Source: Candidatus Heimdallarchaeum aukensis
GTDB lineage: Archaea; Asgardarchaeota; Heimdallarchaeia; Heimdallarchaeales; Heimdallarchaeaceae
DNA: 64,000 nt
Reading direction: 5' to 3'
Assembly (NCBI GenBank): GCA_021513695.1
Contig: CP084166.1
Coordinates: forward strand, 768,001-832,000
In this document: piece by piece, positions 1 to 64,000 of the stretch
Numbering within the stretch: position 1 is the first letter of the stretch
Layout: every line of letters begins with the position of its first letter
Notes under the pieces: generated by a model
Told to the model about the DNA's origin: nothing
What the model saw: the letters and a program-made list of their open reading frames with translations, nothing else
The model's database searches: none
Position numbers and translations under genes: made by a program

Positions 1-1071
1 AGTCGTATTATTGTATTTAGGATAGTTCAAATCCTCTTTTCTTATAATTCCATTTTCTATTAATTTTTCAACATCTGGTTTTATTTTTTTCAATTCAGAG
101 ATAAGATGCTTTACTGTTCTACAGACTTTAGCAAAACCTTCTTCTCCCCATAACTTTGTTTTGTTTGCAAAAAGACACCTTCCTCCACACAAATCATATA
201 CTTCACAACTTAAACAAGGTTCTTCTATCAATACAGAGTTTAGAACATCAGAAGGCTTATTCTCTTTAATGTTTCCTACCACTGAAAATTCATATTCTGG
301 AGGAAGAGGACAAACTGTTATAACTCCATCAGTTCTTACAGCAAAACTTGTTAATCCTGCTTGACATGGAAGAGAAGTTTTCTTATCGTTTAAAATATTC
401 CAAAAAATACCCAAAAAAGGAACTATTCCGAGAATTTTTCCTTTTTTCATCTCTTTTAACCAATAATTAACTAATTTCGATATACCATTATTGTAATTTA
501 TGATCCAACTATCCAGATCTTTCCACCTGGTGTGTTCTATATCATCCCATAAAACATCAAGTTGCCAATGAACATGGTTAAATCCTAACTCTTCATCATT
601 CAGTAAGAAATATACATCCCGAAAAATGTCTGCTGTTTCAGAAACTGCCATTCTTGCTATTAAATCTCCTTTAAATCCTTTTTCCCTTATAATCCTGATA
701 TTATCCTTTATTTTATCAAAAACTCCTTCTCCTCTGTTAGCATCTGTAATTTCCTTATCACCATCAATAGATATTAGAATTGTTGAAAATCGCAGTAAAT
801 ACTCTTTAGATAACTTGTTTAAAAGCCATCCGTTAGTCTGAATTGTGTAATGTTCCGCATGGATCTCATCCATTACTTCTTTAATCAGTTTTAGATTAAG
901 TAGTGGTTCTCCGCCATAAAAAGCTATAGTAGGATTAGGATCTTGAGAAATAAAATTCTTCAATTGTTTGATATCCCAGCTTGCATTAACTGGTAAATCG
1001 GGATGGGGTTCATTTTGGCAATATTGACAGTAGAAATTGCACCTATTTGTCGTTACTAAAAACCAGTTCAT
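1..1071 (-). CDS. Radical SAM/SPASM-domain protein, partial. The start codon is in the window at 1071 and the C-terminus runs past position 1.
   Basis: My minus-strand translation begins MNWFLVTTNRCNFYCQYCQNEPH, giving the CxxxCxxC radical-SAM cluster motif. It ends ...EEPCLSCEVYDLCGGRC, a SPASM-type CX2CX5CX3C motif. The frame is open from 1071 down to position 1. The + strand ORFs at 161..364 and 626..841 overlap it and look spurious. Confidence 0.65.
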   Translation of the reverse strand, partial: MNWFLVTTNRCNFYCQYCQNEPHPDLPVNASWDIKQLKNFISQDPNPTIAFYGGEPLLNLKLIKEVMDEIHAEHYTIQTNGWLLNKLSKEYLLRFSTILISIDGDKEITDANRGEGVFDKIKDNIRIIREKGFKGDLIARMAVSETADIFRDVYFLLNDEELGFNHVHWQLDVLWDDIEHTRWKDLDSWIINYNNGISKLVNYWLKEMKKGKILGIVPFLGIFWNILNDKKTSLPCQAGLTSFAVRTDGVITVCPLPPEYEFSVVGNIKENKPSDVLNSVLIEEPCLSCEVYDLCGGRCLFANKTKLWGEEGFAKVCRTVKHLISELKKIKPDVEKLIENGIIRKEDLNYPKYNNTT

Positions 1072-1238
1072 TCTTACTTTCACTTGAAAAAATTTCTAGA
1101 TATTTAAAAGTGCTTTTAATTGGTCACTCCTACATATTACCTACATATTATCACAGATTAAGTTATCAAATAAAATAAATTGAATTAGGATTTAAACCTT
1201 CAAAATTAGAGGTTAATCTAAACTTAAAAGAATAATAT

Positions 1239-2219
1239 GTGATGCGTTTGAAAATAATCATTACAACAGAAACTGGAGAATTGCTATTTTCATATGATTC
1301 CTTTACTGAAAATAGAAAATACGATAACGTACTGATTACTGGGTTGATTTCTGCAATTGTGGTTCTATCCAATGAAGTAGTTAGTTCTTTTCCAAGAGAA
1401 ATCGAATTTGAAGGAAAAATTCTTTATTTTTATAGAGAAAATGAATTTATAGCAGCTTTACTTGCAGATATAGAGTCACCTTTTAATGGTAGTATTCTTC
1501 CAGTTATTTTAGGAGAATTTAAGAAAGTACAAGAAAAACATGGCTTTCCTACACATAAAGCAATGAGATATGACAAAGAAATTGCTTATGCAGTAAAAGA
1601 TTGTTTAGCCATGTATTTAGCAAACATGCAGAAAAAGATGGTCAAATTATTAGATGACACAGATGTAGCGGATTACAATTCAATTATAAAAGTTAAAGCT
1701 GTAGCTAAAGATTTTTTGAAAGATGCAGCTCAATTTTTGCCTATTGATTTAATTTGCAGAATGATTCCTGATGGAATGGATAAAATTCTTTATAGTTTGA
1801 TTGTAGGTATTCCTATTGTAATTTCAGGAAACAAAGATATTGTTGAGCAGTTAATTAATAGTCTAAGAATGCTTTGTCCTACAAGAATTTTAAAAATAAA
1901 ATTTTGGTCAGACAAATATATTACAGGATATGACATTATAGGAACAAATGACATAAAAATAGTTAAACCTTCACTTTATCAATTGTACATTGATATTAAT
2001 AACGGAATAGTTTTAGGGGGTAAATCATCACAATATTTCAAAGATATTGAATGTCAAATATGTAATCTAAATACTGTAGAAGCTTTTAACTTCATAAGAA
2101 GCGAGTTGAATTGGATTTTCCAAGCATTCGAAGAATTAAAAATAGATGTTTTTTCTAAAAAATCACTACCACTTGAAAAACAGCTAATTTTGTTTGAACT
2201 TTTAAAAAGGTTACATTAA
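1239..2219 (+). CDS. Hypothetical protein with an N-terminal roadblock/LC7-like fold
   Basis: The N-terminal ~105 aa (IIITTETGELLFSY...NVLITGLISAIVVLSNEVV...EIEFEGKILYFYRE...FIAALLADIES...ILPVILGEFKKV) follow the beta-alpha-beta-beta-alpha pattern of roadblock/MglB domains. The C-terminal ~220 aa are unassigned and have no P-loop. Confidence 0.4.
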   Translation: MMRLKIIITTETGELLFSYDSFTENRKYDNVLITGLISAIVVLSNEVVSSFPREIEFEGKILYFYRENEFIAALLADIESPFNGSILPVILGEFKKVQEKHGFPTHKAMRYDKEIAYAVKDCLAMYLANMQKKMVKLLDDTDVADYNSIIKVKAVAKDFLKDAAQFLPIDLICRMIPDGMDKILYSLIVGIPIVISGNKDIVEQLINSLRMLCPTRILKIKFWSDKYITGYDIIGTNDIKIVKPSLYQLYIDINNGIVLGGKSSQYFKDIECQICNLNTVEAFNFIRSELNWIFQAFEELKIDVFSKKSLPLEKQLILFELLKRLH

Positions 2220-2278
2220 AATTTCAATTACGAAAAAACTATTAATAACCATTTTTAATTTAGATTAAACTTTAAATA

Positions 2279-2599
2279 GTGATGATTGTGGAGAAAAAAT
2301 CTAAAACTACTATAAAAAAATGGATTTCAAATTTAGATATCAGAAAATTAAGTTTTAGAGGAAAACTCATAATAATTATTTCATTTCTCCTTATCAGTTC
2401 TGCAATCATAATTAATTACATCAATAACTTTCAAGGAAAGATAGTAAAATATTCTGTTTGGATTCTTTTCGGTTGGTTTTTTCTCATAATAATTTTCTAT
2501 ATATCAATTAAACTACTCTCATTCACAGTTCTACGAAATAAGCAACAAAAGTTAAAAGAAGAAATAGAAAGTGATAAATTTGATCAGAGTAAAGATTAA
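2279..2599 (+). CDS. Small membrane protein with 2 predicted TM helices. It may be the first part of a frameshifted larger membrane-protein gene.
   Basis: Hydrophobic stretches LIIIISFLLISSAIIINYI and VWILFGWFFLIIIFYISIKLL. Its last 29 nt overlap the next ORF. Confidence 0.35.
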   Translation: MMIVEKKSKTTIKKWISNLDIRKLSFRGKLIIIISFLLISSAIIINYINNFQGKIVKYSVWILFGWFFLIIIFYISIKLLSFTVLRNKQQKLKEEIESDKFDQSKD

Positions 2600-2900
2600 A
2601 CCAAAAATTGCACACGTTGTTTTTGAAATTATAGCACTACTTGCAGCCATTGCAGGTTCTCTTTACATTGCTTCTATTGCTAATAAAATTGTATTATGGA
2701 TTTTTGAGACAATAATTGTCATTGTTCTGCTTTTCTTTGGTGGAAAGAGTATATACAATAAAATGAAACCATTTTATGTTTCAGCTCCCTTAAGAGAAGA
2801 CATGATAAAGGATCAAGAAGGTAGAAAGAGAATAATAACAGAACCTACAAAAAGAGGATTAACCAATGAAGACAAAGAAATTCAAAAAAATGACGAATAG
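2571..2900 (+). CDS. Small membrane protein with 2 TM helices and a GTG start. It could instead be a continuation of the preceding ORF after a frameshift.
   Basis: There is no ATG at its 5' end. TM stretches are VVFEIIALLAAIAGSLYIASI and IVLWIFETIIVIVLLFFGG. It sits in the +1 frame relative to 2279..2599. Confidence 0.3.
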   Translation: MINLIRVKIKPKIAHVVFEIIALLAAIAGSLYIASIANKIVLWIFETIIVIVLLFFGGKSIYNKMKPFYVSAPLREDMIKDQEGRKRIITEPTKRGLTNEDKEIQKNDE

Positions 2901-3096
2901 AGAATATTCAAGAGTCTATGCTACTGTTTTTCTTTTAATAATTAGTTTTCCTGTTGTTTTTATATCACAAAAATATATAGTTCCTTTTTTAGGAAATTAT
3001 GAAACAATTTATTGGTTTAGCGTTTTTTTATTACTTTCTTTTACTTTTCCCTTATTTAATTCAATTTTTTCAAAGATCATAGATAAAGAAAAATGA
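2866..3096 (+). CDS. Small membrane protein with 2 TM helices
   Basis: ATG start. TM stretches are VYATVFLLIISFPVVFI and IYWFSVFLLLSFTFPLF. It overlaps the previous ORF by 35 nt at an A7 homopolymer. Confidence 0.35.
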   Translation: MKTKKFKKMTNREYSRVYATVFLLIISFPVVFISQKYIVPFLGNYETIYWFSVFLLLSFTFPLFNSIFSKIIDKEK

Positions 3097-3181
3097 ATTA
3101 AACAATTCCCGACATTAATCGCAAAATAATGATTGGTGTAAGACACACATTTATATACCCTAATAAGGATATATTCAAAAA

Positions 3182-3400
3182 ATGACTGAAAGAATTATCC
3201 CTTTAATCTCACATTGTAAACAAGAAAAGATATCTATTTCACTACTTCTTTCTTCTTTAAGACTAATAGAAAAAGGCTTGATAAGAAAACAGTCTGAACT
3301 TAATGAATATCTCAAAAGAAGAGCAAAATATGAACCTCGAATCTTGAAAGATATTGAAAAAGTAGAAAGGTTGATTGTTGAAAGTAATATCATCAAATAA
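3182..3400 (+). CDS. Hypothetical small K/E-rich protein, tentative
   Basis: It runs in the same direction as the preceding small ORFs. It is mutually exclusive with the antisense ORF 3175..3396, and the choice between them is weak. Confidence 0.2.
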   Translation: MTERIIPLISHCKQEKISISLLLSSLRLIEKGLIRKQSELNEYLKRRAKYEPRILKDIEKVERLIVESNIIK

Positions 3401-3405
3401 TTAAA

Positions 3406-4782
3406 TCATTCTATAACTTTCTTTCTTTTAGCATATTGTATCAGCATTTTAATGGCATAAGCAGCTTCTCGTGGATTTAGAAATATGGGACTACTTTCTT
3501 TTTTGGCTATTCTCTTAGATTCATTTAACAAATTTCCACTCATGAATATGGGAATTATAGGTTTCTTTCTACCTGTTTCATTCCACGCTCTAATAACTCC
3601 TTCATAATGTTCTGATGTGGTCATTCCTAAAAATGTGGGTATTACTGCAATTGGAACAACAATATCAATGTTAGGATCTTCTAGCATTGCTTTAGTTACT
3701 TCATAGTACTCTTTTCCAGTTGCTCCTGCTATCATATCCAGAGGATTAACCTTTTTTACTAAAGGAATCAAAAAAGGATCAATTTTCTCTTTGAACTCTT
3801 CAGTAAATGTGGCTAGTTTTAGTCCGAAATCATCCGCAAAATCACTGAACATCACTGCACTTCCTCCACTATTTGTTAGTACTCCTATTTTTTCGCCTTT
3901 AGGAAGTGGAAGAAATGAAAAAGCTTTAATTGCAGCAATGTAATCTGTGATACTTTCACACATTATGGCTCCTGCTTGTTTAACTGCTGTTTTTAGAGAA
4001 CTATAGTCTGTAGCCATAGAACCTGTATGGCTTGAAGCTGCTCCCATTCCAGTAGCAGTTCTTCCTCCTTTAAGTACAACAACGGGTTTATCTTTTGCTA
4101 CTTCATGTAGTTCTTCATAAAATACTCTTCCATCAACAACATTTTCTAAATAAATAGTTACCACTTTTGTGTTTTCATCTTCCTTATAGAACCTTAAAAC
4201 ATCTGTTAAATTTATGTCTGCCATATTTCCTAAATTTGCAAATTTAGAGAATCCTAATCCTTGCCAAACCATTTCATACAAAACTATTGCCCCAACTGAA
4301 CCTGATTGTGTAATCATGCTTACATTTCCTTTAGGTGGGGTTTGAATGAATGATGCATTCATTCCTATATCTACATTTTGTATTCCTACACAGTTAGGTC
4401 CTATTAACCTTATTCCTGCATCTTTCAATTTTTGAGATAACTGTTCTTGCACTTTTCTTCCTTCTTCATTAATTTCTGCAAAACCAGCAGTTACGATAAT
4501 AATCCTCTTAACTTTTTTCTCTATACATTCATCGACAACATGAGGAACAATCTTTGCAGGAACAAGTAAAATCGCTAAATCGATCTCATCTGGTATTTCT
4601 AGTACAGACTTATATGCTTTTAATCCTCCAATAGTTTCAGCTTTAGGATGAACAGGACACAATTTTGCTTTCAGATCTTTATTCTCCATTAAGTTAGCTG
4701 TTACAGCATGTCCAAACTTTTTTTCATTATCTGTCGCACCAATAATTGCAATAGAATCTGGATAGAAAAACTTCCTAGTCAT
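3406..4782 (-). CDS. Acetyl-CoA synthetase (ADP-forming) alpha subunit / NDP-forming acyl-CoA synthetase alpha (CoA-binding plus ligase-CoA domains)
   Basis: SIAIIGATDN CoA-binding N-terminus, GPNCVGI, ITQSGSVG and the phosphohistidine loop GAASSHTGSMA. The 458-aa length is typical of the ACD alpha subunit. Confidence 0.85.
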   Translation of the reverse strand: MTRKFFYPDSIAIIGATDNEKKFGHAVTANLMENKDLKAKLCPVHPKAETIGGLKAYKSVLEIPDEIDLAILLVPAKIVPHVVDECIEKKVKRIIIVTAGFAEINEEGRKVQEQLSQKLKDAGIRLIGPNCVGIQNVDIGMNASFIQTPPKGNVSMITQSGSVGAIVLYEMVWQGLGFSKFANLGNMADINLTDVLRFYKEDENTKVVTIYLENVVDGRVFYEELHEVAKDKPVVVLKGGRTATGMGAASSHTGSMATDYSSLKTAVKQAGAIMCESITDYIAAIKAFSFLPLPKGEKIGVLTNSGGSAVMFSDFADDFGLKLATFTEEFKEKIDPFLIPLVKKVNPLDMIAGATGKEYYEVTKAMLEDPNIDIVVPIAVIPTFLGMTTSEHYEGVIRAWNETGRKKPIIPIFMSGNLLNESKRIAKKESSPIFLNPREAAYAIKMLIQYAKRKKVIE

Positions 4783-4872
4783 TGTTCTTTTTAGAAATTG
4801 TGTCCTTTTAATTTTTTCTTATTGAACTAAAAAAAGAGTGAAAAAGAGTTTTCAAAATATTAAGACGATTTT

Positions 4873-5835
4873 TTATTGGTTTATATATCCGTGCTCAATT
4901 ACACACTTATCAGCGTCTAGATTTAAAACACTTATAGTATACTTTTTGATGTCATCATAACTTGTACTCGTCTTATCTATAAGATCAGCGAGAATATCAA
5001 GCAACCTCCTAGCTTCCTCGTGACTTTCATCAGTTTTTATTACCAATCCAAAGATATGAGATTGTGAAGAACGGAGAATGAATTTATAGTCTTTAGACAT
5101 GATAAACTGAATAATATTTTGTTCATTGAAAGTTTTTTTTGCAAAAGTTTGTATAGCTGAGAGAAAACCAGAATAGAGAGATATTTTATCTGAAAGTTTT
5201 TTCTTTGAGATACTTAAAATTGGCAATCCATCTCTATCTGCAAGTAAAAAAGACTCAGGAGTAACTTTTCTTTTTTGAATAAGTTTAGATAACTGATTTT
5301 GTAACCAATATAGGACAGAATCAAAATTTTCTCCAGTTTGCATGCTTATCTTAAAAAATTGAAAAGAGGCATTTGGAATCATAGCGAGATTATATATTTC
5401 CACGGTATTGATAATTTCTTCCAGGTTCATACTATTTTCTAAATCTGCTTTGTTACACAGAAATAGAATTAGAAACTCATCTCCGTTATCTTTTAACTTT
5501 ATTGACTTCCAAAATTCTTCTTTTGCTTCAAGTAATGATTCTCTATCTGAAGAATCAATGATAAAAATTATCCCATAAGCTAACTTAATGTAATTTTCCC
5601 AGATAGTCTTTCTAAAAACTTCTTGTCCCCCTAAATCAAAAATATTTACTTTTAGATCAAATAGTTCATATTGTTCTAACTGAACCCCCATAGTTGGTTT
5701 AGGACTAGTGAATTTTCCTGTGAGAATTCTGTTAACAAAAGTAGTTTTTCCAGCATTAGGTAAACCTAAAATTACTAAAGGAATTCCTTTTTTCTCAAAA
5801 GAAAGTAGTTTTTCAGATATTTTCTTCTTACTCAA
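4873..5835 (-). CDS. Arf/Sar/Rag-like small GTPase fused to a C-terminal roadblock-like domain
   Basis: G1 is GLPNAGKTT, G2 is PTMGV, G3 is DLGGQE (Arf-type), G4 is NKAD and G5 is SMQTG. The C-terminal ~140 aa (LLADRDGLPILSIS...FLSAIQTF...) resemble roadblock/LC7. Confidence 0.75.
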   Translation of the reverse strand: MSKKKISEKLLSFEKKGIPLVILGLPNAGKTTFVNRILTGKFTSPKPTMGVQLEQYELFDLKVNIFDLGGQEVFRKTIWENYIKLAYGIIFIIDSSDRESLLEAKEEFWKSIKLKDNGDEFLILFLCNKADLENSMNLEEIINTVEIYNLAMIPNASFQFFKISMQTGENFDSVLYWLQNQLSKLIQKRKVTPESFLLADRDGLPILSISKKKLSDKISLYSGFLSAIQTFAKKTFNEQNIIQFIMSKDYKFILRSSQSHIFGLVIKTDESHEEARRLLDILADLIDKTSTSYDDIKKYTISVLNLDADKCVIEHGYINQ

Positions 5836-6016
5836 TTTCGTTTAAACATGTTTAAAACAATTAATAAATATATTGATAATAATAAAGAAACAAGATAATT
5901 CTAATTAAAAGCGTACATTTATTCTATTAAATTTAGGAGTGCGCTCAAGGAACTTATGATTACAGCATATCTTTTTTATATTAAAAGAGTAATTTGAAGC
6001 TAGAAAGGTGAAATAA

Positions 6017-6961
6017 TTGACAAAAAGGATTTTAGTAACTGGTAGTTACGGACAAATTGGTCAAGTTCTTGTTCCTGCTCTAATGAATAGATATGGAAAA
6101 GAAAATATTATTGCAACAGGAAGAAAAAAGATTCCTTCAGTTTTTAAAGAAAAAGATGTTCATTATCATCGATTGGATGTTCGAGACTTAGCACAAATGC
6201 AGACTCTTCTCGTTGAACACGATATCGATATCTTAATTCATAATGCATCTGTTCTTTCTGCTACAGGAGAAAAAAATCCTCAACTTGCACATTCAATTAA
6301 TTTTGAAGGTTTTTATAATGCTTTAGAAGCCACAAGAATGCTAAATCTTGAACAACTTTTTGCTCCAAGTTCTATTGCAGCTTTTGGCCCATCTACTCCA
6401 AGAGAGAATACTCCTAATGATGTAATCACTCGACCTACTACAATATATGGAATAAGTAAAGTCTATATAGAGCTAATGGGAGAGTACTATCATCAGAAAT
6501 ATGGTTTGGACTTTAGATCTCTTCGTTATCCTGGAGTAATTTCTCCTGAAGAACCTGGCGGTGGAACAACAGATTGGGCAATATGGATTTTCTGGGAAGC
6601 TTTACGTAATAAAAAATACACTTGCTTCTTAAAAGAAGATACTTCTCTTCCAATGATGTATATGCCAGACTGTATTAAATCCACTATTGATTTAATTGAA
6701 GCAGATAATTCAAAGCTTGAACATCGTTCATTTAATGTAACCGCATTTAGTTTAGCTCCCAAAGATTTAGTAGAACCTATAAGAGAGGTTATTCCTGAAT
6801 TTAAAATAGCATATGAACCTGATTTTAGACAACAAATTGCTGAATCTTGGCCAGCTTCAATTGATGACAGTGTAGCTAGAAAAGAATGGGGTTGGAAACC
6901 TGATTACGATATTCCTGCTATGACAAAAGATATGCTAGAAAAAATATCCAAAATGATTTAA
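6017..6961 (+). CDS. NAD-dependent epimerase/dehydratase-family enzyme of the extended SDR class, probably L-threonine 3-dehydrogenase-like
   Basis: ILVTGSYGQIGQVL is a Rossmann GxxGxxG motif. YGISKVYIELMGEYY carries the catalytic YxxxK. The gene uses a TTG start with an AGGTGA Shine-Dalgarno 8 nt upstream. Confidence 0.7.
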   Translation: MTKRILVTGSYGQIGQVLVPALMNRYGKENIIATGRKKIPSVFKEKDVHYHRLDVRDLAQMQTLLVEHDIDILIHNASVLSATGEKNPQLAHSINFEGFYNALEATRMLNLEQLFAPSSIAAFGPSTPRENTPNDVITRPTTIYGISKVYIELMGEYYHQKYGLDFRSLRYPGVISPEEPGGGTTDWAIWIFWEALRNKKYTCFLKEDTSLPMMYMPDCIKSTIDLIEADNSKLEHRSFNVTAFSLAPKDLVEPIREVIPEFKIAYEPDFRQQIAESWPASIDDSVARKEWGWKPDYDIPAMTKDMLEKISKMI

Positions 6962-7104
6962 TTTATTTTGCATTAGTATGTAAAATTCTTTAGCAAATTT
7001 TTTTTCCATTTTTTATAGTTTAGGACTTTTTAAGCACAATGATTATTTGAAAAATATCATCTTTAAGAAAAATTAAAAAGGAAAAAACAAATGAACGGAA
7101 TGGA

Positions 7105-8541
7105 ATGAAAATAATGAAAGAAGGATTAACTTTTGATGATGTTCTTCTTATTCCTAAACGTTCCTCTGTCCGCTCTAGACGAGAAATAGATACTTCTACA
7201 CAGTTATCTAAGAATATTAGATTGAACATCCCTATAGTAAGTGCAAATATGGACACAGTTACAGAAAGTGCGATGGCTATTGTTATGGCACAACAAGGAG
7301 GAATAGGAATCATACATCGATTTATGCCTATAGTTGAACAAGTAAACGAAGTTAACAAAGTTAAACGTGCTGAAATGATAAGAATTGACAATCCTTATTG
7401 CTTAAAGCCTGAAACCTCGTTACAAGAAGCTAAAGAGTTTATGAAAGAAAAAGGAATATCAGGATTGCTCATTACAGATAACAATAACATTTTACAAGGA
7501 ATTCTTACTTCACGAGACATTAAATTTACAGAAGATGAAAATGTTTTAGTAAAAGAACTAATGTCAACAGATCTTATTACAGCAAGACCAGATATTTCGA
7601 TTGAGGAAGCAAAAAATATTCTAAAGAAGAATAGAATTGAAAAACTTCCCCTTGTTGATGAAAAAGGAGTAGTAAGAGGACTAATAACAGCAACAGATAT
7701 TATCAAGGCTAAAATATTACCTAAAGCAAGTAAGGATTCTAAAGGAAGGTTAAGAGTAGGTGCAGCAATAGGAGTAGTAGGAGATTATTTAGAAAGAGCA
7801 GAAGCCCTTTATAATGCTGGAGCTGATGTTCTAGTTTTAGATATCGCACATGGTCATTCAGATTTGGCAATAAATGCAATAAAAGAAATTAGAAAGAATC
7901 TTGGAGATGTAGAATTAATTTCGGGAAATGTTGCTACAGCAGAAGGAGCAAAAGATCTAATTGAAGCGGGTAGTGATGGAATTAAAACTGGAGTGGGGCC
8001 AGGTTCAATATGTATAACAAGAGTAGTGGCAGGAGCTGGTGTTCCACAACTTACAGCTATAATTGAAACATCAAAAGTAGCTAAAGACTATGGGGTGCCT
8101 GTAATCGCAGACGGAGGCATTCGTACTTCAGGAGATATTACTAAGGCTATAGCTGCAGGAGCACAAACAGTTATGATTGGAAGCTTACTAGCAGGAACTG
8201 AAGAAAGTCCTGGAGCAGCTATTCTAAGACATGGGAGAAGATATAAAGTTGTCAGAGGAATGGCTTCTCTTGGAGCTACATTAGGTCGAGAAGCAAAAGA
8301 AAAGAAAGGAAGTTTTGACGAATTTGATTTAGGTTCTGTGGTTCCAGAAGGAGTAGAAGCAATGGTGCCATATCGTGGTTCAGCAGTAGACGTATTGAAT
8401 CAGCTAGTAGGTGGATTTAGAAGTGGTGTAAGTTACTGCGGAGCTTCTTCGATTCCAGAAATGCAAGAAAAAGCAGAATTTATAAAAATAACCTCTGCAG
8501 GAAGAAAAGAATCAACATCACATGATGTAGAATTAATTTAA
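7105..8541 (+). CDS. guaB: Inosine-5'-monophosphate dehydrogenase
   Basis: The N-terminus [13 protein letters not shown], a CBS pair in the middle, and the catalytic loop [15 protein letters not shown] followed by GVPQLTAI...ADGGIR. The protein is 478 aa. The true start may be the second ATG, at 7114. Confidence 0.9.
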
Positions 8542-8586
8542 ATTGAAACTTTTTAAACACAATTTTAATTTTTTTTTAAAAAAATA

Positions 8587-8594
8587 TTTATAAA
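8587..8594 (+). promoter_or_regulatory. Putative archaeal TATA box (TTTATAAA) for the gene starting at 8621
   Basis: TTTATAAA is centred about 31 nt upstream of the ATG at 8621, which implies a leaderless or very short-leader transcript. It is flanked by an A/T palindrome, tttttttaaaaaaa. Confidence 0.3.
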
Positions 8595-8620
8595 CTTATA
8601 AACTTGGTTTATCCTAACAA

Positions 8621-10060
8621 ATGAATAGTGTTGATGGGGTTAGCCTGGTAATCGGGGACATATGTAAAAGAGACATTCGTTTTTTATTAGAAAAAAGAAA
8701 AAATTCTCTCCTACCTTATAGTCCATATTGCTTTTCAACAGTTTTTGGAGACATTACCGAAGAAGATAAACAATTATTTGAAAAAATAAAGAAAAAATAT
8801 GGGTTAATTACAACAGATATGTTTTATCGATTAGTGGGTTTAAGGATTTTAATTCAAAAGGAACTTATAATTATTCAACAAAGAAAGGAGGAAGAAACAA
8901 ATAATCCTCAAGAACAGATTCATAACATAGATCAATTTCAGTTGTGCCTATTCCTTCATTCAATGCATGAGTGCGGAGAATATTCTTTTTTTTCGGAAAA
9001 GATAAATAAACAGATAGTTATAAAGCAATATTTCTTTACTCCTCCCTATTCTGTAAAGATTAAAAAAAGAAATACAAAGTGGTTTAATTTTAATAAACTA
9101 TCCAAAAAAATAAACAACTTAAATATTCATTTAGACCCTCTTTCAAACCTTTTTTTTGAAATTTTTTATGATAGAAAATTTAATTTATTTGAAACAATTA
9201 AACGCTTAGAGTATAAAGAAGAAAAATCCAAAATCAATCCAAGTTTATGGCTTTTCAAACATAAATCACCTATTGTTCCTCCAGATAATTATATCAACAC
9301 ATTTGTTGTGGGAAATAAATACAAATATATTATTGATCCTGGAGCTGACAGTAAAAAAGAAATGATAAAATCAGGTTTTCTAGACTTTATAGAAAATCAT
9401 GTAACAGAAATTGATGGAATACTACTGTCACATGGTCATTTAGATCATTGTAATCAGATCGATTTCCTTAGGAAAAATTATGGTATCCCTGTTTTTAGTT
9501 CCAAAAATACAGCAAAAAAATTATTAGAAAAAACCAATTTTAAGATTAACGGTTTCTTAAATGATAACCAGCTCATAGACCTCGGGAACTCACCTTTTTC
9601 TAAAAAAAGATGGTATCTAAAAGTAATAAACCTTAATGGTCATACAAAGGGCTCTATTGGTTTCCTTGATATGAATCGTGGTTTCTTATTTAGCGGGGAT
9701 TTTATTTTGGAAGGAAGACAAACCATTGTAGATCCAAATTATGGTTCTTTGGTAGATTTAAGGAGAAATATTAAAAAATTGCTTAAACTAAATATCACTT
9801 TTATTCATCCAGGACATGGAGATATCTTTAAGTTTGACAGAAAATGGGTAAAAACAAATCTTACATTACTAGACAATCAAGAAGAAAAAATAAAAGAGAG
9901 TATAGAATCAGGATATTCTTCAATTGAAGAGATAACTAAACATGTTTTCTCTGATAGTACAGCCCACATAGGAAGATTTCTCACTTTAGCCCACATTCAA
10001 CATCTCGAAGAAAAAAATGTTGTTATAAAAAGAGGAGAGGACTATTTCTTGAATAAGTAA
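8621..10060 (+). CDS. MBL-fold metallo-hydrolase with an N-terminal domain of unknown function
   Basis: HGHLDHC is the HxHxDH motif. NGHTKGSIGF and HPGHGD further downstream fit the MBL superfamily. Confidence 0.6.
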   Translation: MNSVDGVSLVIGDICKRDIRFLLEKRKNSLLPYSPYCFSTVFGDITEEDKQLFEKIKKKYGLITTDMFYRLVGLRILIQKELIIIQQRKEEETNNPQEQIHNIDQFQLCLFLHSMHECGEYSFFSEKINKQIVIKQYFFTPPYSVKIKKRNTKWFNFNKLSKKINNLNIHLDPLSNLFFEIFYDRKFNLFETIKRLEYKEEKSKINPSLWLFKHKSPIVPPDNYINTFVVGNKYKYIIDPGADSKKEMIKSGFLDFIENHVTEIDGILLSHGHLDHCNQIDFLRKNYGIPVFSSKNTAKKLLEKTNFKINGFLNDNQLIDLGNSPFSKKRWYLKVINLNGHTKGSIGFLDMNRGFLFSGDFILEGRQTIVDPNYGSLVDLRRNIKKLLKLNITFIHPGHGDIFKFDRKWVKTNLTLLDNQEEKIKESIESGYSSIEEITKHVFSDSTAHIGRFLTLAHIQHLEEKNVVIKRGEDYFLNK

Positions 10061-10118
10061 AAGTCTTATTGTTCACATAAGGATTAAGTTTTTAAAATAT
10101 TTTTTTTAACGTAAAAAC

Positions 10119-11561
10119 ATGACAGTTAATGTTCTTGCAGATAAATGTGAAATATCTAAATGTAATAGTGAGTGTGTTGAAGTTTGCCCTCAAAATAAAA
10201 AAGGCATTTCAACCATTATAATAGAACAAAATAAAGCTCAGATATTTCACAAAAACTGTATTGAGTGTCTCTTATGTATCCAATATTGCCCTCTTAAAGC
10301 TATAGAAATTCAGCAATCTAAAGAAAAAAAAGCAAGAAGAAAAGATAAAAAAAAGAGAAAAGCAAAGTTAAATCAGTCTCCTTTTGAAATTGATGAAAAA
10401 ATATATCAGCCAATGAGTGAAAAAAAGACTATTTTTGCTAGAGTTATGTGGGATGAATCATTTAAAGGTTACCAGAGAGGAATTTTTGAAGGAGCAAAAA
10501 ACAAAATTCCTCTAAACTTGGATGGATATTCTGAAATTGAACATGCTGCTATTTCTGGTGCATGGTCTATTGATAGTGTTATTGGTATGTTCGAAAGAGA
10601 ACAGTTAACAAAAATGAACCAAGAATCAAGAGCAGCAGAGAACAGTAGAGAAAAAAAGGAAAAGAAAGATCTACTTAATCCTGAGCAAAGTGTAAAAAGC
10701 AAAAGATTAATGGAAAATAATCCTTCTGAACTAACTACATGGGTAAAAAAAATAGCTATGGTTTATGGAGCAGATCTTGTAGGAATTACACCTATAAACC
10801 TTAAGTGGATATACACTGAAGATAGAAAAGGTGACCCTCTGAACCTTCCTGAAGGATTAACACATGCAATAGTTTTTGCAGTAGAAATGGATATTGATGC
10901 AATTAATACTGCTCCAAAATATCCGAGTGGAATAGCAACAGGTTTAGGCTATTCTAAAATGGCTTTTATTCGTACTCTACTAACATTTTTTATCAGAAGG
11001 ATGGGATATAAAGCTATTCCAGCAGGAAATAATATCGCCCTTTCAGTTCCTCTAGCTGTAGAAGCTGGACTTGGTGGATATGGAAGACATGGATTACTTA
11101 TTACAAAAAAATATGGGCCTAGAGTGAGAATTGCAAAAGTTTTAACTGATATGCCCTTGGTTCCAGATAAACCTGATTATAAATTTATAAAAGCAGTCGA
11201 GCGTTTTTGTAAAACTTGTAAAACCTGTGCTAAAAAATGTCCAAGCAATTCTATTCCTTTTGATAAAGAACCTAGCTTCAAAATACAAAGTGAAGTGAGC
11301 AACAATCCAGGAATAAAGAAATGGTATGTAAATGTTGAAACTTGTTATATGTTTTGGACTGAAAACGGATGTGACTGTAGTAGATGCATTTCTGATTGTG
11401 AATATAATCATGTCTATACACTTCCTCACAAAATTGTTAATTGGATTGTTATGAATCTCCCCTTCCTTAACCCTATTTGGCCTTTTATTGGAAAAATCCT
11501 AGGATATGGAGGAAATAAATCAGCAAAAAAGTATTGGAAGAAAATAAAAGTTTATCCCTAG
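10119..11561 (+). CDS. Iron-sulfur protein with an N-terminal 2x[4Fe-4S] ferredoxin domain and a C-terminal reductive-dehalogenase / epoxyqueuosine-reductase-like domain
   Basis: The N-terminus has CEISKCNSECVEVCP and CIECLLCIQYCP. The C-terminus has CKTCKTCAKKCP plus CYMFWTENGCDCSRCISDCEY, which matches RdhA/QueG-type cluster spacing. K/E-rich low-complexity inserts sit between the domains. Confidence 0.5.
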   Translation: MTVNVLADKCEISKCNSECVEVCPQNKKGISTIIIEQNKAQIFHKNCIECLLCIQYCPLKAIEIQQSKEKKARRKDKKKRKAKLNQSPFEIDEKIYQPMSEKKTIFARVMWDESFKGYQRGIFEGAKNKIPLNLDGYSEIEHAAISGAWSIDSVIGMFEREQLTKMNQESRAAENSREKKEKKDLLNPEQSVKSKRLMENNPSELTTWVKKIAMVYGADLVGITPINLKWIYTEDRKGDPLNLPEGLTHAIVFAVEMDIDAINTAPKYPSGIATGLGYSKMAFIRTLLTFFIRRMGYKAIPAGNNIALSVPLAVEAGLGGYGRHGLLITKKYGPRVRIAKVLTDMPLVPDKPDYKFIKAVERFCKTCKTCAKKCPSNSIPFDKEPSFKIQSEVSNNPGIKKWYVNVETCYMFWTENGCDCSRCISDCEYNHVYTLPHKIVNWIVMNLPFLNPIWPFIGKILGYGGNKSAKKYWKKIKVYP

Positions 11562-11584
11562 TTTCTTGTTTTTCTTTCTTATTT

Positions 11585-12472
11585 TTATTTTTCAAGGAAA
11601 GATTCAAGACTTACTTGTCCTTCATATTTATCGGTCAAAGGGTTAATAGGAGAAAAACCCTTTTTTTCAAACTCTTTAACTAATTGTTTAGCTGTTGGAG
11701 GAGCAAAACCTGTTAAATGATTGTTTACATAAATAAAACATGTATCTTTGGTTTTATTCTTTGAAAAATAATAAGATACAAGTTCAACAATATCTTTGAG
11801 TAAGTTAGTTCTATCAAGAACTATTTTTCCTTCTTCTATGTTAACATCCCAAGACCCTATTAATCTTAAGTAAAAGTAGTTAACTTCGACTTGATCTATT
11901 ATTTTAAATTTAATATACGGAAGAAACGAACTTACAAGCCCAACTTTAAAACTGTTTAAAATTTCAAAGATATCGTTTGAAAACCAATTTTCATCTCTAA
12001 ATTCAATTGCTAATTGAAAATTTTTTAATGGAAATTCTTCAAGAAAAGCTTCAAGTTCTTTTTCAGTTCTTTTCTCTTTCTTAAAACTAGGTGAGAATTG
12101 GAGAACCAAAGGCCCTAAATTTTTCTTTAAAGGTTCCATAGCATCTAGAAATTTATCCAGATAATCTTGTGTTTGAGAAACATTTTCAGCTTGAGAAATT
12201 ACCTTTGGTATTTTTGCTGTAATTATAAAACCTTCTGGCAAACTTTTAGCCCATTTTTGTGTAGTTTCTTTACTTGGAATCGTATAATAAGTTGAATTAA
12301 CCTCTACTGTAGGAAATTTAGTAACATAGTACGAAAGTAGTTTATCTTGAGATATTGAAGGTGGGTAAAATCCTCCTTTTTTAGCCATCCAACTATTATA
12401 GTTAAAACCAGTACATCCTACATAAATTTTCTTTGTTTCCATTATTTTCACTAATAATTTACACTTTTCCAT
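11585..12472 (-). CDS. DUF72 (UPF0759) family protein
   Basis: The N-terminus KIYVGCTGFNYNSW...GGFYPP resembles the IGTSGWSY..W motif of DUF72. The 295-aa length is typical of the family. Confidence 0.6.
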   Translation of the reverse strand: MEKCKLLVKIMETKKIYVGCTGFNYNSWMAKKGGFYPPSISQDKLLSYYVTKFPTVEVNSTYYTIPSKETTQKWAKSLPEGFIITAKIPKVISQAENVSQTQDYLDKFLDAMEPLKKNLGPLVLQFSPSFKKEKRTEKELEAFLEEFPLKNFQLAIEFRDENWFSNDIFEILNSFKVGLVSSFLPYIKFKIIDQVEVNYFYLRLIGSWDVNIEEGKIVLDRTNLLKDIVELVSYYFSKNKTKDTCFIYVNNHLTGFAPPTAKQLVKEFEKKGFSPINPLTDKYEGQVSLESFLEK

Positions 12473-12609
12473 TAAAATACCTTTGTGAAGAATTTCAAAA
12501 TAAAAGGTTTTTAAAAATAATGAAGAACTTTTACTAGAGTTTTTCTAATTAATTTTTGTAACATATTGCGGACAAAACTACCAATATTGATTTAAAAAGA
12601 GAAACATAT

Positions 12610-12666
12610 TATAAATTGCCCTAGTACCCCAAGTAAAAACTAGGAAATAGGGGGTTTATGGTTTTC
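12610..12666. promoter_or_regulatory. Two adjacent perfect hairpins in the divergent intergenic region upstream of the lysine aminotransferase gene
   Basis: cctagt (12610-15) pairs with actagg (12629-34). aataggggg (12636-44) pairs with ccccctatt (12658-66). A G5/C5 stem is conspicuous against the ~30% GC background. Confidence 0.3.
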
Positions 12667-12808
12667 TCCCCCTATTCATCTTCTTCTTTAGTGGATTAAA
12701 TATTAATGACAATTTGTTTTTCATTAAATATAAGAATTCTCAGAGTATATACAAAAAAATTGATATAGAAAAGACCTTATCTTTGGTAGAATATTAGGAG
12801 GAATTGTT

Positions 12809-14122
12809 TTGACAGCACTAGATATTTTAAAAAAGCACATGCTAGTAGATGGTTATCCAATTGTTTTAGATTTACAAAAGAGTGAAGGGTGTTATATTTA
12901 TGACAAAATTACAGGAAAGAGATATCTCGACTTCTTCTCCTTCTTTGCTTCTGCACCTTTAGGAATGAATCATCCTAAACTTACTACTAAAGAATTTAAA
13001 GATAAATTGGCTTATGTAGCAGTTAATAAACCAAGTAATAGTGATTTTTATACTGATGAGCTTGCAGAATTTGTAGATACTTTAGAAAAAATAGGTATGC
13101 CAAGCTTTTTACCTAATCTCTTTTTAATTAGTGGAGGAGCTCTTGCTGTTGAGAATGCACTTAAAACAGCTTTTGATTGGAAAGTAAGAAAGAACTTTTC
13201 TAAGGGAATCAAAGAAGAGAAAGGACATCAAATTGTTCATTTTAAAGAAGCATTTCATGGAAGATCAGGATATACTCTCTCTTTAACTAACACTTTTGAT
13301 CCAAGAAAATATATTTATTTCCCAAAATTCGATTGGCCAAGAGTTTCAAATCCCAAAATAAAATTTCCATTAGAAAAACACATTGATGAAGTCAAGAAAG
13401 CAGAAGAGCAAAGCCTTAATGAAATAAGAGAGGCCATAGCTTCAAACAAAGATGATATCGCAGGAATAATAATCGAACCAATTCAAGCTGAAGGTGGAGA
13501 CAATCATTTTAGACCAGAATTTTTCCATGAATTACGAAAAATAGCTGATGAAGAAGATATAATCTTGATTTATGATGAAGTACAAACAGGAGTAGGTTTA
13601 ACTGGAAAGTTCTGGGCTTTTGAGCATTTCGGAGAAAAAGGAAAACCAGATATCATTAGTTTTGGTAAGAAAATGCAAGTTTGTGGAATAATGGCTTCTG
13701 ACAGAATAAAAGAAGTAGAAAAGAACGTTTTTGAGGAATCAAGCAGAATTAACAGCACTTGGGGTGGAAACTTAGTTGATATCGTCAGAGCAACTAAATA
13801 CTTAGAGGTTATAAAAGAAGATAAACTTGTTGAAAATGCTTCTAAACAAGGAGAATACATATTGAAATTACTACACGAGATTCAAGACAAGTATCCTGAC
13901 AAAATAAACAATGTTAGAGGAAAAGGTCTAATGATAGCTTTTGACCTACCAAATAGCGAAATTAGAGACAAACTTAAGAACATAGCATTTGATAAAGATT
14001 TGATAATTCTTCCATGTGGAGCTAAATCTATTCGCTTCAGACCACCTTTAATCATTGAACAGGAAATTATTGATAAAGCATTTTCTATTCTAGAAGAATC
14101 AATAAAAGAAGTACAAATATAA
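12809..14122 (+). CDS. Class-III aminotransferase, L-lysine 6-aminotransferase (LAT)-like
   Basis: The N-terminus HMLVDGYPIVLDLQKSEGCYIYDKITGKRYLDFFSFFASAPLGMNHP resembles LAT. GKKMQVCG matches the LAT PLP-lysine motif. The gene uses a TTG start with a GGAGG Shine-Dalgarno 8 nt upstream. Confidence 0.75.
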   Translation: MTALDILKKHMLVDGYPIVLDLQKSEGCYIYDKITGKRYLDFFSFFASAPLGMNHPKLTTKEFKDKLAYVAVNKPSNSDFYTDELAEFVDTLEKIGMPSFLPNLFLISGGALAVENALKTAFDWKVRKNFSKGIKEEKGHQIVHFKEAFHGRSGYTLSLTNTFDPRKYIYFPKFDWPRVSNPKIKFPLEKHIDEVKKAEEQSLNEIREAIASNKDDIAGIIIEPIQAEGGDNHFRPEFFHELRKIADEEDIILIYDEVQTGVGLTGKFWAFEHFGEKGKPDIISFGKKMQVCGIMASDRIKEVEKNVFEESSRINSTWGGNLVDIVRATKYLEVIKEDKLVENASKQGEYILKLLHEIQDKYPDKINNVRGKGLMIAFDLPNSEIRDKLKNIAFDKDLIILPCGAKSIRFRPPLIIEQEIIDKAFSILEESIKEVQI

Positions 14123-14332
14123 TTAGTTCTTTAATTTCTTCCATTTTTTCTCTATTTTAGCTAAAAATAGCTCTAAATCCTTTTTAACCTATTTTTTTAG
14201 TAAGTTTTTATAATACATGTATTTGATTTTTCGTATATTTGTTAAATCAGTTAACTATGTAGCTAAGTATTTTGCGGTAGTGTTAAAAAGGGTGAGAGGA
14301 AAACAGCTTATCAAAAAAAAAGGTAGAAATAA

Positions 14333-15229
14333 ATGCCATTAGTAGAATGTGTTCCTAATTTTTCGGAAGGAAGAAGAAAGGAAGTTGTAGACAAAATTGT
14401 AGAAGAGATTCAAAAAGGTGGAAAAGTTACTTTGCTTGATTCAAGAATGGATCCTGACCATAATCGTGCAGTAGTAACTTTCATTGGAGAACCACAGGAA
14501 TGTTTTAAAGCAGCATTTGCAGGATGTAAAAAAGCTGCAGAGCTCATAGACATGGACCAACATACTGGAGAGCATAACCGATTTGGTGCCACAGACGTAA
14601 TTCCATTTATTCCTATAAGTGACATCACTATCGAGGAATGCGCAGAACTTGCAGATAAGCTTGCTAAGAAAATTGGTGAGGAATTAAATATTCCTACTTA
14701 TCTCTATGGTGCAGCAGCCAAAAGACCAGAGCGTGAAGTTCTTCAGAAGTATAGAACAAAATCATTCCAATATGAACAACTAAAAGAAGAGATAGCTACT
14801 AATCCTCTTTACGAACCAGATTATGGTCCTAAAGAAGTTCCAAAGGCAGGAGCTACAAATGTTGGTGCAAGAGAGTTTTTGATAGCTTACAACGTCTATC
14901 TTGATACTAATGACTACGAAATTGCAGCAAAGATTTCAAGAGCAATACGTTTCAGTGGAGGAGGATTAAGGTACATTCAAGCTGGTCCTATGGAAATAAA
15001 AGAGAGAAATTGTGTTCAGGTTAGTATGAATATTACAAACTACAAAGGAACGCCTATTCATAGAGTTTTAGAAATGATTAAGCGAGAAGCTGCACAATAT
15101 GGAGTAAATGTTACTGAGACTGAAGTTTATGGAATGATTCCATTAGATGCTTTGCTTGATGCAGCAATTCATTATCTTCAATTACACAACTTTGATAAGC
15201 AACAAATAATTGAAAAAAGAATAGAATAA
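14333..15229 (+). CDS. Glutamate formimidoyltransferase (FtcD N-terminal domain homolog)
   Basis: The N-terminus MPLVECVPNFSEGRR is characteristic of the formiminotransferase domain. The protein is 298 aa. Confidence 0.85.
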   Translation: MPLVECVPNFSEGRRKEVVDKIVEEIQKGGKVTLLDSRMDPDHNRAVVTFIGEPQECFKAAFAGCKKAAELIDMDQHTGEHNRFGATDVIPFIPISDITIEECAELADKLAKKIGEELNIPTYLYGAAAKRPEREVLQKYRTKSFQYEQLKEEIATNPLYEPDYGPKEVPKAGATNVGAREFLIAYNVYLDTNDYEIAAKISRAIRFSGGGLRYIQAGPMEIKERNCVQVSMNITNYKGTPIHRVLEMIKREAAQYGVNVTETEVYGMIPLDALLDAAIHYLQLHNFDKQQIIEKRIE

Positions 15230-15230
15230 G

Positions 15231-15881
15231 GTGAAAAAAATGGGAGAAGAATTACTAATTAATAAAAAAATAGTAGATTTCTTAGATGAACTTGCTTCAG
15301 ATAGCCCTGCTCCTGGAGGAGGTTCTGCGGCTTGTATAGCTGGAGCAATGGGTGCGTCTCTTGGTTCAATGGTTGCCAGACTAACCATTGGTAAGAAGGG
15401 ATATGAAGAAGTAGAAGAGTTTTTCAAAGAGAAACTAGAAAAAACAGAAGAACTAAGAAAAGATTTAACCAATCTAGTTGATAAAGACGCCAACGCTTTT
15501 TCAGGAGTTATAGAAGCTTTTAAGATGCCTAAAGAAACTGAAGAACAAAAAGCTGCTCGTTCTGCAAAAATTCTAGAAGAGTATAAAAAAGCAGCTGAAG
15601 TTCCAATGCTAACTTGTAAAAAATGCCGAGAAGTCATAGATTTATTGGCGGAAATGGGTACTAAAGGAAATAAAAACGCTCTTTCTGACATTGCAGTAGG
15701 AGCTCTATGTGCATTAACTGGTCTACGTTCTGCAGCTCATAATGTAGAAATAAATCTCGGATACATAAAAACTAAAGATGCAGAATATGCAGACAAGATG
15801 TACAAAGAGCTAGAAGAACTTCTAGAAGGAATAGAAGAAAAAGTTAACAAACTTGATGAAGACGTAAGAGCAACATTCTAG
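15231..15881 (+). CDS. Formimidoyltetrahydrofolate cyclodeaminase (FtcD C-terminal domain homolog)
   Basis: FLDELASDSPAPGGGSAA carries the conserved PAPGGGS motif. It starts 2 nt after the preceding stop and is probably translationally coupled. Confidence 0.85.
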   Translation: MKKMGEELLINKKIVDFLDELASDSPAPGGGSAACIAGAMGASLGSMVARLTIGKKGYEEVEEFFKEKLEKTEELRKDLTNLVDKDANAFSGVIEAFKMPKETEEQKAARSAKILEEYKKAAEVPMLTCKKCREVIDLLAEMGTKGNKNALSDIAVGALCALTGLRSAAHNVEINLGYIKTKDAEYADKMYKELEELLEGIEEKVNKLDEDVRATF

Positions 15882-15923
15882 TTTTCTTTTTTTTTAAAAA
15901 TTTATTTTTAATTAAGAAAAAAT

Positions 15924-16514
15924 ATGTTTTTAAGTACATCTTTTTCTCTTTTTTTAATGAATAAATCTCTTAATTACGAGGCAATAAAATTAGAGCTGAT
16001 TCCTTTAGATGCACCTATCAAAAAAATTCCAGAACTTAAACTTGGTACTGTACTTATTCCTATCTTTCCCTCTAGCAACCAAATAATGTTTACAAAAAGA
16101 TCCAATAAAATGAAAAATCATCCAGGGCAGATATCTTTTCCTGGGGGAGCAGTAGAAGAAGGAGAGACAATCGTAGAAGCTTGTCTACGAGAAACAAATG
16201 AGGAAGTAGGAATTAATAATGAAAAGATCCAACTTTTAGGTCGTCTACCTCCTCTAGCAACAAGTAGTAATTTTTTTGTTTATCCAATTGTTGGTTTAGT
16301 TGAAAGCGATGTAAAGATTTCTGTTAATCCAGATGAAGTAGAAAAAGTTTTTTTTGTTCAAATTGAGGAACTACTAAACGATAATAACAAAGTAGTAGAA
16401 AAAGAATCGGATTCCTCTAAAACTTATTATTTAGCTGGAAACTACACTATTTGGGGAGTGACCGCTCAGATACTTGAGGAGTTATTCTCAACAATAAATA
16501 AAATAGAAAATTAG
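15924..16514 (+). CDS. NUDIX hydrolase, CoA-pyrophosphatase (NudL)-like
   Basis: Nudix box GGAVEEGETIVEACLRETNEEVG, preceded by a NudL-like NHPGQISFPGG. Confidence 0.7.
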   Translation: MFLSTSFSLFLMNKSLNYEAIKLELIPLDAPIKKIPELKLGTVLIPIFPSSNQIMFTKRSNKMKNHPGQISFPGGAVEEGETIVEACLRETNEEVGINNEKIQLLGRLPPLATSSNFFVYPIVGLVESDVKISVNPDEVEKVFFVQIEELLNDNNKVVEKESDSSKTYYLAGNYTIWGVTAQILEELFSTINKIEN

Positions 16515-17672
16515 TTAATTATTTCTAATTTTTAATTCTCTAACTGTTGTCTTAAAGCAAACATTTCTCTTTTCTAGTTCATTTATTAAAATCTCAAATA
16601 CTTCGTGATTCTCGCCTATTAGTTCTGGGGGTACAAGTGTTTTAGGAGCATACTTTCCTTTGACTACTAAGTTTGCAATAATAGAGCATGTAAAACCTGT
16701 AGTTCTGGCCATAGAAATCATTTGCTCTTGTTTGTCATATTTATCTAGTAAGTAGTACCTGTGTTGGACTATTTTATTTTCATGTTTACCTTCTACTTCA
16801 ATCTCCATAATAGTATAATCTTCTTCTCCAGGGCTTAGTTTCCATTCTTTAAAAAGCAGTTTAGTTGTTAGATCAATAGGTTTTATTTTTACCCCCTTGA
16901 TTTCAATATCTTCTTTTCCAAAAAAGCCAGTTTCTCGAAGTATCTTCATCTTTTCAATATGTCCTGGATATCTCAAAGTCTTTTCTTTTAGATTTGGAAT
17001 GTGAGGCATTGTCTTTAGGAGTGTTCTCAAGCCATCAGTATTGAAAGCTTCTAGTGTGCCTATTCCTTCAAATTCCAACAATTCTGGATCAGATAAGGCT
17101 GGTTTTACAACTACTTTTCCATTTTCTACAAAACGTGCGGGACGAGTATATTCTTCTATAACATCGATTGGCGAAAAAGGTGCTTTATATTCATATGGCC
17201 AAGTTCGTATAACGGGAAGACCACCTACATAACAAAGAAAAGATTCTACTTTCTCCATTATATTATTAACATACCCTAAAATTATATTACTTAATCCTGG
17301 AGCAACTCCGCAATCTATAACTGCTGTTACTCCTTTTTCTTTTGCTAATTCAGATAAAGAAAATGGGTCTTCATCAAAGAATGATATATCTACAATATCT
17401 TTTCCTTCTTCAATTACAGTTTTAAGTGTTTGATAACCCATGAAACCAGGAACTGCTCCAACCACCAAATCAAAATCAGCTATAATTTTCTTTAAATTTT
17501 CAGTGTTTGATAAATCAGCCTTAATACCTTGTATATTGAAATTGCTTTTTAGAAAATCCAAAGCTTTTTGATTAATATCTGCTACAGTAACTTCAATTTC
17601 AGGATCTTTTGCTAAATCTCTTGCAATTACGTTTCCTACTAAACCTGCGCCTAATACAACTATTTTTTTCAT
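16515..17672 (-). CDS. Saccharopine dehydrogenase-like NAD(P)-binding oxidoreductase
   Basis: The N-terminus MKKIVVLGAGLVGNVIARDL is a Rossmann fold. The 385-aa length and architecture fit the Sacchrp_dh family. Confidence 0.7.
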   Translation of the reverse strand: MKKIVVLGAGLVGNVIARDLAKDPEIEVTVADINQKALDFLKSNFNIQGIKADLSNTENLKKIIADFDLVVGAVPGFMGYQTLKTVIEEGKDIVDISFFDEDPFSLSELAKEKGVTAVIDCGVAPGLSNIILGYVNNIMEKVESFLCYVGGLPVIRTWPYEYKAPFSPIDVIEEYTRPARFVENGKVVVKPALSDPELLEFEGIGTLEAFNTDGLRTLLKTMPHIPNLKEKTLRYPGHIEKMKILRETGFFGKEDIEIKGVKIKPIDLTTKLLFKEWKLSPGEEDYTIMEIEVEGKHENKIVQHRYYLLDKYDKQEQMISMARTTGFTCSIIANLVVKGKYAPKTLVPPELIGENHEVFEILINELEKRNVCFKTTVRELKIRNN

Positions 17673-17829
17673 TTTAGCACCTATTTGCTATTATGCAATT
17701 ATCTTTTTAACTTTAACCTTAAAATTCGAAATAGTTCTAAAAAGTGTTCTAGAAGAAAAAAGAGAATAAAGAAGAACTTCATTACAAGAAGAATATTCAA
17801 TCTTTGGATTCTTCAGATTTTGCTTCTTC

Positions 17830-19140
17830 TTAATGGTTACTTGAAATTTTGTCTTCTTTTTTTACACTTTCACCTTTTGTTTCTTCACTACTTTGTTCTT
17901 CTTCCTTTTCTTCCTTATCTCCCTTTTCTTTAAATACTAGCTGTAACATCAGTGGCGTTAGGAGAACTGTTACAAATACAAGTAGAATAACTACTGTAAA
18001 TATATTTTCATCAAATATCCCATTTTCTAGGCCTATACCAGCAATAACTAGTAAAATTTCAGCTCTAGGAGTTATTCCAGTTGCTATACGTAGTGCTGAT
18101 TTTGAGGAAAAACCTGTCATTTTTGAACCTACAAAAGCTCCTATTCCTTTTGATAGAATAGCAAAGGGTATCACTAACCATATCCCCCATGGAAAAACGT
18201 AATTAGCGCTTCCTAGTTGAGTAAGATCAATCTGGAAATTAGACCCGACAGAGAAGAAGAATAATGGGATAAACACTCCTTCACCAAATTTTGTGATTGT
18301 TCCTTTTATTTCACCTACTATTATTCTATCTTGCTGAATTGATATTCCGAGTAGAAAAGCCATAACAGCACCAGAAAAATGTAGTTCTTCCGCAAAATAA
18401 GCTAACAAAGATATTAAACCAAAAACTATACCTAGCGTGAAGTTATTAGTGCGAGAACGAGTGAAAACATTAAAACGGTATTCTATCCAATTCAAGAATT
18501 TAGGTAAAAGAACAACTACTATCAGAATGAAAGCTGCTAAAAGACCTAAATCTTTCAGAATTATTGTAGCGATATTTCCTTCTTCAGTATTGAATAAAGC
18601 ACTAGCAAGTATTAAAACAAGAATTAGTGCGATAAAATCGTCCAAAACGGCTATAGAAAGTAAAGTTTGTCCTTCTTCAGAACCAAGTTTCTTTAAGTCA
18701 GAAAGAGATCTTACGGTAACACCTATAGAAGTAGCTGTAAACAAAGTTCCAAAAAAGATTGCAAATCTTACATCTCGTTCAAGAAAAATAAAGGCTGTTA
18801 GAAATCCTCCTAATAAAGCCAAGCTAACCTCAGTAATCGATATAGTCATACTTCTTTTTCCAGTTTTTAACAATGAGTTTACGTTTATCTCCATTCCAAC
18901 AATGAATAATAGCAAAATTATACCAATTTGACTAAAGGAACGCAATGAGTTTTTATCCATAAATAAATCATTAATTTCTGATAAACCTAAAATAGAAAAT
19001 AAAGGCCCACCTAACAGAATACCTGCGAATAATTCTCCTAATATAGCAGAAAGTTTCAATCGTTCAAATATTTCTCCGAAAATCCTCGCAGCAAGAATTG
19101 CTACACCAATATATAGAAGCAAGGAAGTGGCTTCGTTCAT
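17830..19140 (-). CDS. Cation:proton antiporter (Na+/H+ exchanger, CPA family)
   Basis: About 11-12 hydrophobic helices with a GxxxG-rich CPA-like core. The acidic, K/E-rich C-terminal tail lies on the cytoplasmic side. Confidence 0.7.
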   Translation of the reverse strand: MNEATSLLLYIGVAILAARIFGEIFERLKLSAILGELFAGILLGGPLFSILGLSEINDLFMDKNSLRSFSQIGIILLLFIVGMEINVNSLLKTGKRSMTISITEVSLALLGGFLTAFIFLERDVRFAIFFGTLFTATSIGVTVRSLSDLKKLGSEEGQTLLSIAVLDDFIALILVLILASALFNTEEGNIATIILKDLGLLAAFILIVVVLLPKFLNWIEYRFNVFTRSRTNNFTLGIVFGLISLLAYFAEELHFSGAVMAFLLGISIQQDRIIVGEIKGTITKFGEGVFIPLFFFSVGSNFQIDLTQLGSANYVFPWGIWLVIPFAILSKGIGAFVGSKMTGFSSKSALRIATGITPRAEILLVIAGIGLENGIFDENIFTVVILLVFVTVLLTPLMLQLVFKEKGDKEEKEEEQSSEETKGESVKKEDKISSNH

Positions 19141-19668
19141 TTAAATATCACCTTTACAAGAGAGATCGTTGTTAGATTTTTCTTTGTATTCTAACCATTT
19201 GTCTTTGACAAAATTTAGTATATCAATAAAGAGAATTACTCCTTTTACTTCGCTTTTTCTATCCTTAGCTCTTGGAAGGACATTCGTAGAGTATTTTAAC
19301 ATTAATTCTGCCACATCCTCTAGCTTTAGATCATCATAAACAACGGGTAACTTTTTGTCTACTATTTCATCAGCAGTAGCCTTCTCGAGATAAATCTTCT
19401 GAAGGAAAGGATCACGTAAGTCTGAATGAACAGGATTGAATAGTTTGAGAAAATTTTTTGGTGTTAATAGTCCAAGAAAGTTTTCTTTTTCGTCATTAAT
19501 AATCATAACAGGACTATCATAATCAAAGAAGCAACTAAATAGCTTGTCACAGGAAATAGTTGAGGGTAACTCAGGTACCTTTTTCATAGGTATCTCTAAA
19601 ACACTTACATTTCTCATATTTGTTAAAAAATCTTCTAATGAACCAGTCATGCAGTTTTGTGTTAACAA
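19141..19668 (-). CDS. CBS-pair domain protein, a likely regulatory partner of the adjacent antiporter
   Basis: Two CBS-like units (..PVMIINDEKENFLGLLTPKNFLKLF.. and ..LPVVYDDLKLEDVAELMLKYSTNVLPRAKD..GVILFIDILNFV). Its stop directly abuts the antiporter start at 19140. Confidence 0.5.
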   Translation of the reverse strand: MLTQNCMTGSLEDFLTNMRNVSVLEIPMKKVPELPSTISCDKLFSCFFDYDSPVMIINDEKENFLGLLTPKNFLKLFNPVHSDLRDPFLQKIYLEKATADEIVDKKLPVVYDDLKLEDVAELMLKYSTNVLPRAKDRKSEVKGVILFIDILNFVKDKWLEYKEKSNNDLSCKGDI

Positions 19669-19715
19669 ACTACTAATTAAACTTTATTCTTTGTAAAAAA
19701 AAAGAAAGAAGGCTA

Positions 19716-20537
19716 TTAAAATAGAAAAGGTATTAGTGCTTTCCTATTATTTGGGTAATCAGTGAATTTTTCTTGATACCAATTGTGATGAGCTCGGGCT
19801 CTGGGTGCTAAGTTGAAAAATGTCCATAAAGCAAAAACCAATCCAGGAACTGACCAAGTTAATATTGCCCAACCTATCCATTCCATTATCTCTCCAAGAT
19901 AATTAGGAGATGAGACAAACTTGAACATTCCACCATAAGGAATCTTATACCCATCTTTTGCTCCTTTTTCTCTGAGATTGCGGAGAATATGATCTGATTG
20001 CTTGTTAATAAAAAATCCAGTAATAAACATAATAATGCCAATGATAAATTGTGGAGAATAAAACCATGTATTGGTGTACATATTTTCTGGAACAAGGTAA
20101 AAAAGCCATATTCCCTGAATATAAGTATTGAAGAGATTAAAAGTTACTCCAAAGAGCATTATCAATATAGGCATTTTTTTCCTTCCTCTTAACATCCAAG
20201 GATAAATTAGGGCCCGATGAATATAGTGAATTTCAAATATTGCAATAAAGACAATGAAAACTGGATCCTTTATTCTTTCACTTCCAAAAAAGTAAATTGC
20301 CATTAACAATGCGGACGGAAATTCCATTATAAACCAAGCTACTCTATCATCTAAAGTTGGCCCCCATCCTTTTCTTCTATGACGTCCATAGGGTGCTGTT
20401 ATGAAAAACAGTAAGATGAATATTGAAACTCCTAACCCTAAAAAAACGTACATTACAGCTTTAAAATATAAAGGGTTACCAAATACAGAAAGAATAGATT
20501 CCATAAGTGAAGATAGTAAAGACATTATTCTTTTCAA
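19716..20537 (-). CDS. 3-oxo-5-alpha-steroid 4-dehydrogenase (SRD5A) family membrane reductase
   Basis: The C-terminus DHILRNLREKGAKDGYKIPYGGMFKFVSSPNYLGEIMEWIGWAILTWSVPGLVFALWTFFNLAPRARAHHNWYQEKFTDYPNNRKALIPFLF lines up with the SRD5A1/2 C-terminal signature (..YKIPRGGLFEYVS.ANY.GEI.EW.G....HH.WY..KF..YP..RK..IPFLF). Confidence 0.75.
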   Translation of the reverse strand: MKRIMSLLSSLMESILSVFGNPLYFKAVMYVFLGLGVSIFILLFFITAPYGRHRRKGWGPTLDDRVAWFIMEFPSALLMAIYFFGSERIKDPVFIVFIAIFEIHYIHRALIYPWMLRGRKKMPILIMLFGVTFNLFNTYIQGIWLFYLVPENMYTNTWFYSPQFIIGIIMFITGFFINKQSDHILRNLREKGAKDGYKIPYGGMFKFVSSPNYLGEIMEWIGWAILTWSVPGLVFALWTFFNLAPRARAHHNWYQEKFTDYPNNRKALIPFLF

Positions 20538-20586
20538 AAAGCAGCTTTTATTTAAATTTTATTTAAAACCTAAAAAAAAGAAGAAA

Positions 20587-22074
20587 TTAGGGGAGTTTAT
20601 TCATATTTTCAGCTATACTCCGTATAACCTCCCATATTACACCTACACTTTCTATCTCCACTTTTTCATCGGGAGAGTGGGGAGAGAGAATTGTTGGTCC
20701 AATCGAAGTCACTTGTAAATTAGGATCTAAAGCTAAAAACAGACTGCATTCCAATCCTGCATGAATGGCTTCTAGCTTTACTTCTTTTTTATACACTTGT
20801 TCATACTGTTCTTTAACAAGTTTCAAGAATGGTGAATTAAGATTTGGCTCCCAACCAGGATAAGCTTTTCCTTGAGAGACATTGGCACTCACTTTTTCTC
20901 CGATTTTCTTCAGTTTTAGTCTTACTTCTTCAAGCTCATTCATTACTGAACTTCTGGTTGAAACATGAATTTCAACTTGCTTCTCACTAGTTTTTACAAC
21001 TGCAAGGTTGTTAGAAGTTTGAACTAAATCACTTATTTCTTTGCTATATGAAATAACTCCATGTTGAATCTCATCTAAAACATAGATTACATTCTTTGTT
21101 GTTTCTTCAGTAAATATTTTTTCTACATTGTCCTTTTCAAACATTTCAAACTTGAAGTTAGGTTCATATTCTTTAATTTCATGTGAATTCTTTCTAAACC
21201 ACTCTTTCAAAGCTTTCTTTGCTTCTTTCTCATTTTCCTTAGGTAATGCTATTCGAACTGAACAATCTCGGGGTATTGCATTATGTGCCGTTCCTCCTTC
21301 GATACTTACAAGATGAAAAGGCTTTACTTCGAGTTCAGTCAATTTATCTCTTAAGAAGTTTAAGGCTGAAATAGCAACTTTTATTGCATTAGCTCTTGGT
21401 AAATTAATGTCTACTCCTGAATGTCCCCCTTGAAGTCCTGATAGAACAAAACGAATCTCTACCCAATTCTCAGGGTTATCTATGCTCTCAAACTCTATTG
21501 GAATATCTATCTGTGTTCCTCCTCCCCCTGCGCTACTTATTGTTATTTTACCTAAATCCTCAGAATCAACATTCAGCAAATATTTTCCTGTGAAAAAACC
21601 TTTCTTTACATTAAAAGCTCCAGTCAATCCCGTTTCCTCGTCAACAGTAATAAGCAACTCCAGTTTTCCATGCTTTACCTCATCATCTAGAAAAAGAGCT
21701 AAACCCATAGCCAATCCTAAACCATTGTCAGCTCCTAAAGAGGTTCCTTGTGAAAAAACATACTTATCGTTAAAAGTTACAGGAATAGGGTCTTCTTCAC
21801 AATTAAAATTTGGATCATCTGCTTGACAAACCATGTCCATATGAGCCTGAATTATAAGAGTTGGGTATTTTTCACATCCTTTACTTGCTTCTTTCGTTAA
21901 AAGAAGATTTCCTGTCTCATCCTCCTTAAACTTAATATTATTCTCTTTCGCCCAACTTTTTATCCATTCTCTAATTTTTTCTTCTTTTTTTGAAGGACGG
22001 GGGACTTGTGTTATTTCATAAAAAATTCTCCACACTTGTTCAGGTTGTAATTCAGATAATTTATTTGAAGTCAT
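20587..22074 (-). CDS. pepD: Aminoacyl-histidine (Xaa-His) dipeptidase, M20 family
   Basis: QAHMDMVCQ is the metal-binding His/Asp motif. GADNGLG, ITVDEETG and the 495-aa length are typical of PepD. Confidence 0.8.
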   Translation of the reverse strand: MTSNKLSELQPEQVWRIFYEITQVPRPSKKEEKIREWIKSWAKENNIKFKEDETGNLLLTKEASKGCEKYPTLIIQAHMDMVCQADDPNFNCEEDPIPVTFNDKYVFSQGTSLGADNGLGLAMGLALFLDDEVKHGKLELLITVDEETGLTGAFNVKKGFFTGKYLLNVDSEDLGKITISSAGGGGTQIDIPIEFESIDNPENWVEIRFVLSGLQGGHSGVDINLPRANAIKVAISALNFLRDKLTELEVKPFHLVSIEGGTAHNAIPRDCSVRIALPKENEKEAKKALKEWFRKNSHEIKEYEPNFKFEMFEKDNVEKIFTEETTKNVIYVLDEIQHGVISYSKEISDLVQTSNNLAVVKTSEKQVEIHVSTRSSVMNELEEVRLKLKKIGEKVSANVSQGKAYPGWEPNLNSPFLKLVKEQYEQVYKKEVKLEAIHAGLECSLFLALDPNLQVTSIGPTILSPHSPDEKVEIESVGVIWEVIRSIAENMNKLP

Positions 22075-22166
22075 TTATGGTCTTTTAAACATTCTTTAGA
22101 TGATGATAAAAATGTTTTTGAAAAACGATATTTGTTTTTTTCAATTCTAAATAAACTAATGAATAG

Positions 22167-22841
22167 TCACTCATAGTTTTTTAGAAATTTATCAAGTACC
22201 AGCTTACTTACTATTCGATAAGAAGGATTATAGTTCGTTCTAAATATAGCTGAATGAGAAATAAGAGGAAGATCCAAACACGACTTATATCCTTTAAGCT
22301 GAATAGAAATGTCTGATAAAGTATTTTTCAGCAATCTTATTTGATTGTCTTCTGTTGTTAATATTCCCTCCTTAAAAAAGTAACAAATTTGATTCCAACT
22401 ATCAATAAATATCAATAATGTTTGAGGGGTAGCTCTTAAACTTTCTTCCATTAATTTCCATATATAAGAAGAGGATAAACCAAGTTCTTCTTTCCAAACC
22501 CTCAAATTCAGTCTTCCAAACATGGTTTTTTCATTTAATAACTCAAACAGTACTTCATCTTCTCTTTTCTTATTACAAGCATCCAGTTCTCGTTCTAAAT
22601 AGACTTTTACTCGTTCTAAATTTGAGATCTTCTTTAAGTGAATCCACCCACAACTTCCTTGGTAAATAAATTTATACAAATCTCCCCACGTTTGTTTTGG
22701 ATACTTCTTCAGATAAAATAAAAGGGAAGAAGGAATTTTTTCTTCTATTATCTCATTAAACTTAGTAATAAGATTAAACTCGTGTAATAGTTGAATATTG
22801 TTCTGTTCGTTCATTTTCCTTAGAAAGTTAATTGATGCCAA
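22167..22841 (-). CDS. Hypothetical protein
   Basis: A 224-aa ORF with no recognizable motif. It is co-oriented with PepD and the DsrE-like gene. Confidence 0.4.
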   Translation of the reverse strand: MASINFLRKMNEQNNIQLLHEFNLITKFNEIIEEKIPSSLLFYLKKYPKQTWGDLYKFIYQGSCGWIHLKKISNLERVKVYLERELDACNKKREDEVLFELLNEKTMFGRLNLRVWKEELGLSSSYIWKLMEESLRATPQTLLIFIDSWNQICYFFKEGILTTEDNQIRLLKNTLSDISIQLKGYKSCLDLPLISHSAIFRTNYNPSYRIVSKLVLDKFLKNYE

Positions 22842-23155
22842 CCTTCTTTAAGCATTTCAGTGACTAATGTGCCCACGTACTTTACATCAATTCCTAATTC
22901 TTCTAGCTTATCGCTAACACCGAAGTTGTCACTACATGCTTTGCAAGCGATTACTTCTACTCCTGCATTAAGTAAGGCTAAAACATATTCTTGAAAATTT
23001 TTATCTTCTGCAGCTATTTTTTCTGTTGGCCCCCAGAGAATTACACGAACTTCATCCATCCATTTAAGCTTTTTTGCATTAATTGCATAAGGAAAACTAG
23101 CTTCTTGATGCACTACTACATCTCCACTTGTTAGAATCAAAAATACTTTGTTCAT
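22820..23155 (-). CDS. DsrE/DsrF-like (YchN-like) family small protein
   Basis: A 111-aa protein with an N-terminal beta strand (VFLILTSGD) and a conserved Cys pair (VIACKACSDNFG), which fits the DsrE-like fold. Confidence 0.45.
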   Translation of the reverse strand: MNKVFLILTSGDVVVHQEASFPYAINAKKLKWMDEVRVILWGPTEKIAAEDKNFQEYVLALLNAGVEVIACKACSDNFGVSDKLEELGIDVKYVGTLVTEMLKEGWHQLTF

Positions 23156-23231
23156 ACAATTTTTTTTGAACCCAGTTTTTATGTTTTTTTAAAAGTAAAA
23201 AAGTAGTTAAAGCTTCTATTTTCATCTTCTC

Positions 23232-24314
23232 TTATTTATTAACAGTTTTTATTATAATCTCTGCTAGTTCTTCAGATTCTAGACCTTCAATTTTATTTTC
23301 GCTAAATTGGTAAAAACTATCTATTTTTTGTTTTAGTAATTCTTGAGAAAGTTCTGTTCCCATAAGGTTTTCTTCTAATTTCGAGAGATTAAAGGGGTTC
23401 TTGATGAAGAAATCTCCTGTTATTGCTATGTCTGCTATCGTATTTTCTTCTACTTGAATATAGAGTGATATAAGTCCTCCTTTAGTTTTTACTTCGTTAA
23501 AGAAGCATCTTACTCCAGATTTAATTTTTAGTGAGATTAAATCTTTGTGTCTTCTTTCAACATAATTTATCCATTCTTCTGTCTGGTAATATTGATTTAA
23601 CCTTTGAATCTCGTTTTTCTCTAGCTCTGTTAACGAACCAACTTCAAGAGATATTCCTAAAATGTCCTCGAATTCTTTCTTAAAATTGTAAATTAAATCT
23701 AGTTTATCTGGAGAATAACCCAAAAAGTACTTTATACTACCTATTCTTTCCTCAAGTGTTTTTGCTATCTTGTCTCTAAATTTCTCGTCTGGCACTTTAA
23801 GAATTCTAGACATCTCTTTGACAGGAAAATCTAGAATAAAGTTCCCCACTAAGATTGTTGATCTATCTATCGCACTTGCTCCATTCCCACTGATTTTTTT
23901 ATCTAAAGCTACTATATCATTTAACGGTTGGTATTTTGCGGGTATACCTAAATATCTATAAGTAGAAACAACTGGCTGCAAAAAATGTTCAAACAACTCT
24001 TTTACAGAGAAAGGGTAATCATTTTTGTTAAAAATCAATTGATAAAACAACTGGTTTTGATCTAAATAAACTGCCCCTCCTCCAGTTATTCTTCTTATCA
24101 AAGGAATATCCATTTCTGATATTGCGTTGGTATCTACAACTAAATCTATAACCTGATGTATTCCAATAGAAACATAAGGGGTATTTGGCCAAGTAAGAAT
24201 AAGAGTATTAGGAGAGTTATGTTTAGACTGGATATTAGCTAATGCGTGGTAAACTGTTTGTGTTTCAAGAGGGGGGAGATCAGGTAAAACAATTAATCTC
24301 CAATTATTTTTCAT
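23232..24314 (-). CDS. lplA: Lipoate-protein ligase A
   Basis: The BPL/LPL catalytic-domain motifs RRITGGGAVYLD and GNGASAIDRSTILVGNFILD. The 360-aa protein also carries the C-terminal LplA domain. Confidence 0.8.
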   Translation of the reverse strand: MKNNWRLIVLPDLPPLETQTVYHALANIQSKHNSPNTLILTWPNTPYVSIGIHQVIDLVVDTNAISEMDIPLIRRITGGGAVYLDQNQLFYQLIFNKNDYPFSVKELFEHFLQPVVSTYRYLGIPAKYQPLNDIVALDKKISGNGASAIDRSTILVGNFILDFPVKEMSRILKVPDEKFRDKIAKTLEERIGSIKYFLGYSPDKLDLIYNFKKEFEDILGISLEVGSLTELEKNEIQRLNQYYQTEEWINYVERRHKDLISLKIKSGVRCFFNEVKTKGGLISLYIQVEENTIADIAITGDFFIKNPFNLSKLEENLMGTELSQELLKQKIDSFYQFSENKIEGLESEELAEIIIKTVNK

Positions 24315-24326
24315 TTTAATCAGCGT

Positions 24327-25022
24327 TTAGCTTCCCTTTACAGGAGACCATGCGTCTTCGTTGGATAAGAATAAGATAGGATACTCATTGTTATCAATTA
24401 AAATTACTCTTCCAAAACTGATTTTGTAATTTCCATCTTCTCTTTCTAGATTTGCATTAAAGGTCACTGTTATTATGTACTTTAGTTGTATTCCCCTACT
24501 ATCAATTTCATCAATAATATTTCCAATAGAAGGATATTGTCCAGTAGCAAATGTTGAATAGGCGTCTGTTTCTATATCCAATTTTACAAACATGAAGGTA
24601 CTTGAACCATTTAATGTTTCATTATATTCTGTGTAAAATGTATCAGTATTATTATCCCACAAACTTATTCTCATTGTTAAGTTGAAGATGTGGACATTAT
24701 CTTTAAAACCACCATAGTTTTGAGTATTTACAGTTGCGAGGAAGTCTTCTTCTCCTATAATAAGTTCTGTAATGTTATTAATATAGCTTAATTCAGGAAG
24801 AGCACCTAATGAATCCCAATAACTCGAACTTCCATTTATTTTTGCTGTTTCGTTTAATATCATTGCACTTCTTCCATCTTGCACAGTGTCTATAATGTTT
24901 ATTTCAGAATAGAATTGCTCGGGGGTTGGAGGAACAGTACTGTAATGTATAAGTATTATCGGTAAACCTAGTAAGAGAAATCCCAAAATAATTACAAAAA
25001 AGTTGAAACTTGAGTTACTCAT
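24327..25022 (-). CDS. Secreted or membrane-anchored hypothetical protein
   Basis: N-terminal hydrophobic signal/anchor FFVIILGFLLLGLPIILI. The rest is N/T/S-rich. Confidence 0.4.
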   Translation of the reverse strand: MSNSSFNFFVIILGFLLLGLPIILIHYSTVPPTPEQFYSEINIIDTVQDGRSAMILNETAKINGSSSYWDSLGALPELSYINNITELIIGEEDFLATVNTQNYGGFKDNVHIFNLTMRISLWDNNTDTFYTEYNETLNGSSTFMFVKLDIETDAYSTFATGQYPSIGNIIDEIDSRGIQLKYIITVTFNANLEREDGNYKISFGRVILIDNNEYPILFLSNEDAWSPVKGS

Positions 25023-25103
25023 AGATAGTATTAGAATCTTATAGTTAAAAAATCTTATCTTTTTAAAAAGTAATAAAAAATTAAGAAGAGATTTATACCT
25101 TCT

Positions 25104-26375
25104 CTATTTAGTGTTCTTCTTTACCTTTGAAAAAATAAAATTAACAGTAAAAACGACCACAAATAAAGCAAGCGTACCTATAAAGTAATAGATTGCGGGA
25201 TTGTTTAAGAATGTGTAAACACCAAAATAGGAAGTTGTCCATCTATATCCATCTTTAGAGAAGAAGAAAGCTATTTCAGGTGTTTGAAGACTTGATTTTA
25301 CACTTGGCCCTTGTTCTGTTGCTACAACGACATTGTCCTTAAATGTTGTTACTTCAGGAACACGTTCATAATAATCATCATGAAGTGGAGAAGAAATGTT
25401 ATGGAATTCTAGCGTTTCTTCTTTTGTAATGTCTTCTACCCAGAAGCCCCAGAGAAACATTTCATAACGATTGACTTTATGGATAGTTGTATTGCTGATA
25501 TCCTGGGCAACAACGTAAAATCCATCATTCCATCTTGTTAATGATGGATACAACAAACCTACATCTTGAGCAACAACTTCAGTTAAGTTTGCATCTGCTA
25601 AATCTAATTGGAAAGGTGCTCCTACAGATATTCCAGAACTAAATGAACTACCATCTACGGTGGATGTAAGTTTAACTAGATTGTCTTCTGTATAAGTAAT
25701 ATACAATAAATTATTATATGAATATAAGTTAAAATCTCTTCCCAAACTTATTGAAGCAGAAGTTACTTCTGTACTATTTTTAAATGTCTGTAAATCAAAA
25801 TGAACAATGCTTGTTAATACTCGTGTATGTACGATAACTTTGACTTCATAGCTGAAAAATATAACTAATTCATTATTGAGAATAGCAGAGTCAAACCACA
25901 CAAAATCCTTATTGAAGACAGTAGAATTACCCAGTTCTACATAGTCGCTCCATGTTTTTCCATCATCATCTGAATATTTCATAAAGAAATATGTGAAATC
26001 AGTGTCATTTCTTTGTATTGCAAAAAGTACCATAGTTCGTCCATTATAATATATAGCATCACTCTTCTGAACTTTAAAGGAAGTTTTATTGATCACAAAA
26101 GTTGTCGGAGTTATCTCTATTTCTTCAGTATCATGCGTTTTAAACTCTGTAACAGTTTCATAACATGGTCTAGCATAGATTTCCGAACTAACTACTCTAT
26201 CAGCGTCATAACCAATTTTAGTATAAATTAGCAAATACTGTTCAGGAGAAGTTTCTATGAAATATGGACTCTTTTCGTGATAAAGTATTTTTGCCTTTGC
26301 TACATAAGGATTAAATGCATTAAGAAGCAAAATGAATATTGATAACAAAACGATTTTTTTCACTGCTCTTCTCAT
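25104..26375 (-). CDS. Secreted protein with a BNR/sialidase-like repeat and a C-terminal TM anchor
   Basis: The signal peptide MRRAVKKIVLLSIFILLLNAF..AKA. A BNR-like motif, SDDDGKTWSD. A C-terminal TM helix, FIGTLALFVVVFTVNFIF, followed by basic residues. Confidence 0.45.
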   Translation of the reverse strand: MRRAVKKIVLLSIFILLLNAFNPYVAKAKILYHEKSPYFIETSPEQYLLIYTKIGYDADRVVSSEIYARPCYETVTEFKTHDTEEIEITPTTFVINKTSFKVQKSDAIYYNGRTMVLFAIQRNDTDFTYFFMKYSDDDGKTWSDYVELGNSTVFNKDFVWFDSAILNNELVIFFSYEVKVIVHTRVLTSIVHFDLQTFKNSTEVTSASISLGRDFNLYSYNNLLYITYTEDNLVKLTSTVDGSSFSSGISVGAPFQLDLADANLTEVVAQDVGLLYPSLTRWNDGFYVVAQDISNTTIHKVNRYEMFLWGFWVEDITKEETLEFHNISSPLHDDYYERVPEVTTFKDNVVVATEQGPSVKSSLQTPEIAFFFSKDGYRWTTSYFGVYTFLNNPAIYYFIGTLALFVVVFTVNFIFSKVKKNTK

Positions 26376-26645
26376 TTACTAAACACCATTAAACTTACAA
26401 CCTAATTCAAATTGAAATATATATAAGTTTTGTCAAAGAATTTCATATGGTTTTATTCAAGATATAGTGTCGAGAAAGAAAAAATTCTCCATTTTTCTCA
26501 ATTATGCATTTCTTAGCTATTTTTTGTCCTTAGAATTCACTAATAGATAAACAAAATTCTTGTTTCTTCATCGAGAAAATTTAAAACGAAAATTGGGCTG
26601 ATGTGATAAGGTAAAAATTTACTCTTAACTACTATACTGAGAACT

Positions 26646-26879
26646 CTAGGATATTATGCTTATGTAAGCTTTAAACCCTAGATAGTTCAAAGAACGAACT
26701 ACTTTTTTTCTGTTAATTATTGAGGGGTTTAGTCTAACTTTCACATTTTTTGCCTGAAAATCTACGTTACTGTCCATGATTCCTTCTAAATACTTTAAAG
26801 TTATAGCAATTGTCTTCGCACAATTCTTACAGTGAATATCTGGAATGGCAATTGTCAATTCTTCTTCAAATTCTTTCAT
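26646..26879 (-). CDS. Heavy-metal-associated (HMA) domain protein, CopZ-like
   Basis: IPDIHCKNCAKTIAITL matches the HMA M/HxCxxC motif. The 77-aa length is typical. Confidence 0.5.
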   Translation of the reverse strand: MKEFEEELTIAIPDIHCKNCAKTIAITLKYLEGIMDSNVDFQAKNVKVRLNPSIINRKKVVRSLNYLGFKAYISIIS

Positions 26880-27074
26880 TTAATCATCTCAAGATAACGT
26901 ATTTTTAAACCCTTTTTAAAGTTGGGATAATACTAGATGTTGAATCAAGAATATGTAGAAAAAACTTATTTTTTGAAATATTAATAAGTTATTTGACTTA
27001 ACTCGAAAATGAAATGGACTAAATATTTAACAATTAAGAGTTATTTTTTATTTAGATAGTGGAGAGCTGTAAAA

Positions 27075-28376
27075 TTGCAATACTATATTCCAGAATGGGA
27101 CGATATGGTTAGTTCAAGGTATGACTATTGGAATGACACTGAACTACCTGATTCTAGAAAGGTTTATGCACATGAAATTTATCCCAAACCCAACTATGAT
27201 GGAATTTTAGTATCTAGAATGAAGATTGAAGAGAGTAAAACTAAGATTGAAAAAATAAAGAAAGTAGGAGTGCATAGATTTTTCAAGTTCAATGGACCCA
27301 TTTTTGGAGATTGTGGAGCTTGGGGATATATAAATGAAAAAGATCCTCCATTTGAAACAAAAGACATGTTAAATTACTATGAATCTTTTGGCTTTAATAT
27401 AGGTGTTTCCATTGACCACTTATGTATTCCCCAAGTTAAATCAGAATGGTATTATAGACAAGAATTGACACTAAAAAATGCAGAAAAATTTTTCAAATAT
27501 TATGAAAGTGGAGACTATTCTTTTGAAGCAGTAGGGGCAGCTCAAGGATGGGATTTAGAATCGTATAGATATGCAGTGCAAGAATTGCTAGATATAGGAT
27601 ATGATTTTATTGCCTTAGGAGGATTAGCACGAGCACAAACAGGAATAATTATTAAGATTCTTAAAAATATTCAAGATTTAATTAAAGAAAAGAAAATAAA
27701 GATCCATTTATTTGGTGCTGCAAGATTAGATGGCCTACGTGCATTCAATAATTTAGGAGTAACAAGTTTTGATTCAGCTTCTCCTCTTAGAAATGCGTGG
27801 TTAGGTTCTAAAAAGAATTATAGAGGTTTAGATTGGAAGGGTTATACTGCTATTCGTTTACCTTTCCTTTCAAGAACAAAGAAATATCAAAAGTTAGTAG
27901 AGGAAGGACTATTCACTATCAAAGAGCTAGAAGAATTCGAAAAGTCTATCTACGCTCTCCTAAGAAGATATGAAATAGAAAAATCTAGAAGTCCAGAAGA
28001 AATAATAGAAGCTTTTGAAATGCTCAACCAGACATTTACTTTAAGAGATGATCTTAAAGAAGACTACCTTGAAATCTTGAATGAACGACCATGGGAAAAA
28101 TGCTCTTGTCCTGTTTGCAAAGAAGCAGGAATGGATGTAGTTATTTTTAGGGGGAACAACAGGAACAGAAGAAGAGGTTTCCACAACACCTATGTTTTTT
28201 ATCAATTAATGCAGAAAATTCTTAATGAACCTAATTTCAAAGGAACTCCGCATTTAAATTTAATAAATGAAAAAGATTTTTCAATTCCAATTCAAGTTCA
28301 AGCGAAAAAATTAAAATCCAAATTTAACAAACAAACAAAAATTGATAATTTTATAGAACAAATAAGTGAGGAATAG
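27075..28376 (+). CDS. tRNA-guanine transglycosylase (TGT)-superfamily protein lacking a PUA domain, possibly DpdA-like
   Basis: TGT-fold landmarks appear in order: GDCGAWGY (the DSGGFQ equivalent), AVGAAQGWD (QGG), IALGGLARAQ (AIGGLSVGE), SFDSASPLRNAWLG (FDCVxPTRxARxG). The Zn site is CSCPVCK...H. The gene uses a TTG start with a GGAGAG Shine-Dalgarno. Confidence 0.55.
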   Translation: MQYYIPEWDDMVSSRYDYWNDTELPDSRKVYAHEIYPKPNYDGILVSRMKIEESKTKIEKIKKVGVHRFFKFNGPIFGDCGAWGYINEKDPPFETKDMLNYYESFGFNIGVSIDHLCIPQVKSEWYYRQELTLKNAEKFFKYYESGDYSFEAVGAAQGWDLESYRYAVQELLDIGYDFIALGGLARAQTGIIIKILKNIQDLIKEKKIKIHLFGAARLDGLRAFNNLGVTSFDSASPLRNAWLGSKKNYRGLDWKGYTAIRLPFLSRTKKYQKLVEEGLFTIKELEEFEKSIYALLRRYEIEKSRSPEEIIEAFEMLNQTFTLRDDLKEDYLEILNERPWEKCSCPVCKEAGMDVVIFRGNNRNRRRGFHNTYVFYQLMQKILNEPNFKGTPHLNLINEKDFSIPIQVQAKKLKSKFNKQTKIDNFIEQISEE

Positions 28377-28378
28377 CA

Positions 28379-29200
28379 ATGAATTCAGAGTTTGAGAATA
28401 TAGCCACCGAAATTATGATACAAGTGGGGACTGAAAAAGAAGAAGCATTAAGATGTCTTTATTACGAACCAAAAAATGAAATAAAACAAACTATTGTTCT
28501 TATTCCAGGTTTTTTTTCTCTGCCTAGTGCTTGGGACGAACTTTTAATAAATGCAAAAGAAGATTATAGAATATTCTTGATTGAAACCAGAGAGAAGCAT
28601 ACAGCAAAAATAAATAAAAAAAGTGACTTTTCTCTGGAACGTTTTGCTAATGACATCGCTGAAGTAATTGATTACTTAATGTTAAAAGATTATATTTTAG
28701 TTACAAGTAGTATGGGAGGAGCTTTCACATTAACTGCAATGAAAGAAAGCTTAATTCACCCTAAACATAGTTTTCTGGTAGGTCCTGTTTTAAGAGTTGA
28801 AATTCCTGATTGGTCATGGCCTTTAGTTAGAATAACTACTCCTTTCTTTTATCGTTTTATCTTAAAACCTTCAATAAAACTTTATGTCAGAAGAAAGTTC
28901 GAAAGAGATCAAGCTGAAAAATACTGTGTTTCATTAGATAACTTAGAAATTAGAAGAGTAAAGAAAACAATGCTAACGCTTAAAAAATTCCGCATTACTG
29001 CTGAAGACCTTAATGTCATAAATTCTCATTGTGTCCTCATAGGAGCTGAAAAGGATAAGCTCCATCAGTCTCAAATTACAAAATGGATTCATGAACAAAT
29101 ACCTAATTCAGACTATGTAGATTTAGGGTCAAATGTAGTTGCACATGGAATTCCACTCTTAGAATTAATAGAAAAAACAATAGAAAAAGATAATAATTGA
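28379..29200 (+). CDS. Alpha/beta-hydrolase fold protein
   Basis: The nucleophile elbow VTSSMGGAF (GxSxG-like) and a late His (VVAHGIP). It starts 2 nt after the TGT-like stop. Confidence 0.5.
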   Translation: MNSEFENIATEIMIQVGTEKEEALRCLYYEPKNEIKQTIVLIPGFFSLPSAWDELLINAKEDYRIFLIETREKHTAKINKKSDFSLERFANDIAEVIDYLMLKDYILVTSSMGGAFTLTAMKESLIHPKHSFLVGPVLRVEIPDWSWPLVRITTPFFYRFILKPSIKLYVRRKFERDQAEKYCVSLDNLEIRRVKKTMLTLKKFRITAEDLNVINSHCVLIGAEKDKLHQSQITKWIHEQIPNSDYVDLGSNVVAHGIPLLELIEKTIEKDNN

Positions 29201-29278
29201 TTCCTATTATAAAGCAAATTTCTTTTATAAATACCTAATATACCAAAATTTAAAAATTCTTATTTTTTTAATTTAAGT

Positions 29279-30871
29279 ATGCAATTTCTCGCACCTTTTT
29301 CTATAAGACATTCAAAGATATTGGATCAAGATACTTTAGAACAACTAAAAAACGCTCTAAGCAATATAAAAGGGAAAAATATTCTTGTGGAGTTTACCCG
29401 AAACTTTTCTACATTGCTAAAAAACAAAGAAAAAGATAAAGATTTCACAAACTTGGCTTTAGATATCTTTTTCTCAATTGAAGATTATGAAAAAATCCTA
29501 GAATACTCATCGCCCCTTTACGCCGCAGAGTATTATTTTTATCGGGCATTAGCTTTCTATAAACTTAATCAGTTCAATAAGATTGCAAGCCTTAAGCTAC
29601 AATTTGAGATGAAATTTGAGAGAGCATTAGATTTACCTCGTAATCGCTTAATACTTGCTTTTTTAGATCTTTTTATTACTCTTAAAGAAAATCCTGAAGA
29701 AGTCGATCTTAAACTAGAAGAAATAGGTGCGTTTTTAGATAGCCAAGATGAAGAATTCAAAAGTAAATTTTGGGTCATAATAGTATTTTCCTATTATTCT
29801 GAACTCTTATTTATAAGAGATCACTTGAATAAAACAGAAGAAATTGCTAGATTGATTCTTTCCTATTCTCTTCAAAATCAAGACCCATACTTACAAAGTA
29901 ATGCACTCATATTGCTTTCCTCAATTTATATAAGAAAAGGAGAATTTAGAAAAGCAAAACAAATGATTAAATCCTCTCTTGTTCCTGTTAATCAAACAGG
30001 AGAACTAACAAATAAAGCTAAAATACTAAACAATCTTCTGCTTTTAGATTTAGCAAAAATGGACTATCTAAAAGCAGTTGATAGAATTTCAAAGATGAAA
30101 GAACTAAAAATAAGTGATACAAAAAGAAAAGAGTTAGAGATACTTGAACTCAAGTTAAAAATTCATTTAAAACTTGAAAATAATATAGAAGAAAAAATTA
30201 ATGAAATAACTTCAGATTTAGAAAAAGAAGATGAATTCTATCAAGATATTCTCCTCCTACAGTGTTGGTATAGCTTAAAAAAGAAGAACTATGACGAAGC
30301 AAAGAAAACAATAGAAGAACACCTAAAACTCACAGAAAATAACCTAAGTTCATTGTTGAAAAATCGATATTATTATGGATTATATCATAAAGAAGTAGAA
30401 GACTATGAAAAAGCTTTTTCAGATTTTGAGGAAGTAATTGAACTAAGTAAAAAAGACTACAAAATAGAATTATTAGTAAAAAGTTTGATGCATTTCCTTG
30501 ATCTTGCTTTCTCTAATAATAACGAAAAGTATTCGCTTTCTGAAATTATTCAAAAGATAAACATTTTGGAAGAAACTTCAACAAAGCAATTTATTCCTAA
30601 ATTGCAAGTAGATGCTTTAATGATAAAAATGATTTTCACACTTCTAAATTCAACAGAAATAGACATTATGGAAGATTGGGAAAATGCAATGAAAAAAGTT
30701 CATAAATTTAGATACATTGATCGTGTTAAACAACTAAACATAATAAGAAGTTGCTCTGAAAACAATTCTGAAAATAACAATATATATCAACTTGAAGAAT
30801 TATTCAAAGAAATAATACAACCTTACGAATGCTTCTTTTTTATTAAGAAGCCAAAGAAAGAAGAGGGGTAG
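29279..30871 (+). CDS. TPR-like helical-repeat hypothetical protein
   Basis: A 530-aa all-helical protein with repeated Y/F..A..Y.KLG-type TPR-like periodicity. Confidence 0.4.
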   Translation: MQFLAPFSIRHSKILDQDTLEQLKNALSNIKGKNILVEFTRNFSTLLKNKEKDKDFTNLALDIFFSIEDYEKILEYSSPLYAAEYYFYRALAFYKLNQFNKIASLKLQFEMKFERALDLPRNRLILAFLDLFITLKENPEEVDLKLEEIGAFLDSQDEEFKSKFWVIIVFSYYSELLFIRDHLNKTEEIARLILSYSLQNQDPYLQSNALILLSSIYIRKGEFRKAKQMIKSSLVPVNQTGELTNKAKILNNLLLLDLAKMDYLKAVDRISKMKELKISDTKRKELEILELKLKIHLKLENNIEEKINEITSDLEKEDEFYQDILLLQCWYSLKKKNYDEAKKTIEEHLKLTENNLSSLLKNRYYYGLYHKEVEDYEKAFSDFEEVIELSKKDYKIELLVKSLMHFLDLAFSNNNEKYSLSEIIQKINILEETSTKQFIPKLQVDALMIKMIFTLLNSTEIDIMEDWENAMKKVHKFRYIDRVKQLNIIRSCSENNSENNNIYQLEELFKEIIQPYECFFFIKKPKKEEG

Positions 30872-30952
30872 TTTTTCTTTAGAAATTTTGTAATTAAAAA
30901 AAAGTTAAATAGGAAAAAAAGGATATTTTTTTACCAAAAAAGAGGAATAAAA

Positions 30953-31120
30953 ATGACACAAAAATGGATTTGTACTTTATGTGGCTACATTTATGACCCT
31001 GCCGAAGGAGACCCTGACGGAGGAATCGCTCCAGGAACAGCTTTTGAAGATATCCCTGAAGATTGGGTTTGTCCTGAATGCGGAGCTGCAAAAGAAGATT
31101 TCGAACCCTATGAAGAATAA
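30953..31120 (+). CDS. rub: Rubredoxin (55 aa). It is absent from the ORF track because it falls under 60 aa.
   Basis: I translated it codon by codon as [55 protein letters not shown]. It has the canonical CxxCG...CPxCG pairs and aromatic core, and an AGAGG Shine-Dalgarno 8 nt upstream. Confidence 0.85.
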
Positions 31121-31142
31121 TAACAAAGTTTTAAATTGTTTT

Positions 31143-32327
31143 TTACAACTTTCTATTTTTTCTTGATAATTGAACTATTTTTTTTATTACTACAAATTCT
31201 GTTTCATTTAGGACGTTTTTTGTGATTTTTATTTTTTCTTGCTGAATTCTTACTTGGTTTGCATATTCATTCTCAACTAATAGCTCCATCTCCTCTGTTA
31301 TCGCTCCATCTACATTTGTTTTAATAACTTCCATGAGGTTATTATATTTTTCTAGTATTTTTTCATAAACAGCTAATTTTGAAGAGAATTTTGATGTATA
31401 CTTATTTATTTCTTCAGCTCGTTTAATGTCTATAGAAGTTAAACTATCAGTAGCTTCAGATAAATCTCTTAATTCTTCTTCACTAAATTCTCTTTTAACA
31501 AAACTTGAAATTATAGAAATAAGTGATTTATCCAGCAAATAATCTGTTTTTCTCTCATAGCTTATACTAGGGATTGATTTTGATAGAGAAGATTTTTTAC
31601 TTTTGAAGGTAGTATCTTTTTTTTCTGTTGTTAAATACTTTTCAACAAGAACTAATTTTTCATTCCACCATTCCTTAAAAGAAAGACCAGGAGTATATTC
31701 AATAGCAAAATTTAGAAAAATTGTTCCTTTAGCTAAAACTGTTGCGCCTATAGGTTTTTTGAATATGGGTTTACTTGTTCTTTTACCTACAAAGTCATAT
31801 GTACTAAAAGAATGAAAGTTTGAGGGAAGATCTTTTGCTTTACCAAAAAAAATTATTTCTTTTCCAAGATTTGCTAAATCTTTGAGATCTCCTAAAGTTA
31901 CTAAATAATCTTCTCCTAACGAAAGATAAACAAGATCATAAGTTTTTTTGGATAATTTTCTAACAGATTCTGGAATAGCTAATTTTTCTGCTCTTTCTTT
32001 TATTGCTTTTTTTGATAAGCCTGAAAAAGTGCACTCATAAGGAGGAAGAAGTTCATTCTCATTAACTAATCCAAAACCTGCAGAAATAATGTAATAATCA
32101 ACTTCAGCTTTTGACGAAAGAATCTTAACAGCTTTTTTTATTGCAAGAGCTTGTCCACCTATGTATAATTCTCCTGCTTCTCTTAATAATGAAGAAAATT
32201 TTTCTTTTGCACTTTCTCTTTGATCTTTTGTTTCTAGGTCCTTACATGTTGGTTGATCATCATGTTGTACAGACTTTTTCTTTCCACAAGAGTTAATAAC
32301 AAGTATTGAAGGTTTCAGAGATCTCAC
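31143..32327 (-). CDS. Hypothetical protein with a YaaA/DUF328-like N-terminal domain and a C-terminal coiled-coil extension, tentative
   Basis: PSILVINSCGKKK...YIISAGFGLVNENELLPPYE resembles YaaA MLILISPAKT...LSGLYGVLRPLDLMQPYR. The last ~140 aa are K/E-rich and helical. Confidence 0.3.
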   Translation of the reverse strand: MRSLKPSILVINSCGKKKSVQHDDQPTCKDLETKDQRESAKEKFSSLLREAGELYIGGQALAIKKAVKILSSKAEVDYYIISAGFGLVNENELLPPYECTFSGLSKKAIKERAEKLAIPESVRKLSKKTYDLVYLSLGEDYLVTLGDLKDLANLGKEIIFFGKAKDLPSNFHSFSTYDFVGKRTSKPIFKKPIGATVLAKGTIFLNFAIEYTPGLSFKEWWNEKLVLVEKYLTTEKKDTTFKSKKSSLSKSIPSISYERKTDYLLDKSLISIISSFVKREFSEEELRDLSEATDSLTSIDIKRAEEINKYTSKFSSKLAVYEKILEKYNNLMEVIKTNVDGAITEEMELLVENEYANQVRIQQEKIKITKNVLNETEFVVIKKIVQLSRKNRKL

Positions 32328-32333
32328 CTAAAG

Positions 32334-32753
32334 CTATTCAGTATCCTTTTTTGCCAAATATCGATTATAAAATCTTTTAATTTTCTTTTTTTCGAGATCA
32401 AAATCTAGATCTTTACTATTTTTGCCTTCTTGCCTTTCCATTTTATTGAGTTTACTTTGAATTTTGCTTAGTTTTAGAGCAAGCATTGAATTTCTTCTAA
32501 AAAGTTCACTGTTTTCAAAAAACAAAACCCCATATGCTTTTCTAAGTTTACTATACTTTATTGTTAATTCATTATATCGTTCTCTTAATTCTTCAAGATT
32601 CTTAAGTAGACTAACCTCATCAATTTGTAAATCCTCGCTGTTTAATGCCAGAAAATCATAATAATCAAGGAGTGTGTTAATTATATCATCAGTATATTCA
32701 GTAACATCTTCAAAAATAGCAGGAATCTTGACATTAGTGATCATTTTCTTCAT
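32334..32753 (-). CDS. Coiled-coil hypothetical protein
   Basis: A 139-aa protein rich in heptad-like L/K/E. It overlaps the upstream ORF by 4 nt (ATGA), which suggests translational coupling. Confidence 0.35.
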   Translation of the reverse strand: MKKMITNVKIPAIFEDVTEYTDDIINTLLDYYDFLALNSEDLQIDEVSLLKNLEELRERYNELTIKYSKLRKAYGVLFFENSELFRRNSMLALKLSKIQSKLNKMERQEGKNSKDLDFDLEKKKIKRFYNRYLAKKDTE

Positions 32754-33106
32754 TTTGCTACACCTTTTAGAATACCATCTAACTTCTCTTCAAGTTCAGT
32801 AATAACATTATAATCTTCATTATATTCTTTCTTCATTTGTTTTTCTTCTTCTATACTTTTTTTCAATTTTTCAATTTCTTTTTCTCTTTCTGGAATTTTC
32901 TCCAAAAGAGCCTTATATTCTAGTATATACTCCACAAATGCCCAAGAAAGCTTTTTTTCTTTGTTATATTCTGTAAGAAACTTAAAAAATTGGTTTACTT
33001 TTTCTATTATTGTTTCAGATTTTTCCTTTCTCTCTTCAGCGATTCTAGCAATTTTTCGCTGAATTCTTGAGGAAAAAGAAATCTTTACTTTCTCTTGTTT
33101 TTTCAT
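32750..33106 (-). CDS. Ribbon-helix-helix (CopG/Arc-like) domain protein with a coiled-coil tail
   Basis: The N-terminus KVKISFSSRIQRKIARIAEERKEKSETIIEKV fits a beta-strand plus two-helix RHH pattern. It is the first gene of a three-gene minus-strand operon. Confidence 0.4.
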   Translation of the reverse strand: MKKQEKVKISFSSRIQRKIARIAEERKEKSETIIEKVNQFFKFLTEYNKEKKLSWAFVEYILEYKALLEKIPEREKEIEKLKKSIEEEKQMKKEYNEDYNVITELEEKLDGILKGVAK

Positions 33107-33246
33107 TTACAACTTTTTTTTCAGCTTGCTGTTTTAAAAGTTTATTAAGTTTAACTCAAAATCAGATTTTTCAAAACTTTTTTCTTTTACTTCCATCATT
33201 TTTTTTAAATCAAATAACTTTAATAGCTCTAATTCAAAGTTAAATT

Positions 33247-33576
33247 ATGGAAGAAATAAGTGTCAAGGAGTATTTAGAAAAATCAGGACAATTACTAGAA
33301 AAATATAGATTTAATATTGAAAATCTTCGACATCAGAGAAAACAAATAGAACAGAAATTTTTCCTCCCTCACGAGATGGTTGACTTTTTTCATACAAATA
33401 AAAGCGAATACAAAGTTTGGTTAAAAATTCAAGACATGATTCTCACACTTGAAGATGCTTATGCAGACCTAGTTGGGAGTATGATGGAAGCAAAAGCTAA
33501 CCCTGATAATTATAATTATTATTTAGAAGACAAACGTATTACAATTATGCAACTAAAAGAAACTGAAGAAGAATAA
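33247..33576 (+). CDS. Hypothetical protein
   Basis: A 109-aa helical ORF that leads the plus-strand cluster ending in GDPD. Confidence 0.35.
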   Translation: MEEISVKEYLEKSGQLLEKYRFNIENLRHQRKQIEQKFFLPHEMVDFFHTNKSEYKVWLKIQDMILTLEDAYADLVGSMMEAKANPDNYNYYLEDKRITIMQLKETEEE

Positions 33577-33678
33577 AGAAATAAGTGATAAAGAAAAGAA
33601 ATTAAATTAACAATTTTAAAAAGTAAATTCACTGTTTTTCTAATAAGATTTATTTAGGGTGTTTGAATAATATAATAT

Positions 33679-35265
33679 TTGATGAGATTTGTTTTATTTT
33701 CTGATACCCATATTGGTGGAAGATATGATGAAATGATATTGATGAAAGGTATAGATTTTATTAATAACATTGATGGAGATATTTTTATTCACTGTGGAGA
33801 TTTAACTGGTTCTGGCACTTTGGCTGAATATGAGATTGCTAGACTTTATTTAGAAAAAATCAAGAAAAGGCCTTTTTTCATTGTTCCTGGAAATCATGAC
33901 TGCAAAAATGTGGGTGATTTACTTTTTGAAGAAATAGTTGGTGAGCGTTTTTGGGTAAAGACATTCGAAAAAAAGAAAACTCGGATTCTTGGTCTTGACT
34001 CTACTGAACCCGATGCAAATACTGGAAGAATGGGTCCTAAATCAATAAAAAGAATTTATGAAGAATTTGAGGATTTACCAGAATATTGGTTAAAAGTTTT
34101 AGTTTTTCATCATCAGACTTTACCAATTCCCTATACTGGTAGAGAAAGAAGTGCAATCAAAGATGCAGGAGATGTAGTGAAAGCTATTCTTGATTGTAAC
34201 ATTCATCTTGTTTTCAATGGTCATAGGCACATTTCTAATGTCTATAAGATGTCTGATGGAGTAGTAAATGCTTGGATTATTAATGTTGGTACATTATCTT
34301 GTAAAAAAACTAGATATAGAGAAGAGTATAGCTTAACTGTCGTTGATGCTTCTTTAAAGAAAAACAACCTTGCTATTCGTAGTATACTACTTAAGAAAGA
34401 GCCTATCAGAGAAGTTGTAAAATATTCTGGTAAATTCCAACGTTTTATTGCCCCTATGAATAAGAAACACATAGCAACAATAATTCAAATAGGCAATACA
34501 GCTTTTTCTAATTCACGATTTAGGATGGGTAATTTCTACAAAGGTCTCGAAACAATTAATCTCATCCCTTGTGATGTAGTTGTCCATTGTGGAGAAGTTA
34601 CAGGTGCCTCCTATGTCAATGAGTTTCAAAGAGCAAAGGCTTTATTATCTCAAATAGAAAAACCTCTTATTGTTGTTCCAGGAGATAATGATGCTTTTCC
34701 ACTTGGTTGGGATTTGTTTCCTGAGTACATTGGTGATCCTAACCCCTATTTTGAGAATGAGCATTTGATTGTTAAAGGGTTCAATACTTGCTTAATTGAC
34801 GAACAAGAGGGAAGACTCGGAAGAGGAAATATGAAAGAGATGATAACAACATTTGAGAATAAATCAAAAATAGGAGTAGTAGCTTTTCATCATTCAATAA
34901 TGCCTTTACCTCACTCTAAACATGATGCAGAGCTAATAGATGCAGGAGATGTTCTTGCTGCCATAGTAAACCACAGAATCAATCTCGTTTTAACTGGAGC
35001 TAAAAATAGAAGCGGGTGTTGGCAAGTTAACGACACTGTATTTGTAAATGCTGGAACACTCAGCTCTGAAAATATTACTACAAGAGACGGAAATAGTTTC
35101 AACATAATAACCATTAGCCAAACAGATATAGGTAAACTTTACGAGGTCGATGAGTATTTTGTTGAAACAAACGAAAGAAAAACTATTGGAGTTTTCCATA
35201 TTTCTGATAGGGGGATACCTATTCTCATTCCTGATAGAAAGGTTCCCAACACCATTCATTTATGA
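33679..35265 (+). CDS. Tandem calcineurin-like metallophosphoesterase. The first domain is intact and the second is degenerate.
   Basis: Domain 1 has LFSDTHIG, HCGDLT, GNHD, FHHQ and NGHRH, a complete MPE motif set. Domain 2 has HCGEVTG, PGDND, FHHS and TGAKN, with the His positions of motifs III and V lost. Confidence 0.75.
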   Translation: MMRFVLFSDTHIGGRYDEMILMKGIDFINNIDGDIFIHCGDLTGSGTLAEYEIARLYLEKIKKRPFFIVPGNHDCKNVGDLLFEEIVGERFWVKTFEKKKTRILGLDSTEPDANTGRMGPKSIKRIYEEFEDLPEYWLKVLVFHHQTLPIPYTGRERSAIKDAGDVVKAILDCNIHLVFNGHRHISNVYKMSDGVVNAWIINVGTLSCKKTRYREEYSLTVVDASLKKNNLAIRSILLKKEPIREVVKYSGKFQRFIAPMNKKHIATIIQIGNTAFSNSRFRMGNFYKGLETINLIPCDVVVHCGEVTGASYVNEFQRAKALLSQIEKPLIVVPGDNDAFPLGWDLFPEYIGDPNPYFENEHLIVKGFNTCLIDEQEGRLGRGNMKEMITTFENKSKIGVVAFHHSIMPLPHSKHDAELIDAGDVLAAIVNHRINLVLTGAKNRSGCWQVNDTVFVNAGTLSSENITTRDGNSFNIITISQTDIGKLYEVDEYFVETNERKTIGVFHISDRGIPILIPDRKVPNTIHL

Positions 35266-35343
35266 TATAACTTAGATATTTAACTAGTTATATCGATAGA
35301 TATTGTAAAAAAATTTAAATCTAAATAATGAAGTGTACACCTT

Positions 35344-36627
35344 ATGCACAAAGAGGTAAAAAATTCAAAAAACGTTTCTTTTCCAGTTGTAATAAAAAAT
35401 TTAGATGAGAGAATGAATAAATGGTTGAAAGAAGCACAGAAACGTATATTTAGTATTGCTGCAGGAGATAGGATTTCATTCATAGCTTCTGCCATAGCAC
35501 AAGTTGGTTTTGGCAAAATCCTCTATGCTGCAAATGAACTTGGGGTTGATATTGAAAAAACCAAACCATACATTTTTTTTGCTCCTGACGGAACTTGCTC
35601 ATACAACGAAATTAGAATAAAAAGAGGTTTTACATATGGTTGTATATTCAAAGCAGATTTCGAGGGACTGATTGGTACTAATAACTCAATGCCAAACGGT
35701 TGTGGATATAGCTTATATGAACTTAAAGATTGGAACGATGATGAAACTCTAATCAGAACTTTAAACCAAATAAAGCAAAATATAACAGAAGAACAAGCAA
35801 AAGAACTAGGAAAAGGCAATCATTTTATTGCTGTTTACAAGGTTTTAGACGCTATATCAGGAGAAGATACAGAAAGGAGAATGGTATTACTTCATTGTAG
35901 TGGGCATGATTTAAGCAAAAAACCACTTTATTTCTTCAACTGGTTAGAAGAAACAGATGGATGTCATAAAGTACAAACACCACATGGAGAAATTTACCTT
36001 TTAGAAAGTGAGGCAAAAAAGAGATATATCAAAGAATTTGAGAAACTTGACAAACACAATAAAGAAGCTCGTGTCACTGTCATGAAAGAGTTGTTTAGAG
36101 ACTCTTCCTATGAATTAATTTCAAGTATCACTCACCAAGGGTTATATAATAACGGTTCATATCATTTTTTGGGAATACAAAAAAGCGAAAAACTTATTCC
36201 TATAGCTTTCAATGCAGATGAAGGAGGAATTGCTGTCAAGACAAAGAAGAATCTGTCAGGACAATTTATAGATCAATGGAAACAAGGAACAAGAGTGAAA
36301 GATTTAGGATATGAAAGAGAATTTAAAGAGCTCAACTTTACTCCACACGGAGGAGGATACGAATTCAAATACCCAATCAAACGTTTTGTTATATTCTTAA
36401 ATGATCAAGGACTGGATCACTTCTCGGTTGAATTAAAAAAGCCGAAAGAGCCAAGTATTAAACTTATTGCTTCCTATTTCAAACCTATTAGAGAATACAT
36501 GACATATAGGAGAAAGTTACCAGTAATGAAAGAAGTCTTTAAAGCGGAGCTAGCAAACCACATTTATGATCTTGTTCCATTTATGCAATTACATCCTAAA
36601 GTTAGTATTCCTGGAGGACATTACTAA
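35344..36627 (+). CDS. Divergent RtcB-superfamily protein (RNA 3'-phosphate ligase fold)
   Basis: RtcB metal/active-site motifs appear in order: PNGCGYS (DIGCGM in RtcB), LGKGNHFIAV (GTGNHFIEI), MVLLHCSGHDL (IMLHSGSRG) and FTPHGGGYEF (CSHGAGR). The rest of the sequence diverges strongly from canonical RtcB. Confidence 0.5.
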   Translation: MHKEVKNSKNVSFPVVIKNLDERMNKWLKEAQKRIFSIAAGDRISFIASAIAQVGFGKILYAANELGVDIEKTKPYIFFAPDGTCSYNEIRIKRGFTYGCIFKADFEGLIGTNNSMPNGCGYSLYELKDWNDDETLIRTLNQIKQNITEEQAKELGKGNHFIAVYKVLDAISGEDTERRMVLLHCSGHDLSKKPLYFFNWLEETDGCHKVQTPHGEIYLLESEAKKRYIKEFEKLDKHNKEARVTVMKELFRDSSYELISSITHQGLYNNGSYHFLGIQKSEKLIPIAFNADEGGIAVKTKKNLSGQFIDQWKQGTRVKDLGYEREFKELNFTPHGGGYEFKYPIKRFVIFLNDQGLDHFSVELKKPKEPSIKLIASYFKPIREYMTYRRKLPVMKEVFKAELANHIYDLVPFMQLHPKVSIPGGHY

Positions 36628-36651
36628 TCAAGATTTAACCAAAGTGATAAT

Positions 36652-37395
36652 ATGCATTCTAACCCTTACATTATAGCTCATCGGGGTTTTTCTTCTAAAT
36701 ACCCCGAAAATACTATTCTAGCGATTAACAGGTCAGTAGGAATAGCAGATATTGTTGAATTTGATGTTCAACTTACAAAAGATAGGTATGTAGTTTTATT
36801 TCATGATGAAACAACAAAAAGGATTTTCCCAGAAATCGAGGAGAAGAGAATCCAAGACTTATATTATCATGAACTAAAAGAATTAAATGCTGGTAAATGG
36901 TTTTCATCAAAAATAGAAAAACAAACTATTCCCAAACTCGAGGAAGTAGTAGAAAAGATAAACAACAAAATCTCAATGATTATTGAATTAAAGAACAAGG
37001 GAAATAAAGAAAAAAAAGAAGAACTAGCTACTATAGTATTGAATATCCTAGATGACAACAATGTCTCTTTAAACAAAGGGTATCTTTCAGTTCGAGACTT
37101 AGAAATGCTTGAAATTATTAACTCTCTTTCTTCAAAATACAGAATTGGATTAATGCAGAAAACGAGAACACCGGAAGAATTTATAGAACTAGTTAAAAGT
37201 AACAATCTTGAATTTGCTCAAATAAGATGGAAGAATTGGACTGAGAGTAATTGGCAAGAACTTTTGTCTTTAGAAACTAAAATTACTGCTTTTTATGCTG
37301 ATGAAGAAAAAGAATACAATTTTTTAATTGAAAAACAAGTTTATGGAATTTTCACTAATTTTCCAGATAGATTAAGAAAACTGCTGAACATGTAG
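36652..37395 (+). CDS. Glycerophosphodiester phosphodiesterase (GDPD) family protein
   Basis: IIAHRGFSSKYPENT, EFDVQLTKDRYVVLFHDETT and GIFTNFPD. It starts 24 nt after the RtcB-like gene. Confidence 0.75.
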   Translation: MHSNPYIIAHRGFSSKYPENTILAINRSVGIADIVEFDVQLTKDRYVVLFHDETTKRIFPEIEEKRIQDLYYHELKELNAGKWFSSKIEKQTIPKLEEVVEKINNKISMIIELKNKGNKEKKEELATIVLNILDDNNVSLNKGYLSVRDLEMLEIINSLSSKYRIGLMQKTRTPEEFIELVKSNNLEFAQIRWKNWTESNWQELLSLETKITAFYADEEKEYNFLIEKQVYGIFTNFPDRLRKLLNM

Positions 37396-37403
37396 AATTT
37401 AAT

Positions 37404-38147
37404 TTATTGAGGTTTCTTTCCTACAGTCGCTGCATAAATTACAAATTGATCTTTTCCATTAATGTTTAACAATTTATTTAGTTCATCATCATGAAAAGCT
37501 CCTATAGCACATGTTCCACAATCTATATTTTCAGAAGCAAGATAGAGATTCTGACAAACATGTCCCGCATCTAAGAATAGATATCTATACCCTCTTTCTC
37601 CATATCTCCAGGCCATACGGTAAGGAACAGCAACCCAAAAGAATGTTACAGCACTTCTTTTTACAGTACTTTGGTTATAAGATGCTTTTGTAAACTTTTC
37701 TGCTAGATTTTTTGAATTATCAATAGGCATCAGACTATGTTTAGAAGCAATATATCTATAGAGACCTGGTTCTATGTTGTCTACATTATTAATTAACAAG
37801 AAAGTTTCAAAAGCATGCCTAGCTCCTGCTGAAGGAACAGTTCTGAGAGTATAAGCTTGTCTCATAAATTCTTTTATTCCTTGAGAAGACCAGAGTAGCC
37901 AGCTTAACTCTAGTAAGCTTATTGGATCAGGAGCATATTTTCTTAAAGATCTTCTGTTTGTGATGCACTCTTTTAAAGAAACTTGAGGAATATTACTAAA
38001 ATCTCTACTCAATTCAATTAATTCTGCATTTTCGTCCCATGGGAGCTCTAAAGGGGGAGAGGGAGCTCCTTTACCTTGATCACTTCGAGAAAGATACTTA
38101 TACTTAGTTTTTTCAATAAACTCTTTTCCAATATTTTTGTATGTCAT
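37404..38147 (-). CDS. SagB-type dehydrogenase / nitroreductase-family protein
   Basis: NRRSLRKY is a nitroreductase-family motif. The 247-aa size and a C-terminal Cys pair fit SagB/ThcOx-type proteins. Confidence 0.55.
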   Translation of the reverse strand: MTYKNIGKEFIEKTKYKYLSRSDQGKGAPSPPLELPWDENAELIELSRDFSNIPQVSLKECITNRRSLRKYAPDPISLLELSWLLWSSQGIKEFMRQAYTLRTVPSAGARHAFETFLLINNVDNIEPGLYRYIASKHSLMPIDNSKNLAEKFTKASYNQSTVKRSAVTFFWVAVPYRMAWRYGERGYRYLFLDAGHVCQNLYLASENIDCGTCAIGAFHDDELNKLLNINGKDQFVIYAATVGKKPQ

Positions 38148-38242
38148 TGCTATAGTATAGAAATAAGATTTTTTAAATTGTTCCTTTTAATAATGCATTA
38201 ATACTTTAAAAAACTTAAAAAAGCATAAAAACAATTTGTCGT

Positions 38243-38788
38243 GTGATACAGAGGAACTACAAAATAATACTTATTGGAAATGCTCTTGTTGGAAAAACTG
38301 CTATTGTAACACGTTTTGCTAAAGATTACTTTGAACAGAACTATTTGAGAACGCTAGGAATCAATTACTACATAAAGACACAAGTAATTACTAATGTAGA
38401 AGTAAAGATGATTATTACAGACACCGCAGGACAAGAAGCGTTTCAACGCCTAAGAAGTTCGTATTACAAGGGGGCAAGAGGAGCAATAATTGTTTATGCA
38501 ATAAATGACAGACATAGCTTTGGACAAGTTGATTATTGGAAGAATGAAATGTTCAAGACTTTAAAAGAAATCCCAATAATAATTGTCGGAAATAAAATTG
38601 ACTTAATCGATCAAAGAAGAATATCAACAAGTGAAGGACGCTTGTTAGCGAAAAAATTGGGTTGTTTATTTATTGAATCATCTGCTAAAACAGGAGAAAA
38701 TATTGATAAAATCTTTGAAATGATAGTTAAAGATATACTAAGAAAAGATAATTTAATAACAGAAGAAAAAGAAGAAAGTTCTACTTAA
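38243..38788 (+). CDS. Ras/Rab-like small GTPase
   Basis: G1 is GNALVGKT, switch I is RTLGIN, G3 is DTAGQE, G4 is GNKIDL and G5 is SAKTG. There is no C-terminal prenylation Cys. Confidence 0.8.
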   Translation: MIQRNYKIILIGNALVGKTAIVTRFAKDYFEQNYLRTLGINYYIKTQVITNVEVKMIITDTAGQEAFQRLRSSYYKGARGAIIVYAINDRHSFGQVDYWKNEMFKTLKEIPIIIVGNKIDLIDQRRISTSEGRLLAKKLGCLFIESSAKTGENIDKIFEMIVKDILRKDNLITEEKEESST

Positions 38789-38918
38789 GTAATTAAAGTA
38801 GATGAAGGACAAAATCCATTAAATGAAGATCAAGAAGTAGAAAAAAATTAGAAACTACAAAGAATATCTCAAAAAGAAAGATTAATTATAGAAATTATGC
38901 ACAAAGAAGGTTCTAAGA

Positions 38919-39683
38919 ATGCTAGAAAGAGTTTTTTTTATTTATTACCAGTATATCTTTTTATCTTTAGGTATAGTAACTTTTTTTCTATTACTTAGAA
39001 TTACAGCTCCTTATGGGAAACATTTTTCAGAAAAATTTGGTCCTTCAATTAAAGGTTCTTGGGCTTGGTTGATTATGGAATCACCAGCAGCAATTACGAC
39101 TACGATTCTATTCTTACTTTCGCTAAAAGAACTATCACTAGTTCCTGTGCTTTTGGTTTGCATTTTTTGTATTCACTACTACCCTAGAGATTTTATTTAC
39201 CCTTTTTGGGCTAGAAGAGAAGCAAAAACACCTTTGATTATTATGTTCTCTGCTATATTCTTTAATATTAGCAATGCTTATCTTCAGACTAGATGGTTAC
39301 TCAAATTCGCTCCTGAAGATAAGTATACTATTAGTTGGCTTTATAGTCCCCAATTTATTGTTGGAAGTTTACTATTTATTTTAGGATTTATATTTAATCG
39401 AAAAGCTGAATTCTCATTAAGAAAACTAAGAAAGAAAGGAGAAAGTAGTTACAAAATACCCTATGGGGGAATGTTTGAGCTTATATCTTGTCCTAACTAC
39501 TTCTTTGAAATTATTGAATGGATAGGTTGGGCAATAATAACTTGGTCAATTCCAGGGCTTGTATTTATGATTTGGACTATAGCTAATCTTGGCCCAAGAG
39601 CAGTTAGCACGCATAACTGGTATAAAAATAACTTTCCAAATTATCCAAAATCAAGAAAAGCTCTTATTCCATTTGTTTTTTGA
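38919..39683 (+). CDS. 3-oxo-5-alpha-steroid 4-dehydrogenase (SRD5A) family membrane reductase, second paralog
   Basis: The C-terminus YKIPYGGMFELISCPNYFFEIIEWIGWAIITWSIPGLVFMIWTIANLGPRAVSTHNWYKNNFPNYPKSRKALIPFVF shares the signature seen in 19716..20537. Confidence 0.75.
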   Translation: MLERVFFIYYQYIFLSLGIVTFFLLLRITAPYGKHFSEKFGPSIKGSWAWLIMESPAAITTTILFLLSLKELSLVPVLLVCIFCIHYYPRDFIYPFWARREAKTPLIIMFSAIFFNISNAYLQTRWLLKFAPEDKYTISWLYSPQFIVGSLLFILGFIFNRKAEFSLRKLRKKGESSYKIPYGGMFELISCPNYFFEIIEWIGWAIITWSIPGLVFMIWTIANLGPRAVSTHNWYKNNFPNYPKSRKALIPFVF

Positions 39684-39754
39684 ATATTCTCTTTTTAATG
39701 AAAAATGAAGAGTTTAGGGAAAGTTTTTTTATTCAGTCGATTTAATTTTATTCT

Positions 39755-40669
39755 ATGAAAAAAATAACAAAAATCTTTTTTTCTGTTTGCTTTCTTCTTT
39801 TAATCTCTATCCTAACCTTTAGTCAATTTTCTAAAGGGCTATATTCTCCAGATTTGAAGGATAATACAGTATATACCTGGAATGTTCAAACTCTCGCAAA
39901 AGTAGGTACTTTTGATACACCTTACTTATCTATTGATGATAGTACAATAAAACAAGGTGATGTCATTAAGTTACGGCTATTAAATAACACAGATGAAGTA
40001 GCAAATGGATCCGTAAGTAATCTATGGGGAAGAAGTAACGTTTGGTTCGACCTCTTTATAAACAACGAATTTGTTACAAATGATTCTGATGTACCATTAT
40101 TTGCCTTAGATTGGATGGGAATTCCCAGAATATATTTTGATTGGGCTAACCAGTATGACTTTTATTGGGTACTTCCAGTAGAATTTACTAACGAAACAGG
40201 GACATATGAATTCTTTGAAGTAACACATAGTCTTTTTAATAATTTAAAACTAAGTCAAAGTTCTGTTCAAGATTACCACGGATATTATAGTTCGGTCAGT
40301 TGGAACTTAAAACAGATATCAAAATTATCTAACTTAACTTGGTCATTAGTTGTTAAATGGTCATATAAAGAAAAAACAGAAGATAGAACCTCACCAGATT
40401 GGAGTATCATAAATCTAGAAGAAACAATAAGCACAGAATTTAGATTTAATAGAAAAACAGGACTACTAGTATATTTGTCTTATAAATATACTCTAAAGCA
40501 AAATGAAAAATCTGAAGGTGTTGAAACTAACGAAAACGAAAGTTTAGATTTGCTAATAACAAGTAATGAATTACCTACAAAAGCTTCTACAAACTTTATA
40601 TTATATATGATAACCATCCTTACAGTTACAAGTATTAAAATAGTCTATAGTAAACGCAAGAAGAAATAG
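39755..40669 (+). CDS. Secreted hypothetical protein with a C-terminal TM anchor
   Basis: The signal peptide MKKITKIFFSVCFLLLISILTFSQ and a C-terminal TM helix, FILYMITILTVTSIKIV, followed by KRKKK. Confidence 0.4.
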   Translation: MKKITKIFFSVCFLLLISILTFSQFSKGLYSPDLKDNTVYTWNVQTLAKVGTFDTPYLSIDDSTIKQGDVIKLRLLNNTDEVANGSVSNLWGRSNVWFDLFINNEFVTNDSDVPLFALDWMGIPRIYFDWANQYDFYWVLPVEFTNETGTYEFFEVTHSLFNNLKLSQSSVQDYHGYYSSVSWNLKQISKLSNLTWSLVVKWSYKEKTEDRTSPDWSIINLEETISTEFRFNRKTGLLVYLSYKYTLKQNEKSEGVETNENESLDLLITSNELPTKASTNFILYMITILTVTSIKIVYSKRKKK

Positions 40670-40723
40670 TAGCTTTCTTCTTCTCTTTTTAATTTTTCAA
40701 AAAAGTTTATTAGTCCAAAAAAA

Positions 40724-41101
40724 ATGAGTTATTTAATGAGTTCCAGCAATTTAAGTGAAAGATATATTGACCTAGAGCAGATTTGCAACGAATATGATAT
40801 CAGACTTTTTAAACCTTTAAGTTGGATATTAATTTTAAACCTCGAACTAATTCCAGAAGAAGATATTCAAGCTGATCCAAAACTAAAATTTTCCCACGCT
40901 TTACTTGAGGGTAATAAAGAAGAAGCTTTGAAAATAGCAAATGAGTTAAAAGGAAAAGATACTACCATCTCGAAATACTTTAAGCAACTACTAGAAATCG
41001 ATCCTGAATTAAAAAATACTCTAGAAATAAGTAAAAAGTTCTTTGACTTTTCAAAAAGAAGAATAGAATTTATCAAAGAACATGGTATTAAAGCATATTA
41101 G
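40724..41101 (+). CDS. Hypothetical protein
   Basis: A 125-aa helical ORF. Confidence 0.3.
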   Translation: MSYLMSSSNLSERYIDLEQICNEYDIRLFKPLSWILILNLELIPEEDIQADPKLKFSHALLEGNKEEALKIANELKGKDTTISKYFKQLLEIDPELKNTLEISKKFFDFSKRRIEFIKEHGIKAY

Positions 41102-41126
41102 TCTTATTATTTTTACTTTTTCTATT

Positions 41127-41441
41127 TTAGTAGATACTTTCTCTCATCCATTCAATATATTCATCGGAGGCATACTTTATAGGTAAAGCTATAATCTCTG
41201 GGATTTCATATGTATGATGTTTCTTTAATTCTTCAACAATATCATGGAATTTATCAGAAAAAGTTTTAGCAATAACTAAATACTCTTCTGCCTTCTCAAT
41301 CTTCCCTTTCCACCAATATTTTGAGTGTATTTTCGAAATTTGAACACAGACTACAAGCTTTTCTTCTAGAAGAAAATTACTTATCCTTTCTGCTTCTTCT
41401 TTGCTATCAATACTTACATGCAAATGTATTGGTTCATTCAT
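41127..41441 (-). CDS. cutA: Divalent-cation tolerance protein CutA
   Basis: A 104-aa protein. IHLHVSIDSKEEAERISNFLLEEKLVVCVQ and YEIPEIIALPI resemble the CutA1 fold. Confidence 0.7.
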   Translation of the reverse strand: MNEPIHLHVSIDSKEEAERISNFLLEEKLVVCVQISKIHSKYWWKGKIEKAEEYLVIAKTFSDKFHDIVEELKKHHTYEIPEIIALPIKYASDEYIEWMRESIY

Positions 41442-41506
41442 TGTTTTTTTTTCCTCTTTTCTCTTTTTAAGTATATAGGAGAAGATATATATCGAAATAT
41501 TTAGAT

Positions 41507-41692
41507 GTGGCTATATGTTTAGCATATAAGGAATGTAAAAAACAGTTAGAGTATGTTCAAAGCACTCTAAGGAAAATAAACAAAGAAAATGAATACGAGA
41601 TAGAATATGTTACAGAACTGAATAAAATCGCTGAAGAAGGAATATTTCTAACACCTGCACTAATAATTGAAGACAAAGTAATAAGTGAATGA
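41507..41692 (+). pseudogene. Degenerate thioredoxin-like 'redox-active disulfide protein 2' paralog. It has a GTG start and has lost the first Cys of the CxxC.
   Basis: AICLAYKECKKQLEYVQSTL aligns with VIGAGCKKCKLQLDYVKEAL of the intact copy at 45599..45844. The N-terminal beta-strand is missing and the first Cys is replaced, leaving AYKEC. Confidence 0.3.
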
Positions 41693-41794
41693 AAAAAATA
41701 AGTAAAAACAAACTTGAAAAAATGCTTTAAAAGATTCTTTTTTTCTTTTTTTTTTATTCTTTTCAAACTGTTCTTTATTTAGAAGTTTAACCCC

Positions 41795-42595
41795 TTATTC
41801 AATAGTTGCCAAGAGTTTGTCTTTATCTTCAGATGCAATAAATATCATTGAGTTTATATAATCTGTCAAAATTTCTTTTTCTGTCTCTGTTGGTTTAAAA
41901 TTTAGCGCATGAGTTAAAATAAATATCAACTCTGTTGCTTGCTCTGGATAGTGATCAAATAAATAGATAATACTGTTGAACGGGATAAAATTTAATAATG
42001 CTGAACTAAGTCTACGTACTTCACTTTCGCTTTTTTCAGATATAGGCTTCAAAATTGAATAAAATTCTCTAAGCTGCAAAGTGATAAATTCATAATATGT
42101 CGAACCAAATGGAAACCTTTGTTCATGTAAGCTTAAAGCAATATACAAATAGACGTTAATGTAAAACTGAATCTTCAGAATAATGGTTAAATTAGTATCA
42201 GACCTTGGAGTAAAATACAATTGATATCTTTTAAATTTGTCAGAGAATTCAATAATTTCTGAAATAATTTCTTGAGAAAATAATCCGCTTTCGTTTTCGA
42301 CTATTTCATTAAAAATAGAAGGATATAATTTGGATAGCATGAATAGGATTGTCTGTTTATCCATCTTGTTTTCTTCTATTATTTTTTTCGCAGTTAAAGC
42401 AAATACTACTAGAAGTTCAATTGGATCTTGTATTTCTTTTAGTTCTTGGCTTGATTGGGCATTAGGCATTGAAAACAAAATTTTCTCATATTCTCCATTC
42501 TCTATTCTTTCCTCACATTCTTTTGATATTAATTGAAAAAAGGAATGAGTTGGAAGATAAATTCTAATTTTCTCACGCAAGGAATACGAATACAT
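41795..42595 (-). CDS. Hypothetical protein
   Basis: A 266-aa helical ORF. It is co-transcribed with the TPR protein, 8 nt downstream of that gene's stop. Confidence 0.4.
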   Translation of the reverse strand: MYSYSLREKIRIYLPTHSFFQLISKECEERIENGEYEKILFSMPNAQSSQELKEIQDPIELLVVFALTAKKIIEENKMDKQTILFMLSKLYPSIFNEIVENESGLFSQEIISEIIEFSDKFKRYQLYFTPRSDTNLTIILKIQFYINVYLYIALSLHEQRFPFGSTYYEFITLQLREFYSILKPISEKSESEVRRLSSALLNFIPFNSIIYLFDHYPEQATELIFILTHALNFKPTETEKEILTDYINSMIFIASEDKDKLLATIE

Positions 42596-42603
42596 TCTAA
42601 CAC

Positions 42604-43920
42604 CTACAAATTAAAATGATGAAATAGGTCTAGAAAATTACCTATCATTTCAGAATATGCAAGCTCTCCGTGATCAATCATCCATTGATAAATTTCTTCA
42701 ATTCCTTGCAAGAGAGATCTTACATTTGTATTTAAATTCAATTGAGTAATCTGGTAGGATAGATAAAAGAATTTTGTCATTTTTGCTTTAACAATATCAC
42801 CATAATTCTCAAAAATCGCCATTATTCTCTTCATTTCTTCTTCGATATCTAAATTCTCCAACTCTTTATCTACTTCATAGTTCATTAAGAAGCCTGAAAA
42901 ATCTCTTAACATCGACCTAGACTTATTTTGGATTAGAGCTGGTAGAAAAACAAAAGAAGTTAAAGCTTCTTCGTATTCTATATTTTCAGAAAGAAAATAA
43001 TTCTTTGCTTTCATAAAATATTGTGTAGCTTCTTTAAATTGTCCTATTGTCTGGTTTAATCCTGCAAGCAATCTATAAATTTTGGAAGCCAAATCATAAT
43101 TTTCTATACTTTCAACTGTAGACAATAACCTTTCTCCTTTTTCTATGGCTTCTTCAGGGCTTATTTGTTCTGCACGCAATTCCAATTCTATCCTATAAGC
43201 ATTTAAAGCTAAAGGTTGAATGTCTTCAGGACCATATTTTTGAATATATGAATCAATATATTCGACAGTTGTTGAGGGCTCTTCCGTAAATTGAGATAAA
43301 ATTATTTTTTTCTCGAATGCCGACCTTTCAAAAGGCGTTTCTTCAAAGTACTTGAGAGCTTTATCTAATTTAGAAAAAGCAGTCATTACATCTCCTTTTT
43401 CAGCATCGATTTGAGCTTCTAAAACATTTAATTCGTGGTAGTAAACTTCATTACCAAATTCTTTTGCTTTATCTTTAAGAGTAGAGATAAGTTCCTTAGC
43501 TTCATCAAGATTATGATAAATAATCATTATTTGAGCCCTTAATTGCCAGTATCTAAAATAGATCTGAACATTTGCGCTTATGTTGATATCTTCCTGTTCT
43601 ATAGAGTCTAACCATTCTAAACCTAAAGTGTACTCCCCATATAAAATGTAAGTCGCTGCTAACTCAATTACAGCTTCTATATTTTCTTGTAGAAGTAATT
43701 GATCTCGTGTTTGAAAATAAAGTTCTTCCAGAATTTCGATAGCTTCTTTCTTTCTTCCAACAAGAGAAAGACATCTAGCGATTTTTATTTTGATTCTTCT
43801 CTCTTCTTCTTCCATCCCTTTTGTAAAAAAAATTGTATGAGCTTTTAAATAATAGTGTAAAGCTTGTTTAAATTTATATTTAGTAAAAAGTTCGTCGCCT
43901 TTATCTCTTTCAAAGCTCAT
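42604..43920 (-). CDS. TPR-repeat protein
   Basis: Repeated TPR-like A..Y.KA..YF periodicity, for example ALHYYLKAHTIF, AIELAATYILYGEY and ATQYFMKAKNYF. Confidence 0.45.
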   Translation of the reverse strand: MSFERDKGDELFTKYKFKQALHYYLKAHTIFFTKGMEEEERRIKIKIARCLSLVGRKKEAIEILEELYFQTRDQLLLQENIEAVIELAATYILYGEYTLGLEWLDSIEQEDINISANVQIYFRYWQLRAQIMIIYHNLDEAKELISTLKDKAKEFGNEVYYHELNVLEAQIDAEKGDVMTAFSKLDKALKYFEETPFERSAFEKKIILSQFTEEPSTTVEYIDSYIQKYGPEDIQPLALNAYRIELELRAEQISPEEAIEKGERLLSTVESIENYDLASKIYRLLAGLNQTIGQFKEATQYFMKAKNYFLSENIEYEEALTSFVFLPALIQNKSRSMLRDFSGFLMNYEVDKELENLDIEEEMKRIMAIFENYGDIVKAKMTKFFYLSYQITQLNLNTNVRSLLQGIEEIYQWMIDHGELAYSEMIGNFLDLFHHFNL

Positions 43921-44243
43921 TTAATGCCCTCTATTACTTCAATAAAAAATGAAGATAGAAATATATAAACTTGAAGATAATGCAAAAAAAATAAAAAAAG
44001 AAAAGGAAAACCTAGAAAATATTCTTATATTCTATTTTTTCTGAATATTTCTGCATCTCTTTACCTTTACTTCTTGATCAATGTGCAAAGAGCTTATTTC
44101 TAGCTCTAAGGATAAAAGTAGTTTTGTGGATTTGTTAAACACAATGCTGATGTAGATGTATTGGTTCATTCATTTTTTTATCATATAGATTAAAGTGTAG
44201 AACATATCGAAATTTTTAAATATGTCGTGTTGAGTTTTGGCTT

Positions 44244-45587
44244 ATGTTTTGGCAAACAATTCTAGATATGATCTATAATGGATGGTTAAGTTTACTCGAT
44301 TACCTTTCATTTCATGTGCTCCTTTGTTTAATACCCGCTTTCTTTATTGCAGGAGCTATGATGGTGTTTGTGCCTAAAAATGCAATCTTAAAATATTTAG
44401 GGAAAGACTCGAAGAAAATTGTCTCGTATCCAGTAGCTGCAATTGCAGGTTTACTCATTGCAGTATGCTCTTGTACTGTTCTCCCCCTATTTGCAAGCAT
44501 AAAGAAAAAGGGAGCAGGATTAGGTCCAGCTATAACTTTTCTTTTTTCAGCTCCAGCTGTTAATATTCTAGCTCTGGTTTATACAGGAAGTATAATTGGA
44601 GCAGATATTGCCATAGCAAGGGCAATTTTGTCTTTATTATTTGCTATAATAATTGGATATATAATGGAGTTAATATTTGATAGGAAAAAACCAGAGAAAA
44701 AGAAAGGAAAAGAAGAAAAAAATCAAGAAATTGATCAACAAAAAGAAAGGAAAGAAGAAAAGAAAAAGCTCACAGTCAACTGGAGCAAACTAGGAACAAT
44801 TAGTCTGGGCGTTTTCGGATTATTATTAGGTATTCTTCTTTTAACTCTTGATAAGAAATTATTAGATTCAATGGGAATAGCTTCTCCGCTTATTTTTCAA
44901 ACAATAATGTGGATTATAGGGTTGGCTAGTTTAATTATTTTTTCTTTAATATACAATCAAAAAGAACTCTCTCTATTCTTTCTATTAATATACGTATTAT
45001 TTACTGGTACATCTCAAATAGCCTACTTTTCAGCCTATTGGGGAATTGGAAATTTGACTGTTAATCCATCTTTTCTTAACATGTTAACGAAAGCTCTTTT
45101 AACACTTATTGCAACCATTTATGTAGTTATTTTCACAATTTCAAGATTCGATAAAGAAGAAAGAAGAGAATGGATGAAGGAAACTTGGTCATTCTTTAAA
45201 TCGATCTTTCCTCTGATTGTTATTGGAGTTTTCGTTGCAGGAATGTTAGAGGTAATTATCCCTGAAAAATGGGTTCAATCAGTTGTTGGGAGGAATAGTG
45301 TCGTTGGAAACCTAACGGGTGTTCTTTTTGGAGTATTCATGTATTTTCCAACATTAATGGAGGTACCTATTGCTAGAATGTTTCTCAATTTAGGGATGTC
45401 AAGAGGTGTGCTTCTTGCTTATCTACTTGCAGACCCTGAATTGAGTATTCAATCTATTTTGGTTACTCGAAAATATTTAGGCAACAAGAAAAATTTTATA
45501 TTTGTGCTTTTAGTTACGATCTTCTGTACCATTGCTGGACTGATTTTCGGTCTTGTAGTTAGTAAAGAAAGTATAAAATGGTATTAA
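44244..45587 (+). CDS. DUF318/COG0701 permease (ArsP-like, CSC motif) with a K/E-rich cytoplasmic insert
   Basis: Multiple TM helices and a conserved LLIAVCSCTVLPLF (CSC, as in ArsP's TPFcSCS). A low-complexity loop, KKPEKKKGKEEKNQEIDQQKERKEEKKK, sits mid-protein. The thioredoxin-like partner gene lies immediately downstream. Confidence 0.6.
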   Translation: MFWQTILDMIYNGWLSLLDYLSFHVLLCLIPAFFIAGAMMVFVPKNAILKYLGKDSKKIVSYPVAAIAGLLIAVCSCTVLPLFASIKKKGAGLGPAITFLFSAPAVNILALVYTGSIIGADIAIARAILSLLFAIIIGYIMELIFDRKKPEKKKGKEEKNQEIDQQKERKEEKKKLTVNWSKLGTISLGVFGLLLGILLLTLDKKLLDSMGIASPLIFQTIMWIIGLASLIIFSLIYNQKELSLFFLLIYVLFTGTSQIAYFSAYWGIGNLTVNPSFLNMLTKALLTLIATIYVVIFTISRFDKEERREWMKETWSFFKSIFPLIVIGVFVAGMLEVIIPEKWVQSVVGRNSVVGNLTGVLFGVFMYFPTLMEVPIARMFLNLGMSRGVLLAYLLADPELSIQSILVTRKYLGNKKNFIFVLLVTIFCTIAGLIFGLVVSKESIKWY

Positions 45588-45598
45588 GAGGTGAAAAA

Positions 45599-45844
45599 AT
45601 GTCGGATAAAAAAACAATTAAAGTTATAGGTGCAGGATGTAAGAAATGTAAACTGCAATTAGACTATGTAAAAGAAGCTTTAGCAAAGCTAAACAAAGAA
45701 GATGAATATGAAATCAAATATATTACAAATGTAGATGAAATAGTGGAAGAAGATGTATTTCTTACACCAGCTGTAAAGATAGACAATGAAACAATAAATG
45801 AAGGTAAGGTAATAGGAATCAATAAGCTTGTAAAAATTCTTTAA
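45599..45844 (+). CDS. Thioredoxin-fold 'redox-active disulfide protein 2' (CxxC)
   Basis: IKVIGAGCKKCKLQLDYVKEAL carries a CxxC in the characteristic position. The ATG at 45599 has a GAGGTGA Shine-Dalgarno 6 nt upstream. The track ORF starts earlier, at 45578, where it overlaps the permease stop. Confidence 0.6.
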   Translation: MSDKKTIKVIGAGCKKCKLQLDYVKEALAKLNKEDEYEIKYITNVDEIVEEDVFLTPAVKIDNETINEGKVIGINKLVKIL

Positions 45845-45930
45845 TATTTCTCTTTTTTTAATAGTATATATACTCGAAAATAATACAAAAAAGACTAAAG
45901 AAAAAGAAGAAAAAAAGGAAAATCTAAAGA

Positions 45931-47676
45931 CTATTCTAATATCCCATTTCTTTTGAATATTTCCATAATCTCATTAACTTTTTCTTCTTGATCTATGTTC
46001 ATATCACTTGTTTCTAGTTCTAAGGACAAAAGTAGTCCTGTGGATTTATTACATACAATGCTGATGGTTTCAAGATTAAGTTCTTTTATATCGCTTGTGT
46101 CCCAGATATAGGTATGCAAAACGTTTCCAGATTCATATTCTACTTGTTTCATCACAATTTCTTTTCCTTCTAAAAATGCTTCTAAATTATTCATGTCAAT
46201 CTTTCTATTAATGTTTAAGGTTATAATGAAATCTCTTAATGCTTTTTTCTCCATTCTTGATTTACTTATCCGTAAATACACTACTAAAGCTACCCACGCA
46301 AAAATGCTGAAAATAAATAGTATAAGATTTGCTATCTGATCTCTAGCTAACGGTATTTTATTTACAATTGAATTATAAATTGTTTGGTCAGAAGAGATTT
46401 CTCCAATGGCAAAAGCTACAATCTCAAGAATTATTGAACCAGCAAGAATCAATTCGATCATATCAATAGCTTCGCTAGTTCTTGTATTAGCTTGAAGAAC
46501 TTGATTCATCGATTTTGTATTTTGTGTCATTGCTTTATTCATTTTTCTTATTTGCATTTCAGAAAGTGTATTTATGTGATCTCTCTTCCCTTCGAGCTCA
46601 GTAAGTAAACCCTTAATTACTTTAGTGCTTTCTTTTACTCTATTTCGTATGGTTTCTAATCCTTTTTCGATTTCAAAGAAAGAAAAAGTGGATAAACTAT
46701 CAAAATTATTTGTTAGCTGCTCACATGAATCATGCAAAAACTCTTTTACTTGTCCTAAAACGCTAATTGTACTTGTTAGAATAGTTATCTCTTCTTGTAC
46801 TTTGTTTAGAGCATCAGTATTTCCTTTTACAGCCATATTAACTAATTCTTGAATTTCATTGGTTTGATCATAAAGTTCCCATACTCGAGACATGAAACTG
46901 TCAATGAATATAGTTATTCCTTCTTTTATACCGTTATAAATTGAGTAATATTCCATTTCTTCAGTAAACTCTTTGGGTACAAGAATAGCCCCTCTATTAC
47001 CTATAAAATAGATGGAACCATCTATAGAATGTGCTCTAAACCCTTCTCCAATTATTTGACTTATCTCAATCTCACAATCTTCACCATCTAAGTAATCTTT
47101 TACGTCTTCAAACTTCTTGTTTATATCTTCCCCAACAATGAGAATAGTTTTAGGTCTATACATTGGGTTACCAAAAATAATTTTGATAAAGTTCCTCTGA
47201 AATTCTGTAAGAAGAGAGTCTATAACTTGTGATGAATCTTGTGAAAGATCAGCAATAACGCGAGAGAGTTTATCTAAAGACATAAAGCTATTCTTTCCAT
47301 TAATTTCACGAAGATCTAAAGAATAAATAATAAAACCTAACTTTGAAATAAATACAGCCATTTCCTCAATCTGTACTATTCCTTCTTCTTCAGGTAGATC
47401 AATTATTGCTTCAAGATTAACATAATTATTAATATCGTAATCCTTTACTGTTACTTTTGTATATTTGCCTTCTGTTAGAAAAGAGGGAGAATCAGGGTCA
47501 GAGTCAATCAATCCTGTAAGTAAAGTTTTAGAAGAACTCTTTTCTATATCTAGTTTCTTATTAAGTTCTCTCAGCTGATTACTATCAAAAGGAAGCCATT
47601 CAATTACGAAAATTTTAGGGTTTTTTAGAAAAAGTATTTCACTTAATTCATCCTTTATGTTATCTGATTTTTGCAT
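45931..47676 (-). CDS. Large hypothetical membrane-associated protein
   Basis: A 581-aa ORF with two hydrophobic helices near residues 400-450 (LILAGSIILEIVAFAIGEI, IANLILFIFSIFAWVALVVYL). It starts 4 nt after the upstream gene. Confidence 0.4.
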   Translation of the reverse strand: MQKSDNIKDELSEILFLKNPKIFVIEWLPFDSNQLRELNKKLDIEKSSSKTLLTGLIDSDPDSPSFLTEGKYTKVTVKDYDINNYVNLEAIIDLPEEEGIVQIEEMAVFISKLGFIIYSLDLREINGKNSFMSLDKLSRVIADLSQDSSQVIDSLLTEFQRNFIKIIFGNPMYRPKTILIVGEDINKKFEDVKDYLDGEDCEIEISQIIGEGFRAHSIDGSIYFIGNRGAILVPKEFTEEMEYYSIYNGIKEGITIFIDSFMSRVWELYDQTNEIQELVNMAVKGNTDALNKVQEEITILTSTISVLGQVKEFLHDSCEQLTNNFDSLSTFSFFEIEKGLETIRNRVKESTKVIKGLLTELEGKRDHINTLSEMQIRKMNKAMTQNTKSMNQVLQANTRTSEAIDMIELILAGSIILEIVAFAIGEISSDQTIYNSIVNKIPLARDQIANLILFIFSIFAWVALVVYLRISKSRMEKKALRDFIITLNINRKIDMNNLEAFLEGKEIVMKQVEYESGNVLHTYIWDTSDIKELNLETISIVCNKSTGLLLSLELETSDMNIDQEEKVNEIMEIFKRNGILE

Positions 47677-47680
47677 TTTG

Positions 47681-48286
47681 TCACCTCACTAACCTATCTG
47701 AAACTCTAATGAAATAGGGCTCAGAAACATAACTCACATCTTCGCTTTCTAGAAAATCAAGATCAGTATCTGATTCATCACAAATAGGGCAATCCATTTT
47801 GATAATAGGTTTTTCACCTAGTTCCATATAAAACTTCAAATGAGTGTTACATTTTTTGCAATAAAATAAATTCTTAACTTCTTCTTTTACATCTGCAGGA
47901 ATTTGTTTTAGTAACTCATATCCTTGAGGAGTAATTCTGTAAGCTGTCACAAATCCATGTTTTGCAGTGCTTAATCTTATTTTTTCTAGAATGTCCAACT
48001 CTCTTAAATCTTCGATATCATCTACTCCTTCATAACTAATGTTACAGCTATAACAGCTTCTACCAAAAAATTGAACTGAAGTAGGAGCATAGTCATAAGT
48101 CTCATACGAGCCTTTAATAATCTGATAGTAAATAACTGCAAGCAAAGGTAACTCTTTTATCCAGATTCTCTTTCCATTTTGAATAAAAGAATTATCGTCT
48201 GTTCCAGACACCCACTTTAGTAGATAGTCTATAGTATATAATAATAGTTGTTGATCTCTAGTTAAGTCCTTAATTTCAACATCCAT
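47681..48286 (-). CDS. Hypothetical protein with a winged-helix-like segment, a C-terminal zinc ribbon and an acidic tail
   Basis: LSTAKHGFVTAYRITPQGYELLKQI is wH-like. CKKCNTHL..(x17)..CPICDE is a Cx2C...Cx2C zinc ribbon. The tail DTDLDFLESEDVSYV is acidic. Confidence 0.4.
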   Translation of the reverse strand: MDVEIKDLTRDQQLLLYTIDYLLKWVSGTDDNSFIQNGKRIWIKELPLLAVIYYQIIKGSYETYDYAPTSVQFFGRSCYSCNISYEGVDDIEDLRELDILEKIRLSTAKHGFVTAYRITPQGYELLKQIPADVKEEVKNLFYCKKCNTHLKFYMELGEKPIIKMDCPICDESDTDLDFLESEDVSYVSEPYFIRVSDRLVR

Positions 48287-48466
48287 ATTTAACCAGTCTA
48301 ATAAATCCTAAGTTCTATAAAATGTTTTTGTGAGTTTTGGAAATATATCTCCACAAACTTGTTAATTAAAAATTTCACAAATCTTACTATTCATACTCTT
48401 TATTTTTTCAGTTAATTTTATATTACAGTATTTTTCTATCTTTTAAACGCCTTTTGAGATGATAAA

Positions 48467-50002
48467 ATGAAAATAAACCTCAACAAATTACAAAGAAAAG
48501 AAAATGGACAAGTAAGGATAGGAGTATTAATCAGTGGAACAGGCATCGGAGTTTTTATGGCCTCTCTTGATGCCACAGTAGCAGTAATCCTCCTTGAGCT
48601 CATACGAGCAGATTTCAATGTTAGTCCTAATAGAATTCAGTGGGTAGTTCTAAGTTATTTATTAGTAATGATGGCGTTTACTATTATTGCAGGAGATCTA
48701 GGAGATAAAATAAGTAATAAACATATTTTTCAATTAGGAATGCTTATTTTTGCTTTAGGTTCTTTTCTTTGTTTTCTTTCACATAGCCTAATGTTTCTGA
48801 TTTTTGCCAGGGCAATCCAGTCATTAGGAGCTACTGGAATGATAGCTAATGGTATTGCCCTTGTTACTCGCTTTACAACTAGAAATAATAGAGGAAAAGC
48901 AATGGGTTTAAGCAACCTAATAATTTCTGTTTCTGTCATTTCTGGCCCTTTACTTGGTGCTTTAATAACCCATTATTATAGTTGGAGAGTAGTCTTTCTA
49001 GTTAATGTTCCCATAGGTTTAGTCGGATTGATTTGGGGACAATTTGCAATTCCTGAAACACCTTCATTAAAGAAAGAAAAAAAGGCTGATTATATAGGTT
49101 CGTTATCTTTTGCTTCATTTTTGACATTATTTATGTTAAGTTTAAGTCTATTTGTAGAGGAGATCGTACCCAACTCACAAACCTATGCAATAATAAGTTT
49201 AGTTGGAAGTGTTATCTTCTTTCCTATTTTTATCTGGTGGGAAGGGAGACATGATAATCCCTTAATTGATCTCAAGTTGTTAAAAGACAAAAAAATAAGC
49301 TTTGGGCTAATCACCGCAGTGATGAAACACCAAGGCTATATAATTATTCTTTATCATCTTAACATTTATCTTCAAGCAATACATATAGCAGCAAGAATAG
49401 ATAATATTGAACTTCCTTCAATAATAATTGTAGGATTAATTATTTCTGGTTTGCCTGTCGGAATGGCTATAATGGCTGTAATTTCAGGGTATCTCTCTGA
49501 TAAAATAGATGCACGTTATTTATGTACAGCTGCAATTTTGGGAGTTGTGTTAATGCTAATTCTGTTGTTTATTTTCTTATCAGTCGATGCTCCTATTTGG
49601 TTCTATGTAATTGTTACTACAATAATAGGAGTTTGTATAGGACTATTTCAATCACCAAACATTAATTCAGTCATGTCTGCAGCTCCAAAAGATAAAGTAG
49701 GCGTAATAAGTGGTCTTCACGGGTTAACAACAAGTATTGGTATAAGTTTAGGAACAGCTATTTCTACAGCAGTATTGACTCTAGGAGGAACAATAATAGC
49801 AAATAGTAAAGGGATTCAAGTAGGAAATCTTGTTGATACACCAGAAGTCTATGTTCCAGCTCTTCGTTGGATGTTCCTATTCTTTGCTATCATAACTTCC
49901 TTTGGTGCAATAATATCTTATCTCAGAGGACCAGAAAACAGAGAGAAAATAGAAGAAGAAAAAGTTAATTTGAAAAACTTTAAATCATTAATAAAAAATT
50001 AA
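48467..50002 (+). CDS. MFS transporter (DHA2-like, about 14 TM helices)
   Basis: A 511-aa protein. MFS motif A-like GDLGDKISNKH. About 14 hydrophobic helices with a central loop. Confidence 0.8.
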   Translation: MKINLNKLQRKENGQVRIGVLISGTGIGVFMASLDATVAVILLELIRADFNVSPNRIQWVVLSYLLVMMAFTIIAGDLGDKISNKHIFQLGMLIFALGSFLCFLSHSLMFLIFARAIQSLGATGMIANGIALVTRFTTRNNRGKAMGLSNLIISVSVISGPLLGALITHYYSWRVVFLVNVPIGLVGLIWGQFAIPETPSLKKEKKADYIGSLSFASFLTLFMLSLSLFVEEIVPNSQTYAIISLVGSVIFFPIFIWWEGRHDNPLIDLKLLKDKKISFGLITAVMKHQGYIIILYHLNIYLQAIHIAARIDNIELPSIIIVGLIISGLPVGMAIMAVISGYLSDKIDARYLCTAAILGVVLMLILLFIFLSVDAPIWFYVIVTTIIGVCIGLFQSPNINSVMSAAPKDKVGVISGLHGLTTSIGISLGTAISTAVLTLGGTIIANSKGIQVGNLVDTPEVYVPALRWMFLFFAIITSFGAIISYLRGPENREKIEEEKVNLKNFKSLIKN

Positions 50003-50049
50003 CAAACATAATAAAATCAATAAAAAATAAATAGAAAAGTGTAAACTTA

Positions 50050-50517
50050 ATGAGAGGAGTGTTTATAGCTTTAGAAAAAGAGAATAAGTTTGAATACTAT
50101 TTCAAACCAGAAAAAATCATTGATGAAATAGAGTGGACAGAATTAAAAATTCAGCAATTACATGAACAAGGAATGATTAATGAATTCTTTTCTATAAGTT
50201 TACATGAATATCAAATTGCAGGACAGTTTTTTACACTGAAAAACAATAAGAACAAGAAACACATAATAGGCTTTTTATTAAACGAAAATACGAATCCAAT
50301 CCCCTATAGAAGCCTAATAAACTCTCTTCTCTCATTTGTAAATTCATTAATAATAACGGACGAAGATAAAATTTTTGAGGAAATATTAGAAGACTTGATT
50401 AAATTGGCGAACAAACAATGTACTACAATTTCTGTAAATAACCACAAGAAGAAATTATGTGTTGAAAATAAAAAAACACTCTATGAAACACTAAAAGAAA
50501 ACTTGTGGGCTTTCTAA
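50050..50517 (+). CDS. Hypothetical protein
   Basis: A 155-aa ORF sitting directly upstream of PepF. Confidence 0.35.
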   Translation: MRGVFIALEKENKFEYYFKPEKIIDEIEWTELKIQQLHEQGMINEFFSISLHEYQIAGQFFTLKNNKNKKHIIGFLLNENTNPIPYRSLINSLLSFVNSLIITDEDKIFEEILEDLIKLANKQCTTISVNNHKKKLCVENKKTLYETLKENLWAF

Positions 50518-50594
50518 ATATTAAATTTAATCAAATCTGTTATAATAATGGATATAGGAAAAAGCTTACTAATGTGTTTAAAAAAATATTTTAC

Positions 50595-52379
50595 ATGAGT
50601 GAAAACATTGTTCAATGGAATCTAAGCGATTTTTTTGATTCGATAAATGACCCGCGGATAGATAAGACAATATCAGAAATAGAAGAGAAAGTTGAAGATT
50701 TTGTCAAGAAAGCTAAAGGAAATTTACAAAAAATCGAACCAGCAAAGCTAAAAGAATTGTTTAAAGAATATGAAGAAATAAACGAAAAAAGTTTCTATCT
50801 GTCAGTTTATTCATACCTTGTATATTCTACTAATTCAATTGATGAAGAAGTAAAATCATTCTATGCAAAAATAGACGAGTTTTCAAGCAAAGTTTCTGAA
50901 AAAATGCTTTTCTTTGAAATTGAACTAAACACTATTTCAGATGAAGATTTTAAGAAACTTGTAGAAGCTCCTGAACTTAAAGAATATAAACACTTTTTAG
51001 AGTTTAATAGATTACAAAAACCTCATCAACTATCTGAAAAGGAAGAGCAGATAATCATAATGAAAGATCTAGTAGGCTCTAAAGCTTTTAATAAACTATA
51101 CACTGAAATCGTTTCTAGGTTTAGTTTTCAATTTGAATTGGATGGAGAAATAAAAACTTTAACTGGCCCTCAACTTATATCCTTACTTCAACATAAAGAC
51201 AGAGAAGTAAGAAAAAGAGCTTTACTTACCTATGTTGAAGCTTATAAGAACAACGAACTTGTTCTGACTCACATATATAATAACGTAATCAAGGATTTTG
51301 ATCTAGAAACAAAAAAACGTAACTATGAAAAACCAGTTCAACTTCGAAATCTAGAAAATGAGGTAGAAGATGAGATAGTAGAAGCACTAGAGAAAGCTAC
51401 AACAGAGAGCTACAAACCTTTAGTAGAACGTTATTACAATCTAAAAAAGAATATTCTAGGTTACGATGATTTGCATATGTATGATATTTATGCTCCTGTA
51501 GGCAATATAAATAAAGAATATGAATACGAAGAAGCAGTAGAAATAATAAAACAAGCAACAGAAAATTTTGATCCAGAGTTTAAAGAAATTGTTGAAAATA
51601 TGGTCAAAAAAGGACACATAGACCTTACTCCAAGGAGAGGAAAGGAAGGAGGAGCTTACTGCCACTATGGAAAGTTAAAGAATTATCCTTTTGTCTTTGT
51701 GAATTACACTAAGACCATTGATTCAGTCTTAACACTGGCACATGAGCTTGGACATGCGATACACTTTTACTACACACTAAAGAACCAAAATTATGTAAAT
51801 ATATTCCCAACAATACCTATGGCAGAAATAGCTTCAGTTTTCTGCGAGATAATGACTTTTGATTATCTAGTTAACCAGGATCTAAAAAAAGAAGAAAAAA
51901 TAGCTTTACTATGTACTCATCTAGAAGGAAATTTTGCCACTTCTCACAGACAAAACGCGTTTTATAGATTTGAAAAACAAATACATGAACTAATGAGCAA
52001 GAAACTCCCAAGCACAAAAGACTATGTAGATATTTTTACAAATGAAATGCAACTAATGTTTGGAAATGCAGTAGAAAAAATAAAAGAAGAATATTCACAT
52101 TATGCTTTCGTAGTAAATCATTTCTTACACACACCTTTCTACGTCTATGCATACAACATGTCTAATCTAATGGTAATAGCTTTATATCAACTATATCTAG
52201 AAAAAGGAAAAGAATACTTTATACCAAGATACAAAAAATTACTATCATCGGGAGGATCAGCAACACCACAAGAAATGCTAAAAGAATTCGAGATTGACTT
52301 GAAAGATGCTGAATTCTGGAAAAAAGGACTAAAGTACTTAGAAAGCAAAATAGATGAATTAGAAGAATTAATTAACTAA
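50595..52379 (+). CDS. pepF: Oligoendopeptidase F (M3 family)
   Basis: HELGHAIH is the HExxH motif, followed by a downstream E. The N-terminus MSENIVQWNLSDFF is typical of PepF. The track ORF starts at an upstream GTG (50505), but the ATG at 50595 is the more likely start. Confidence 0.8.
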   Translation: MSENIVQWNLSDFFDSINDPRIDKTISEIEEKVEDFVKKAKGNLQKIEPAKLKELFKEYEEINEKSFYLSVYSYLVYSTNSIDEEVKSFYAKIDEFSSKVSEKMLFFEIELNTISDEDFKKLVEAPELKEYKHFLEFNRLQKPHQLSEKEEQIIIMKDLVGSKAFNKLYTEIVSRFSFQFELDGEIKTLTGPQLISLLQHKDREVRKRALLTYVEAYKNNELVLTHIYNNVIKDFDLETKKRNYEKPVQLRNLENEVEDEIVEALEKATTESYKPLVERYYNLKKNILGYDDLHMYDIYAPVGNINKEYEYEEAVEIIKQATENFDPEFKEIVENMVKKGHIDLTPRRGKEGGAYCHYGKLKNYPFVFVNYTKTIDSVLTLAHELGHAIHFYYTLKNQNYVNIFPTIPMAEIASVFCEIMTFDYLVNQDLKKEEKIALLCTHLEGNFATSHRQNAFYRFEKQIHELMSKKLPSTKDYVDIFTNEMQLMFGNAVEKIKEEYSHYAFVVNHFLHTPFYVYAYNMSNLMVIALYQLYLEKGKEYFIPRYKKLLSSGGSATPQEMLKEFEIDLKDAEFWKKGLKYLESKIDELEELIN

Positions 52380-52546
52380 TTTTTTCTTTTTGTGAATTTC
52401 TTTAAAAAAGTATTTTGCATTCTAAAAAGCCAATTAGACCTATTAATTATAATTTGTGAAATTCTCCAAGGAAAAGAATACACATAATAACACCATAAAT
52501 AGAAAAATAATTAAATATAAAAATAAAGTATTTAATTAGAGTATTA

Positions 52547-53002
52547 ATGTCAGATATATCACTGTCCCTTACTGAAAAAGATAGTAGGAAACAAATGGAA
52601 GAGGAGTATAAAAGCCAACAGTTTGAAAGATTGCAAATTGCATCTGAAGAAGAAAATTCTATTAATACCATTTTAAAGAATGAAAACGTTTCAACTAAAA
52701 TTAGAGAAATAACTACAGCTATACCTATAATCAAATATAAAATAAACTTCTTAACAGATAATATTAAAGTTGTACACCTAAAAGACAAAAAAATCGAATC
52801 AGAAAAAATAAGCAATGAAATAAAAAAGTATGAAGAAACGGATGAAGATATTAGTGTAGAAAAAATAAAACCATTAATTCTTGAATATATAAAAAATAAA
52901 GAAGGTGTAAAAACTACAGAAATTATTGAACATTTCGATTTTGATACATGGTTAATATTAGAATCTCTAGATGAATTAAAAGAGGAAGGTATGATAGAAT
53001 AA
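52547..53002 (+). CDS. Hypothetical acidic protein with a possible C-terminal winged-helix
   Basis: A 151-aa E/K-rich protein. The C-terminus is VKTTEIIEHFDFDTWLILESLDELKEEGMIE. Confidence 0.3.
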   Translation: MSDISLSLTEKDSRKQMEEEYKSQQFERLQIASEEENSINTILKNENVSTKIREITTAIPIIKYKINFLTDNIKVVHLKDKKIESEKISNEIKKYEETDEDISVEKIKPLILEYIKNKEGVKTTEIIEHFDFDTWLILESLDELKEEGMIE

Positions 53003-53690
53003 ATGACAGATATCACAAAAGAACTTAAACCAGGAGACAGATTTAGATTTGAACAGATAACTGTTCAAGCAAGAAAAATGTCTAAAGAAAAACTTGTGAG
53101 AGGAACTCAATCACATAAAGCTGTACTAGTTACTTTTAGCAAATCAGGAATAGTTTTTATAGACAAAACATGGAGGATTGCTAACAAAAGAGAAAGTGAT
53201 TATAGAAGGTGATAATATAACAAGAGAGGAAATAATAAATATAAGAATTGAAGAAGACTTAGACTTTGAAATTCAGCAATTAAATTTTAGCAGATACGAA
53301 GTAGAAGACGGAACTATATTAAGAATTTTAAATATACCAACAAAAATCTTTCGTTTAGCAGACTATGATAAACAAGGTTTTCCTGAGTATCTAGTTCAGC
53401 ACAAGAACATTGTTTCTGCTCTTGTTCCACAGGAGTTAAGAGGAGAAGCTTCTCATGAAATTTTTAACTTAAAAAAAGATAGAGTAGATATTATTGAATT
53501 TATTCCTCTAGAAGAGCCATTCAATGAGTTTAAATTGGGCGATGGAACTTTATTACGTATCAGACTTATAGTAAATCAAGTTTTTAAATCAGAAAAAAGA
53601 AACTACCTAGGAGAACCAATTTATGTAATAGACAGTTTAATTAGTATAACAAGGAAAATTCCAGATCATTTAAGAAAAAATAATTCATAA
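53003..53690 (+). CDS. Hypothetical protein. The track gives two overlapping ORFs, 53003..53212 and 53178..53690, that may be one gene with a +1 frameshift.
   Basis: The first ORF starts 1 nt after the stop of 52547..53002. The second ORF has only a weak start inside the 35-nt overlap and sits in a different frame. I cannot tell by eye whether the disruption is real. Confidence 0.25.
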
Positions 53691-54261
53691 ACCACCGCTA
53701 TGTTTATCTAGTGCGCAAAAGTGTAACCCATGTCTATTGAGTGAACAACTCTTTAGAAAAAGAAAAAGAGAAAACACAAGTCACTAGCTTCAACAGTGAA
53801 GAGCTATCTATTGCTCTTAAGGAAAGGTGGGAAATTAGATAATAAACACAATATCAAAAACTCAATTCATAAATTCTTTTTTAAATTTTTATTAGAGGGC
53901 AGTAAACATTGGAAAATCTAACTTTTGTACAATTTTTTCTTTTTGCTGCAATGGTTTTTTTTCACCTCATTCTTCTAATAAGGGGTTCTATACAAAAAGC
54001 CACCACCTTTACGGCAGTGGAAAAAAGGTAAGCTTCCAGTGGAATAGCACTAAAAATAATACGCTTTTTAAATGCTTTTTCCAGCAAAGAACAATAATAT
54101 CTAAAAGTAAATTAAAAATCATAAATGCTGTTTATTCAATTATTTTGCTTTTATCCATTTTTGACCATTTATAATAAAAAATCAAGATATATCTAAAGGG
54201 TCTAATTCTAACAAAGAAGACCTCTTTCAATAAATAATTTTGGATTTTTTCAATTTTTAAC

Positions 54262-55224
54262 TTATTCATATTTTTCCTTTTTGCTTTTCTTAATTTGCCA
54301 AAATATTCTATTATTATATTCAACACGTTTTATTTTCTCTTTTTTCTCCATTTGCAAAAGTAAATCCATAATCTCATTCTTTGATACATTAGGGAATAGT
54401 GTAAATATTTGATCCTCTCTTAATGGATGCCTTTGTGTAATTTCTAAGATTATTTTTTCTGGTGAAGAATTTTTATCTATGTTTTCTACTAATAATTGAT
54501 CATAGTGAGCAATACTTTCAGCATTTAGTATTCTTAATGCTTCTTGTAGTCTTTCCGTTAGTGGAATTTTCACCCATTTCTCTGCAGGTGGTCTTATAGG
54601 GACATTAATGAATATTTTATCTGGTTGAATTTTATCAAAAATTCTTTTTAGAACTTTTAATGTATTATCATCATCATTAAGATCTTTGACAAGCATTAGT
54701 TCCAACCATAGTTGACCTGAAAAAATTTTTCTAAACTTAATCATACCTTCTGTTATTTTATCTAAGTCAAGTTCTTTTCTAGGTCGATTAATTCTTTTAA
54801 ATAGCTCTTTGTTTGGAGCATCTAAAGTAGGTAAAACAAAATCTGCTTTACTAATTTCTTTTCTCACTTCTGCTTCACATAATAAAGCTCCATTAGTAAT
54901 AACTGCAATAGGTATTTGACTAATCTTCTTAAGTTCACTTATTAGTTCTCCTAATCCCTTGTATAGAGTGGGTTCACCGTCTCCCACTATTGTTATAACA
55001 TCAATGTCTAATTTTTCTAGAAGAGCTCTTCTTACTTCATCAACTATATCTAATACAGGATAGAACATCTTTCTTGTATTGGTATAATTTGTTGTTCTCC
55101 CTAATTGACAGTAAACACAGCTAAAGTTACAAGTTTTTGATGGAATAGGGCTGATTCCCAATGAACGCCCTAATCTTCTAGAAGGAACAGGTCCGAAAAC
55201 ATATTTATATTCTTGCTTACTCAT
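54262..55224 (-). CDS. Radical SAM protein
   Basis: CNFSCVYCQ (CxxxCxxC) comes after an N-terminal GPVPSRRLGRSLGI. The protein is 320 aa. Confidence 0.7.
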   Translation of the reverse strand: MSKQEYKYVFGPVPSRRLGRSLGISPIPSKTCNFSCVYCQLGRTTNYTNTRKMFYPVLDIVDEVRRALLEKLDIDVITIVGDGEPTLYKGLGELISELKKISQIPIAVITNGALLCEAEVRKEISKADFVLPTLDAPNKELFKRINRPRKELDLDKITEGMIKFRKIFSGQLWLELMLVKDLNDDDNTLKVLKRIFDKIQPDKIFINVPIRPPAEKWVKIPLTERLQEALRILNAESIAHYDQLLVENIDKNSSPEKIILEITQRHPLREDQIFTLFPNVSKNEIMDLLLQMEKKEKIKRVEYNNRIFWQIKKSKKEKYE

Positions 55225-55556
55225 TAATTATTAAATCTTAAATTTATTAATATCTCTTTATGTATAACAAAAAACATCTTTCGCATTTTTGATTATCGAA
55301 GGTCCTTTCAATTCCCTCTGTATTACAAATATTTACACTAGCAATACTTTTGAGATTTTTCTCACTTGTTTTGAATATTATTTCTCTTTTCTAAATCTTT
55401 TTTTTTTATTTTTTTAATATCTGAATAAATATCAGATTATTTACAGAAAAAAAATTTTTTAATGGTCTTATTTTATTAGGAATTGGCGTTCTTTTTTGTA
55501 GTAAAAAAACAAATAAAACACTAATATTTAAAGTATCATGGAAAAAGGTTAGTTAA

Positions 55557-56090
55557 ATGACAAAAACAATTAATACTTGCAAGATTGTTATTGTTGGCGA
55601 TAAAGGAGTGGGAAAAACATCACTAGTCCATAGCCTAGTCGGGAAAGAAAAAATAATTAAAATTACTCCTGGGGTGAAAATAGAAAATATGCTAGTAGAT
55701 TTAGGTGAAAATATTACTGCAGACGTTGTTTTCTGGAATTTAGAAGAAGATCCTCATTTTAGATTTTTTCAACAAGATGTTCTAGAATGTCCAAATATTG
55801 TCTTATTAGTATATGATCTAAACAACTTTAGTTCTTTATTACACTTAGAAAATGAATGTCTTCCAATGTTTGAGAAAAATGACACATTAAAAAAATCTAC
55901 ACCGATTCTGATTGGTAATAAAATTGATCTAGGACAATCAATAAATGATAAGGTAATAGAAGATTTTATACAAAAATATGGAATTCCATCTTTCAAAATT
56001 TCTGTTAAAGAAAAAATCAACATTGAAGAAGTAGCTAACGCAACAATTGAGATAGTAAAGTCTTATTATAAGAAGAAAAAACAAAGTTAA
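55557..56090 (+). CDS. Small GTPase (Ras superfamily) with a non-canonical switch II
   Basis: G1 is GDKGVGKTS, switch I has a Thr in KITPGV, G4 is GNKIDL and G5 is SVK. The G3 position reads FWNLEEDP instead of WDTAGQE, so the DxxG Gly and the catalytic Gln are absent. Confidence 0.7.
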   Translation: MTKTINTCKIVIVGDKGVGKTSLVHSLVGKEKIIKITPGVKIENMLVDLGENITADVVFWNLEEDPHFRFFQQDVLECPNIVLLVYDLNNFSSLLHLENECLPMFEKNDTLKKSTPILIGNKIDLGQSINDKVIEDFIQKYGIPSFKISVKEKINIEEVANATIEIVKSYYKKKKQS

Positions 56091-56340
56091 CTAATTGATT
56101 TATTGTCAAACATTGTTTAGTCATTCATTTCATATTTTATAGCAATATTGATTTTTATTTGCGTATTTTTCTGTATAGGATCGATTCATTGAGCCATTGC
56201 TATAATGAATTGTAGAGAAATAGTTTATTCAATAATAATAGTTTGTTCATCAGCACCTTTCTTTTCAATTTCACCAATTTTTTTAACTATAATAAAGATG
56301 AATTTCTAAAAAAGTTTGAGGTCAAATTAAAAGAAAGTAA

Positions 56341-56703
56341 CTATTTTGGATATTTTTTCTTGTTTTTTTGTAATTTATTTATTATAGCTTCTTCTAAATT
56401 TATTCCTAGGATTTCAGAAAGAGCTAATAAATATATTGCCACATCTGCAAGCTCGTCAGATAAATTATTCTTATATTGTTCACTAGCTAATTCGTTAAAT
56501 ATTTCTTCATCTGTTTTCCATTGAAAAAGCTCAAAAAGTTCTGCTAACTCTATTGCAATAGATAAAGACAGATTCTTTGGGGTATGATATTTTTTCCAAT
56601 CTCTCTCGTCTCTAAATTCTACTATTTTTTTAGTCAATTCTTCAATAGTTGTCAATTTAATCAAAATAAAAAAGAGAAGGGTTAGATAATTTTTTCTATC
56701 CAA
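56341..56703 (-). CDS. MazG-like nucleotide pyrophosphohydrolase (dCTP-pyrophosphatase-like)
   Basis: LTTIEELTKKIVEFRDERDWKKYHTPKNLSLSIAIELAELFELFQW...DELADVAIYLLALSE fits the all-alpha NTP-PPase fold. Its end overlaps the start of ilvE. Confidence 0.65.
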   Translation of the reverse strand: MDRKNYLTLLFFILIKLTTIEELTKKIVEFRDERDWKKYHTPKNLSLSIAIELAELFELFQWKTDEEIFNELASEQYKNNLSDELADVAIYLLALSEILGINLEEAIINKLQKNKKKYPK

Positions 56704-57752
56704 CCATATTTGTCTGGTTTTTCTCCAGTTTGTATTCCTATTAACTCTTCATAAAGGTGTTGAGTTATTTTACCTATCTCAAAGTTGTTTATTTGGTAAG
56801 TTTTACTCTTATAGAATAATTCACCTACAGGAGAGATCGAAGCTGCTGTTCCCATTCCAAATGCTTCAGTACATTCTCCAGTTTCTATTTGTTCTAAAAG
56901 TTTTTCTAGTTCTATCCTCGTTTCCTTGATTTTGTAACCAAGATCTTTGGCTAGTTGTATTACTGATTTTCTTGTTATTCCATGCAAAATTGTTCCATCA
57001 AGTTCAGGAGTAAGAATTTCTTCATTTACAACAAAGGCAATATTATTTGTCCCTACTTCTTCTACATACTTTCTTTCAATAGAGTCGAGCCATAATACTT
57101 GACTATATCCTTGTTTCTTAGCTATTTCTGTTTCGAATAGTGTTCCAGCATAGTTTCCTCCTGTTTTTGCTTCTCCTGTTCCACCTGGAGCTGCACGAAT
57201 GTGTTCGCTAGCAACATAAATTTTCGTTGGATTAAATCCTGCTTTAAAGTATGGACCAACGGGAGAAAGAATAATGTAGAAATAAAATTCTGCACTACTA
57301 TGCAAACCTATTGCTGGCTCTGTTGCGATCATAGTAGGACGGATGTAAAGCGAAGTTCCTTTTTCTTTTGGAACCCACTCTTTATCTAATATTATCAATT
57401 CCTTAATTGCTTTAACGAATAATTCTTCATCAACAGTGGGCATACACATTCTTTCAGCAGAACGATTGAACCTTTTAGCGTTCTCATATGGACGGAAAAG
57501 GTTGATACTTCCGTTCTGAGAATAAAACGCTTTCATTCCTTCAAAAATTTCCTGACCATAATGAAATACTGCACATGCAGGATCAAGAGTAAATGGTTGA
57601 TAAGGTACAATCTGAGGTTGACCCCATTCACCATCTTGATATTTCATTAAAAACATGTGGTCAGTGAAAAATCTACCAAAAGGTAAATGATGCATATCTT
57701 TTGGCTTTTCTTTTAATTGTTCTGGGGTGCATTTATTGATGATTATATCCAT
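56682..57752 (-). CDS. ilvE: Branched-chain-amino-acid aminotransferase
   Basis: Fold-type IV aminotransferase: EGMKAYYSQNGSINLFRPYENAKRFNRSA, and GTGEAKTGGNYA at the PLP-Lys region. The protein is 356 aa. Confidence 0.85.
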   Translation of the reverse strand: MDIIINKCTPEQLKEKPKDMHHLPFGRFFTDHMFLMKYQDGEWGQPQIVPYQPFTLDPACAVFHYGQEIFEGMKAFYSQNGSINLFRPYENAKRFNRSAERMCMPTVDEELFVKAIKELIILDKEWVPKEKGTSLYIRPTMIATEPAIGLHSSAEFYFYIILSPVGPYFKAGFNPTKIYVASEHIRAAPGGTGEAKTGGNYAGTLFETEIAKKQGYSQVLWLDSIERKYVEEVGTNNIAFVVNEEILTPELDGTILHGITRKSVIQLAKDLGYKIKETRIELEKLLEQIETGECTEAFGMGTAASISPVGELFYKSKTYQINNFEIGKITQHLYEELIGIQTGEKPDKYGWIEKII

Positions 57753-58260
57753 TGTAAAAAAGAGTTAAATTATTCGTTTAAAAGCTTTTATATCCGAAAT
57801 GGAGAAAATAATAACTATTTAGTTGTCAGACTGCAAGTAGAAGAAAAAATAAATGAAACAAATGTGAAGAGTAAATAGCTCAATGTAATTTTAGTAATTT
57901 TTTCTAGAAACAAATCTTGCTCTAGGAATAAATAAGAGATAAAGATATAGTCATTACAAAAAAGAGAACAGAGAACCTTTCAACCACAGAAACTAAAGAA
58001 ATAGTTTTTCAACCAAACAAAAAAGATAATTGGAGAATAAGAACAAAACGAGAAAAAGAAATCTTTCAACCTTAAAAATCTTTGAAATATCTTTGAATTA
58101 AGAGCAATTCTTCTAGTATTAGGATTATAAATTTGTTAACAGTTATAAAATATTTTTGAAATCGTCAGACATAATATTTAAGGATAAAAATTAGATACGT
58201 TTAAAAATATATTTAATAAATATATTATTCAGAAATAACAAAAGCAGATACATTAATCAT

Positions 58261-59427
58261 ATGCTGCATAGTAGCTTTGTACTAAAAAATCAAAAAAGTG
58301 AAAATATGAAAGGCAAAAGAATAGTTAACTTTTCTAGTTGTTTTCTATTATGTTTAGTGATTTTCTCAATTTCAACAATTGGATCTTCTGACGAAATTGT
58401 GGAAAGAGAGGAAAGACTTTCAAGTTCAGATATTTATCTAGCAGAGGAAACAAATACATTGTACATTACATCATCAGATGAAAATATTTTATATGTTTTC
58501 AGTACTCAATCACTAGAGATACAACAAACTATTGAATATGATTCGCCAATAACACATCATATTTCAAGGATTTTTTCTTTTGGTGACGAGCTCTTTCTCT
58601 TTAATTACAACTCTAGCAATTTAGCTGTTTTAAAAATAGATCCTGATTATTCAGTAAATTTACTTTCATTCACTCAAGATTATATTCCTATTAACTATGA
58701 CTGCATTTTTAGTTATCTTGAATATATTGGTTTTATTTCTAATGAAAACAAATTAATTTTATTTTCACCTACAAATCAAAGTCTCATAGATACAGGAATT
58801 ATCATTCCTAACATAAATTTTGTTACTTCTTGTAATGAAACAATTATTGTATACAATACTTTTCAATCTTCTAGTTACAAACAATTCGTCTTTTATGATA
58901 TATTAAAGAAAAAAATCTTAGCTAATTACACTTACAATAACACAAATGTTAAACTTTCGTATCTTCCTGAAGAACATGCTTTTGCAGCGCTCTACACCTC
59001 AGCTAATAATGTCTCTATTTTCTCTACTAAAGGAGATTTCCAAAGAAATATTACAATAAATTTAGAAGAAGAAATACTTACACCAATATTTGAAAGTTCT
59101 GGAAATTGGTTCTTTGCCTCGTATGAACATTTCTATCATTATTCTAATAACAAATCAACAGAGTTACTGACTTATAATAGTAAATTATTGTCCTTTGTTA
59201 CTATAAAAAAAGTTCTAACACAAGATTCTGTTCATATTTTTATATCCACACCTTATTATACATATTTGTATGATATAAATGAAGATTCTTTTTATGCATT
59301 ATACAAAATAACAACTGAATTAATTATAAATAATAATAGTAAAAGAATCTACTTCATTGATTTTGGATTGATAGCAGCAACAATAATGTTTGGAGCAGGA
59401 GTCATTTATTACTTGGTGAAGAAATGA
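58261..59427 (+). CDS. Secreted hypothetical protein with a C-terminal TM anchor
   Basis: An N-terminal signal/anchor, FSSCFLLCLVIFSISTIG. The middle is N/S/T/Y-rich. A C-terminal TM helix, LIAATIMFGAGVIYYLV, is followed by KK. Confidence 0.4.
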   Translation: MLHSSFVLKNQKSENMKGKRIVNFSSCFLLCLVIFSISTIGSSDEIVEREERLSSSDIYLAEETNTLYITSSDENILYVFSTQSLEIQQTIEYDSPITHHISRIFSFGDELFLFNYNSSNLAVLKIDPDYSVNLLSFTQDYIPINYDCIFSYLEYIGFISNENKLILFSPTNQSLIDTGIIIPNINFVTSCNETIIVYNTFQSSSYKQFVFYDILKKKILANYTYNNTNVKLSYLPEEHAFAALYTSANNVSIFSTKGDFQRNITINLEEEILTPIFESSGNWFFASYEHFYHYSNNKSTELLTYNSKLLSFVTIKKVLTQDSVHIFISTPYYTYLYDINEDSFYALYKITTELIINNNSKRIYFIDFGLIAATIMFGAGVIYYLVKK

Positions 59428-59476
59428 GTAACTTAATTTACAGCTAGTGAAAAGAAAGTGTTAAAAAAAGTATAAA

Positions 59477-61156
59477 TTAGGAAATTGAAGATTCCTTAAC
59501 TATACATATAATGGGAGAATTGATTACATAATATTCTTCTAGTGAAGAATTTTGGACGTTTGCAAAAGCAAAAGTTAAACTTGTTCCAGCAGAGAACGAG
59601 GAATTAACTTTTCCAACTATTGAAAAGATACCTGTAGAATTTATTAGTACTTTTGAATAGTTTTCTTCTGTCTGGGTAATCGAAATCTGTGAATTTAGTT
59701 CAGTAGAATTTACAGAATAAATGTAACTGAATGAATCGAAATAGTCATTATTGTTTGAGTCATATATCAGACTATTAAAGATGATAATGTTAATATCGAA
59801 TCCTTTAGGAATATTTGAATAAAAGGAACTTATGTTCATTACACAAGAGAAAGTACCGTTAGTGAAAACATCCATTTGTTCAATAATAATGGTCGAATTA
59901 GCTTCCCAATGGGGATAGAATATTTTTCCCCCATCAAATAAATTGTTGTTACTGATTGATGAAAGAAAAGAAATAAGTGGAAAAGGAATACAAATTAGTA
60001 AAATAAGTAAAGATGTAAAAATAACTCTTTTGGCAGTTGAAGAGAGTTTAAAACTTTTTTTGGTTATTTGTTCAGTAATTTTTTTGATCAGTAGAAAGCT
60101 TTTTGCCTTTTTACTTTTCCAATATTTAAGTATTTCAAATAGAATAAGAGGAAGATAGAATAAAAGAAATACTACAAAAAGAGCTTTTTCAAGAGTGAAA
60201 GGAATATAATCGGTTGAAGGTATTGAAATACCAAAAAGGACGATTGTAGTTTTAACTGCTACCTGAGAAACGTGATGATTCCAAAAAGATACAGAATACA
60301 GGAATAAAACAATAAAAACAACTGATGAAAGAACTATTTTTACCAATGATAATTTAGTCGAAATAGTTTTTTCCAAATCGTTTTTTGTTTTATTCTCTAT
60401 CGCAGGTTTTTTTGAGATCTTTTCTAGAAGGAAGTTTAGAAAACTATAGATTACAATATTAACAAGAATAAAAAGAATATACCATAAGATAGCAAATCTG
60501 GAGAAAAATAGACTAAAGGTTCCACTTAAAGCTATAACAAACACACCTACAAAACTAATAGCAACAGAAGATAAAACTGGAAGATTTGATATTCTATCAA
60601 TTACATAATTGATGTTTTGATTTTCACTAGTTCTATTTGGTTTTTCTTCATGAGAAACTAGAAGAATTAACCCTTCTAAAAGTAGAACTAAAGGAAGCAA
60701 AAAAGAACTGAGAATAAATAAAGGATTAAAAGATAAACTCAAATAAAAGGAAGAGTTTTCGATCATCTTGACAACCCAAAAGGCAGTTATCGCTACTTTG
60801 TAGTTATATATTAGAAACAAATAATCAGTCAATTTAGAAAAAGCAAACATGATCAAGAAAATACCTGTTTTTCTATTATTTACAAAAACAAGATAATTTA
60901 TTGACAACACAACAAATATAGTAAACAAAGCTAAAAAGATGAAAGAAAGCATAGATTCATTTGTATTCTTAATAGTAGAGAGAGAATTTTGAATCGTAGC
61001 TGTATCCTCTTTTAATTGAGTTGAAGAAACATAAGCTCTACCAAAAACAAAGGAAGTTAGGTGTGCTGTTAAAAGGTTTAAGAAAGACAAAATTAAGGCT
61101 ATTGAATTTAGAATTAAAACTGTTATTAATACAATTTTTTTTCTCATTTTCTTCAC
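59477..61156 (-). CDS. Polytopic membrane protein with an extracellular C-terminal domain, hypothetical
   Basis: Eight or more hydrophobic helices in the first ~400 aa, followed by an N/S-rich soluble domain. Confidence 0.45.
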   Translation of the reverse strand: MKKMRKKIVLITVLILNSIALILSFLNLLTAHLTSFVFGRAYVSSTQLKEDTATIQNSLSTIKNTNESMLSFIFLALFTIFVVLSINYLVFVNNRKTGIFLIMFAFSKLTDYLFLIYNYKVAITAFWVVKMIENSSFYLSLSFNPLFILSSFLLPLVLLLEGLILLVSHEEKPNRTSENQNINYVIDRISNLPVLSSVAISFVGVFVIALSGTFSLFFSRFAILWYILFILVNIVIYSFLNFLLEKISKKPAIENKTKNDLEKTISTKLSLVKIVLSSVVFIVLFLYSVSFWNHHVSQVAVKTTIVLFGISIPSTDYIPFTLEKALFVVFLLFYLPLILFEILKYWKSKKAKSFLLIKKITEQITKKSFKLSSTAKRVIFTSLLILLICIPFPLISFLSSISNNNLFDGGKIFYPHWEANSTIIIEQMDVFTNGTFSCVMNISSFYSNIPKGFDINIIIFNSLIYDSNNNDYFDSFSYIYSVNSTELNSQISITQTEENYSKVLINSTGIFSIVGKVNSSFSAGTSLTFAFANVQNSSLEEYYVINSPIICIVKESSIS

Positions 61157-61499
61157 TTAGTCAACATCTATCCCTAAAATAGCAACCTTTATTAACATTT
61201 CCAATTATTTTTCCATACAATGTTTATTCATATCTATCTGCGAGAGCATACTCATTGACTATAGTATCCCTGGTCAAGAAAGAATATAGTATCTAAATTA
61301 TAGATTACTAGCTCTGGAAAGACTACATACAATACGCAGAAGATATGAAATCTGTTTTTATTAAGTTTGTTTATTATTAAACAAGAATATTAACACAACT
61401 GAACAGATCATTTATTTTCTGCGGAAGTTATGTTTGTCTTTTCTTTGAACAATTTCCCCACAATACCATCTTTGCTTTAGGGACTGATATTCACCCTCG

Positions 61500-62606
61500 G
61501 TGAAAAAAATGATAAAAATAGAAAATATAGAAAAAACCTACTTTAGTAAAAAAATAGAATTCACTCTATTCGTAAGAAATGTAAAGAAAAAAGGAAAAGA
61601 AATCAAAAAGTCTAAACCTACTGCTTCCAGTATTAGTGAAACAAAAGTCCACTACAACCCTCTATTTAAGACTGAAAAAAAGAAAACCTATGCTCTTCGA
61701 GGAATTAGTCTGAATATTAGAGAAGGAGAAATATTTGGTTTACTTGGTCCTAATGGCGCTGGAAAGACTACACTAACAAAAATAATATCTACACTTATTA
61801 TCCCCGATAAAGGTAATATCTTAGTCAATGGATATAATGTAGTTAGTAAAGTCAAACAAGCACGTGCTTCAATAGGTTTAGTAACAGGTGGAGAACGTTC
61901 ACTCTATTGGAAACTTACTCCTCTTGAAAATTTATCTTTCTTTGGTAGAATGTATTACCTATCAAAAAAAGAAAGTTTAGAAAGAGCTAAAGAATTGATT
62001 GAAATCTTTGGGTTAGAGGAAAAGAAAAATGATCTTGTTCAAAACTTAAGTACTGGACAGAAGATGAAAGTAGCTTTTGCCCGTGCTTTGATGCACGACC
62101 CCCCAGTTTTACTACTGGATGAATACAATAGAGGACTAGACCCCCAAGCTTCAAAAGACCTTAGAGATTTCATAAAAAAAGTTCTACAGAAAGAGCAAAA
62201 CAAGACAATATTACTTTGTACTCACGATATGGTAGTTGCAGATAATTTGTCTGATAGAGTTGGACTAATTTTTCAAGGAAAAATTGTAGCTTTGGATACT
62301 CCTGAAAAATTGAAAAGTTCTCTAAAATTCAGAACAAAATTAACCTTTGTTACAGATAAACCAATTGCCCCTCTAGTTGAAAAATATGAAGGAGTTAGTA
62401 TTCTTACAACAAAAAACGTTGAAGGAGAAAACACAACAATTCTCACTCTAAAAAACGGTTTATCTAGTATTGAAATAATGGACTATATAAGAGGAAAAGA
62501 CTGTTTCATTAAAAACTTTGAAGTAAACCATGCTAGTCTAGAAGATGTATTCCTTTCTTTTACAGGAAGGAAACTAGAAGAGATAGAAAACGGAGAGGAG
62601 GACTGA
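61500..62606 (+). CDS. ABC transporter ATP-binding protein
   Basis: Walker A is GPNGAGKTT. The signature is LSTGQKMKV. Walker B is VLLLDE. The H-loop is CTHD. It carries an N-terminal extension of about 60 aa and a C-terminal extra domain. Confidence 0.85.
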   Translation: MKKMIKIENIEKTYFSKKIEFTLFVRNVKKKGKEIKKSKPTASSISETKVHYNPLFKTEKKKTYALRGISLNIREGEIFGLLGPNGAGKTTLTKIISTLIIPDKGNILVNGYNVVSKVKQARASIGLVTGGERSLYWKLTPLENLSFFGRMYYLSKKESLERAKELIEIFGLEEKKNDLVQNLSTGQKMKVAFARALMHDPPVLLLDEYNRGLDPQASKDLRDFIKKVLQKEQNKTILLCTHDMVVADNLSDRVGLIFQGKIVALDTPEKLKSSLKFRTKLTFVTDKPIAPLVEKYEGVSILTTKNVEGENTTILTLKNGLSSIEIMDYIRGKDCFIKNFEVNHASLEDVFLSFTGRKLEEIENGEED

Positions 62607-62610
62607 TAAG

Positions 62611-63516
62611 TTGGTTAGCCAAACAATAGAACTGAGAAGAACAAAAGCTGCGATGTTAAACGAAAAATTACTGTATAGAGCTAATAAAAGATCCTTCAAA
62701 AACTCATTACGTGTAATTCTAGCTTATGCTTGGAAGAATCTACAAAATGATCTTCGCTATTTAGGAAGTTGGATTTACTGGATGGTTGTTCCATTATTAT
62801 GGCTTATTCCATACGCATTTCAAGGAAAAGCTCTTCTTGGAGATTCAGACTCAAGTTTCTTCCTTAAATATGGAGGAACTGGAGACTATTTCTCCTATGT
62901 AGCTTTAGGATTTATTCTCTTCAACATCGTCGACTCTGCTATTTGGGGCGCAGGAAATAGGTTGAGATGGGAACAAAAAAGTGGAACTTTCGAATATATA
63001 TGGATTACACCAATTTCAAGGGTAGAATTGCTTCTAGGTTCAAGTTTTTCAGAACTTGTTTGGATAGCATTTGTATGTACAACCCAGTTCCTTATTCTTA
63101 ACTTTGCTCTATCTTGGACATTCACAATAATACAAATATTACTAGCGCTAGTCGTAATAATAGTAACAATAGCTGGTTTATTCAGTTTTAGTTTCATATT
63201 TGCAAGCATAATATTAATTTTCAAAGAACCAGGAACTTTAAGTGAATTAACAGATATATCGCTGAATATATTTCTACCTGTGAGATACCCTTTACGTATT
63301 CTTCCACCTTTCTTACGATGGATAGGATATACAATACCTTTTGCTTACGGATTCTTCTCAATTAGAGCTTTCACTTTAGCACGAGAATATAATCTAGGTT
63401 TCGTATGGTTAGCTATACAGCTTGTTCTATCAACGATCATGTGGATAGTAGGTTTGAAAATATTCAAACGTATAGAACATCGAACTAGAAAAATAGGACA
63501 GATAGGAGCGTATTAA
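62611..63516 (+). CDS. ABC-2 type transporter permease
   Basis: Six hydrophobic helices. It starts 4 nt after the ATPase gene. Confidence 0.6.
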   Translation: MVSQTIELRRTKAAMLNEKLLYRANKRSFKNSLRVILAYAWKNLQNDLRYLGSWIYWMVVPLLWLIPYAFQGKALLGDSDSSFFLKYGGTGDYFSYVALGFILFNIVDSAIWGAGNRLRWEQKSGTFEYIWITPISRVELLLGSSFSELVWIAFVCTTQFLILNFALSWTFTIIQILLALVVIIVTIAGLFSFSFIFASIILIFKEPGTLSELTDISLNIFLPVRYPLRILPPFLRWIGYTIPFAYGFFSIRAFTLAREYNLGFVWLAIQLVLSTIMWIVGLKIFKRIEHRTRKIGQIGAY

Positions 63517-63517
63517 G

Positions 63518-64000
63518 ATGAATGAAGAAAAATATAAAACTAAAGTAAATCAATTAAAATGTGAGCTATTTGGCTCTTTAGCAGTCTATAAGAAATCTTG
63601 GCAGGTTCAAAAACGTTACCCTTTAGCTATGTTCTTCTATGCTCTTTCTCCACTCCTTTGGTTGTTACCTCATCTAATATTTAGTTCTGCACTAGTAGGA
63701 GGAAGATACTCTGAAAATCTTTATTCTTTAATTGGATACGGTGACGTGCTAATATATACTTCTCTTGGATTAGTCTTTATGGCCATATTCTCTTCATCAA
63801 TGTGGGGAACAGCTTACAGTTTTAGAGACGAAGAATTCGCAGGTACTCTTGAAAACCTATACATTACGCCCATTTCTAGATACAGCATTATTTTAGGAAA
63901 GACACTATTTTACTTATCACAGGCGCTGATAGGTTGTATAATACAACTTATAGTAATAGGAATATGGTATAGAGAGGATTTTTCTTGGACAAATTTCTTG
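63518..64000 (+). CDS. Second ABC-2 type permease, partial (runs beyond the window end)
   Basis: The ATG at 63518 lies 1 nt after the previous stop. The translation is MNEEKYKTKVNQLK...AMFFYALSPLLWLL...LIYTSLGLVFMAIFSS..., hydrophobic and permease-like. The frame is open to position 64000. Confidence 0.5.
   Translation, partial: MNEEKYKTKVNQLKCELFGSLAVYKKSWQVQKRYPLAMFFYALSPLLWLLPHLIFSSALVGGRYSENLYSLIGYGDVLIYTSLGLVFMAIFSSSMWGTAYSFRDEEFAGTLENLYITPISRYSIILGKTLFYLSQALIGCIIQLIVIGIWYREDFSWTNFL

Follow-up and report, generated by a model that had tools for sequence, protein, structure and literature searches.

Introduction

GTPase-longin fusions are already known in Asgard archaea. Multiple Asgard GTPases with a fused longin domain have been filed under Rag (Liu et al. 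preprint 10.1101/2020.10.19.343400), and in MK-D1 a roadblock or longin domain is present on 26 of the 74 small GTPases, many of them being annotated as Arf-like (Tran et al. 2024, PMC10933270). Together with LokiRagO (8YL2), these published proteins join a Ras-superfamily G domain to a longin or roadblock domain and have been classed as Rag-like, those with a roadblock having an insert in switch II. Extra domains such as longin have also been described on some Asgard Arfs (Zhu et al. 2025, PMC11914678), and a distinction has been drawn between Asgard 'ArfL' proteins and the true Arf relatives, 'ArfR' (Vargova et al., bioRxiv 10.1101/2024.02.28.582541). The characterised ArfRs, HodArfR1 and GerdArfR1 (8OUK, 8OUL, 8OUM and 8OUN), comprise a single domain (~180 aa) and possess a distinct membrane-binding amphipathic helix at the N-terminus.

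Related arrangements occur in eukaryotes. In Rag/Gtr GTPases, too, the G domain is followed by an alpha/beta platform of the longin/roadblock superfamily, while SR-beta, which has an N-terminal transmembrane anchor, and the SRX domain of SR-alpha (1NRJ, 2FH5) are separate polypeptides. The combination of a longin with a DENN domain is found in folliculin-FNIP, C9orf72-SMCR8 and the DENND proteins, and proteins with exactly the domain organisation of folliculin have been reported from some Heimdallarchaea (Liu et al. preprint 10.1101/2020.10.19.343400).

Here, we analyse a gene of Ca. Heimdallarchaeum aukensis whose product, UJG41462.1, adds a member to the Asgard GTPase-longin fusions. Its architecture is of the same kind as that of the published proteins, from which it differs by an Arf-length switch II, by much higher scores against Arf/ArfR than against RagGtr references, and by its predicted longin domain. 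Neither the supplements of the ArfR preprint nor those of the AArf paper returned the accession on searching, and a Heimdallarchaeota ArfR-longin subfamily is not singled out in the literature examined.

Results

A conserved two-domain GTPase gene

The gene lies in a 64-kb stretch of DNA, referred to below as the window, in which an Rfam scan gave no match. It has the following features.

4873..5835, minus strand: GTPase gene, 320 aa, TTG start, stop codon at 4873-4875
5272..5835, minus strand: G domain, residues 1-188; first helix (3-10) short and basic, last helix (171-188) extended
5743..5766, minus strand: G1/P-loop GLPNAGKT, residues 24-31; all 52 homologues have G29 and K30
5623..5637, minus strand: G3 DLGGQ, residues 67-71, followed by switch II R75-x3-W79-x2-Y82
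5443..5454, minus strand: G4 NKAD, residues 128-131; N, K and D invariant among homologues
4876..5259, minus strand: predicted longin domain, residues ~193-320, from AF2 DSSP, the Fuz_longin_1 match and conservation

The product is identical to UJG41462.1 (UniRef A0A9Y1BME3), annotated as a 'GTP-binding protein' of Ca. Heimdallarchaeum aukensis, and thus has the Asgard origin that had been surmised from the density of such genes. The entry sits on a 3.08-Mb contig, and the genome is closed. Full-length homologues of ~315 aa, with 46-92% identity, fall into ~60 database clusters, and wherever their source is named it is Heimdallarchaeota, Heimdallarchaeaceae or 'Asgard group'. Since the two-domain protein is conserved across these ~60 clusters, a chance ORF or a fusion created by assembly can be dismissed. 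We consider it probable that UJG41462.1 is an Asgard ArfR-type GTPase of the Arf family, whose last helix is extended and leads into a longin domain at the C-terminus.

The original prediction, which described an Arf- and Rag-like GTPase fused to a roadblock domain, was accurate as an observation and largely correct as an interpretation, and neither outcome that it had named as refuting, a C-terminal half without a roadblock or longin fold or a GTPase grouping with MglA or other non-Arf families, was observed. All motifs that it quoted are present (GLPNAGKTT at residues 24-32, DLGGQE at 67-72, NKAD at 128-131, SMQTG at 164-168 and LLADRDGLPILS at 197-208), as are the two further small GTPases that it placed in the window, both of the Ras family (38243..38788, 179 bits; 55557..56090, 56.6 bits). 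With an Arf-family switch and a longin domain, the protein is also eukaryote-like in the sense proposed. The G domain is N-terminal as described, its boundary lying nearer residue 188 than the suggested ~175.

Affiliation of the G domain

Pfam Arf (PF00025) matches residues 8-181 of UJG41462.1 with E=1e-35 and 123.2 bits against a cut-off of 22.3, over profile positions 6-173 of 174, and the scores of Ras, Roc and SRPRB are far lower. A sequence search of the PDB places GerdArfR1 (8OUN, 100.7 bits), HodArfR1 (8OUL, 93.9) and eukaryotic Arf1 (91.5) at the top, and its best 60 matches are all ArfR, Arf or Arl. The same picture is obtained from structure: an AlphaFold2 (AF2) model of the full-length protein, built with 52 homologues (pLDDT 83, pTM 0.84), has HodArfR1 (8OUK, 9e-14) as its best Foldseek match, followed by Arf1, Arl8 and Arl3. 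These results bear out the earlier placement in the Arf/Sar/Arl branch.

Ten members of the ArfR-longin family were also compared by BLAST with reference sequences. For Arf1, both here and in the comparison of switch II, we used what we take to be the human Arf1 sequence, and the GerdArfR1 reference was taken from the alignment of the PDB search. The ArfL, RagGtr and MglA references come from Table S3 of Vargova et al. (bioRxiv 10.1101/2024.02.28.582541). Scores were 80-105 bits against ArfR/Arf1, 25-60 against ArfL, 30-48 against RagGtr and 20-38 against MglA, the ArfR references having 29-37% identity to the family. On these values, an ArfL-type and an MglA/MglB-type G domain were both dropped. 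The ArfL references, moreover, often differ from UJG41462.1 both in the place of the longin domain, which is N-terminal, and in G3, which reads DxAGQ.

A double-glycine G3 (DxGG[QH]) and a switch II of the form RxxWxxY are hallmarks of the Arf family. UJG41462.1 has an Arf-like G2 (PTMG), the double-glycine G3 (DLGG), NKxD at G4, and a switch II whose length is Arf-like when set against Arf1. Little or no variation is seen across the 52 homologues in GLPNAGKT, T48, DLGGQ, R75/W79/Y82 and NKAD, with residue 71, the catalytic position at the end of G3, being His in 49 of them (a Sar1-like DLGGH) and Gln only in UJG41462.1 and its two closest relatives. G5, which reads SMK or SMQ in the family, is not Arf-like. 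From the similarity scores and the motifs we conclude that the G domain is of ArfR/Arf type. The characterised ArfRs, which are closest both by sequence and by Foldseek, share with it the double-glycine G3, RxxWxxY and a PTxG G2, and like it have no glycine for myristoylation; they differ in that UJG41462.1 has a weak N-terminal helix and an extra longin domain of 130 residues.

In the model, this N-terminal helix (residues 3-10) is basic, poorly hydrophobic and weakly amphipathic. Its hydrophobic moment over 11 residues is 0.50, with a family median of 0.34, as compared to 0.63-0.70 in Arf1, the mean hydrophobicity is about 0.1-0.3 versus 0.63-0.84 in Arf1, and Gly2 occurs in 4 of 51 members. 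The segment being short, basic, weakly amphipathic and mostly without Gly2, membrane insertion in the style of Arf is unsupported, and recruitment by a partner appears the more likely route.

The C-terminal domain

The remainder of the protein had been described as a roadblock/LC7 domain. In the full-length protein, the Pfam matches in this region are weak (Fuz_longin_1 1.9e-5, 25.3 bits; MAPKK1_Int 0.0036; Robl_LC7 0.039). When the domain is searched in isolation, Fuz_longin_1, a profile for the first longin domain of FUZ/MON1/HPS1, rises to 27.2 bits (E=5e-6) and passes its cut-off of 26.1, while Robl_LC7 (17.5 bits against a cut-off of 23) and MAPKK1_Int (17.9 bits) remain below threshold. 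Fuz_longin_1 is likewise matched by 10 of 20 homologues, with a best value of 3.3e-7, as compared to 3 of 20 for each of the other two profiles. The three profiles with which the original prediction proposed to search thus gave a match above cut-off for Arf, one below cut-off for Robl_LC7, and none for Gtr1_RagA.

The AF2 model assigns to the domain, by DSSP, strands at 195-200 and 205-211, a helix at 218-234, strands at 242-246, 250-256 and 260-267, and helices at 272-288 and 293-303, with an extra short strand (311-315) following this core. The topology is therefore bb-a-bbb-a-a, with two C-terminal helices and no N-terminal one, the helix at 171-188 being the last of the G domain and thus not a separate roadblock helix. 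Longin domains are defined by precisely this order without an N-terminal helix, and roadblock domains by a-bb-a-bbb-a (Tran et al. 2024, PMC10933270). Because of this topology, and because Fuz_longin_1 lies above its cut-off and Robl_LC7 below, residues ~193-320 are best modelled as a longin domain within the longin/roadblock superfamily; the superfamily of the earlier assignment was right, and the roadblock identity gives way to longin. Profile searches of the PDB with the domain gave nothing significant, and neither a longin nor a Rag-like two-domain match came from the full-length fold searches, which aligned the G domain only (~150-190 residues).

Conservation within the domain is focused on a few positions. 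The 52 homologues show no variation at G203, E274, R276 or R277, and 50 of them have P205. G203 and P205 form a G-x-P loop (G203-x-P205) just before strand 2, while E274, R276 and R277 lie at the beginning of the C-terminal helix 272-288.

Distribution of the Arf-longin architecture

A search of 1.84 billion cluster representatives with a profile built from the longin domain retrieved 141 proteins. Among matches of 295-330 aa with a C-terminal longin, 7 of 10 sampled have an N-terminal Pfam Arf domain (up to 180 bits), and named Arf+longin proteins come from Helarchaeota, Heimdallarchaeota, Odinarchaeota and Hodarchaeota. A longin of the same type is found at the end of TPR proteins (about 450-730 aa) and of proteins with Ig-like domains, and many further matches are short, about 110-160 aa, and essentially constitute the domain alone.

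The GTDB species genomes, scanned for ArfR-longin, yielded 36 loci. MAGs of Promethearchaeota and Hermodarchaeota contain weaker relatives, with 31-36% identity and a match that reaches the longin strands. At least four MAGs have two ArfR-longin paralogues, and such pairs within one genome recall Rag/Gtr. The neighbourhoods of distant Arf-longin genes differ from one another, with unknown small proteins on a Helarchaeota contig, and dCache sensors and a response regulator on another.

A conserved gene block and a folliculin-like neighbour

The genes next to the GTPase in the window are listed below.

3406..4782, minus strand: CoA-binding/ADP-forming acyl-CoA synthetase alpha-type gene (ACD), 458 aa, directly downstream of the GTPase
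2279..3400, plus strand: four small ORFs of 106, 109, 76 and 72 aa, packed after the folliculin-like gene
1239..2219, plus strand: predicted longin+DENN folliculin-like gene, 326 aa as read, 323 aa in UJG41457.1

The GTPase and ACD genes are separated by 90 bp, in which runs of five and seven T and a TTAAAA box are found, and their adjacency is preserved in all ~25 orthologous loci. On the opposite strand, the gene at 1239..2219 and the four small ORFs probably form one operon. By eye, the 106-, 109- and 76-aa ORFs are hydrophobic with two transmembrane (TM) segments and the 72-aa ORF is helical; those of 106 and 72 aa are conserved across loci. The folliculin-like gene, which is convergent with the GTPase at a distance of about 2.7-3.2 kb, is found in every orthologous locus of sufficient length except one (L030). 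About 25 Heimdallarchaeota loci thus have the same order, with the GTPase and ACD genes facing the small ORFs and the folliculin-like gene, and in the same loci the upstream epimerase has been relocated, inverted or split off by insertions. Housekeeping neighbours are, however, ~70% identical across these loci, which implies fairly close relatives, so that the conservation of the block counts weakly.

The product of 1239..2219 had been taken for a standalone roadblock-like protein, a reading that its predicted structure contradicts. It belongs to a family without Pfam annotation whose named members are all Heimdallarchaeaceae or Heimdallarchaeota. Its AF2 model (pLDDT 77) starts with a longin, which is followed by an alpha/beta domain, and Foldseek matches the model to folliculin (FLCN; 6ULG_L, 1.4e-6, and 8DHB_J), to SMCR8/C9orf72 (6LT0, 7MGE) and to DENND1B (3TW8), the alignments with FLCN, SMCR8, C9orf72 and DENND1 covering 370-437 aligned columns. 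The C-terminal DENN domain of FLCN (3V42) is also matched, with a target-normalised TM-score of 0.58. Folliculin_C gives weak matches in 22 of 30 family members, all Pfam matches being sub-threshold, and a profile search of PDB sequences with the family gave nothing significant. As judged from the model, the protein is a small longin+DENN protein of the folliculin/SMCR8/DENND kind.

It shares this architecture with folliculin-FNIP, C9orf72-SMCR8 and the DENND proteins, and differs from the folliculin type in being far smaller (326 aa), in lacking a GP motif, and in being followed by small membrane-protein genes. FLCN has its arginine finger in the loop that joins strands 4 and 5. In the folliculin-like protein, no conserved Arg is seen at this place, where R66 varies within the family, a comparison that is tentative. 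The GP motif before strand 2, which has been tied to longin GAPs (PMC12290439), is absent, its loop being formed by G13-E14, both conserved.

Two comparisons bear on a functional link between the GTPase and this neighbour. A mirror-tree analysis of the two families gave a partial correlation of distance matrices of 0.09 and thus no extra signal, and profile searches for the folliculin-like family near the second paralogue and near distant Arf-longin genes found none. Aligned with hhalign, the two longin domains give a weak match that is in register (E=0.004, probability 8%). The link, which is based on gene order, is suggestive but weak.

Discussion

Alternative readings of the protein

The combination of a GTPase and a C-terminal platform led the original prediction to liken the protein to Rag/Gtr, and one could read it as an archaeal Rag/Gtr orthologue, that is, a nutrient-signalling GTPase that dimerises through a C-terminal roadblock in the manner of RagA/C and Gtr1/2. 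The likeness holds for the architecture, but the family of the G domain, G4 and the arrangement of the C-terminal helices all differ. Among the neighbouring genes, none resembling Ragulator components came to notice. Gtr1_RagA finds no match in UJG41462.1 at E<=1, no Rag chain appears among the top 60 PDB sequence matches or the top 50 Foldseek matches, and the Asgard RagGtr references score under half of ArfR/Arf1. G4 is NKxD, as opposed to HKxD in the two RagGtr references, and RxxWxxY in switch II is the Arf pattern. The topology of the C-terminal domain is that of a longin, without the N-terminal roadblock helix, and LokiRagO (8YL2), a chain of 293 residues, superposes on the G domain only, over 165 residues. 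A Rag/Gtr orthologue is, on this evidence, highly improbable. Reading the C-terminal domain as a true, MglB-like roadblock/LC7 would instead turn the protein into a fused polarity module of MglA/MglB type. This would accommodate the weak matches of the isolated domain to Robl_LC7 and MAPKK1_Int (LAMTOR3), which in the best homologues reach 4.4e-5 and 0.0011, and the in-register alignment (E~1) with the Robl_LC7 protein 7F8F of the PDB; with a longin fold predicted for the domain, and a G domain that scores as Arf and not as MglA, we regard it as very unlikely.

Given an ArfR-longin protein, the longin could also act in cis, either as an auto-inhibitor that covers the switches or as a built-in GAP or effector operating through R276/R277 or the G-x-P loop, so that the protein would resemble SR-beta bound to SRX, or a longin GAP, merged into one chain. 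The pTM of 0.84 for the two-domain model suggests a defined packing between the domains, and the invariance of G203, E274, R276 and R277, with P205 almost so, is consistent with such a role. The close relatives of UJG41462.1 have either Gln or His as catalytic residue, an alternation also seen between Arf and Sar1, two GTPases that use external arginine fingers. The G-x-P loop, in turn, precedes strand 2 at the site of the GP motif in longin GAPs (PMC12290439). On the other hand, the motif is G-[LF]-P and not GP, no conserved Arg is seen in the strand 4-5 loop, and a contact of the longin with the nucleotide pocket is hypothetical. We regard action in cis as unlikely, though as a serious alternative.

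A possible mechanism

For the preferred reading, an ArfR-type G domain followed by a longin domain, the intact G1-G5 suggest that the protein would be a switch controlled by GTP and GDP. By analogy, the longin domain may serve as a built-in platform for protein-protein contacts, either for self-association or for the docking of a regulator or effector that itself bears a longin or roadblock domain; parallels would be the pairing of Rags through their C-terminal domains, the binding of the longin-fold SRX by SR-beta, and the GAPs and GEFs formed by longin dimers. The likeness to SR-beta/SRX is one of analogy, the context of an SRP receptor being absent around UJG41462.1. Recruitment to membranes would then proceed through partners rather than through the protein's own N-terminal helix, and by its position the most obvious candidate could be the folliculin-like longin+DENN protein, whose predicted operon also encodes small membrane proteins. 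One could speculate further that the ArfR-longin protein, the folliculin-like protein and the small two-TM proteins make up a membrane-anchored GTPase-regulator module of the Heimdallarchaeaceae, in which the longins pair into a GAP or GEF site, a proposal to which we give a rather small chance.

Significance

Eukaryotes rely on Arf-family GTPases and longin/DENN regulators as core components of membrane traffic and of nutrient signalling, and the way in which these arose in Asgard archaea is being actively studied. Since both the architecture and the folliculin-like proteins of Heimdallarchaeia have already been published, ArfR-longin by itself leaves the current picture unchanged; it is a well-conserved added subfamily, whose full-length homologues appear confined to Heimdallarchaeota. 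The fixed block in a closed genome does provide a concrete pair of proteins for work on GAP/GEF activity and on the pairing of longins. Should the proposed module be real, it would answer which GTPases partner the folliculin-type longin proteins of Asgard archaea, and would foreshadow, in a prokaryote, the FLCN-Rag and C9orf72/SMCR8-Arf axes.

Gene neighbourhood of the GTPase

Immediately behind the Arf-family GTPase with its C-terminal longin domain (UJG41462.1) lies the following gene:

3406-4782 (-): CoA-binding, ADP-forming acyl-CoA synthetase alpha-type gene, on the same strand as the GTPase

In the window and in the orthologous loci L001-L033, this gene always follows the GTPase at a distance of 50-190 bp and in the same orientation, and the pairing is kept even at the locus L030, where the folliculin-like block has been replaced. 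Since the gap between the two genes in the window contains a T5 run, a T7 run and a TTAAAA box, they are probably transcribed separately, as judged from the sequence.

In the folliculin-like block, small reading frames that are tightly packed or overlapping follow the folliculin-like gene:

1239-3400 (+): folliculin-like longin+DENN gene and four small ORFs

Three of the small ORFs (106, 109 and 76 aa) are hydrophobic, apparently with two transmembrane segments, and that of 72 aa is helical. Two of the four, those of 106 and 72 aa, are conserved in about 20 loci. The block looks like an operon in which a DENN-type protein is coupled to small membrane proteins.

Near some orthologues, a further gene was found:

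L004/L027, 4980-6074 (-), and L024, 120-1226 (-): 364-aa GNAT protein matching PF01233

The match to PF01233, the N-terminal domain of eukaryotic N-myristoyltransferase, scores 40.6 bits against a cut-off of 25. In L004/L027 (GCA_013166775), the gene precedes the orthologous GTPase by about 2 kb, and in L024 an 81%-identical copy lies about 3.4 kb upstream; the window holds no homologue of this protein. A link to the GTPase is doubtful, because Gly2 is missing from most members of the GTPase family.

Catalytic position and related GTPases

Residue 71, the catalytic position in G3 (window 5623-5625), is Gln in Ca. Heimdallarchaeum (n=3) and His in the other 49 homologues, where G3 reads DLGGH, as in Sar1. 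Gln and His are swapped at this position among close relatives.

Another small GTPase of the window is a divergent one:

55557-56090 (+): divergent Ras-family small GTPase, 56.6 bits

Its P-loop is normal and NKID is present. A DxxGQ G3 motif is not evident in it, the sequence there being ...WNLEEDPHF..., and this may be either a pseudo-GTPase or an enzyme with an atypical catalytic mechanism.

Elsewhere, L023 (CAZJUB010000015.1, 2608-12510) holds a cluster of five relatives of the family, all of them small-GTPase genes and all inside 10 kb; the C-terminal longin domain is present in two (2581-3543 and 9977-10924).

Wider company of the Arf+longin genes

The longin subtype of the GTPase also terminates TPR-repeat proteins of about 450-730 aa (profile matches P0109, P0121, P0122, P0134, P0139 and others), and in other proteins it is combined with bacterial Ig-like domains. 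A distant Arf+longin gene also occurs in L042 (Logan ERR13917544 contig, 4540-9339). Two dCache sensor-domain proteins are encoded ahead of it, and a response-regulator gene overlaps its 3' end; this arrangement hints that such Arf+longin GTPases are coupled to two-component signalling.

Follow-up and report, generated by a model that had tools for sequence, protein, structure and literature searches.

Within the steroid 5-alpha-reductase (SRD5A) family, SRD5A1 and SRD5A2 act on 3-oxo-delta4 steroids, the substrate of SRD5A3 is polyprenal and not polyprenol, and TECR reduces trans-2-enoyl-CoA. SRD5A3 is distant from SRD5A2, with a published similarity of only about 26%. Kay et al. (2025) derived SRD5A1, SRD5A3 and TECR from one Asgard-derived ancestor. 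In human SRD5A2, NADPH is contacted by N160, D164, R171, N193, E197, R227, H231 and Y235 (Han et al. 2021, PMC7815742). The substitutions Q56A and Q56L abolish testosterone reduction by this enzyme, which tolerates H231A. The bacterial PbSRD5A (7c83) was selected in the same study because it is close to its human counterparts, and its progesterone/steroid activity is one seen in vitro only (Han et al. 2021, PMC7815742). Archaeal dolichol is alpha-saturated, yet no enzyme for this step has been identified, a lack noted in 2016 at the latest.

We analyzed a 64,000-nucleotide stretch of the genome of Candidatus Heimdallarchaeum aukensis (hereafter the window), in which two genes on opposite strands, here called paralogues A and B, encode predicted SRD5A-family proteins (Table 1). 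Both proteins are already present in databases. The mechanical open reading frame of A spans 19716..20537 on the minus strand and encodes 273 amino acids from a TTG start at 20537; the deposited protein has 269 amino acids, which places the start at the ATG instead. The TATA-box-like TTTAAATA in the gap upstream of A suggests that the gene may be transcribed from a promoter of its own, with a short leader or none.

Table 1. Features of the window discussed in the text, in window coordinates
Feature	Position	Strand	Size	Description
Acyl-CoA synthetase gene	3406..4782			succinyl-CoA-ligase-like
Extended SDR	6017..6961			best NCBIfam match D-erythronate dehydrogenase, below cut-off
Paralogue A	19716..20525	-	269 aa	from ATG at 20525; predicted SRD5A-family (PF02544) 7-TM NADPH-dependent reductase
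Catalytic Tyr of A (Y105)	20223..20225	-		273-aa ORF numbering
Catalytic Glu of A (E72)	20322..20324	-		273-aa ORF numbering
TATA-box-like TTTAAATA	20549..20556	-		in 49-bp gap upstream of A; about 27 nt before ATG at 20525
Metallophos - unknown - GDPD block	33679..37395	+	527, 427 and 247 aa	between A and B
Ras-family small GTPase	38243..38788	+		131 bp upstream of B, same strand
Paralogue B	38919..39683	+	254 aa	predicted SRD5A-family reductase, more divergent than A
Catalytic Glu of B (E54)	39078..39080	+		
Catalytic Tyr of B (Y87)	39177..39179	+		

An earlier note on this DNA had assigned both reading frames to the SRD5A family, and the profile searches bear this out. Against Pfam, A matched Steroid_dh (PF02544) with 183.9 bits (2.3e-54, model positions 1-150) and B with 186.9 bits (2.7e-55, model positions 2-150), both over the full model of 150 positions and far above the gathering cut-off of 22.6 bits; no NCBIfam model matched A or B. 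Aligned over 251 residues, the two proteins share 50% identity (E = 4e-91), far beyond chance, and B aligns over its full length with A and with SRD5A2. When A was compared with PDB sequences by phmmer, the best match was PbSRD5A (230 bits, 4.6e-67, residues 32-272, 43% identity), followed by human SRD5A2 (7bw1; 172 bits, 1.8e-49, 41% identity), while TECR (22of) scored 63 bits with 30% identity, so that A is closer in sequence to the SRD5A1/2 type than to TECR. An approximate SRD5A3 query sequence gave 58-74 bits over the C-terminal half only, against 150-200 bits for SRD5A1/2 sequences that were likewise unverified. Judged by these scores, A and B are true SRD5A-family members, of the SRD5A1/2 type within the family.

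The AlphaFold (AF2) model of A (pLDDT 88.2, pTM 0.85) shows a predicted seven-helix integral membrane protein of the SRD5A fold. Foldseek aligned it with 7c83 at E = 2e-18, with TM-scores of 0.84/0.91 and an rmsd of 2.2 A over 250 columns, and with 7bw1 at TM-scores of 0.78/0.86. By its alignment, B is predicted to be a seven-helix membrane protein like A.

Among the described systems, A resembles PbSRD5A most closely, with the same 7-TM monomer architecture, Glu/Tyr pair and NADPH contacts. Eukaryotic SRD5A1, SRD5A2 and plant DET2 share with A a full-length alignment, the C-terminal signature, the Glu/Tyr pair, the NADPH site and a length of about 254-260 amino acids; they differ in that the host of A is a prokaryote without a sterol pathway and in the replacement of Gln56 by Met. 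We set aside the complementation of det2 by Leifsonia DET2 as uninformative, since that gene is a recent eukaryote-to-bacterium transfer. SRD5A3, DFG10 and PPRD belong to the same Pfam family as A and B and carry out the NADPH-dependent reduction of a carbonyl-conjugated C=C bond that we propose here for both. TECR, TSC13 and CER10 share the family and the cofactor module, and in TECR the HYxxR motif retains its Tyr and Arg; the alignment of TECR with A covers the C-terminal two-thirds only, and its NADPH-site residues differ, with His at position 164, Trp at 227 and Lys at 231. TECR is also longer and has an N-terminal ubiquitin-like domain. ICMT/Ste14, PEMT, DUF1295 proteins and delta14-sterol reductase are of the same clan and have the C-terminal cofactor-binding helical module in common with A and B, but ICMT and PEMT differ from them in cofactor (SAM) and chemistry.

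The C-terminal helices of both proteins hold a conserved NADPH site and the N-terminal helices a conserved Glu/Tyr pair. The equivalents of human SRD5A2 E57 and Y91 are invariant in A, in B and in all 221 of 221 homologues. The earlier note was right that a catalytic Glu and Tyr are conserved, but the Glu it had marked, in GEIMEW, is the equivalent of NADPH-binding E197, and the catalytic residues lie in the N-terminal half of each protein. The C-terminal signature that it had described in both is complete in A and partial in B, where SDHILRNLR reads AEFSLRKLR. In A, all eight NADPH-contact residues are the same as in human SRD5A2 (N178, D182, R189, N212, E216, R246, H250 and Y254). Six of the eight are the same in B, the exceptions being Glu for D164 and Thr for H231; the former is shared by all three B orthologues and confined to their clade, and the position of the latter varies across the family among His, Asn and Thr.

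The complete Gln-Glu-Tyr (QEY) triad of steroid 5-alpha-reductases proper is found in neither protein. At the position of its Gln, A and B carry Met (M71 and M53, respectively), as do 215 of the 221 homologues (about 97% of the prokaryotic ones); the Gln is kept only by PbSRD5A, human SRD5A2 and a small number of others. We found no characterised Met-Glu-Tyr member in the literature. Both copies are under purifying selection, with dN/dS of 0.06-0.10 for A and 0.10-0.17 for B, and the reading frame of B is intact in three genomes.

From the structures 7c83 and 7bw1 and the chemistry of the family, the Glu/Tyr pair would hydrogen-bond to the substrate carbonyl and polarise it, NADPH would transfer a hydride to the beta-carbon of the double bond conjugated with it, and the Glu would donate a proton. 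With such chemistry, the substrate of each enzyme would be a hydrophobic lipid dissolved in the membrane, and the bond saturated would be a C=C bond in conjugation with a carbonyl, as in an enone, enal or enoyl thioester. As the host is a steroid-free anaerobic archaeon, without 3-oxo-delta4 steroids, and the QEY Gln is replaced by Met, the natural substrate is probably not a steroid. We consider it likely, at a probability of roughly 80%, that A and B are two functional paralogues from a prokaryotic branch of SRD5A1/2-type membrane reductases, which saturate a carbonyl-conjugated C=C bond in a membrane lipid that is probably not a steroid. More likely than a steroid would be an enal or enone that derives from an isoprenoid of the cell itself, and the leading candidate reaction would be polyprenal to dolichal.

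The earlier note had called the proteins eukaryote-like, a description that the distribution of the family does not support. The nearest relatives are prokaryotic, and a relative is encoded in at least 588 prokaryotic species representatives from Asgard archaea, other archaea and about ten bacterial phyla, with many free-living anaerobes among them (Dehalococcoidia, Anaerolineae, Asgard). The solved structure closest to A is bacterial (7c83), and in the sequences sampled human SRD5A2 is about equidistant from archaeal (39.4% identity) and bacterial (39.8%) members. With a single verified eukaryotic SRD5A1/2 sequence, no special affinity between Asgard and eukaryotic proteins was visible, and the claim of an Asgard-to-eukaryote ancestry rests on Kay et al. 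(2025) and not on the tree made here.

A neighbor-joining tree with 200 bootstraps recovered the A clade and the B clade at 100% each and the monophyly of A plus B at 7%. Its deep branching is star-like, all deep branches lying at about 50% identity, and PbSRD5A groups with Myxococcota sequences and not with the Heimdall clades. The lineage-specific duplication proposed in the earlier note would agree with the B type being found only in Heimdallarchaeaceae and with the linkage of the pair in two genera, but a sister relationship of A and B does not emerge from the tree. In GCA_054001415.1, a single contig carries orthologues of A (P0002, 75% identity) and B (P0123, 63%) at a distance of about 13 kb, so that the spacing is 13-18 kb in two Heimdallarchaeaceae genera. 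The Metallophos-x-GDPD block located between A and B also separates the orthologues there, which marks the linkage of the pair as conserved. A and B are an old pair, common to at least two genera of Heimdallarchaeaceae and still linked. For an old, linked pair with both copies under selection, two substrate specificities or two regulatory contexts fit better than redundancy.

The Ras-family GTPase gene beside B is kept in the closest relative (L007) and not in GCA_054001415.1. We judged this adjacency weak as a functional link, as there are two different arrangements, the GTPases share only 55-63 bits and three small GTPases are encoded in the window alone.

Co-occurrence with isoprenoid or dolichol genes, which the earlier note had named as a check, was not seen: genes of isoprenoid or dolichol metabolism or of glycosylation are absent from the whole 64-kb window, and none lie beside the homologues in related Heimdallarchaeaceae contigs or in other Asgard loci, among them those of Loki, Hod and Hermod. 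The isoprenoid or polyprenol substrate suggested in that note is not supported by the gene content of the window. Near the gene, neither the window nor six other Asgard contexts have a cis-prenyltransferase, dolichol kinase, AglB/STT3 or glycosyltransferase gene. Genes for steroid uptake or catabolism are absent from the neighbourhood in the window, as are genes for an elongase, a ketoacyl reductase or a dehydratase.

A recurrent neighbour was found elsewhere in the family. In about 33 of 80 sampled prokaryotic loci (about 40%), the SRD5A homologue adjoins a gene for a 3-beta-HSD/HpnA-like SDR; these loci belong to Chloroflexota, Actinomycetota, Myxococcota, Hermodarchaeota and Promethearchaeota. 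The gene pair echoes the eukaryotic system in which SRD5A3 works with an SDR, DHRSX. The prokaryotic partner is an extended SDR, and DHRSX is a classical one. Unlike in the SRD5A3 system, neither a partner SDR nor any gene of the dolichol pathway is encoded in the window: the partner is absent beside A, B and the other Heimdall copies, and no partner dehydrogenase able to make an enal or enone is encoded in the window. Its one extended SDR was rejected as a partner, as it reached 52 bits with an HMM of the partner on which true partners score above 260.

Several more specific identities can be weighed against this background. That A, B or both are the polyprenal (formerly "polyprenol") alpha-reductase, supplying dolichol for N-glycosylation once polyprenol has been oxidised by a dehydrogenase, in the manner of eukaryotic DHRSX and SRD5A3, is in our view unlikely. 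The archaeal alpha-reductase is still missing, SRD5A3 works on an enal produced by an SDR, the common ancestor of SRD5A1, SRD5A3 and TECR is Asgard-derived according to Kay et al. (2025), and the adjoining SDR, also seen in the Hermodarchaeota and Promethearchaeota, is the gene logic expected for saturation of an allylic alcohol. Yet the Heimdall copies lack both that partner and dolichol or N-glycosylation genes nearby, the closest homologues are from bacteria, which use unsaturated polyprenols, and A and B resemble SRD5A1/2 and not SRD5A3, as far as an approximate SRD5A3 sequence can tell. Moreover, most archaea produce dolichol without the SRD5A family; since their dolichol is still alpha-saturated, the family does not account for alpha-reduction in archaea at large. 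Quite unlikely, in turn, are genuine steroid 5-alpha-reductases whose substrates would be 3-oxo-delta4 steroids of external origin, released from eukaryotic debris in the sediment, for detoxification or as an electron sink. The Glu, Tyr and NADPH site are intact, the identity of A to the human and bacterial enzymes exceeds 40%, and reduction of several steroids has been reported for a Treponema denticola homologue. The closest solved relative, PbSRD5A, converts progesterone in vitro, which makes steroid activity of A and B conceivable, but the action of a membrane reductase on a hydrophobic enone in vitro does not fix its physiological substrate. The Gln that human SRD5A2 requires is Met in A and B, the family is widespread in free-living anaerobes without known steroid metabolism, and no gene of steroid uptake or catabolism is near.

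A role as TECR-like trans-2-enoyl-CoA reductases, in the elongation of fatty-acid or other acyl chains in the membrane, is very unlikely. TECR has the same family and chemistry, an acyl-CoA synthetase gene is present in the window, and in Loki and Hod the homologue has AMP-binding and acyltransferase genes no more than about 7 kb away; these CoA-related genes, however, are distant and not conserved, the other elongation enzymes are not encoded nearby, and the TECR score compares with 172-230 bits for SRD5A1/2-type proteins and comes from an alignment of the cofactor half only. The possibility that B is a decaying or non-catalytic copy, leaving A as the sole working enzyme, is highly improbable. 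For the same species split, B has diverged further from its orthologue than A has, two residues of its NADPH site are changed and its SDHILRNLR motif is altered. Against this stand its intact frame, its low dN/dS, the retained catalytic Glu and Tyr with six of eight NADPH residues, a conservative Asp-to-Glu change that looks like a trait of the clade, and a position 231 that is variable in the family and dispensable in the human enzyme; on dN/dS and residue conservation, we rejected B as a pseudogene. Finally, many close homologues are named "methyltransferase", "protein-S-isoprenylcysteine O-methyltransferase Ste14" or "DUF1295 domain-containing protein" in NCBI and JGI. A best match to ICMT, PEMT or NnrU in place of SRD5A, the outcome that the earlier note had set as decisive against its assignment, did not occur. 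A and B match PEMT with 27-30 bits and DUF1295 with 29-32 bits, about six-fold below Steroid_dh, and the fold matches of A within this clan are marginal (ICMT 5vg9, E = 0.2, TM-score 0.30; 4quv, E = 0.02). With the SRD5A NADPH contacts and Glu/Tyr pair conserved, the reading of A and B as ICMT/Ste14- or PEMT-type membrane methyltransferases, or as generic DUF1295 proteins, is effectively refuted and an NnrU-like identity is likewise ruled out. The names on the homologues are misleading, and they and the weak Pfam matches are explained by the C-terminal cofactor-binding module common to the clan.

Returning to the reading of A and B as reductases of a probably non-steroid membrane lipid, we put forward one extension of it, which we regard as speculative and rather unlikely. 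The Met-Glu-Tyr clade, to which A and B belong, and its abutting SDR might form a two-enzyme module that acts on allylic lipid alcohols by an "oxidise, saturate, re-reduce" route. The same module might, in Asgard archaea, be the missing alpha-isoprene reductase, from polyprenol to dolichol, and the direct prokaryotic forerunner of DHRSX-SRD5A3, its role being split between the two Heimdallarchaeaceae paralogues, for example between dolichol and another isoprenoid.

SRD5A-family reductases of Asgard archaea were already known from databases and from Kay et al. (2025), and our finding mainly confirms them. Modest additions are that a single signature residue, Met in the native prokaryotic clade and Gln in the characterised steroid reductases, sets the two apart, that the gene of this clade is frequently coupled to one for a 3-beta-HSD-like SDR, and that Heimdallarchaeaceae retain two linked copies under selection. 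If the substrate is polyprenal, the gap in archaeal dolichol alpha-saturation would be filled, and the dolichol pathway of the eukaryotic ER would be tied to an Asgard precursor.

Both ORFs described in the earlier note were found in the window, and we refer to them as A and B. They share 50% identity across 251 residues, and each is 100% identical to deposited Candidatus Heimdallarchaeum aukensis entries, named 'DUF1295 domain-containing protein' (NCBI, both) and '3-oxo-5-alpha-steroid 4-dehydrogenase' (UniRef, A). The deposited A protein, of 269 aa, begins with the ATG at 20525. About 27 nt before this ATG, inside a 49-bp gap behind an M20 peptidase gene, lies the TATA-like TTTAAATA, from which A probably has its own promoter. 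On the other side of A are genes for a CBS-domain protein and then a Na+/H+ exchanger, while B is preceded by a Ras GTPase gene and followed by two unknown genes. The G+C content of the window is about 30%.

Coordinates of A, B and other features in the window and in loci from other genomes (L numbers)
Feature	Coordinates	Strand	Remark
A, SRD5A-family ORF	19716..20537	(-)	273 aa from TTG start
B, SRD5A-family ORF	38919..39683	(+)	254 aa
A M71 codon	20325..20327		Met at Gln position of QEY
B M53 codon	39075..39077		Met at Gln position of QEY
B E164 codon (human numbering)	39408..39410		NADPH site
Arf-longin gene	4873..5835	(-)	320 aa
Extended SDR	6017..6961		sole one in window
Ras/Arf-family small GTPase	38243..38788	(+)	upstream of B, same strand
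MJ1566_N and MJ1567 gene pair	45931..48286	(-)	581 aa and 201 aa
Third small GTPase	55557..56090	(+)
GTPase near SRD5A homologue	L088:8990-9943	(-)
GTPase near SRD5A homologue	L093:7835-8605	(-)
GTPase near SRD5A homologue	L049:11916-12680	(-)
GTPase near SRD5A homologue	L037:5592-6359	(-)
Partner SDR	L074:8943-9956	(+)	SRD5A gene starts ~10001
Partner SDR	L025:10752-11729	(-)	beside SRD5A homologue
Partner SDR	L022:10797-11771	(-)	beside SRD5A homologue
Partner SDR	L055:11683-12702	(-)	beside SRD5A homologue
Partner SDR	L019:11669-12661	(-)	beside SRD5A homologue
SDR fusion, Polyangium fumosum	L044:7685-9991	(+)	~770 aa
SDR fusion, Anaeromyxobacteraceae	L069:3166-5490	(-)	~770 aa

Both proteins matched the full PF02544 (Steroid_dh) model with about 185 bits each (E = 2.3e-54 for A and 2.7e-55 for B; cut-off, 22.6), compared with just 27 to 32 bits for the related clan families DUF1295 and PEMT. 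In a search against solved structures, A matched the bacterial enzyme PbSRD5A (7c83; 4.6e-67, residues 32 to 272), human SRD5A2 (7bw1; 1.8e-49), and Caenorhabditis elegans TECR (22of; 2.8e-16). The AlphaFold2 model of A (pLDDT 88.2, pTM 0.85) superimposed on 7c83 with TM-scores of 0.84/0.91 and an rmsd of 2.2 Å and on 7bw1 with TM-scores of 0.78/0.86; Delta14-sterol reductase and ICMT were marginal matches. The alternative of an ICMT or phospholipid methyltransferase thus fails. Many close homologues that have PF02544 as their true family bear the NCBI or JGI names 'methyltransferase', 'protein-S-isoprenylcysteine O-methyltransferase Ste14', or 'DUF1295', a systematic mis- or under-annotation that arises because the families share a cofactor module.

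We mapped the functional residues reported by Han et al. 2021 (PMC7815742) onto A and B. The C-terminal signature pointed out earlier is complete in A but partly altered in B, and the Glu in it, taken then for the catalytic one, is equivalent to E197 of human SRD5A2, which binds NADPH. The N-terminal half holds the catalytic Glu and Tyr (E72 and Y105 in A, E54 and Y87 in B), and both are invariant in all 221 homologues. The NADPH-contact residues of A are identical to those of human SRD5A2 at 8 of 8 positions, whereas B differs by D164E and H231T. Position 164, a near-invariant NADPH-site residue, is Asp in 219 of the 221 homologues, and Glu is specific to the B clade, being found in all three of its proteins (B and its orthologues P0122 and P0123). 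Position 231 is variable across the family, and human SRD5A2 tolerates H231A (Han et al. 2021, PMC7815742). Together with Nei-Gojobori dN/dS values against orthologues of 0.06 to 0.10 for A and 0.10 to 0.17 for B, this residue conservation marks A and B as maintained, catalytically plausible enzymes.

By similarity, A and B are of the SRD5A1/2 type. A has 41 to 43% identity to human SRD5A2 and PbSRD5A and 30% to TECR. As a lead, with approximate query sequences, it scored 200 bits over the full length against SRD5A1 and 74 bits, in the C-terminal half only, against SRD5A3, in agreement with the published similarity of about 26% between SRD5A3 or TECR and SRD5A2. Characterised steroid 5-alpha-reductases are defined in part by a Gln-Glu-Tyr (QEY) triad, whose Gln is exchanged for Met in both A and B and in 215 of the 221 prokaryotic homologues; in the alignment, Gln occurs only in PbSRD5A, human SRD5A2, and a few Leptospirales. 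PbSRD5A, the crystallised structural prototype, thus departs here from what is typical of its prokaryotic family. Q56A and Q56L kill the activity of human SRD5A2 (Han et al. 2021, PMC7815742). Because of the Met, we file A and B as members of the SRD5A family but not as demonstrated steroid 5-alpha-reductases.

B-type proteins were found only in Heimdallarchaeaceae, namely P0122 (98% identity in the aligned part) and P0123 (63%). In GCA_054001415.1, an A orthologue (P0002, 75%) and P0123 are encoded on a single 30.3-kb contig, on opposite strands and at a distance of about 13 kb, separated as in the window by a Metallophos-unknown-GDPD block, and CutA1 adjoins B in all three genomes, local inversions notwithstanding. 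Since this linkage and block are shared with a second genus, the pair is older than the split of these two Heimdallarchaeaceae genera, which favours an old local duplication. In a neighbor-joining tree built from 88 sequences and 252 columns with 200 bootstraps, support was 100% for the A clade and likewise for the B clade, but only 7% for A and B as exclusive sisters, and B grouped with two other Heimdallarchaeota sequences in 49.5%; all deep distances lie at about 48 to 52% identity. Sequence comparison thus gives no confirmation of the lineage-specific duplication proposed earlier, and one copy could instead have been acquired independently. The stretch 19716..43920 is syntenic with L003/L005 (GCA_054001415.1, JBMXSF010000146.1) but rearranged: A and B are divergent in the window and face each other in the other genome, and the block lies on B's strand in the former and on A's strand in the latter. 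The rearrangement may stem from inversions close to the two inverted paralogues or between them.

Scanning GTDB species, each represented by one genome, revealed at least 588 stretches with SRD5A relatives, in archaea (Heimdall-, Prometh-(Loki-), Hermod-, and Hodarchaeota and one bin labelled Thermoplasmatales) and in bacteria (Spirochaetota, Chloroflexota, Myxococcota, Actinomycetota, Acidobacteriota, and others). A Bathyarchaeia homologue was also among the protein-search matches, and the best non-orthologous matches of A (53 to 57% identity) include Spirochaetota and Asgard entries. The archaeal sequences are not monophyletic in the alignment, and human SRD5A2 is as far from the archaeal members (mean identity, 39.4%) as from the bacterial ones (39.8%), so the label 'eukaryote-like' is not supported as it stands; the observation in the earlier note is confirmed and its interpretation supported in part. 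The homology in Asgard archaea and its connection to eukaryotes are not new: an Asgard origin with duplications before LECA has been described for the SRD5A1/SRD5A3/TECRL family (Kay et al., Nature 2025, PMC12872463), and an older analysis reported polyprenol-reductase homologues as absent from archaea (Lombard 2016). The homologue on the 'uncultured Thermoplasmatales archaeon' contig (L037) is nested in a Promethearchaeota/Hodarchaeota clade, with which it shares the Ras-type GTPase close by; this suggests either recent transfer or an Asgard contig placed in the wrong bin.

A Ras/Arf-family GTPase gene lies one or two genes from several SRD5A homologues; in Loki/Hod-type loci it is convergent with SRD5A, in the order HAD-x-SRD5A-[CheR]-GTPase-glycyl-radical enzyme. 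Chance is a serious alternative, because these GTPases are weakly alike (55 to 63 bits to one another) and abundant in these genomes. The window encodes three small GTPases of eukaryotic type, in keeping with an Asgard archaeon. One is a fusion of an Arf-family domain (123 bits) with a longin-like domain at its C terminus (Fuz_longin_1, 25 bits, slightly below cut-off), an architecture of eukaryote-signature type. It also holds a gene pair of the Pfam families MJ1566_N and MJ1567, of unknown function, with thioredoxin-like small ORFs and an ArsP permease close by.

Among 80 neighbourhoods from other species, the only recurrent neighbour was an extended SDR of about 325 to 350 aa (3Beta_HSD/Epimerase Pfam), at most 1 kb from the SRD5A gene in about 33 loci. 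In 27 bacterial loci (Chloroflexota, one Actinomycetota, and single Hydrogenedentales, proteobacterial, and Polyangium loci), it directly precedes SRD5A on the same strand and in most cases abuts or overlaps it. Two more Actinomycetota loci have it adjacent on the opposite strand, and in Hermodarchaeota, two Promethearchaeota, and one unclassified archaeon it is adjacent and convergent. Bacterial partners matched NCBIfam HpnA (251 bits) and sterol C-4 demethylase SdmB (248 bits) over their full length, both under the equivalog cut-offs; the top Pfam match of the archaeal ones is 3Beta_HSD. As the surrounding genes differ completely between Asgard loci, the conserved unit is the SDR-SRD5A pair itself. 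In two Myxococcota loci the partner forms the C-terminal domain of a fusion, whose roughly 440 N-terminal residues had no Pfam match. No partner was found beside the Heimdall copies, A and B included, or the Spirochaete copies in the sample and window; the window's sole extended SDR was rejected as an orthologue (52 bits versus >260 for true partners).

Beyond the fold (modelled for A) and the cofactor site, catalytic pair, and purifying selection demonstrated for A and B, we propose, with a probability of about 0.8, that they saturate a carbonyl-conjugated C=C bond of a membrane lipid. Judging from 7c83, 7bw1, and the uniform chemistry of the family, the Glu/Tyr pair would polarise the substrate carbonyl, NADPH would deliver hydride to the beta-carbon, and Glu would be the proton source. 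A 3-beta-HSD-like dehydrogenase beside an enone/enal reductase is the arrangement that would be expected for saturation of an allylic lipid alcohol, which would be oxidised, saturated at the conjugated C=C, and reduced back at the carbonyl. In eukaryotes, DHRSX and SRD5A3 run this sequence on polyprenol; many prokaryotes have an SDR beside the SRD5A homologue, but A and B have no such neighbour.

Among the candidate substrates, the most attractive is an isoprenoid enal, for instance polyprenal, if still an unlikely one: A and B are SRD5A1/2-like and not SRD5A3-like, pathway neighbours are missing around them, close homologues abound in bacteria, which use unsaturated polyprenols, and most archaea form alpha-saturated dolichol without this family. 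The 64-kb window contains no isoprenoid, dolichol, glycosylation, sterol, or fatty-acid-elongation genes, so the suggested co-occurrence with isoprenoid or dolichol genes was not seen, and no pointer to the substrate lies within it. The Met-for-Gln exchange and the host, an anaerobic archaeon free of steroids, argue against a native steroid substrate. Exogenous steroids are distinctly improbable; enoyl-CoA is very improbable.

A and B belong, as uncharacterised members, to a well-known family and were already deposited and annotated. That the Met-Glu-Tyr clade with its SDR partner might be a prokaryotic, in Asgard archaea dolichol-forming, forerunner of the DHRSX-SRD5A3 pathway we regard as quite unlikely; published work already names the lineage of A and B as the Asgard origin of the enzymes in eukaryotes.

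What the first reader, a model, noticed from the sequence alone, without database searches (positions are those of the whole stretch)
33679..37395. Co-directional cluster: tandem metallophosphoesterase, divergent RtcB-like protein and GDPD phosphodiesterase
Three phosphoester-processing enzymes are closely spaced on the + strand. The first is a two-domain calcineurin-like phosphoesterase with an intact first active site and a degenerate second one. The second is a 427-aa protein carrying the RtcB metal and active-site motifs in order (GCG, GNHF, LHCSGH, PHGGG) but otherwise far from the highly conserved archaeal RtcB. The third is a glycerophosphodiester phosphodiesterase. RtcB ligases act on 3'-phosphate or 2',3'-cyclic phosphate ends, and calcineurin-like phosphoesterases heal such ends in RNA-repair systems. 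A diverged RtcB paralog beside end-processing hydrolases may therefore be an uncharacterized nucleic-acid repair or processing module, possibly also acting on phospholipid head groups. This is the strongest candidate for a novel system in the window.
Basis: partly seen in the sequence, partly recalled or inferred. Interest (0 to 1): 0.6.

Follow-up and report, generated by a model that had tools for sequence, protein, structure and literature searches.

The report
Divergent RtcB-like ligase with glycerophosphodiesterase partners
A Heimdallarchaeon carries a conserved three-gene module in which a very distant relative of the RNA ligase RtcB, with its catalytic core kept but its RNA- and GTP-recognition residues lost, sits beside two enzymes that resemble small-molecule (glycerophosphodiester) phosphodiesterases; this hints that RtcB-type chemistry is used here on something other than tRNA.

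The parts
33682..35265 (+). Tandem metallophosphoesterase, 527 aa (the ORF list starts it at TTG 33679). The N-terminal half (about 33682-34440) is a predicted active GpdQ/Rv0805-class phosphodiesterase domain. The C-terminal half (about 34441-35265) is a homologous domain that has lost the metal-binding motifs.
35300..35343 (+). Conserved A/T-rich stretch (AAAAAAATTTAAAT...) directly upstream of the RtcB-like ATG. Candidate archaeal TATA/BRE promoter for the RtcB-like-GDPD pair (inferred).
   Evidence: Sequence. Nearly invariant against the 94%-identical sister genome, while the DNA just upstream of it has diverged.
35344..36627 (+). RtcB-like protein, 427 aa: RtcB fold with a retained catalytic core. 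Key codons: N118 35695-35697, C120 35701-35703, N159-H160 35818-35823, H184 35893-35895, H264 36133-36135, H335 (predicted NMP-accepting nucleophile) 36346-36348.
36628..36651 (+). 24-bp spacer with a GTGAT Shine-Dalgarno-like motif before the GDPD start. Consistent with co-transcription and coupled translation with the RtcB-like gene (inferred).
   Evidence: Sequence. In other genomes the two genes are 2-105 bp apart or overlap.
36652..37395 (+). Cytoplasmic UgpQ-type glycerophosphodiester phosphodiesterase (GDPD), 247 aa, predicted active.
   Evidence: Pfam GDPD 7.2e-31; NCBIfam glycerophosphodiester phosphodiesterase 4.3e-21, below the equivalog cut-off; 27 solved GDPDs matched, best 2pz0 at 3.1e-18; catalytic residues invariant in 22 orthologs.

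Best explanation
The 427-aa protein belongs to a deeply divergent, uncurated branch of the RtcB fold. In Heimdallarchaeia it works as a module with two phosphodiesterases: a UgpQ-like GDPD and a tandem (active + pseudo) GpdQ/Rv0805-class metallophosphoesterase. Proposed mechanism, by analogy with RtcB and inferred, not shown: (i) a binuclear metal site is formed by C120/H184/H264 (Mn1-like) and N118/C120/H160 (Mn2-like, with Asn replacing the canonical Asp). It positions an NTP, and H335 attacks the alpha-phosphate to give a covalent His-NMP. The base is probably not read as guanine. (ii) The NMP is transferred to a phosphomonoester, giving an NDP-activated intermediate. (iii) A hydroxyl positioned by N159 attacks the activated phosphate, forming a new phosphodiester and releasing NMP. 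The partner phosphodiesterases either generate the phosphomonoester (by cleaving a diester or opening a cyclic phosphate) or reverse or edit the product. Because of the partners, the lost polynucleotide and guanine contacts, and the kinase fusion, the substrate is more likely a small glycerophospho-type metabolite or lipid head group than a tRNA or mRNA end.
For: Shown. RtcB fold. Sequence-profile homology with collinear catalytic motifs. Invariance of H160/H184/H264/H335 and at least 96% conservation of C120 and N159 over 110 sequences down to 16-20% identity. These positions match the published roles of Pho C98, N202, H203, H234, H329 and H404 (PMC8051266, PMC10630183). The module is conserved in 19/30 (GDPD) and 17/30 (MPE) species genomes in at least five gene orders and orientations, across a crown clade diverged to about 46% identity. 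GDPD and the MPE N-domain are predicted active. The MPE is closest to glycerophosphodiesterase GpdQ and cyclic-nucleotide phosphodiesterases, not to nucleases or protein phosphatases. Supporting a non-RNA substrate. The strand-clamping Arg (R238/R189) is Arg in only 10/110. The guanine contacts E/S/K become G-A/L/Y-H in the Heimdall clade. The Cys-to-NH segment is 45 residues against 91-107. P0118 fuses an APH/thiamine-kinase-like small-molecule kinase domain to this domain, in a cluster with two radical SAM enzymes, an aminotransferase, an SDR and HAD hydrolases. A DegV/FakB-like fatty-acid-binding protein lies between the RtcB-like and GDPD genes in L004/L039 and near a paralog in L003. No RtcA, tRNA or Rfam RNA is nearby.
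Against: Every characterised RtcB-fold enzyme acts on polynucleotide 3'-phosphate ends. No activity was measured here. MPE, HD and EndoIV-type TIM barrels, the partner families seen across the wider family, are also the classical families for healing nucleic-acid ends, and Rv0805/Lmo2642-type MPEs hydrolyse 2',3'-cyclic nucleotides. The kinase fusion is a single cluster with two members. DegV linkage occurs in few lineages. The Asp-to-Asn change might impair nucleotidylation. The residue mapping rests on profile alignment and a predicted model, not on a superposition of coordinates.
Confidence: 0.45

Rival explanations
1. A specialised nucleic-acid (RNA or DNA) end-repair or processing ligase. 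The partner phosphodiesterases (MPE, GDPD; HD or EndoIV-like TIM barrels in other lineages) open 2',3'-cyclic phosphates or trim blocked 3' ends, and the RtcB-like enzyme seals 3'-P to 5'-OH. This is a split version of what canonical RtcB does alone.
For: Homology to RtcB with all the chemistry-bearing residues retained. Partner families HD, MPE and AP_endonuc_2 recur next to the gene in independent lineages and are known end-healing folds (own knowledge). The nearest MPE structural relatives include 2',3'-cNMP-hydrolysing enzymes. The Asp-to-Asn change could have removed the intrinsic cyclic phosphodiesterase step, creating a need for a partner (inference). A TrmI-type tRNA methyltransferase is a divergent neighbour in one lineage.
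Against: The Arg that clamps the 5'-OH strand is not conserved. There is a 50-60-residue deletion next to the strand-binding region. GDPD, the most constant partner, has no known nucleic-acid substrate, and its relatives are true glycerophosphodiesterases. No RtcA, tRNA or Rfam RNA is in the vicinity. One member is fused to a small-molecule kinase in a biosynthetic context. The TrmI linkage is confined to one sequence cluster.
Confidence: 0.3
2. A purely catabolic organophosphate or phosphodiester-scavenging island. All three proteins are hydrolases, and the RtcB-like protein uses only a metal-dependent (cyclic) phosphodiesterase activity with no ligation.
For: GDPD and GpdQ-type MPEs are typical phosphorus-scavenging enzymes (own knowledge). 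Canonical RtcB has an intrinsic 2',3'-cyclic phosphodiesterase step (PMC8051266). A PBP_like_2-type ABC importer sits directly upstream of the gene in one basal Heimdall group.
Against: The nucleophile-equivalent His335 in the P-H-G-x-G motif is invariant in 110/110 sequences, and N159 (which acts in the joining step) in 108/110. Hydrolysis alone would not explain that. The ABC-transporter link is limited to one closely related group, and the apparent wider cluster was an artefact of ATPase-domain similarity.
Confidence: 0.12
3. It is simply the organism's only, orthologous tRNA-splicing RtcB, very diverged, and the neighbours are incidental.
For: No canonical RtcB was found in the window or in the other Heimdall DNA held (626 kb in total with the four non-Heimdall loci). 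The rest of the genome could not be searched.
Against: The neighbours are conserved through rearrangements. Some genomes carry two copies (CP070695.1: L029 and L030; GCA_026702845.1: P0036 and P0043). The family is missing from most archaea yet present in scattered lineages. PF01139 RtcB was reported in every near-complete archaeal genome examined in PMC12918454, a set that included Asgard archaea, and this family does not reach PF01139's threshold. The strand-binding and GTP-binding residues are lost.
Confidence: 0.03

Closest known systems
RtcB 3'-phosphate/5'-hydroxyl RNA ligase (Pfam PF01139; P. horikoshii PH1602, T. thermophilus TTHA1785, E. coli RtcB, human RTCB)
   Different: About 13% identity and below Pfam's threshold in all 110 members tested. 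The Mn2 ligand Asp95 is replaced: D-x-x-C-G becomes N-x-C-G. Arg238/Arg189 (5'-OH strand clamp) and Eco Arg341 are not conserved. Guanine contacts are lost in the Heimdall clade. About 50-60 residues are deleted between the Cys and NH motifs, and the N-terminal region differs. No RtcA is nearby; Archease was not searched for specifically. Partners are GDPD and MPE instead.
GpdQ (Enterobacter aerogenes glycerophosphodiesterase) / Rv0805 / CpdA class-III metallophosphodiesterases
   Different: It is a ~527-aa tandem duplication whose second domain has lost the metal ligands. About 20% identity. This tandem architecture is an Asgard/Bathyarchaeota family annotated only generically.
UgpQ/GlpQ-type GDPD (Pfam PF03009)
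   Same: Full-length Pfam match and a complete catalytic H-R...E.D...H-D...E.K signature.
   Different: Below the NCBIfam equivalog cut-offs (75 bits against 264). It is tightly coupled to an RtcB-like gene, an association for which no paper was found.
Bacterial RtcB paralogs with specialised partners (e.g. the RtcB2-PrfH ribosome-repair module)
   Same: The general idea of an extra RtcB-type ligase dedicated to a task defined by its operon partner (PMC9223846, PMC13166195; titles and abstracts seen).
   Different: As RtcB ligases, those paralogs are assumed (own knowledge, not tested here) to be canonical PF01139 members acting on rRNA. The protein here lies outside PF01139, and its partners are small-molecule-type phosphodiesterases.

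Membership tests
RtcB (PF01139) | Scores above the Pfam PF01139 gathering threshold | tested here: not met
   Window protein E 0.27, 10.9 bits against 27. 0 of 110 family members reach the threshold; 14 have E<1, best 1.8e-4. No NCBIfam hit.
RtcB (PF01139) | RtcB fold | tested here: met
RtcB (PF01139) | Histidine nucleophile in an H-G-x-G motif (Pho H404 / Eco H337) | tested here: met
   H335 in P-H-G-G-G aligns to Eco H337. Invariant in 110/110. Covalent adduct formation itself was not tested.
RtcB (PF01139) | Mn1 ligands Cys98, His234, His329 | tested here: met
   C120 (106/110), H184 (110/110) and H264 (110/110) align to Eco C78, H185 and H281. The H264 equivalence appears only with the greedier or global hhalign settings.
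RtcB (PF01139) | Mn2 ligands Asp95, Cys98, His203 | tested here: not met
   Cys and His are present, but the Asp is not. The aligned position is M116 or a gap, with N118 next to it (Asn 98/110, Asp 4/110). Whether Asn binds the metal needs coordinates or experiment.
RtcB (PF01139) | Asn202, which anchors the 5'-OH nucleophile | tested here: met
   N159, 108/110; role taken from PMC8051266.
RtcB (PF01139) | Arg238 (Eco Arg189), which clamps the first two phosphodiesters of the 5'-OH strand | tested here: not met
   The aligned column (window H188) is P/S/H/D/R/K, with Arg in 10/110.
RtcB (PF01139) | Guanine-specific contacts (Hs Glu230, Ser409, Lys504) | tested here: not met
   Heimdall clade: G/A, L and Y/H at the aligned columns. 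In the wider family Lys/Arg is kept in 70/110, but Glu and Ser are not (roles from PMC8668186).
RtcB (PF01139) | GTP/Mn-dependent joining of RNA 3'-P or 2',3'>P ends to 5'-OH ends | not testable with these tools
   Biochemical assay required.
Rtc RNA-repair operon | Neighbouring RtcA cyclase, or Archease | tested here: not met
   No RtcA homolog in the Heimdall, other-archaeal and metagenome loci held, or in the window. No RTC or Archease Pfam family appears in the gene tables of L001-L009 and L041-L044. Archease was not searched for with a dedicated query.
GDPD (PF03009) | Pfam match above threshold and a complete catalytic His/Arg/Glu/Asp/His/Glu/Lys set | tested here: met
   108.6 bits against 23.6. 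H10 R11 E36 D38 H51 D52 E112 K114 invariant in 22 orthologs.
Calcineurin-like metallophosphoesterase (PF00149), GpdQ/Rv0805 class | Five metal-binding motifs: DxH, GD, GNH[DE], H, GHxH | tested here: met
Known anti-phage defence systems (PADLOC) | Match to a PADLOC model for the core proteins | tested here: not met
   RtcB-like and GDPD: no hit. MPE: only the generic candidate PDC-S10.

The most novel reading that the evidence does not exclude
RtcB-type chemistry (His-NMP, then an NDP-activated phosphomonoester, then a new phosphodiester) has been recruited outside nucleic-acid metabolism. In Heimdallarchaeia, the closest archaeal relatives of eukaryotes, this enzyme together with a GDPD and a GpdQ-like phosphodiesterase would form an NTP-driven cycle that cleaves and re-ligates glycerophosphodiesters (polar head-group or compatible-solute remodelling). 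In other lineages the same catalytic domain, fused to a small-molecule kinase, would build phosphodiester-linked natural products.
Probability: 0.3. Interest if true: 0.85.

Novelty: new variant of a known kind. Interest (0 to 1): 0.62.

Why it matters
RtcB is the only known enzyme family that seals 3'-phosphate to 5'-hydroxyl ends, and all its known members act on nucleic acids. This work defines a separate branch of that fold with no curated model: at least 248 clusters at 50% identity, and 400 relatives detected in JGI metagenomes. It keeps the catalytic residues but has lost the residues that hold the polynucleotide and read guanine, and it travels with phosphodiesterases of different superfamilies. 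If it acts on small phosphoesters, that would be a new biochemical route to phosphodiester bonds and a new enzyme class for lipid head-group or metabolite chemistry in Asgard archaea. If it acts on RNA, it would be a new split heal-and-seal repair system. Either result is directly testable with one recombinant protein.

Tried and rejected
- Single-sequence Pfam, NCBIfam and PDB searches, and the Heimdall-only profile (A1) against the PDB, gave nothing significant. Homology became detectable only with the 110-sequence profile and hhalign.
- The default hhalign run did not align H264 to Eco H281. The global and low-mact runs did.
- An AFDB fold search for annotated relatives was unavailable.
- The broad alignment A4 was too diverse for locus finding, so A5 was used instead.
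- An apparent third conserved neighbour (an ABC transporter, 10 loci) was an artefact of ATPase-domain similarity. The real binding-protein/permease linkage is limited to one basal group.
- Defence-system identity was rejected.
- The 9-bp inverted repeat between the MPE and RtcB-like genes was considered as a terminator or operator, but it is not conserved in the 94%-identical sister genome.
- A search for a canonical RtcB in all held DNA (626 kb) found none. Literature gave only the indirect statement that PF01139 RtcB was found in every near-complete archaeal genome examined (PMC12918454).
Full report
**Setting.** The window is AT-rich (about 30% GC). The RtcB-like protein's closest homologs and closest loci are all from Heimdallarchaeia. 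The closest locus is the complete chromosome of Ca. Heimdallarchaeum endolithica PR6 (94% identity for the central protein, fully syntenic). The identical protein also occurs on a 70-kb contig and on a contig over 1 Mb.

**The observation.** Three co-directional ORFs lie at 33679-35265, 35344-36627 and 36652-37395.
- The first matches Pfam Metallophos only in its N-terminal half. Its two halves are homologous (32% identity, E 5e-33). The N-half keeps DxH, GD, GNHD, HH and GHRH, invariant in 16 orthologs. The C-half reads NTA, GE, GDND and GAKN. The likely start is ATG 33682, not TTG 33679.
- The third ORF is a full-length GDPD (7.2e-31) with an invariant catalytic signature and 27 solved glycerophosphodiesterases as relatives.

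**Is the middle protein an RtcB?**
- By curated models it is not: PF01139 gives E 0.27, NCBIfam gives nothing, and single-sequence and Heimdall-profile searches of the PDB give nothing.
- An exhaustive profile search shows the protein belongs to a much larger family: 248 representatives at 50% identity, mostly 360-410 aa. Members occur in Altiarchaeales, Methanofastidiosia, Thermoproteota and a Verrucomicrobium.
- A 110-sequence profile of that family reaches P. horikoshii RtcB by sequence (5.7e-5).
- hhalign against a small canonical RtcB alignment gives 96-98.5% probability (E 3.7e-9 to 1.8e-14) over about 300 columns.
- None of the 110 members reaches Pfam's threshold.

**Active site.**
- Published roles: Mn1 is bound by Cys98/His234/His329, Mn2 by Asp95/Cys98/His203, His404 is the GMP-accepting nucleophile, Asn202 anchors the 5'-OH, and Arg238 clamps the 5'-OH strand (PMC8051266, PMC10630183).
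- Across the 110 sequences, some only 16-20% identical, exactly four positions are invariant: H160, H184, H264 and H335. C120 (106/110) and N159 (108/110) are nearly invariant. These align to Eco H168, H185, H281, H337, C78 and N167.
- The Asp is not retained: D-x-x-C-G becomes N-x-C-G (N118 in 98/110).
- The Arg238/Arg189 column is variable (Arg in 10/110).
- The three guanine-reading residues of human RTCB (PMC8668186) correspond to G/A, L and Y/H in the Heimdall clade.
- The Cys-to-NH segment is 45 residues against 91-107 in canonical RtcB.
- So the chemistry-bearing core is under strong constraint, while the polynucleotide and guanine recognition features are gone or remodelled.

**Neighbourhood.**
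- Among 30 species-representative Heimdallarchaeial loci, GDPD is directly adjacent in 19, the tandem MPE in 17, both in 16 and neither in 10.
- The genes occur as MPE>R>G, R>G>MPE, MPE<G<R>, R>G<MPE>, R>G>MPE< and R>DegV>G (R = RtcB-like, G = GDPD). Conservation through such rearrangement argues for functional coupling.
- A neighbour-joining tree places the linked genes in a crown clade diverged to about 46% identity. Unlinked genes form a basal clade and a nested paralog clade.
- Two genomes carry two copies.
- In the window, a 24-bp spacer with a GTGAT motif precedes GDPD. A conserved TATA-like stretch precedes the RtcB-like gene.

**What the partners are.**
- The tandem architecture is a generically annotated Asgard/Bathyarchaeota family. 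Orthologs at 44% identity or more are Heimdallarchaeial.
- Both constant partners therefore resemble small-molecule phosphodiesterases.

**The wider family.**
- In 80 metagenomic loci of non-Heimdall relatives, GDPD, MPE, DegV and APH are absent.
- An HD phosphohydrolase lies adjacent on the same strand in 12 loci (5 sequence clusters). An AP_endonuc_2 TIM-barrel protein overlaps the stop codon in 12 loci (3 clusters). The TIM barrel is ambiguous between EndoIV, sugar epimerases and the cobamide phosphodiesterase CbiR.
- One member (P0118) fuses an APH/thiamine-kinase-like small-molecule kinase domain to the RtcB-like domain. It sits among two radical SAM enzymes, an aminotransferase, an SDR and HAD hydrolases.
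- A recurring theme is thus an RtcB-like catalytic domain paired with an enzyme that breaks or, in one case, makes a phosphomonoester; many loci carry no such partner.

**Interpretation.**
- The shown facts are the fold, the conserved core, the lost recognition residues, and the conserved module with glycerophosphodiesterase-type partners.
- The mechanism (His335-NMP, then an NDP-activated phosphomonoester, then a new phosphodiester) is inferred by homology.
- The substrate is not established. I favour a small glycerophospho-type substrate (confidence about 0.45) because of the partners, the missing strand clamp and guanine pocket, the kinase fusion, the DegV links, and the absence of RtcA, tRNA or Rfam RNAs nearby.
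- A specialised nucleic-acid heal-and-seal system remains a serious rival (0.3). All known RtcB-fold enzymes act on polynucleotides, and MPE, HD and EndoIV-like folds are classical end-healing enzymes.
- A purely hydrolytic scavenging role (0.12) does not explain the invariant nucleophile.
- The 'sole orthologous RtcB' reading (0.03) conflicts with the paralogy, the patchy distribution and the conserved partners, but it was not excluded by a whole-genome search.

**Novelty.** No Pfam or NCBIfam model covers the family (one NCBI record calls a member 'RtcB family protein'), and no PADLOC model matches the window protein. No paper in the library links RtcB with GDPD or describes this branch. I rate it a new variant of a known kind: an RtcB-fold family with an altered metal site, altered nucleotide and substrate recognition, and new partners.

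Noticed in passing
L041:8001-10232 (protein P0118, 743 aa; ENA metagenome contig): Fusion of an APH/thiamine-kinase-like small-molecule kinase domain (Pfam APH 3.2e-20) to the RtcB-like domain. It sits in a co-directional cluster with two radical SAM enzymes, an aminotransferase, an SDR and a HAD-like hydrolase (a second HAD hydrolase lies on the opposite strand). This looks like a natural-product or cofactor biosynthetic cluster.
   Followed up: partly
L004:7530-8420, L039, and L003:4202-5089: A DegV/FakB-like fatty-acid-binding protein (TIGR00762, 3.6e-67) is inserted between the RtcB-like and GDPD genes in one Heimdall lineage. It also lies about 1 kb upstream of an unlinked paralog, next to a Steroid_dh/DUF1295 gene.
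   Followed up: partly
window 38919-39683 (+): A 3-oxo-5-alpha-steroid 4-dehydrogenase / polyprenol-reductase-family membrane protein (Pfam 2.7e-55) lies 1.5 kb downstream of the module. The same family recurs near RtcB-like genes in L003 and L039. This may be a lipid-related theme or only local synteny.
   Followed up: partly
window 38243-38788 (+): A Ras/Rab-family small GTPase (Pfam Ras 6.7e-53), a typical Asgard 'eukaryotic signature' protein, conserved in position in Ca. H. endolithica.
   Followed up: no
window 37404-38147 (-): A SagB-type nitroreductase/dehydrogenase (TIGR03605, 3.7e-40) convergent with GDPD (8-bp gap). No cyclodehydratase or precursor-peptide partner was noticed nearby.
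   Followed up: no
window 35264-35294: A perfect 9-bp inverted repeat (GATATAACT / AGTTATATC, 13-nt spacer) straddling the MPE stop codon (the left arm begins at its last base). It is not conserved in the 94%-identical sister genome, whereas the ~45 bp before the RtcB-like ATG are almost invariant.
   Followed up: yes
L074:5572-6922, L075:8121-9471, L115:8762-10721: In some non-Heimdall archaeal loci two overlapping HD-matching ORFs in different frames lie next to the RtcB-like gene. They could be two genes or a frameshifted one.
   Followed up: no
L008:3395-5846, L031-L033: In one basal Heimdall group the RtcB-like gene follows directly after a PBP_like_2-type substrate-binding protein and a fused permease-ATPase ABC importer (possibly an oxyanion or phosphate-type transporter).
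   Followed up: partly
L044:2303-2821 (Lacunisphaera sp., Verrucomicrobiota): A bacterial family member has, two genes downstream, a protein with a sub-threshold HIT-domain match (E 8e-4). HIT proteins hydrolyse nucleotidylated phosphates, which would fit an NMP-transfer system.
   Followed up: no
window 31143-33576: Upstream of the module lie a DUF6884 protein (31143-32327, -), two coiled-coil-like small ORFs (32334-33106, -) and a 109-aa ORF (33247-33576, +). They are syntenic only with the closest relative (L011), so they are not part of the conserved module.
   Followed up: partly
window 1-64000: No tRNA genes (ARAGORN) and no Rfam family at gathering threshold in the whole 64-kb window.
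   Followed up: yes
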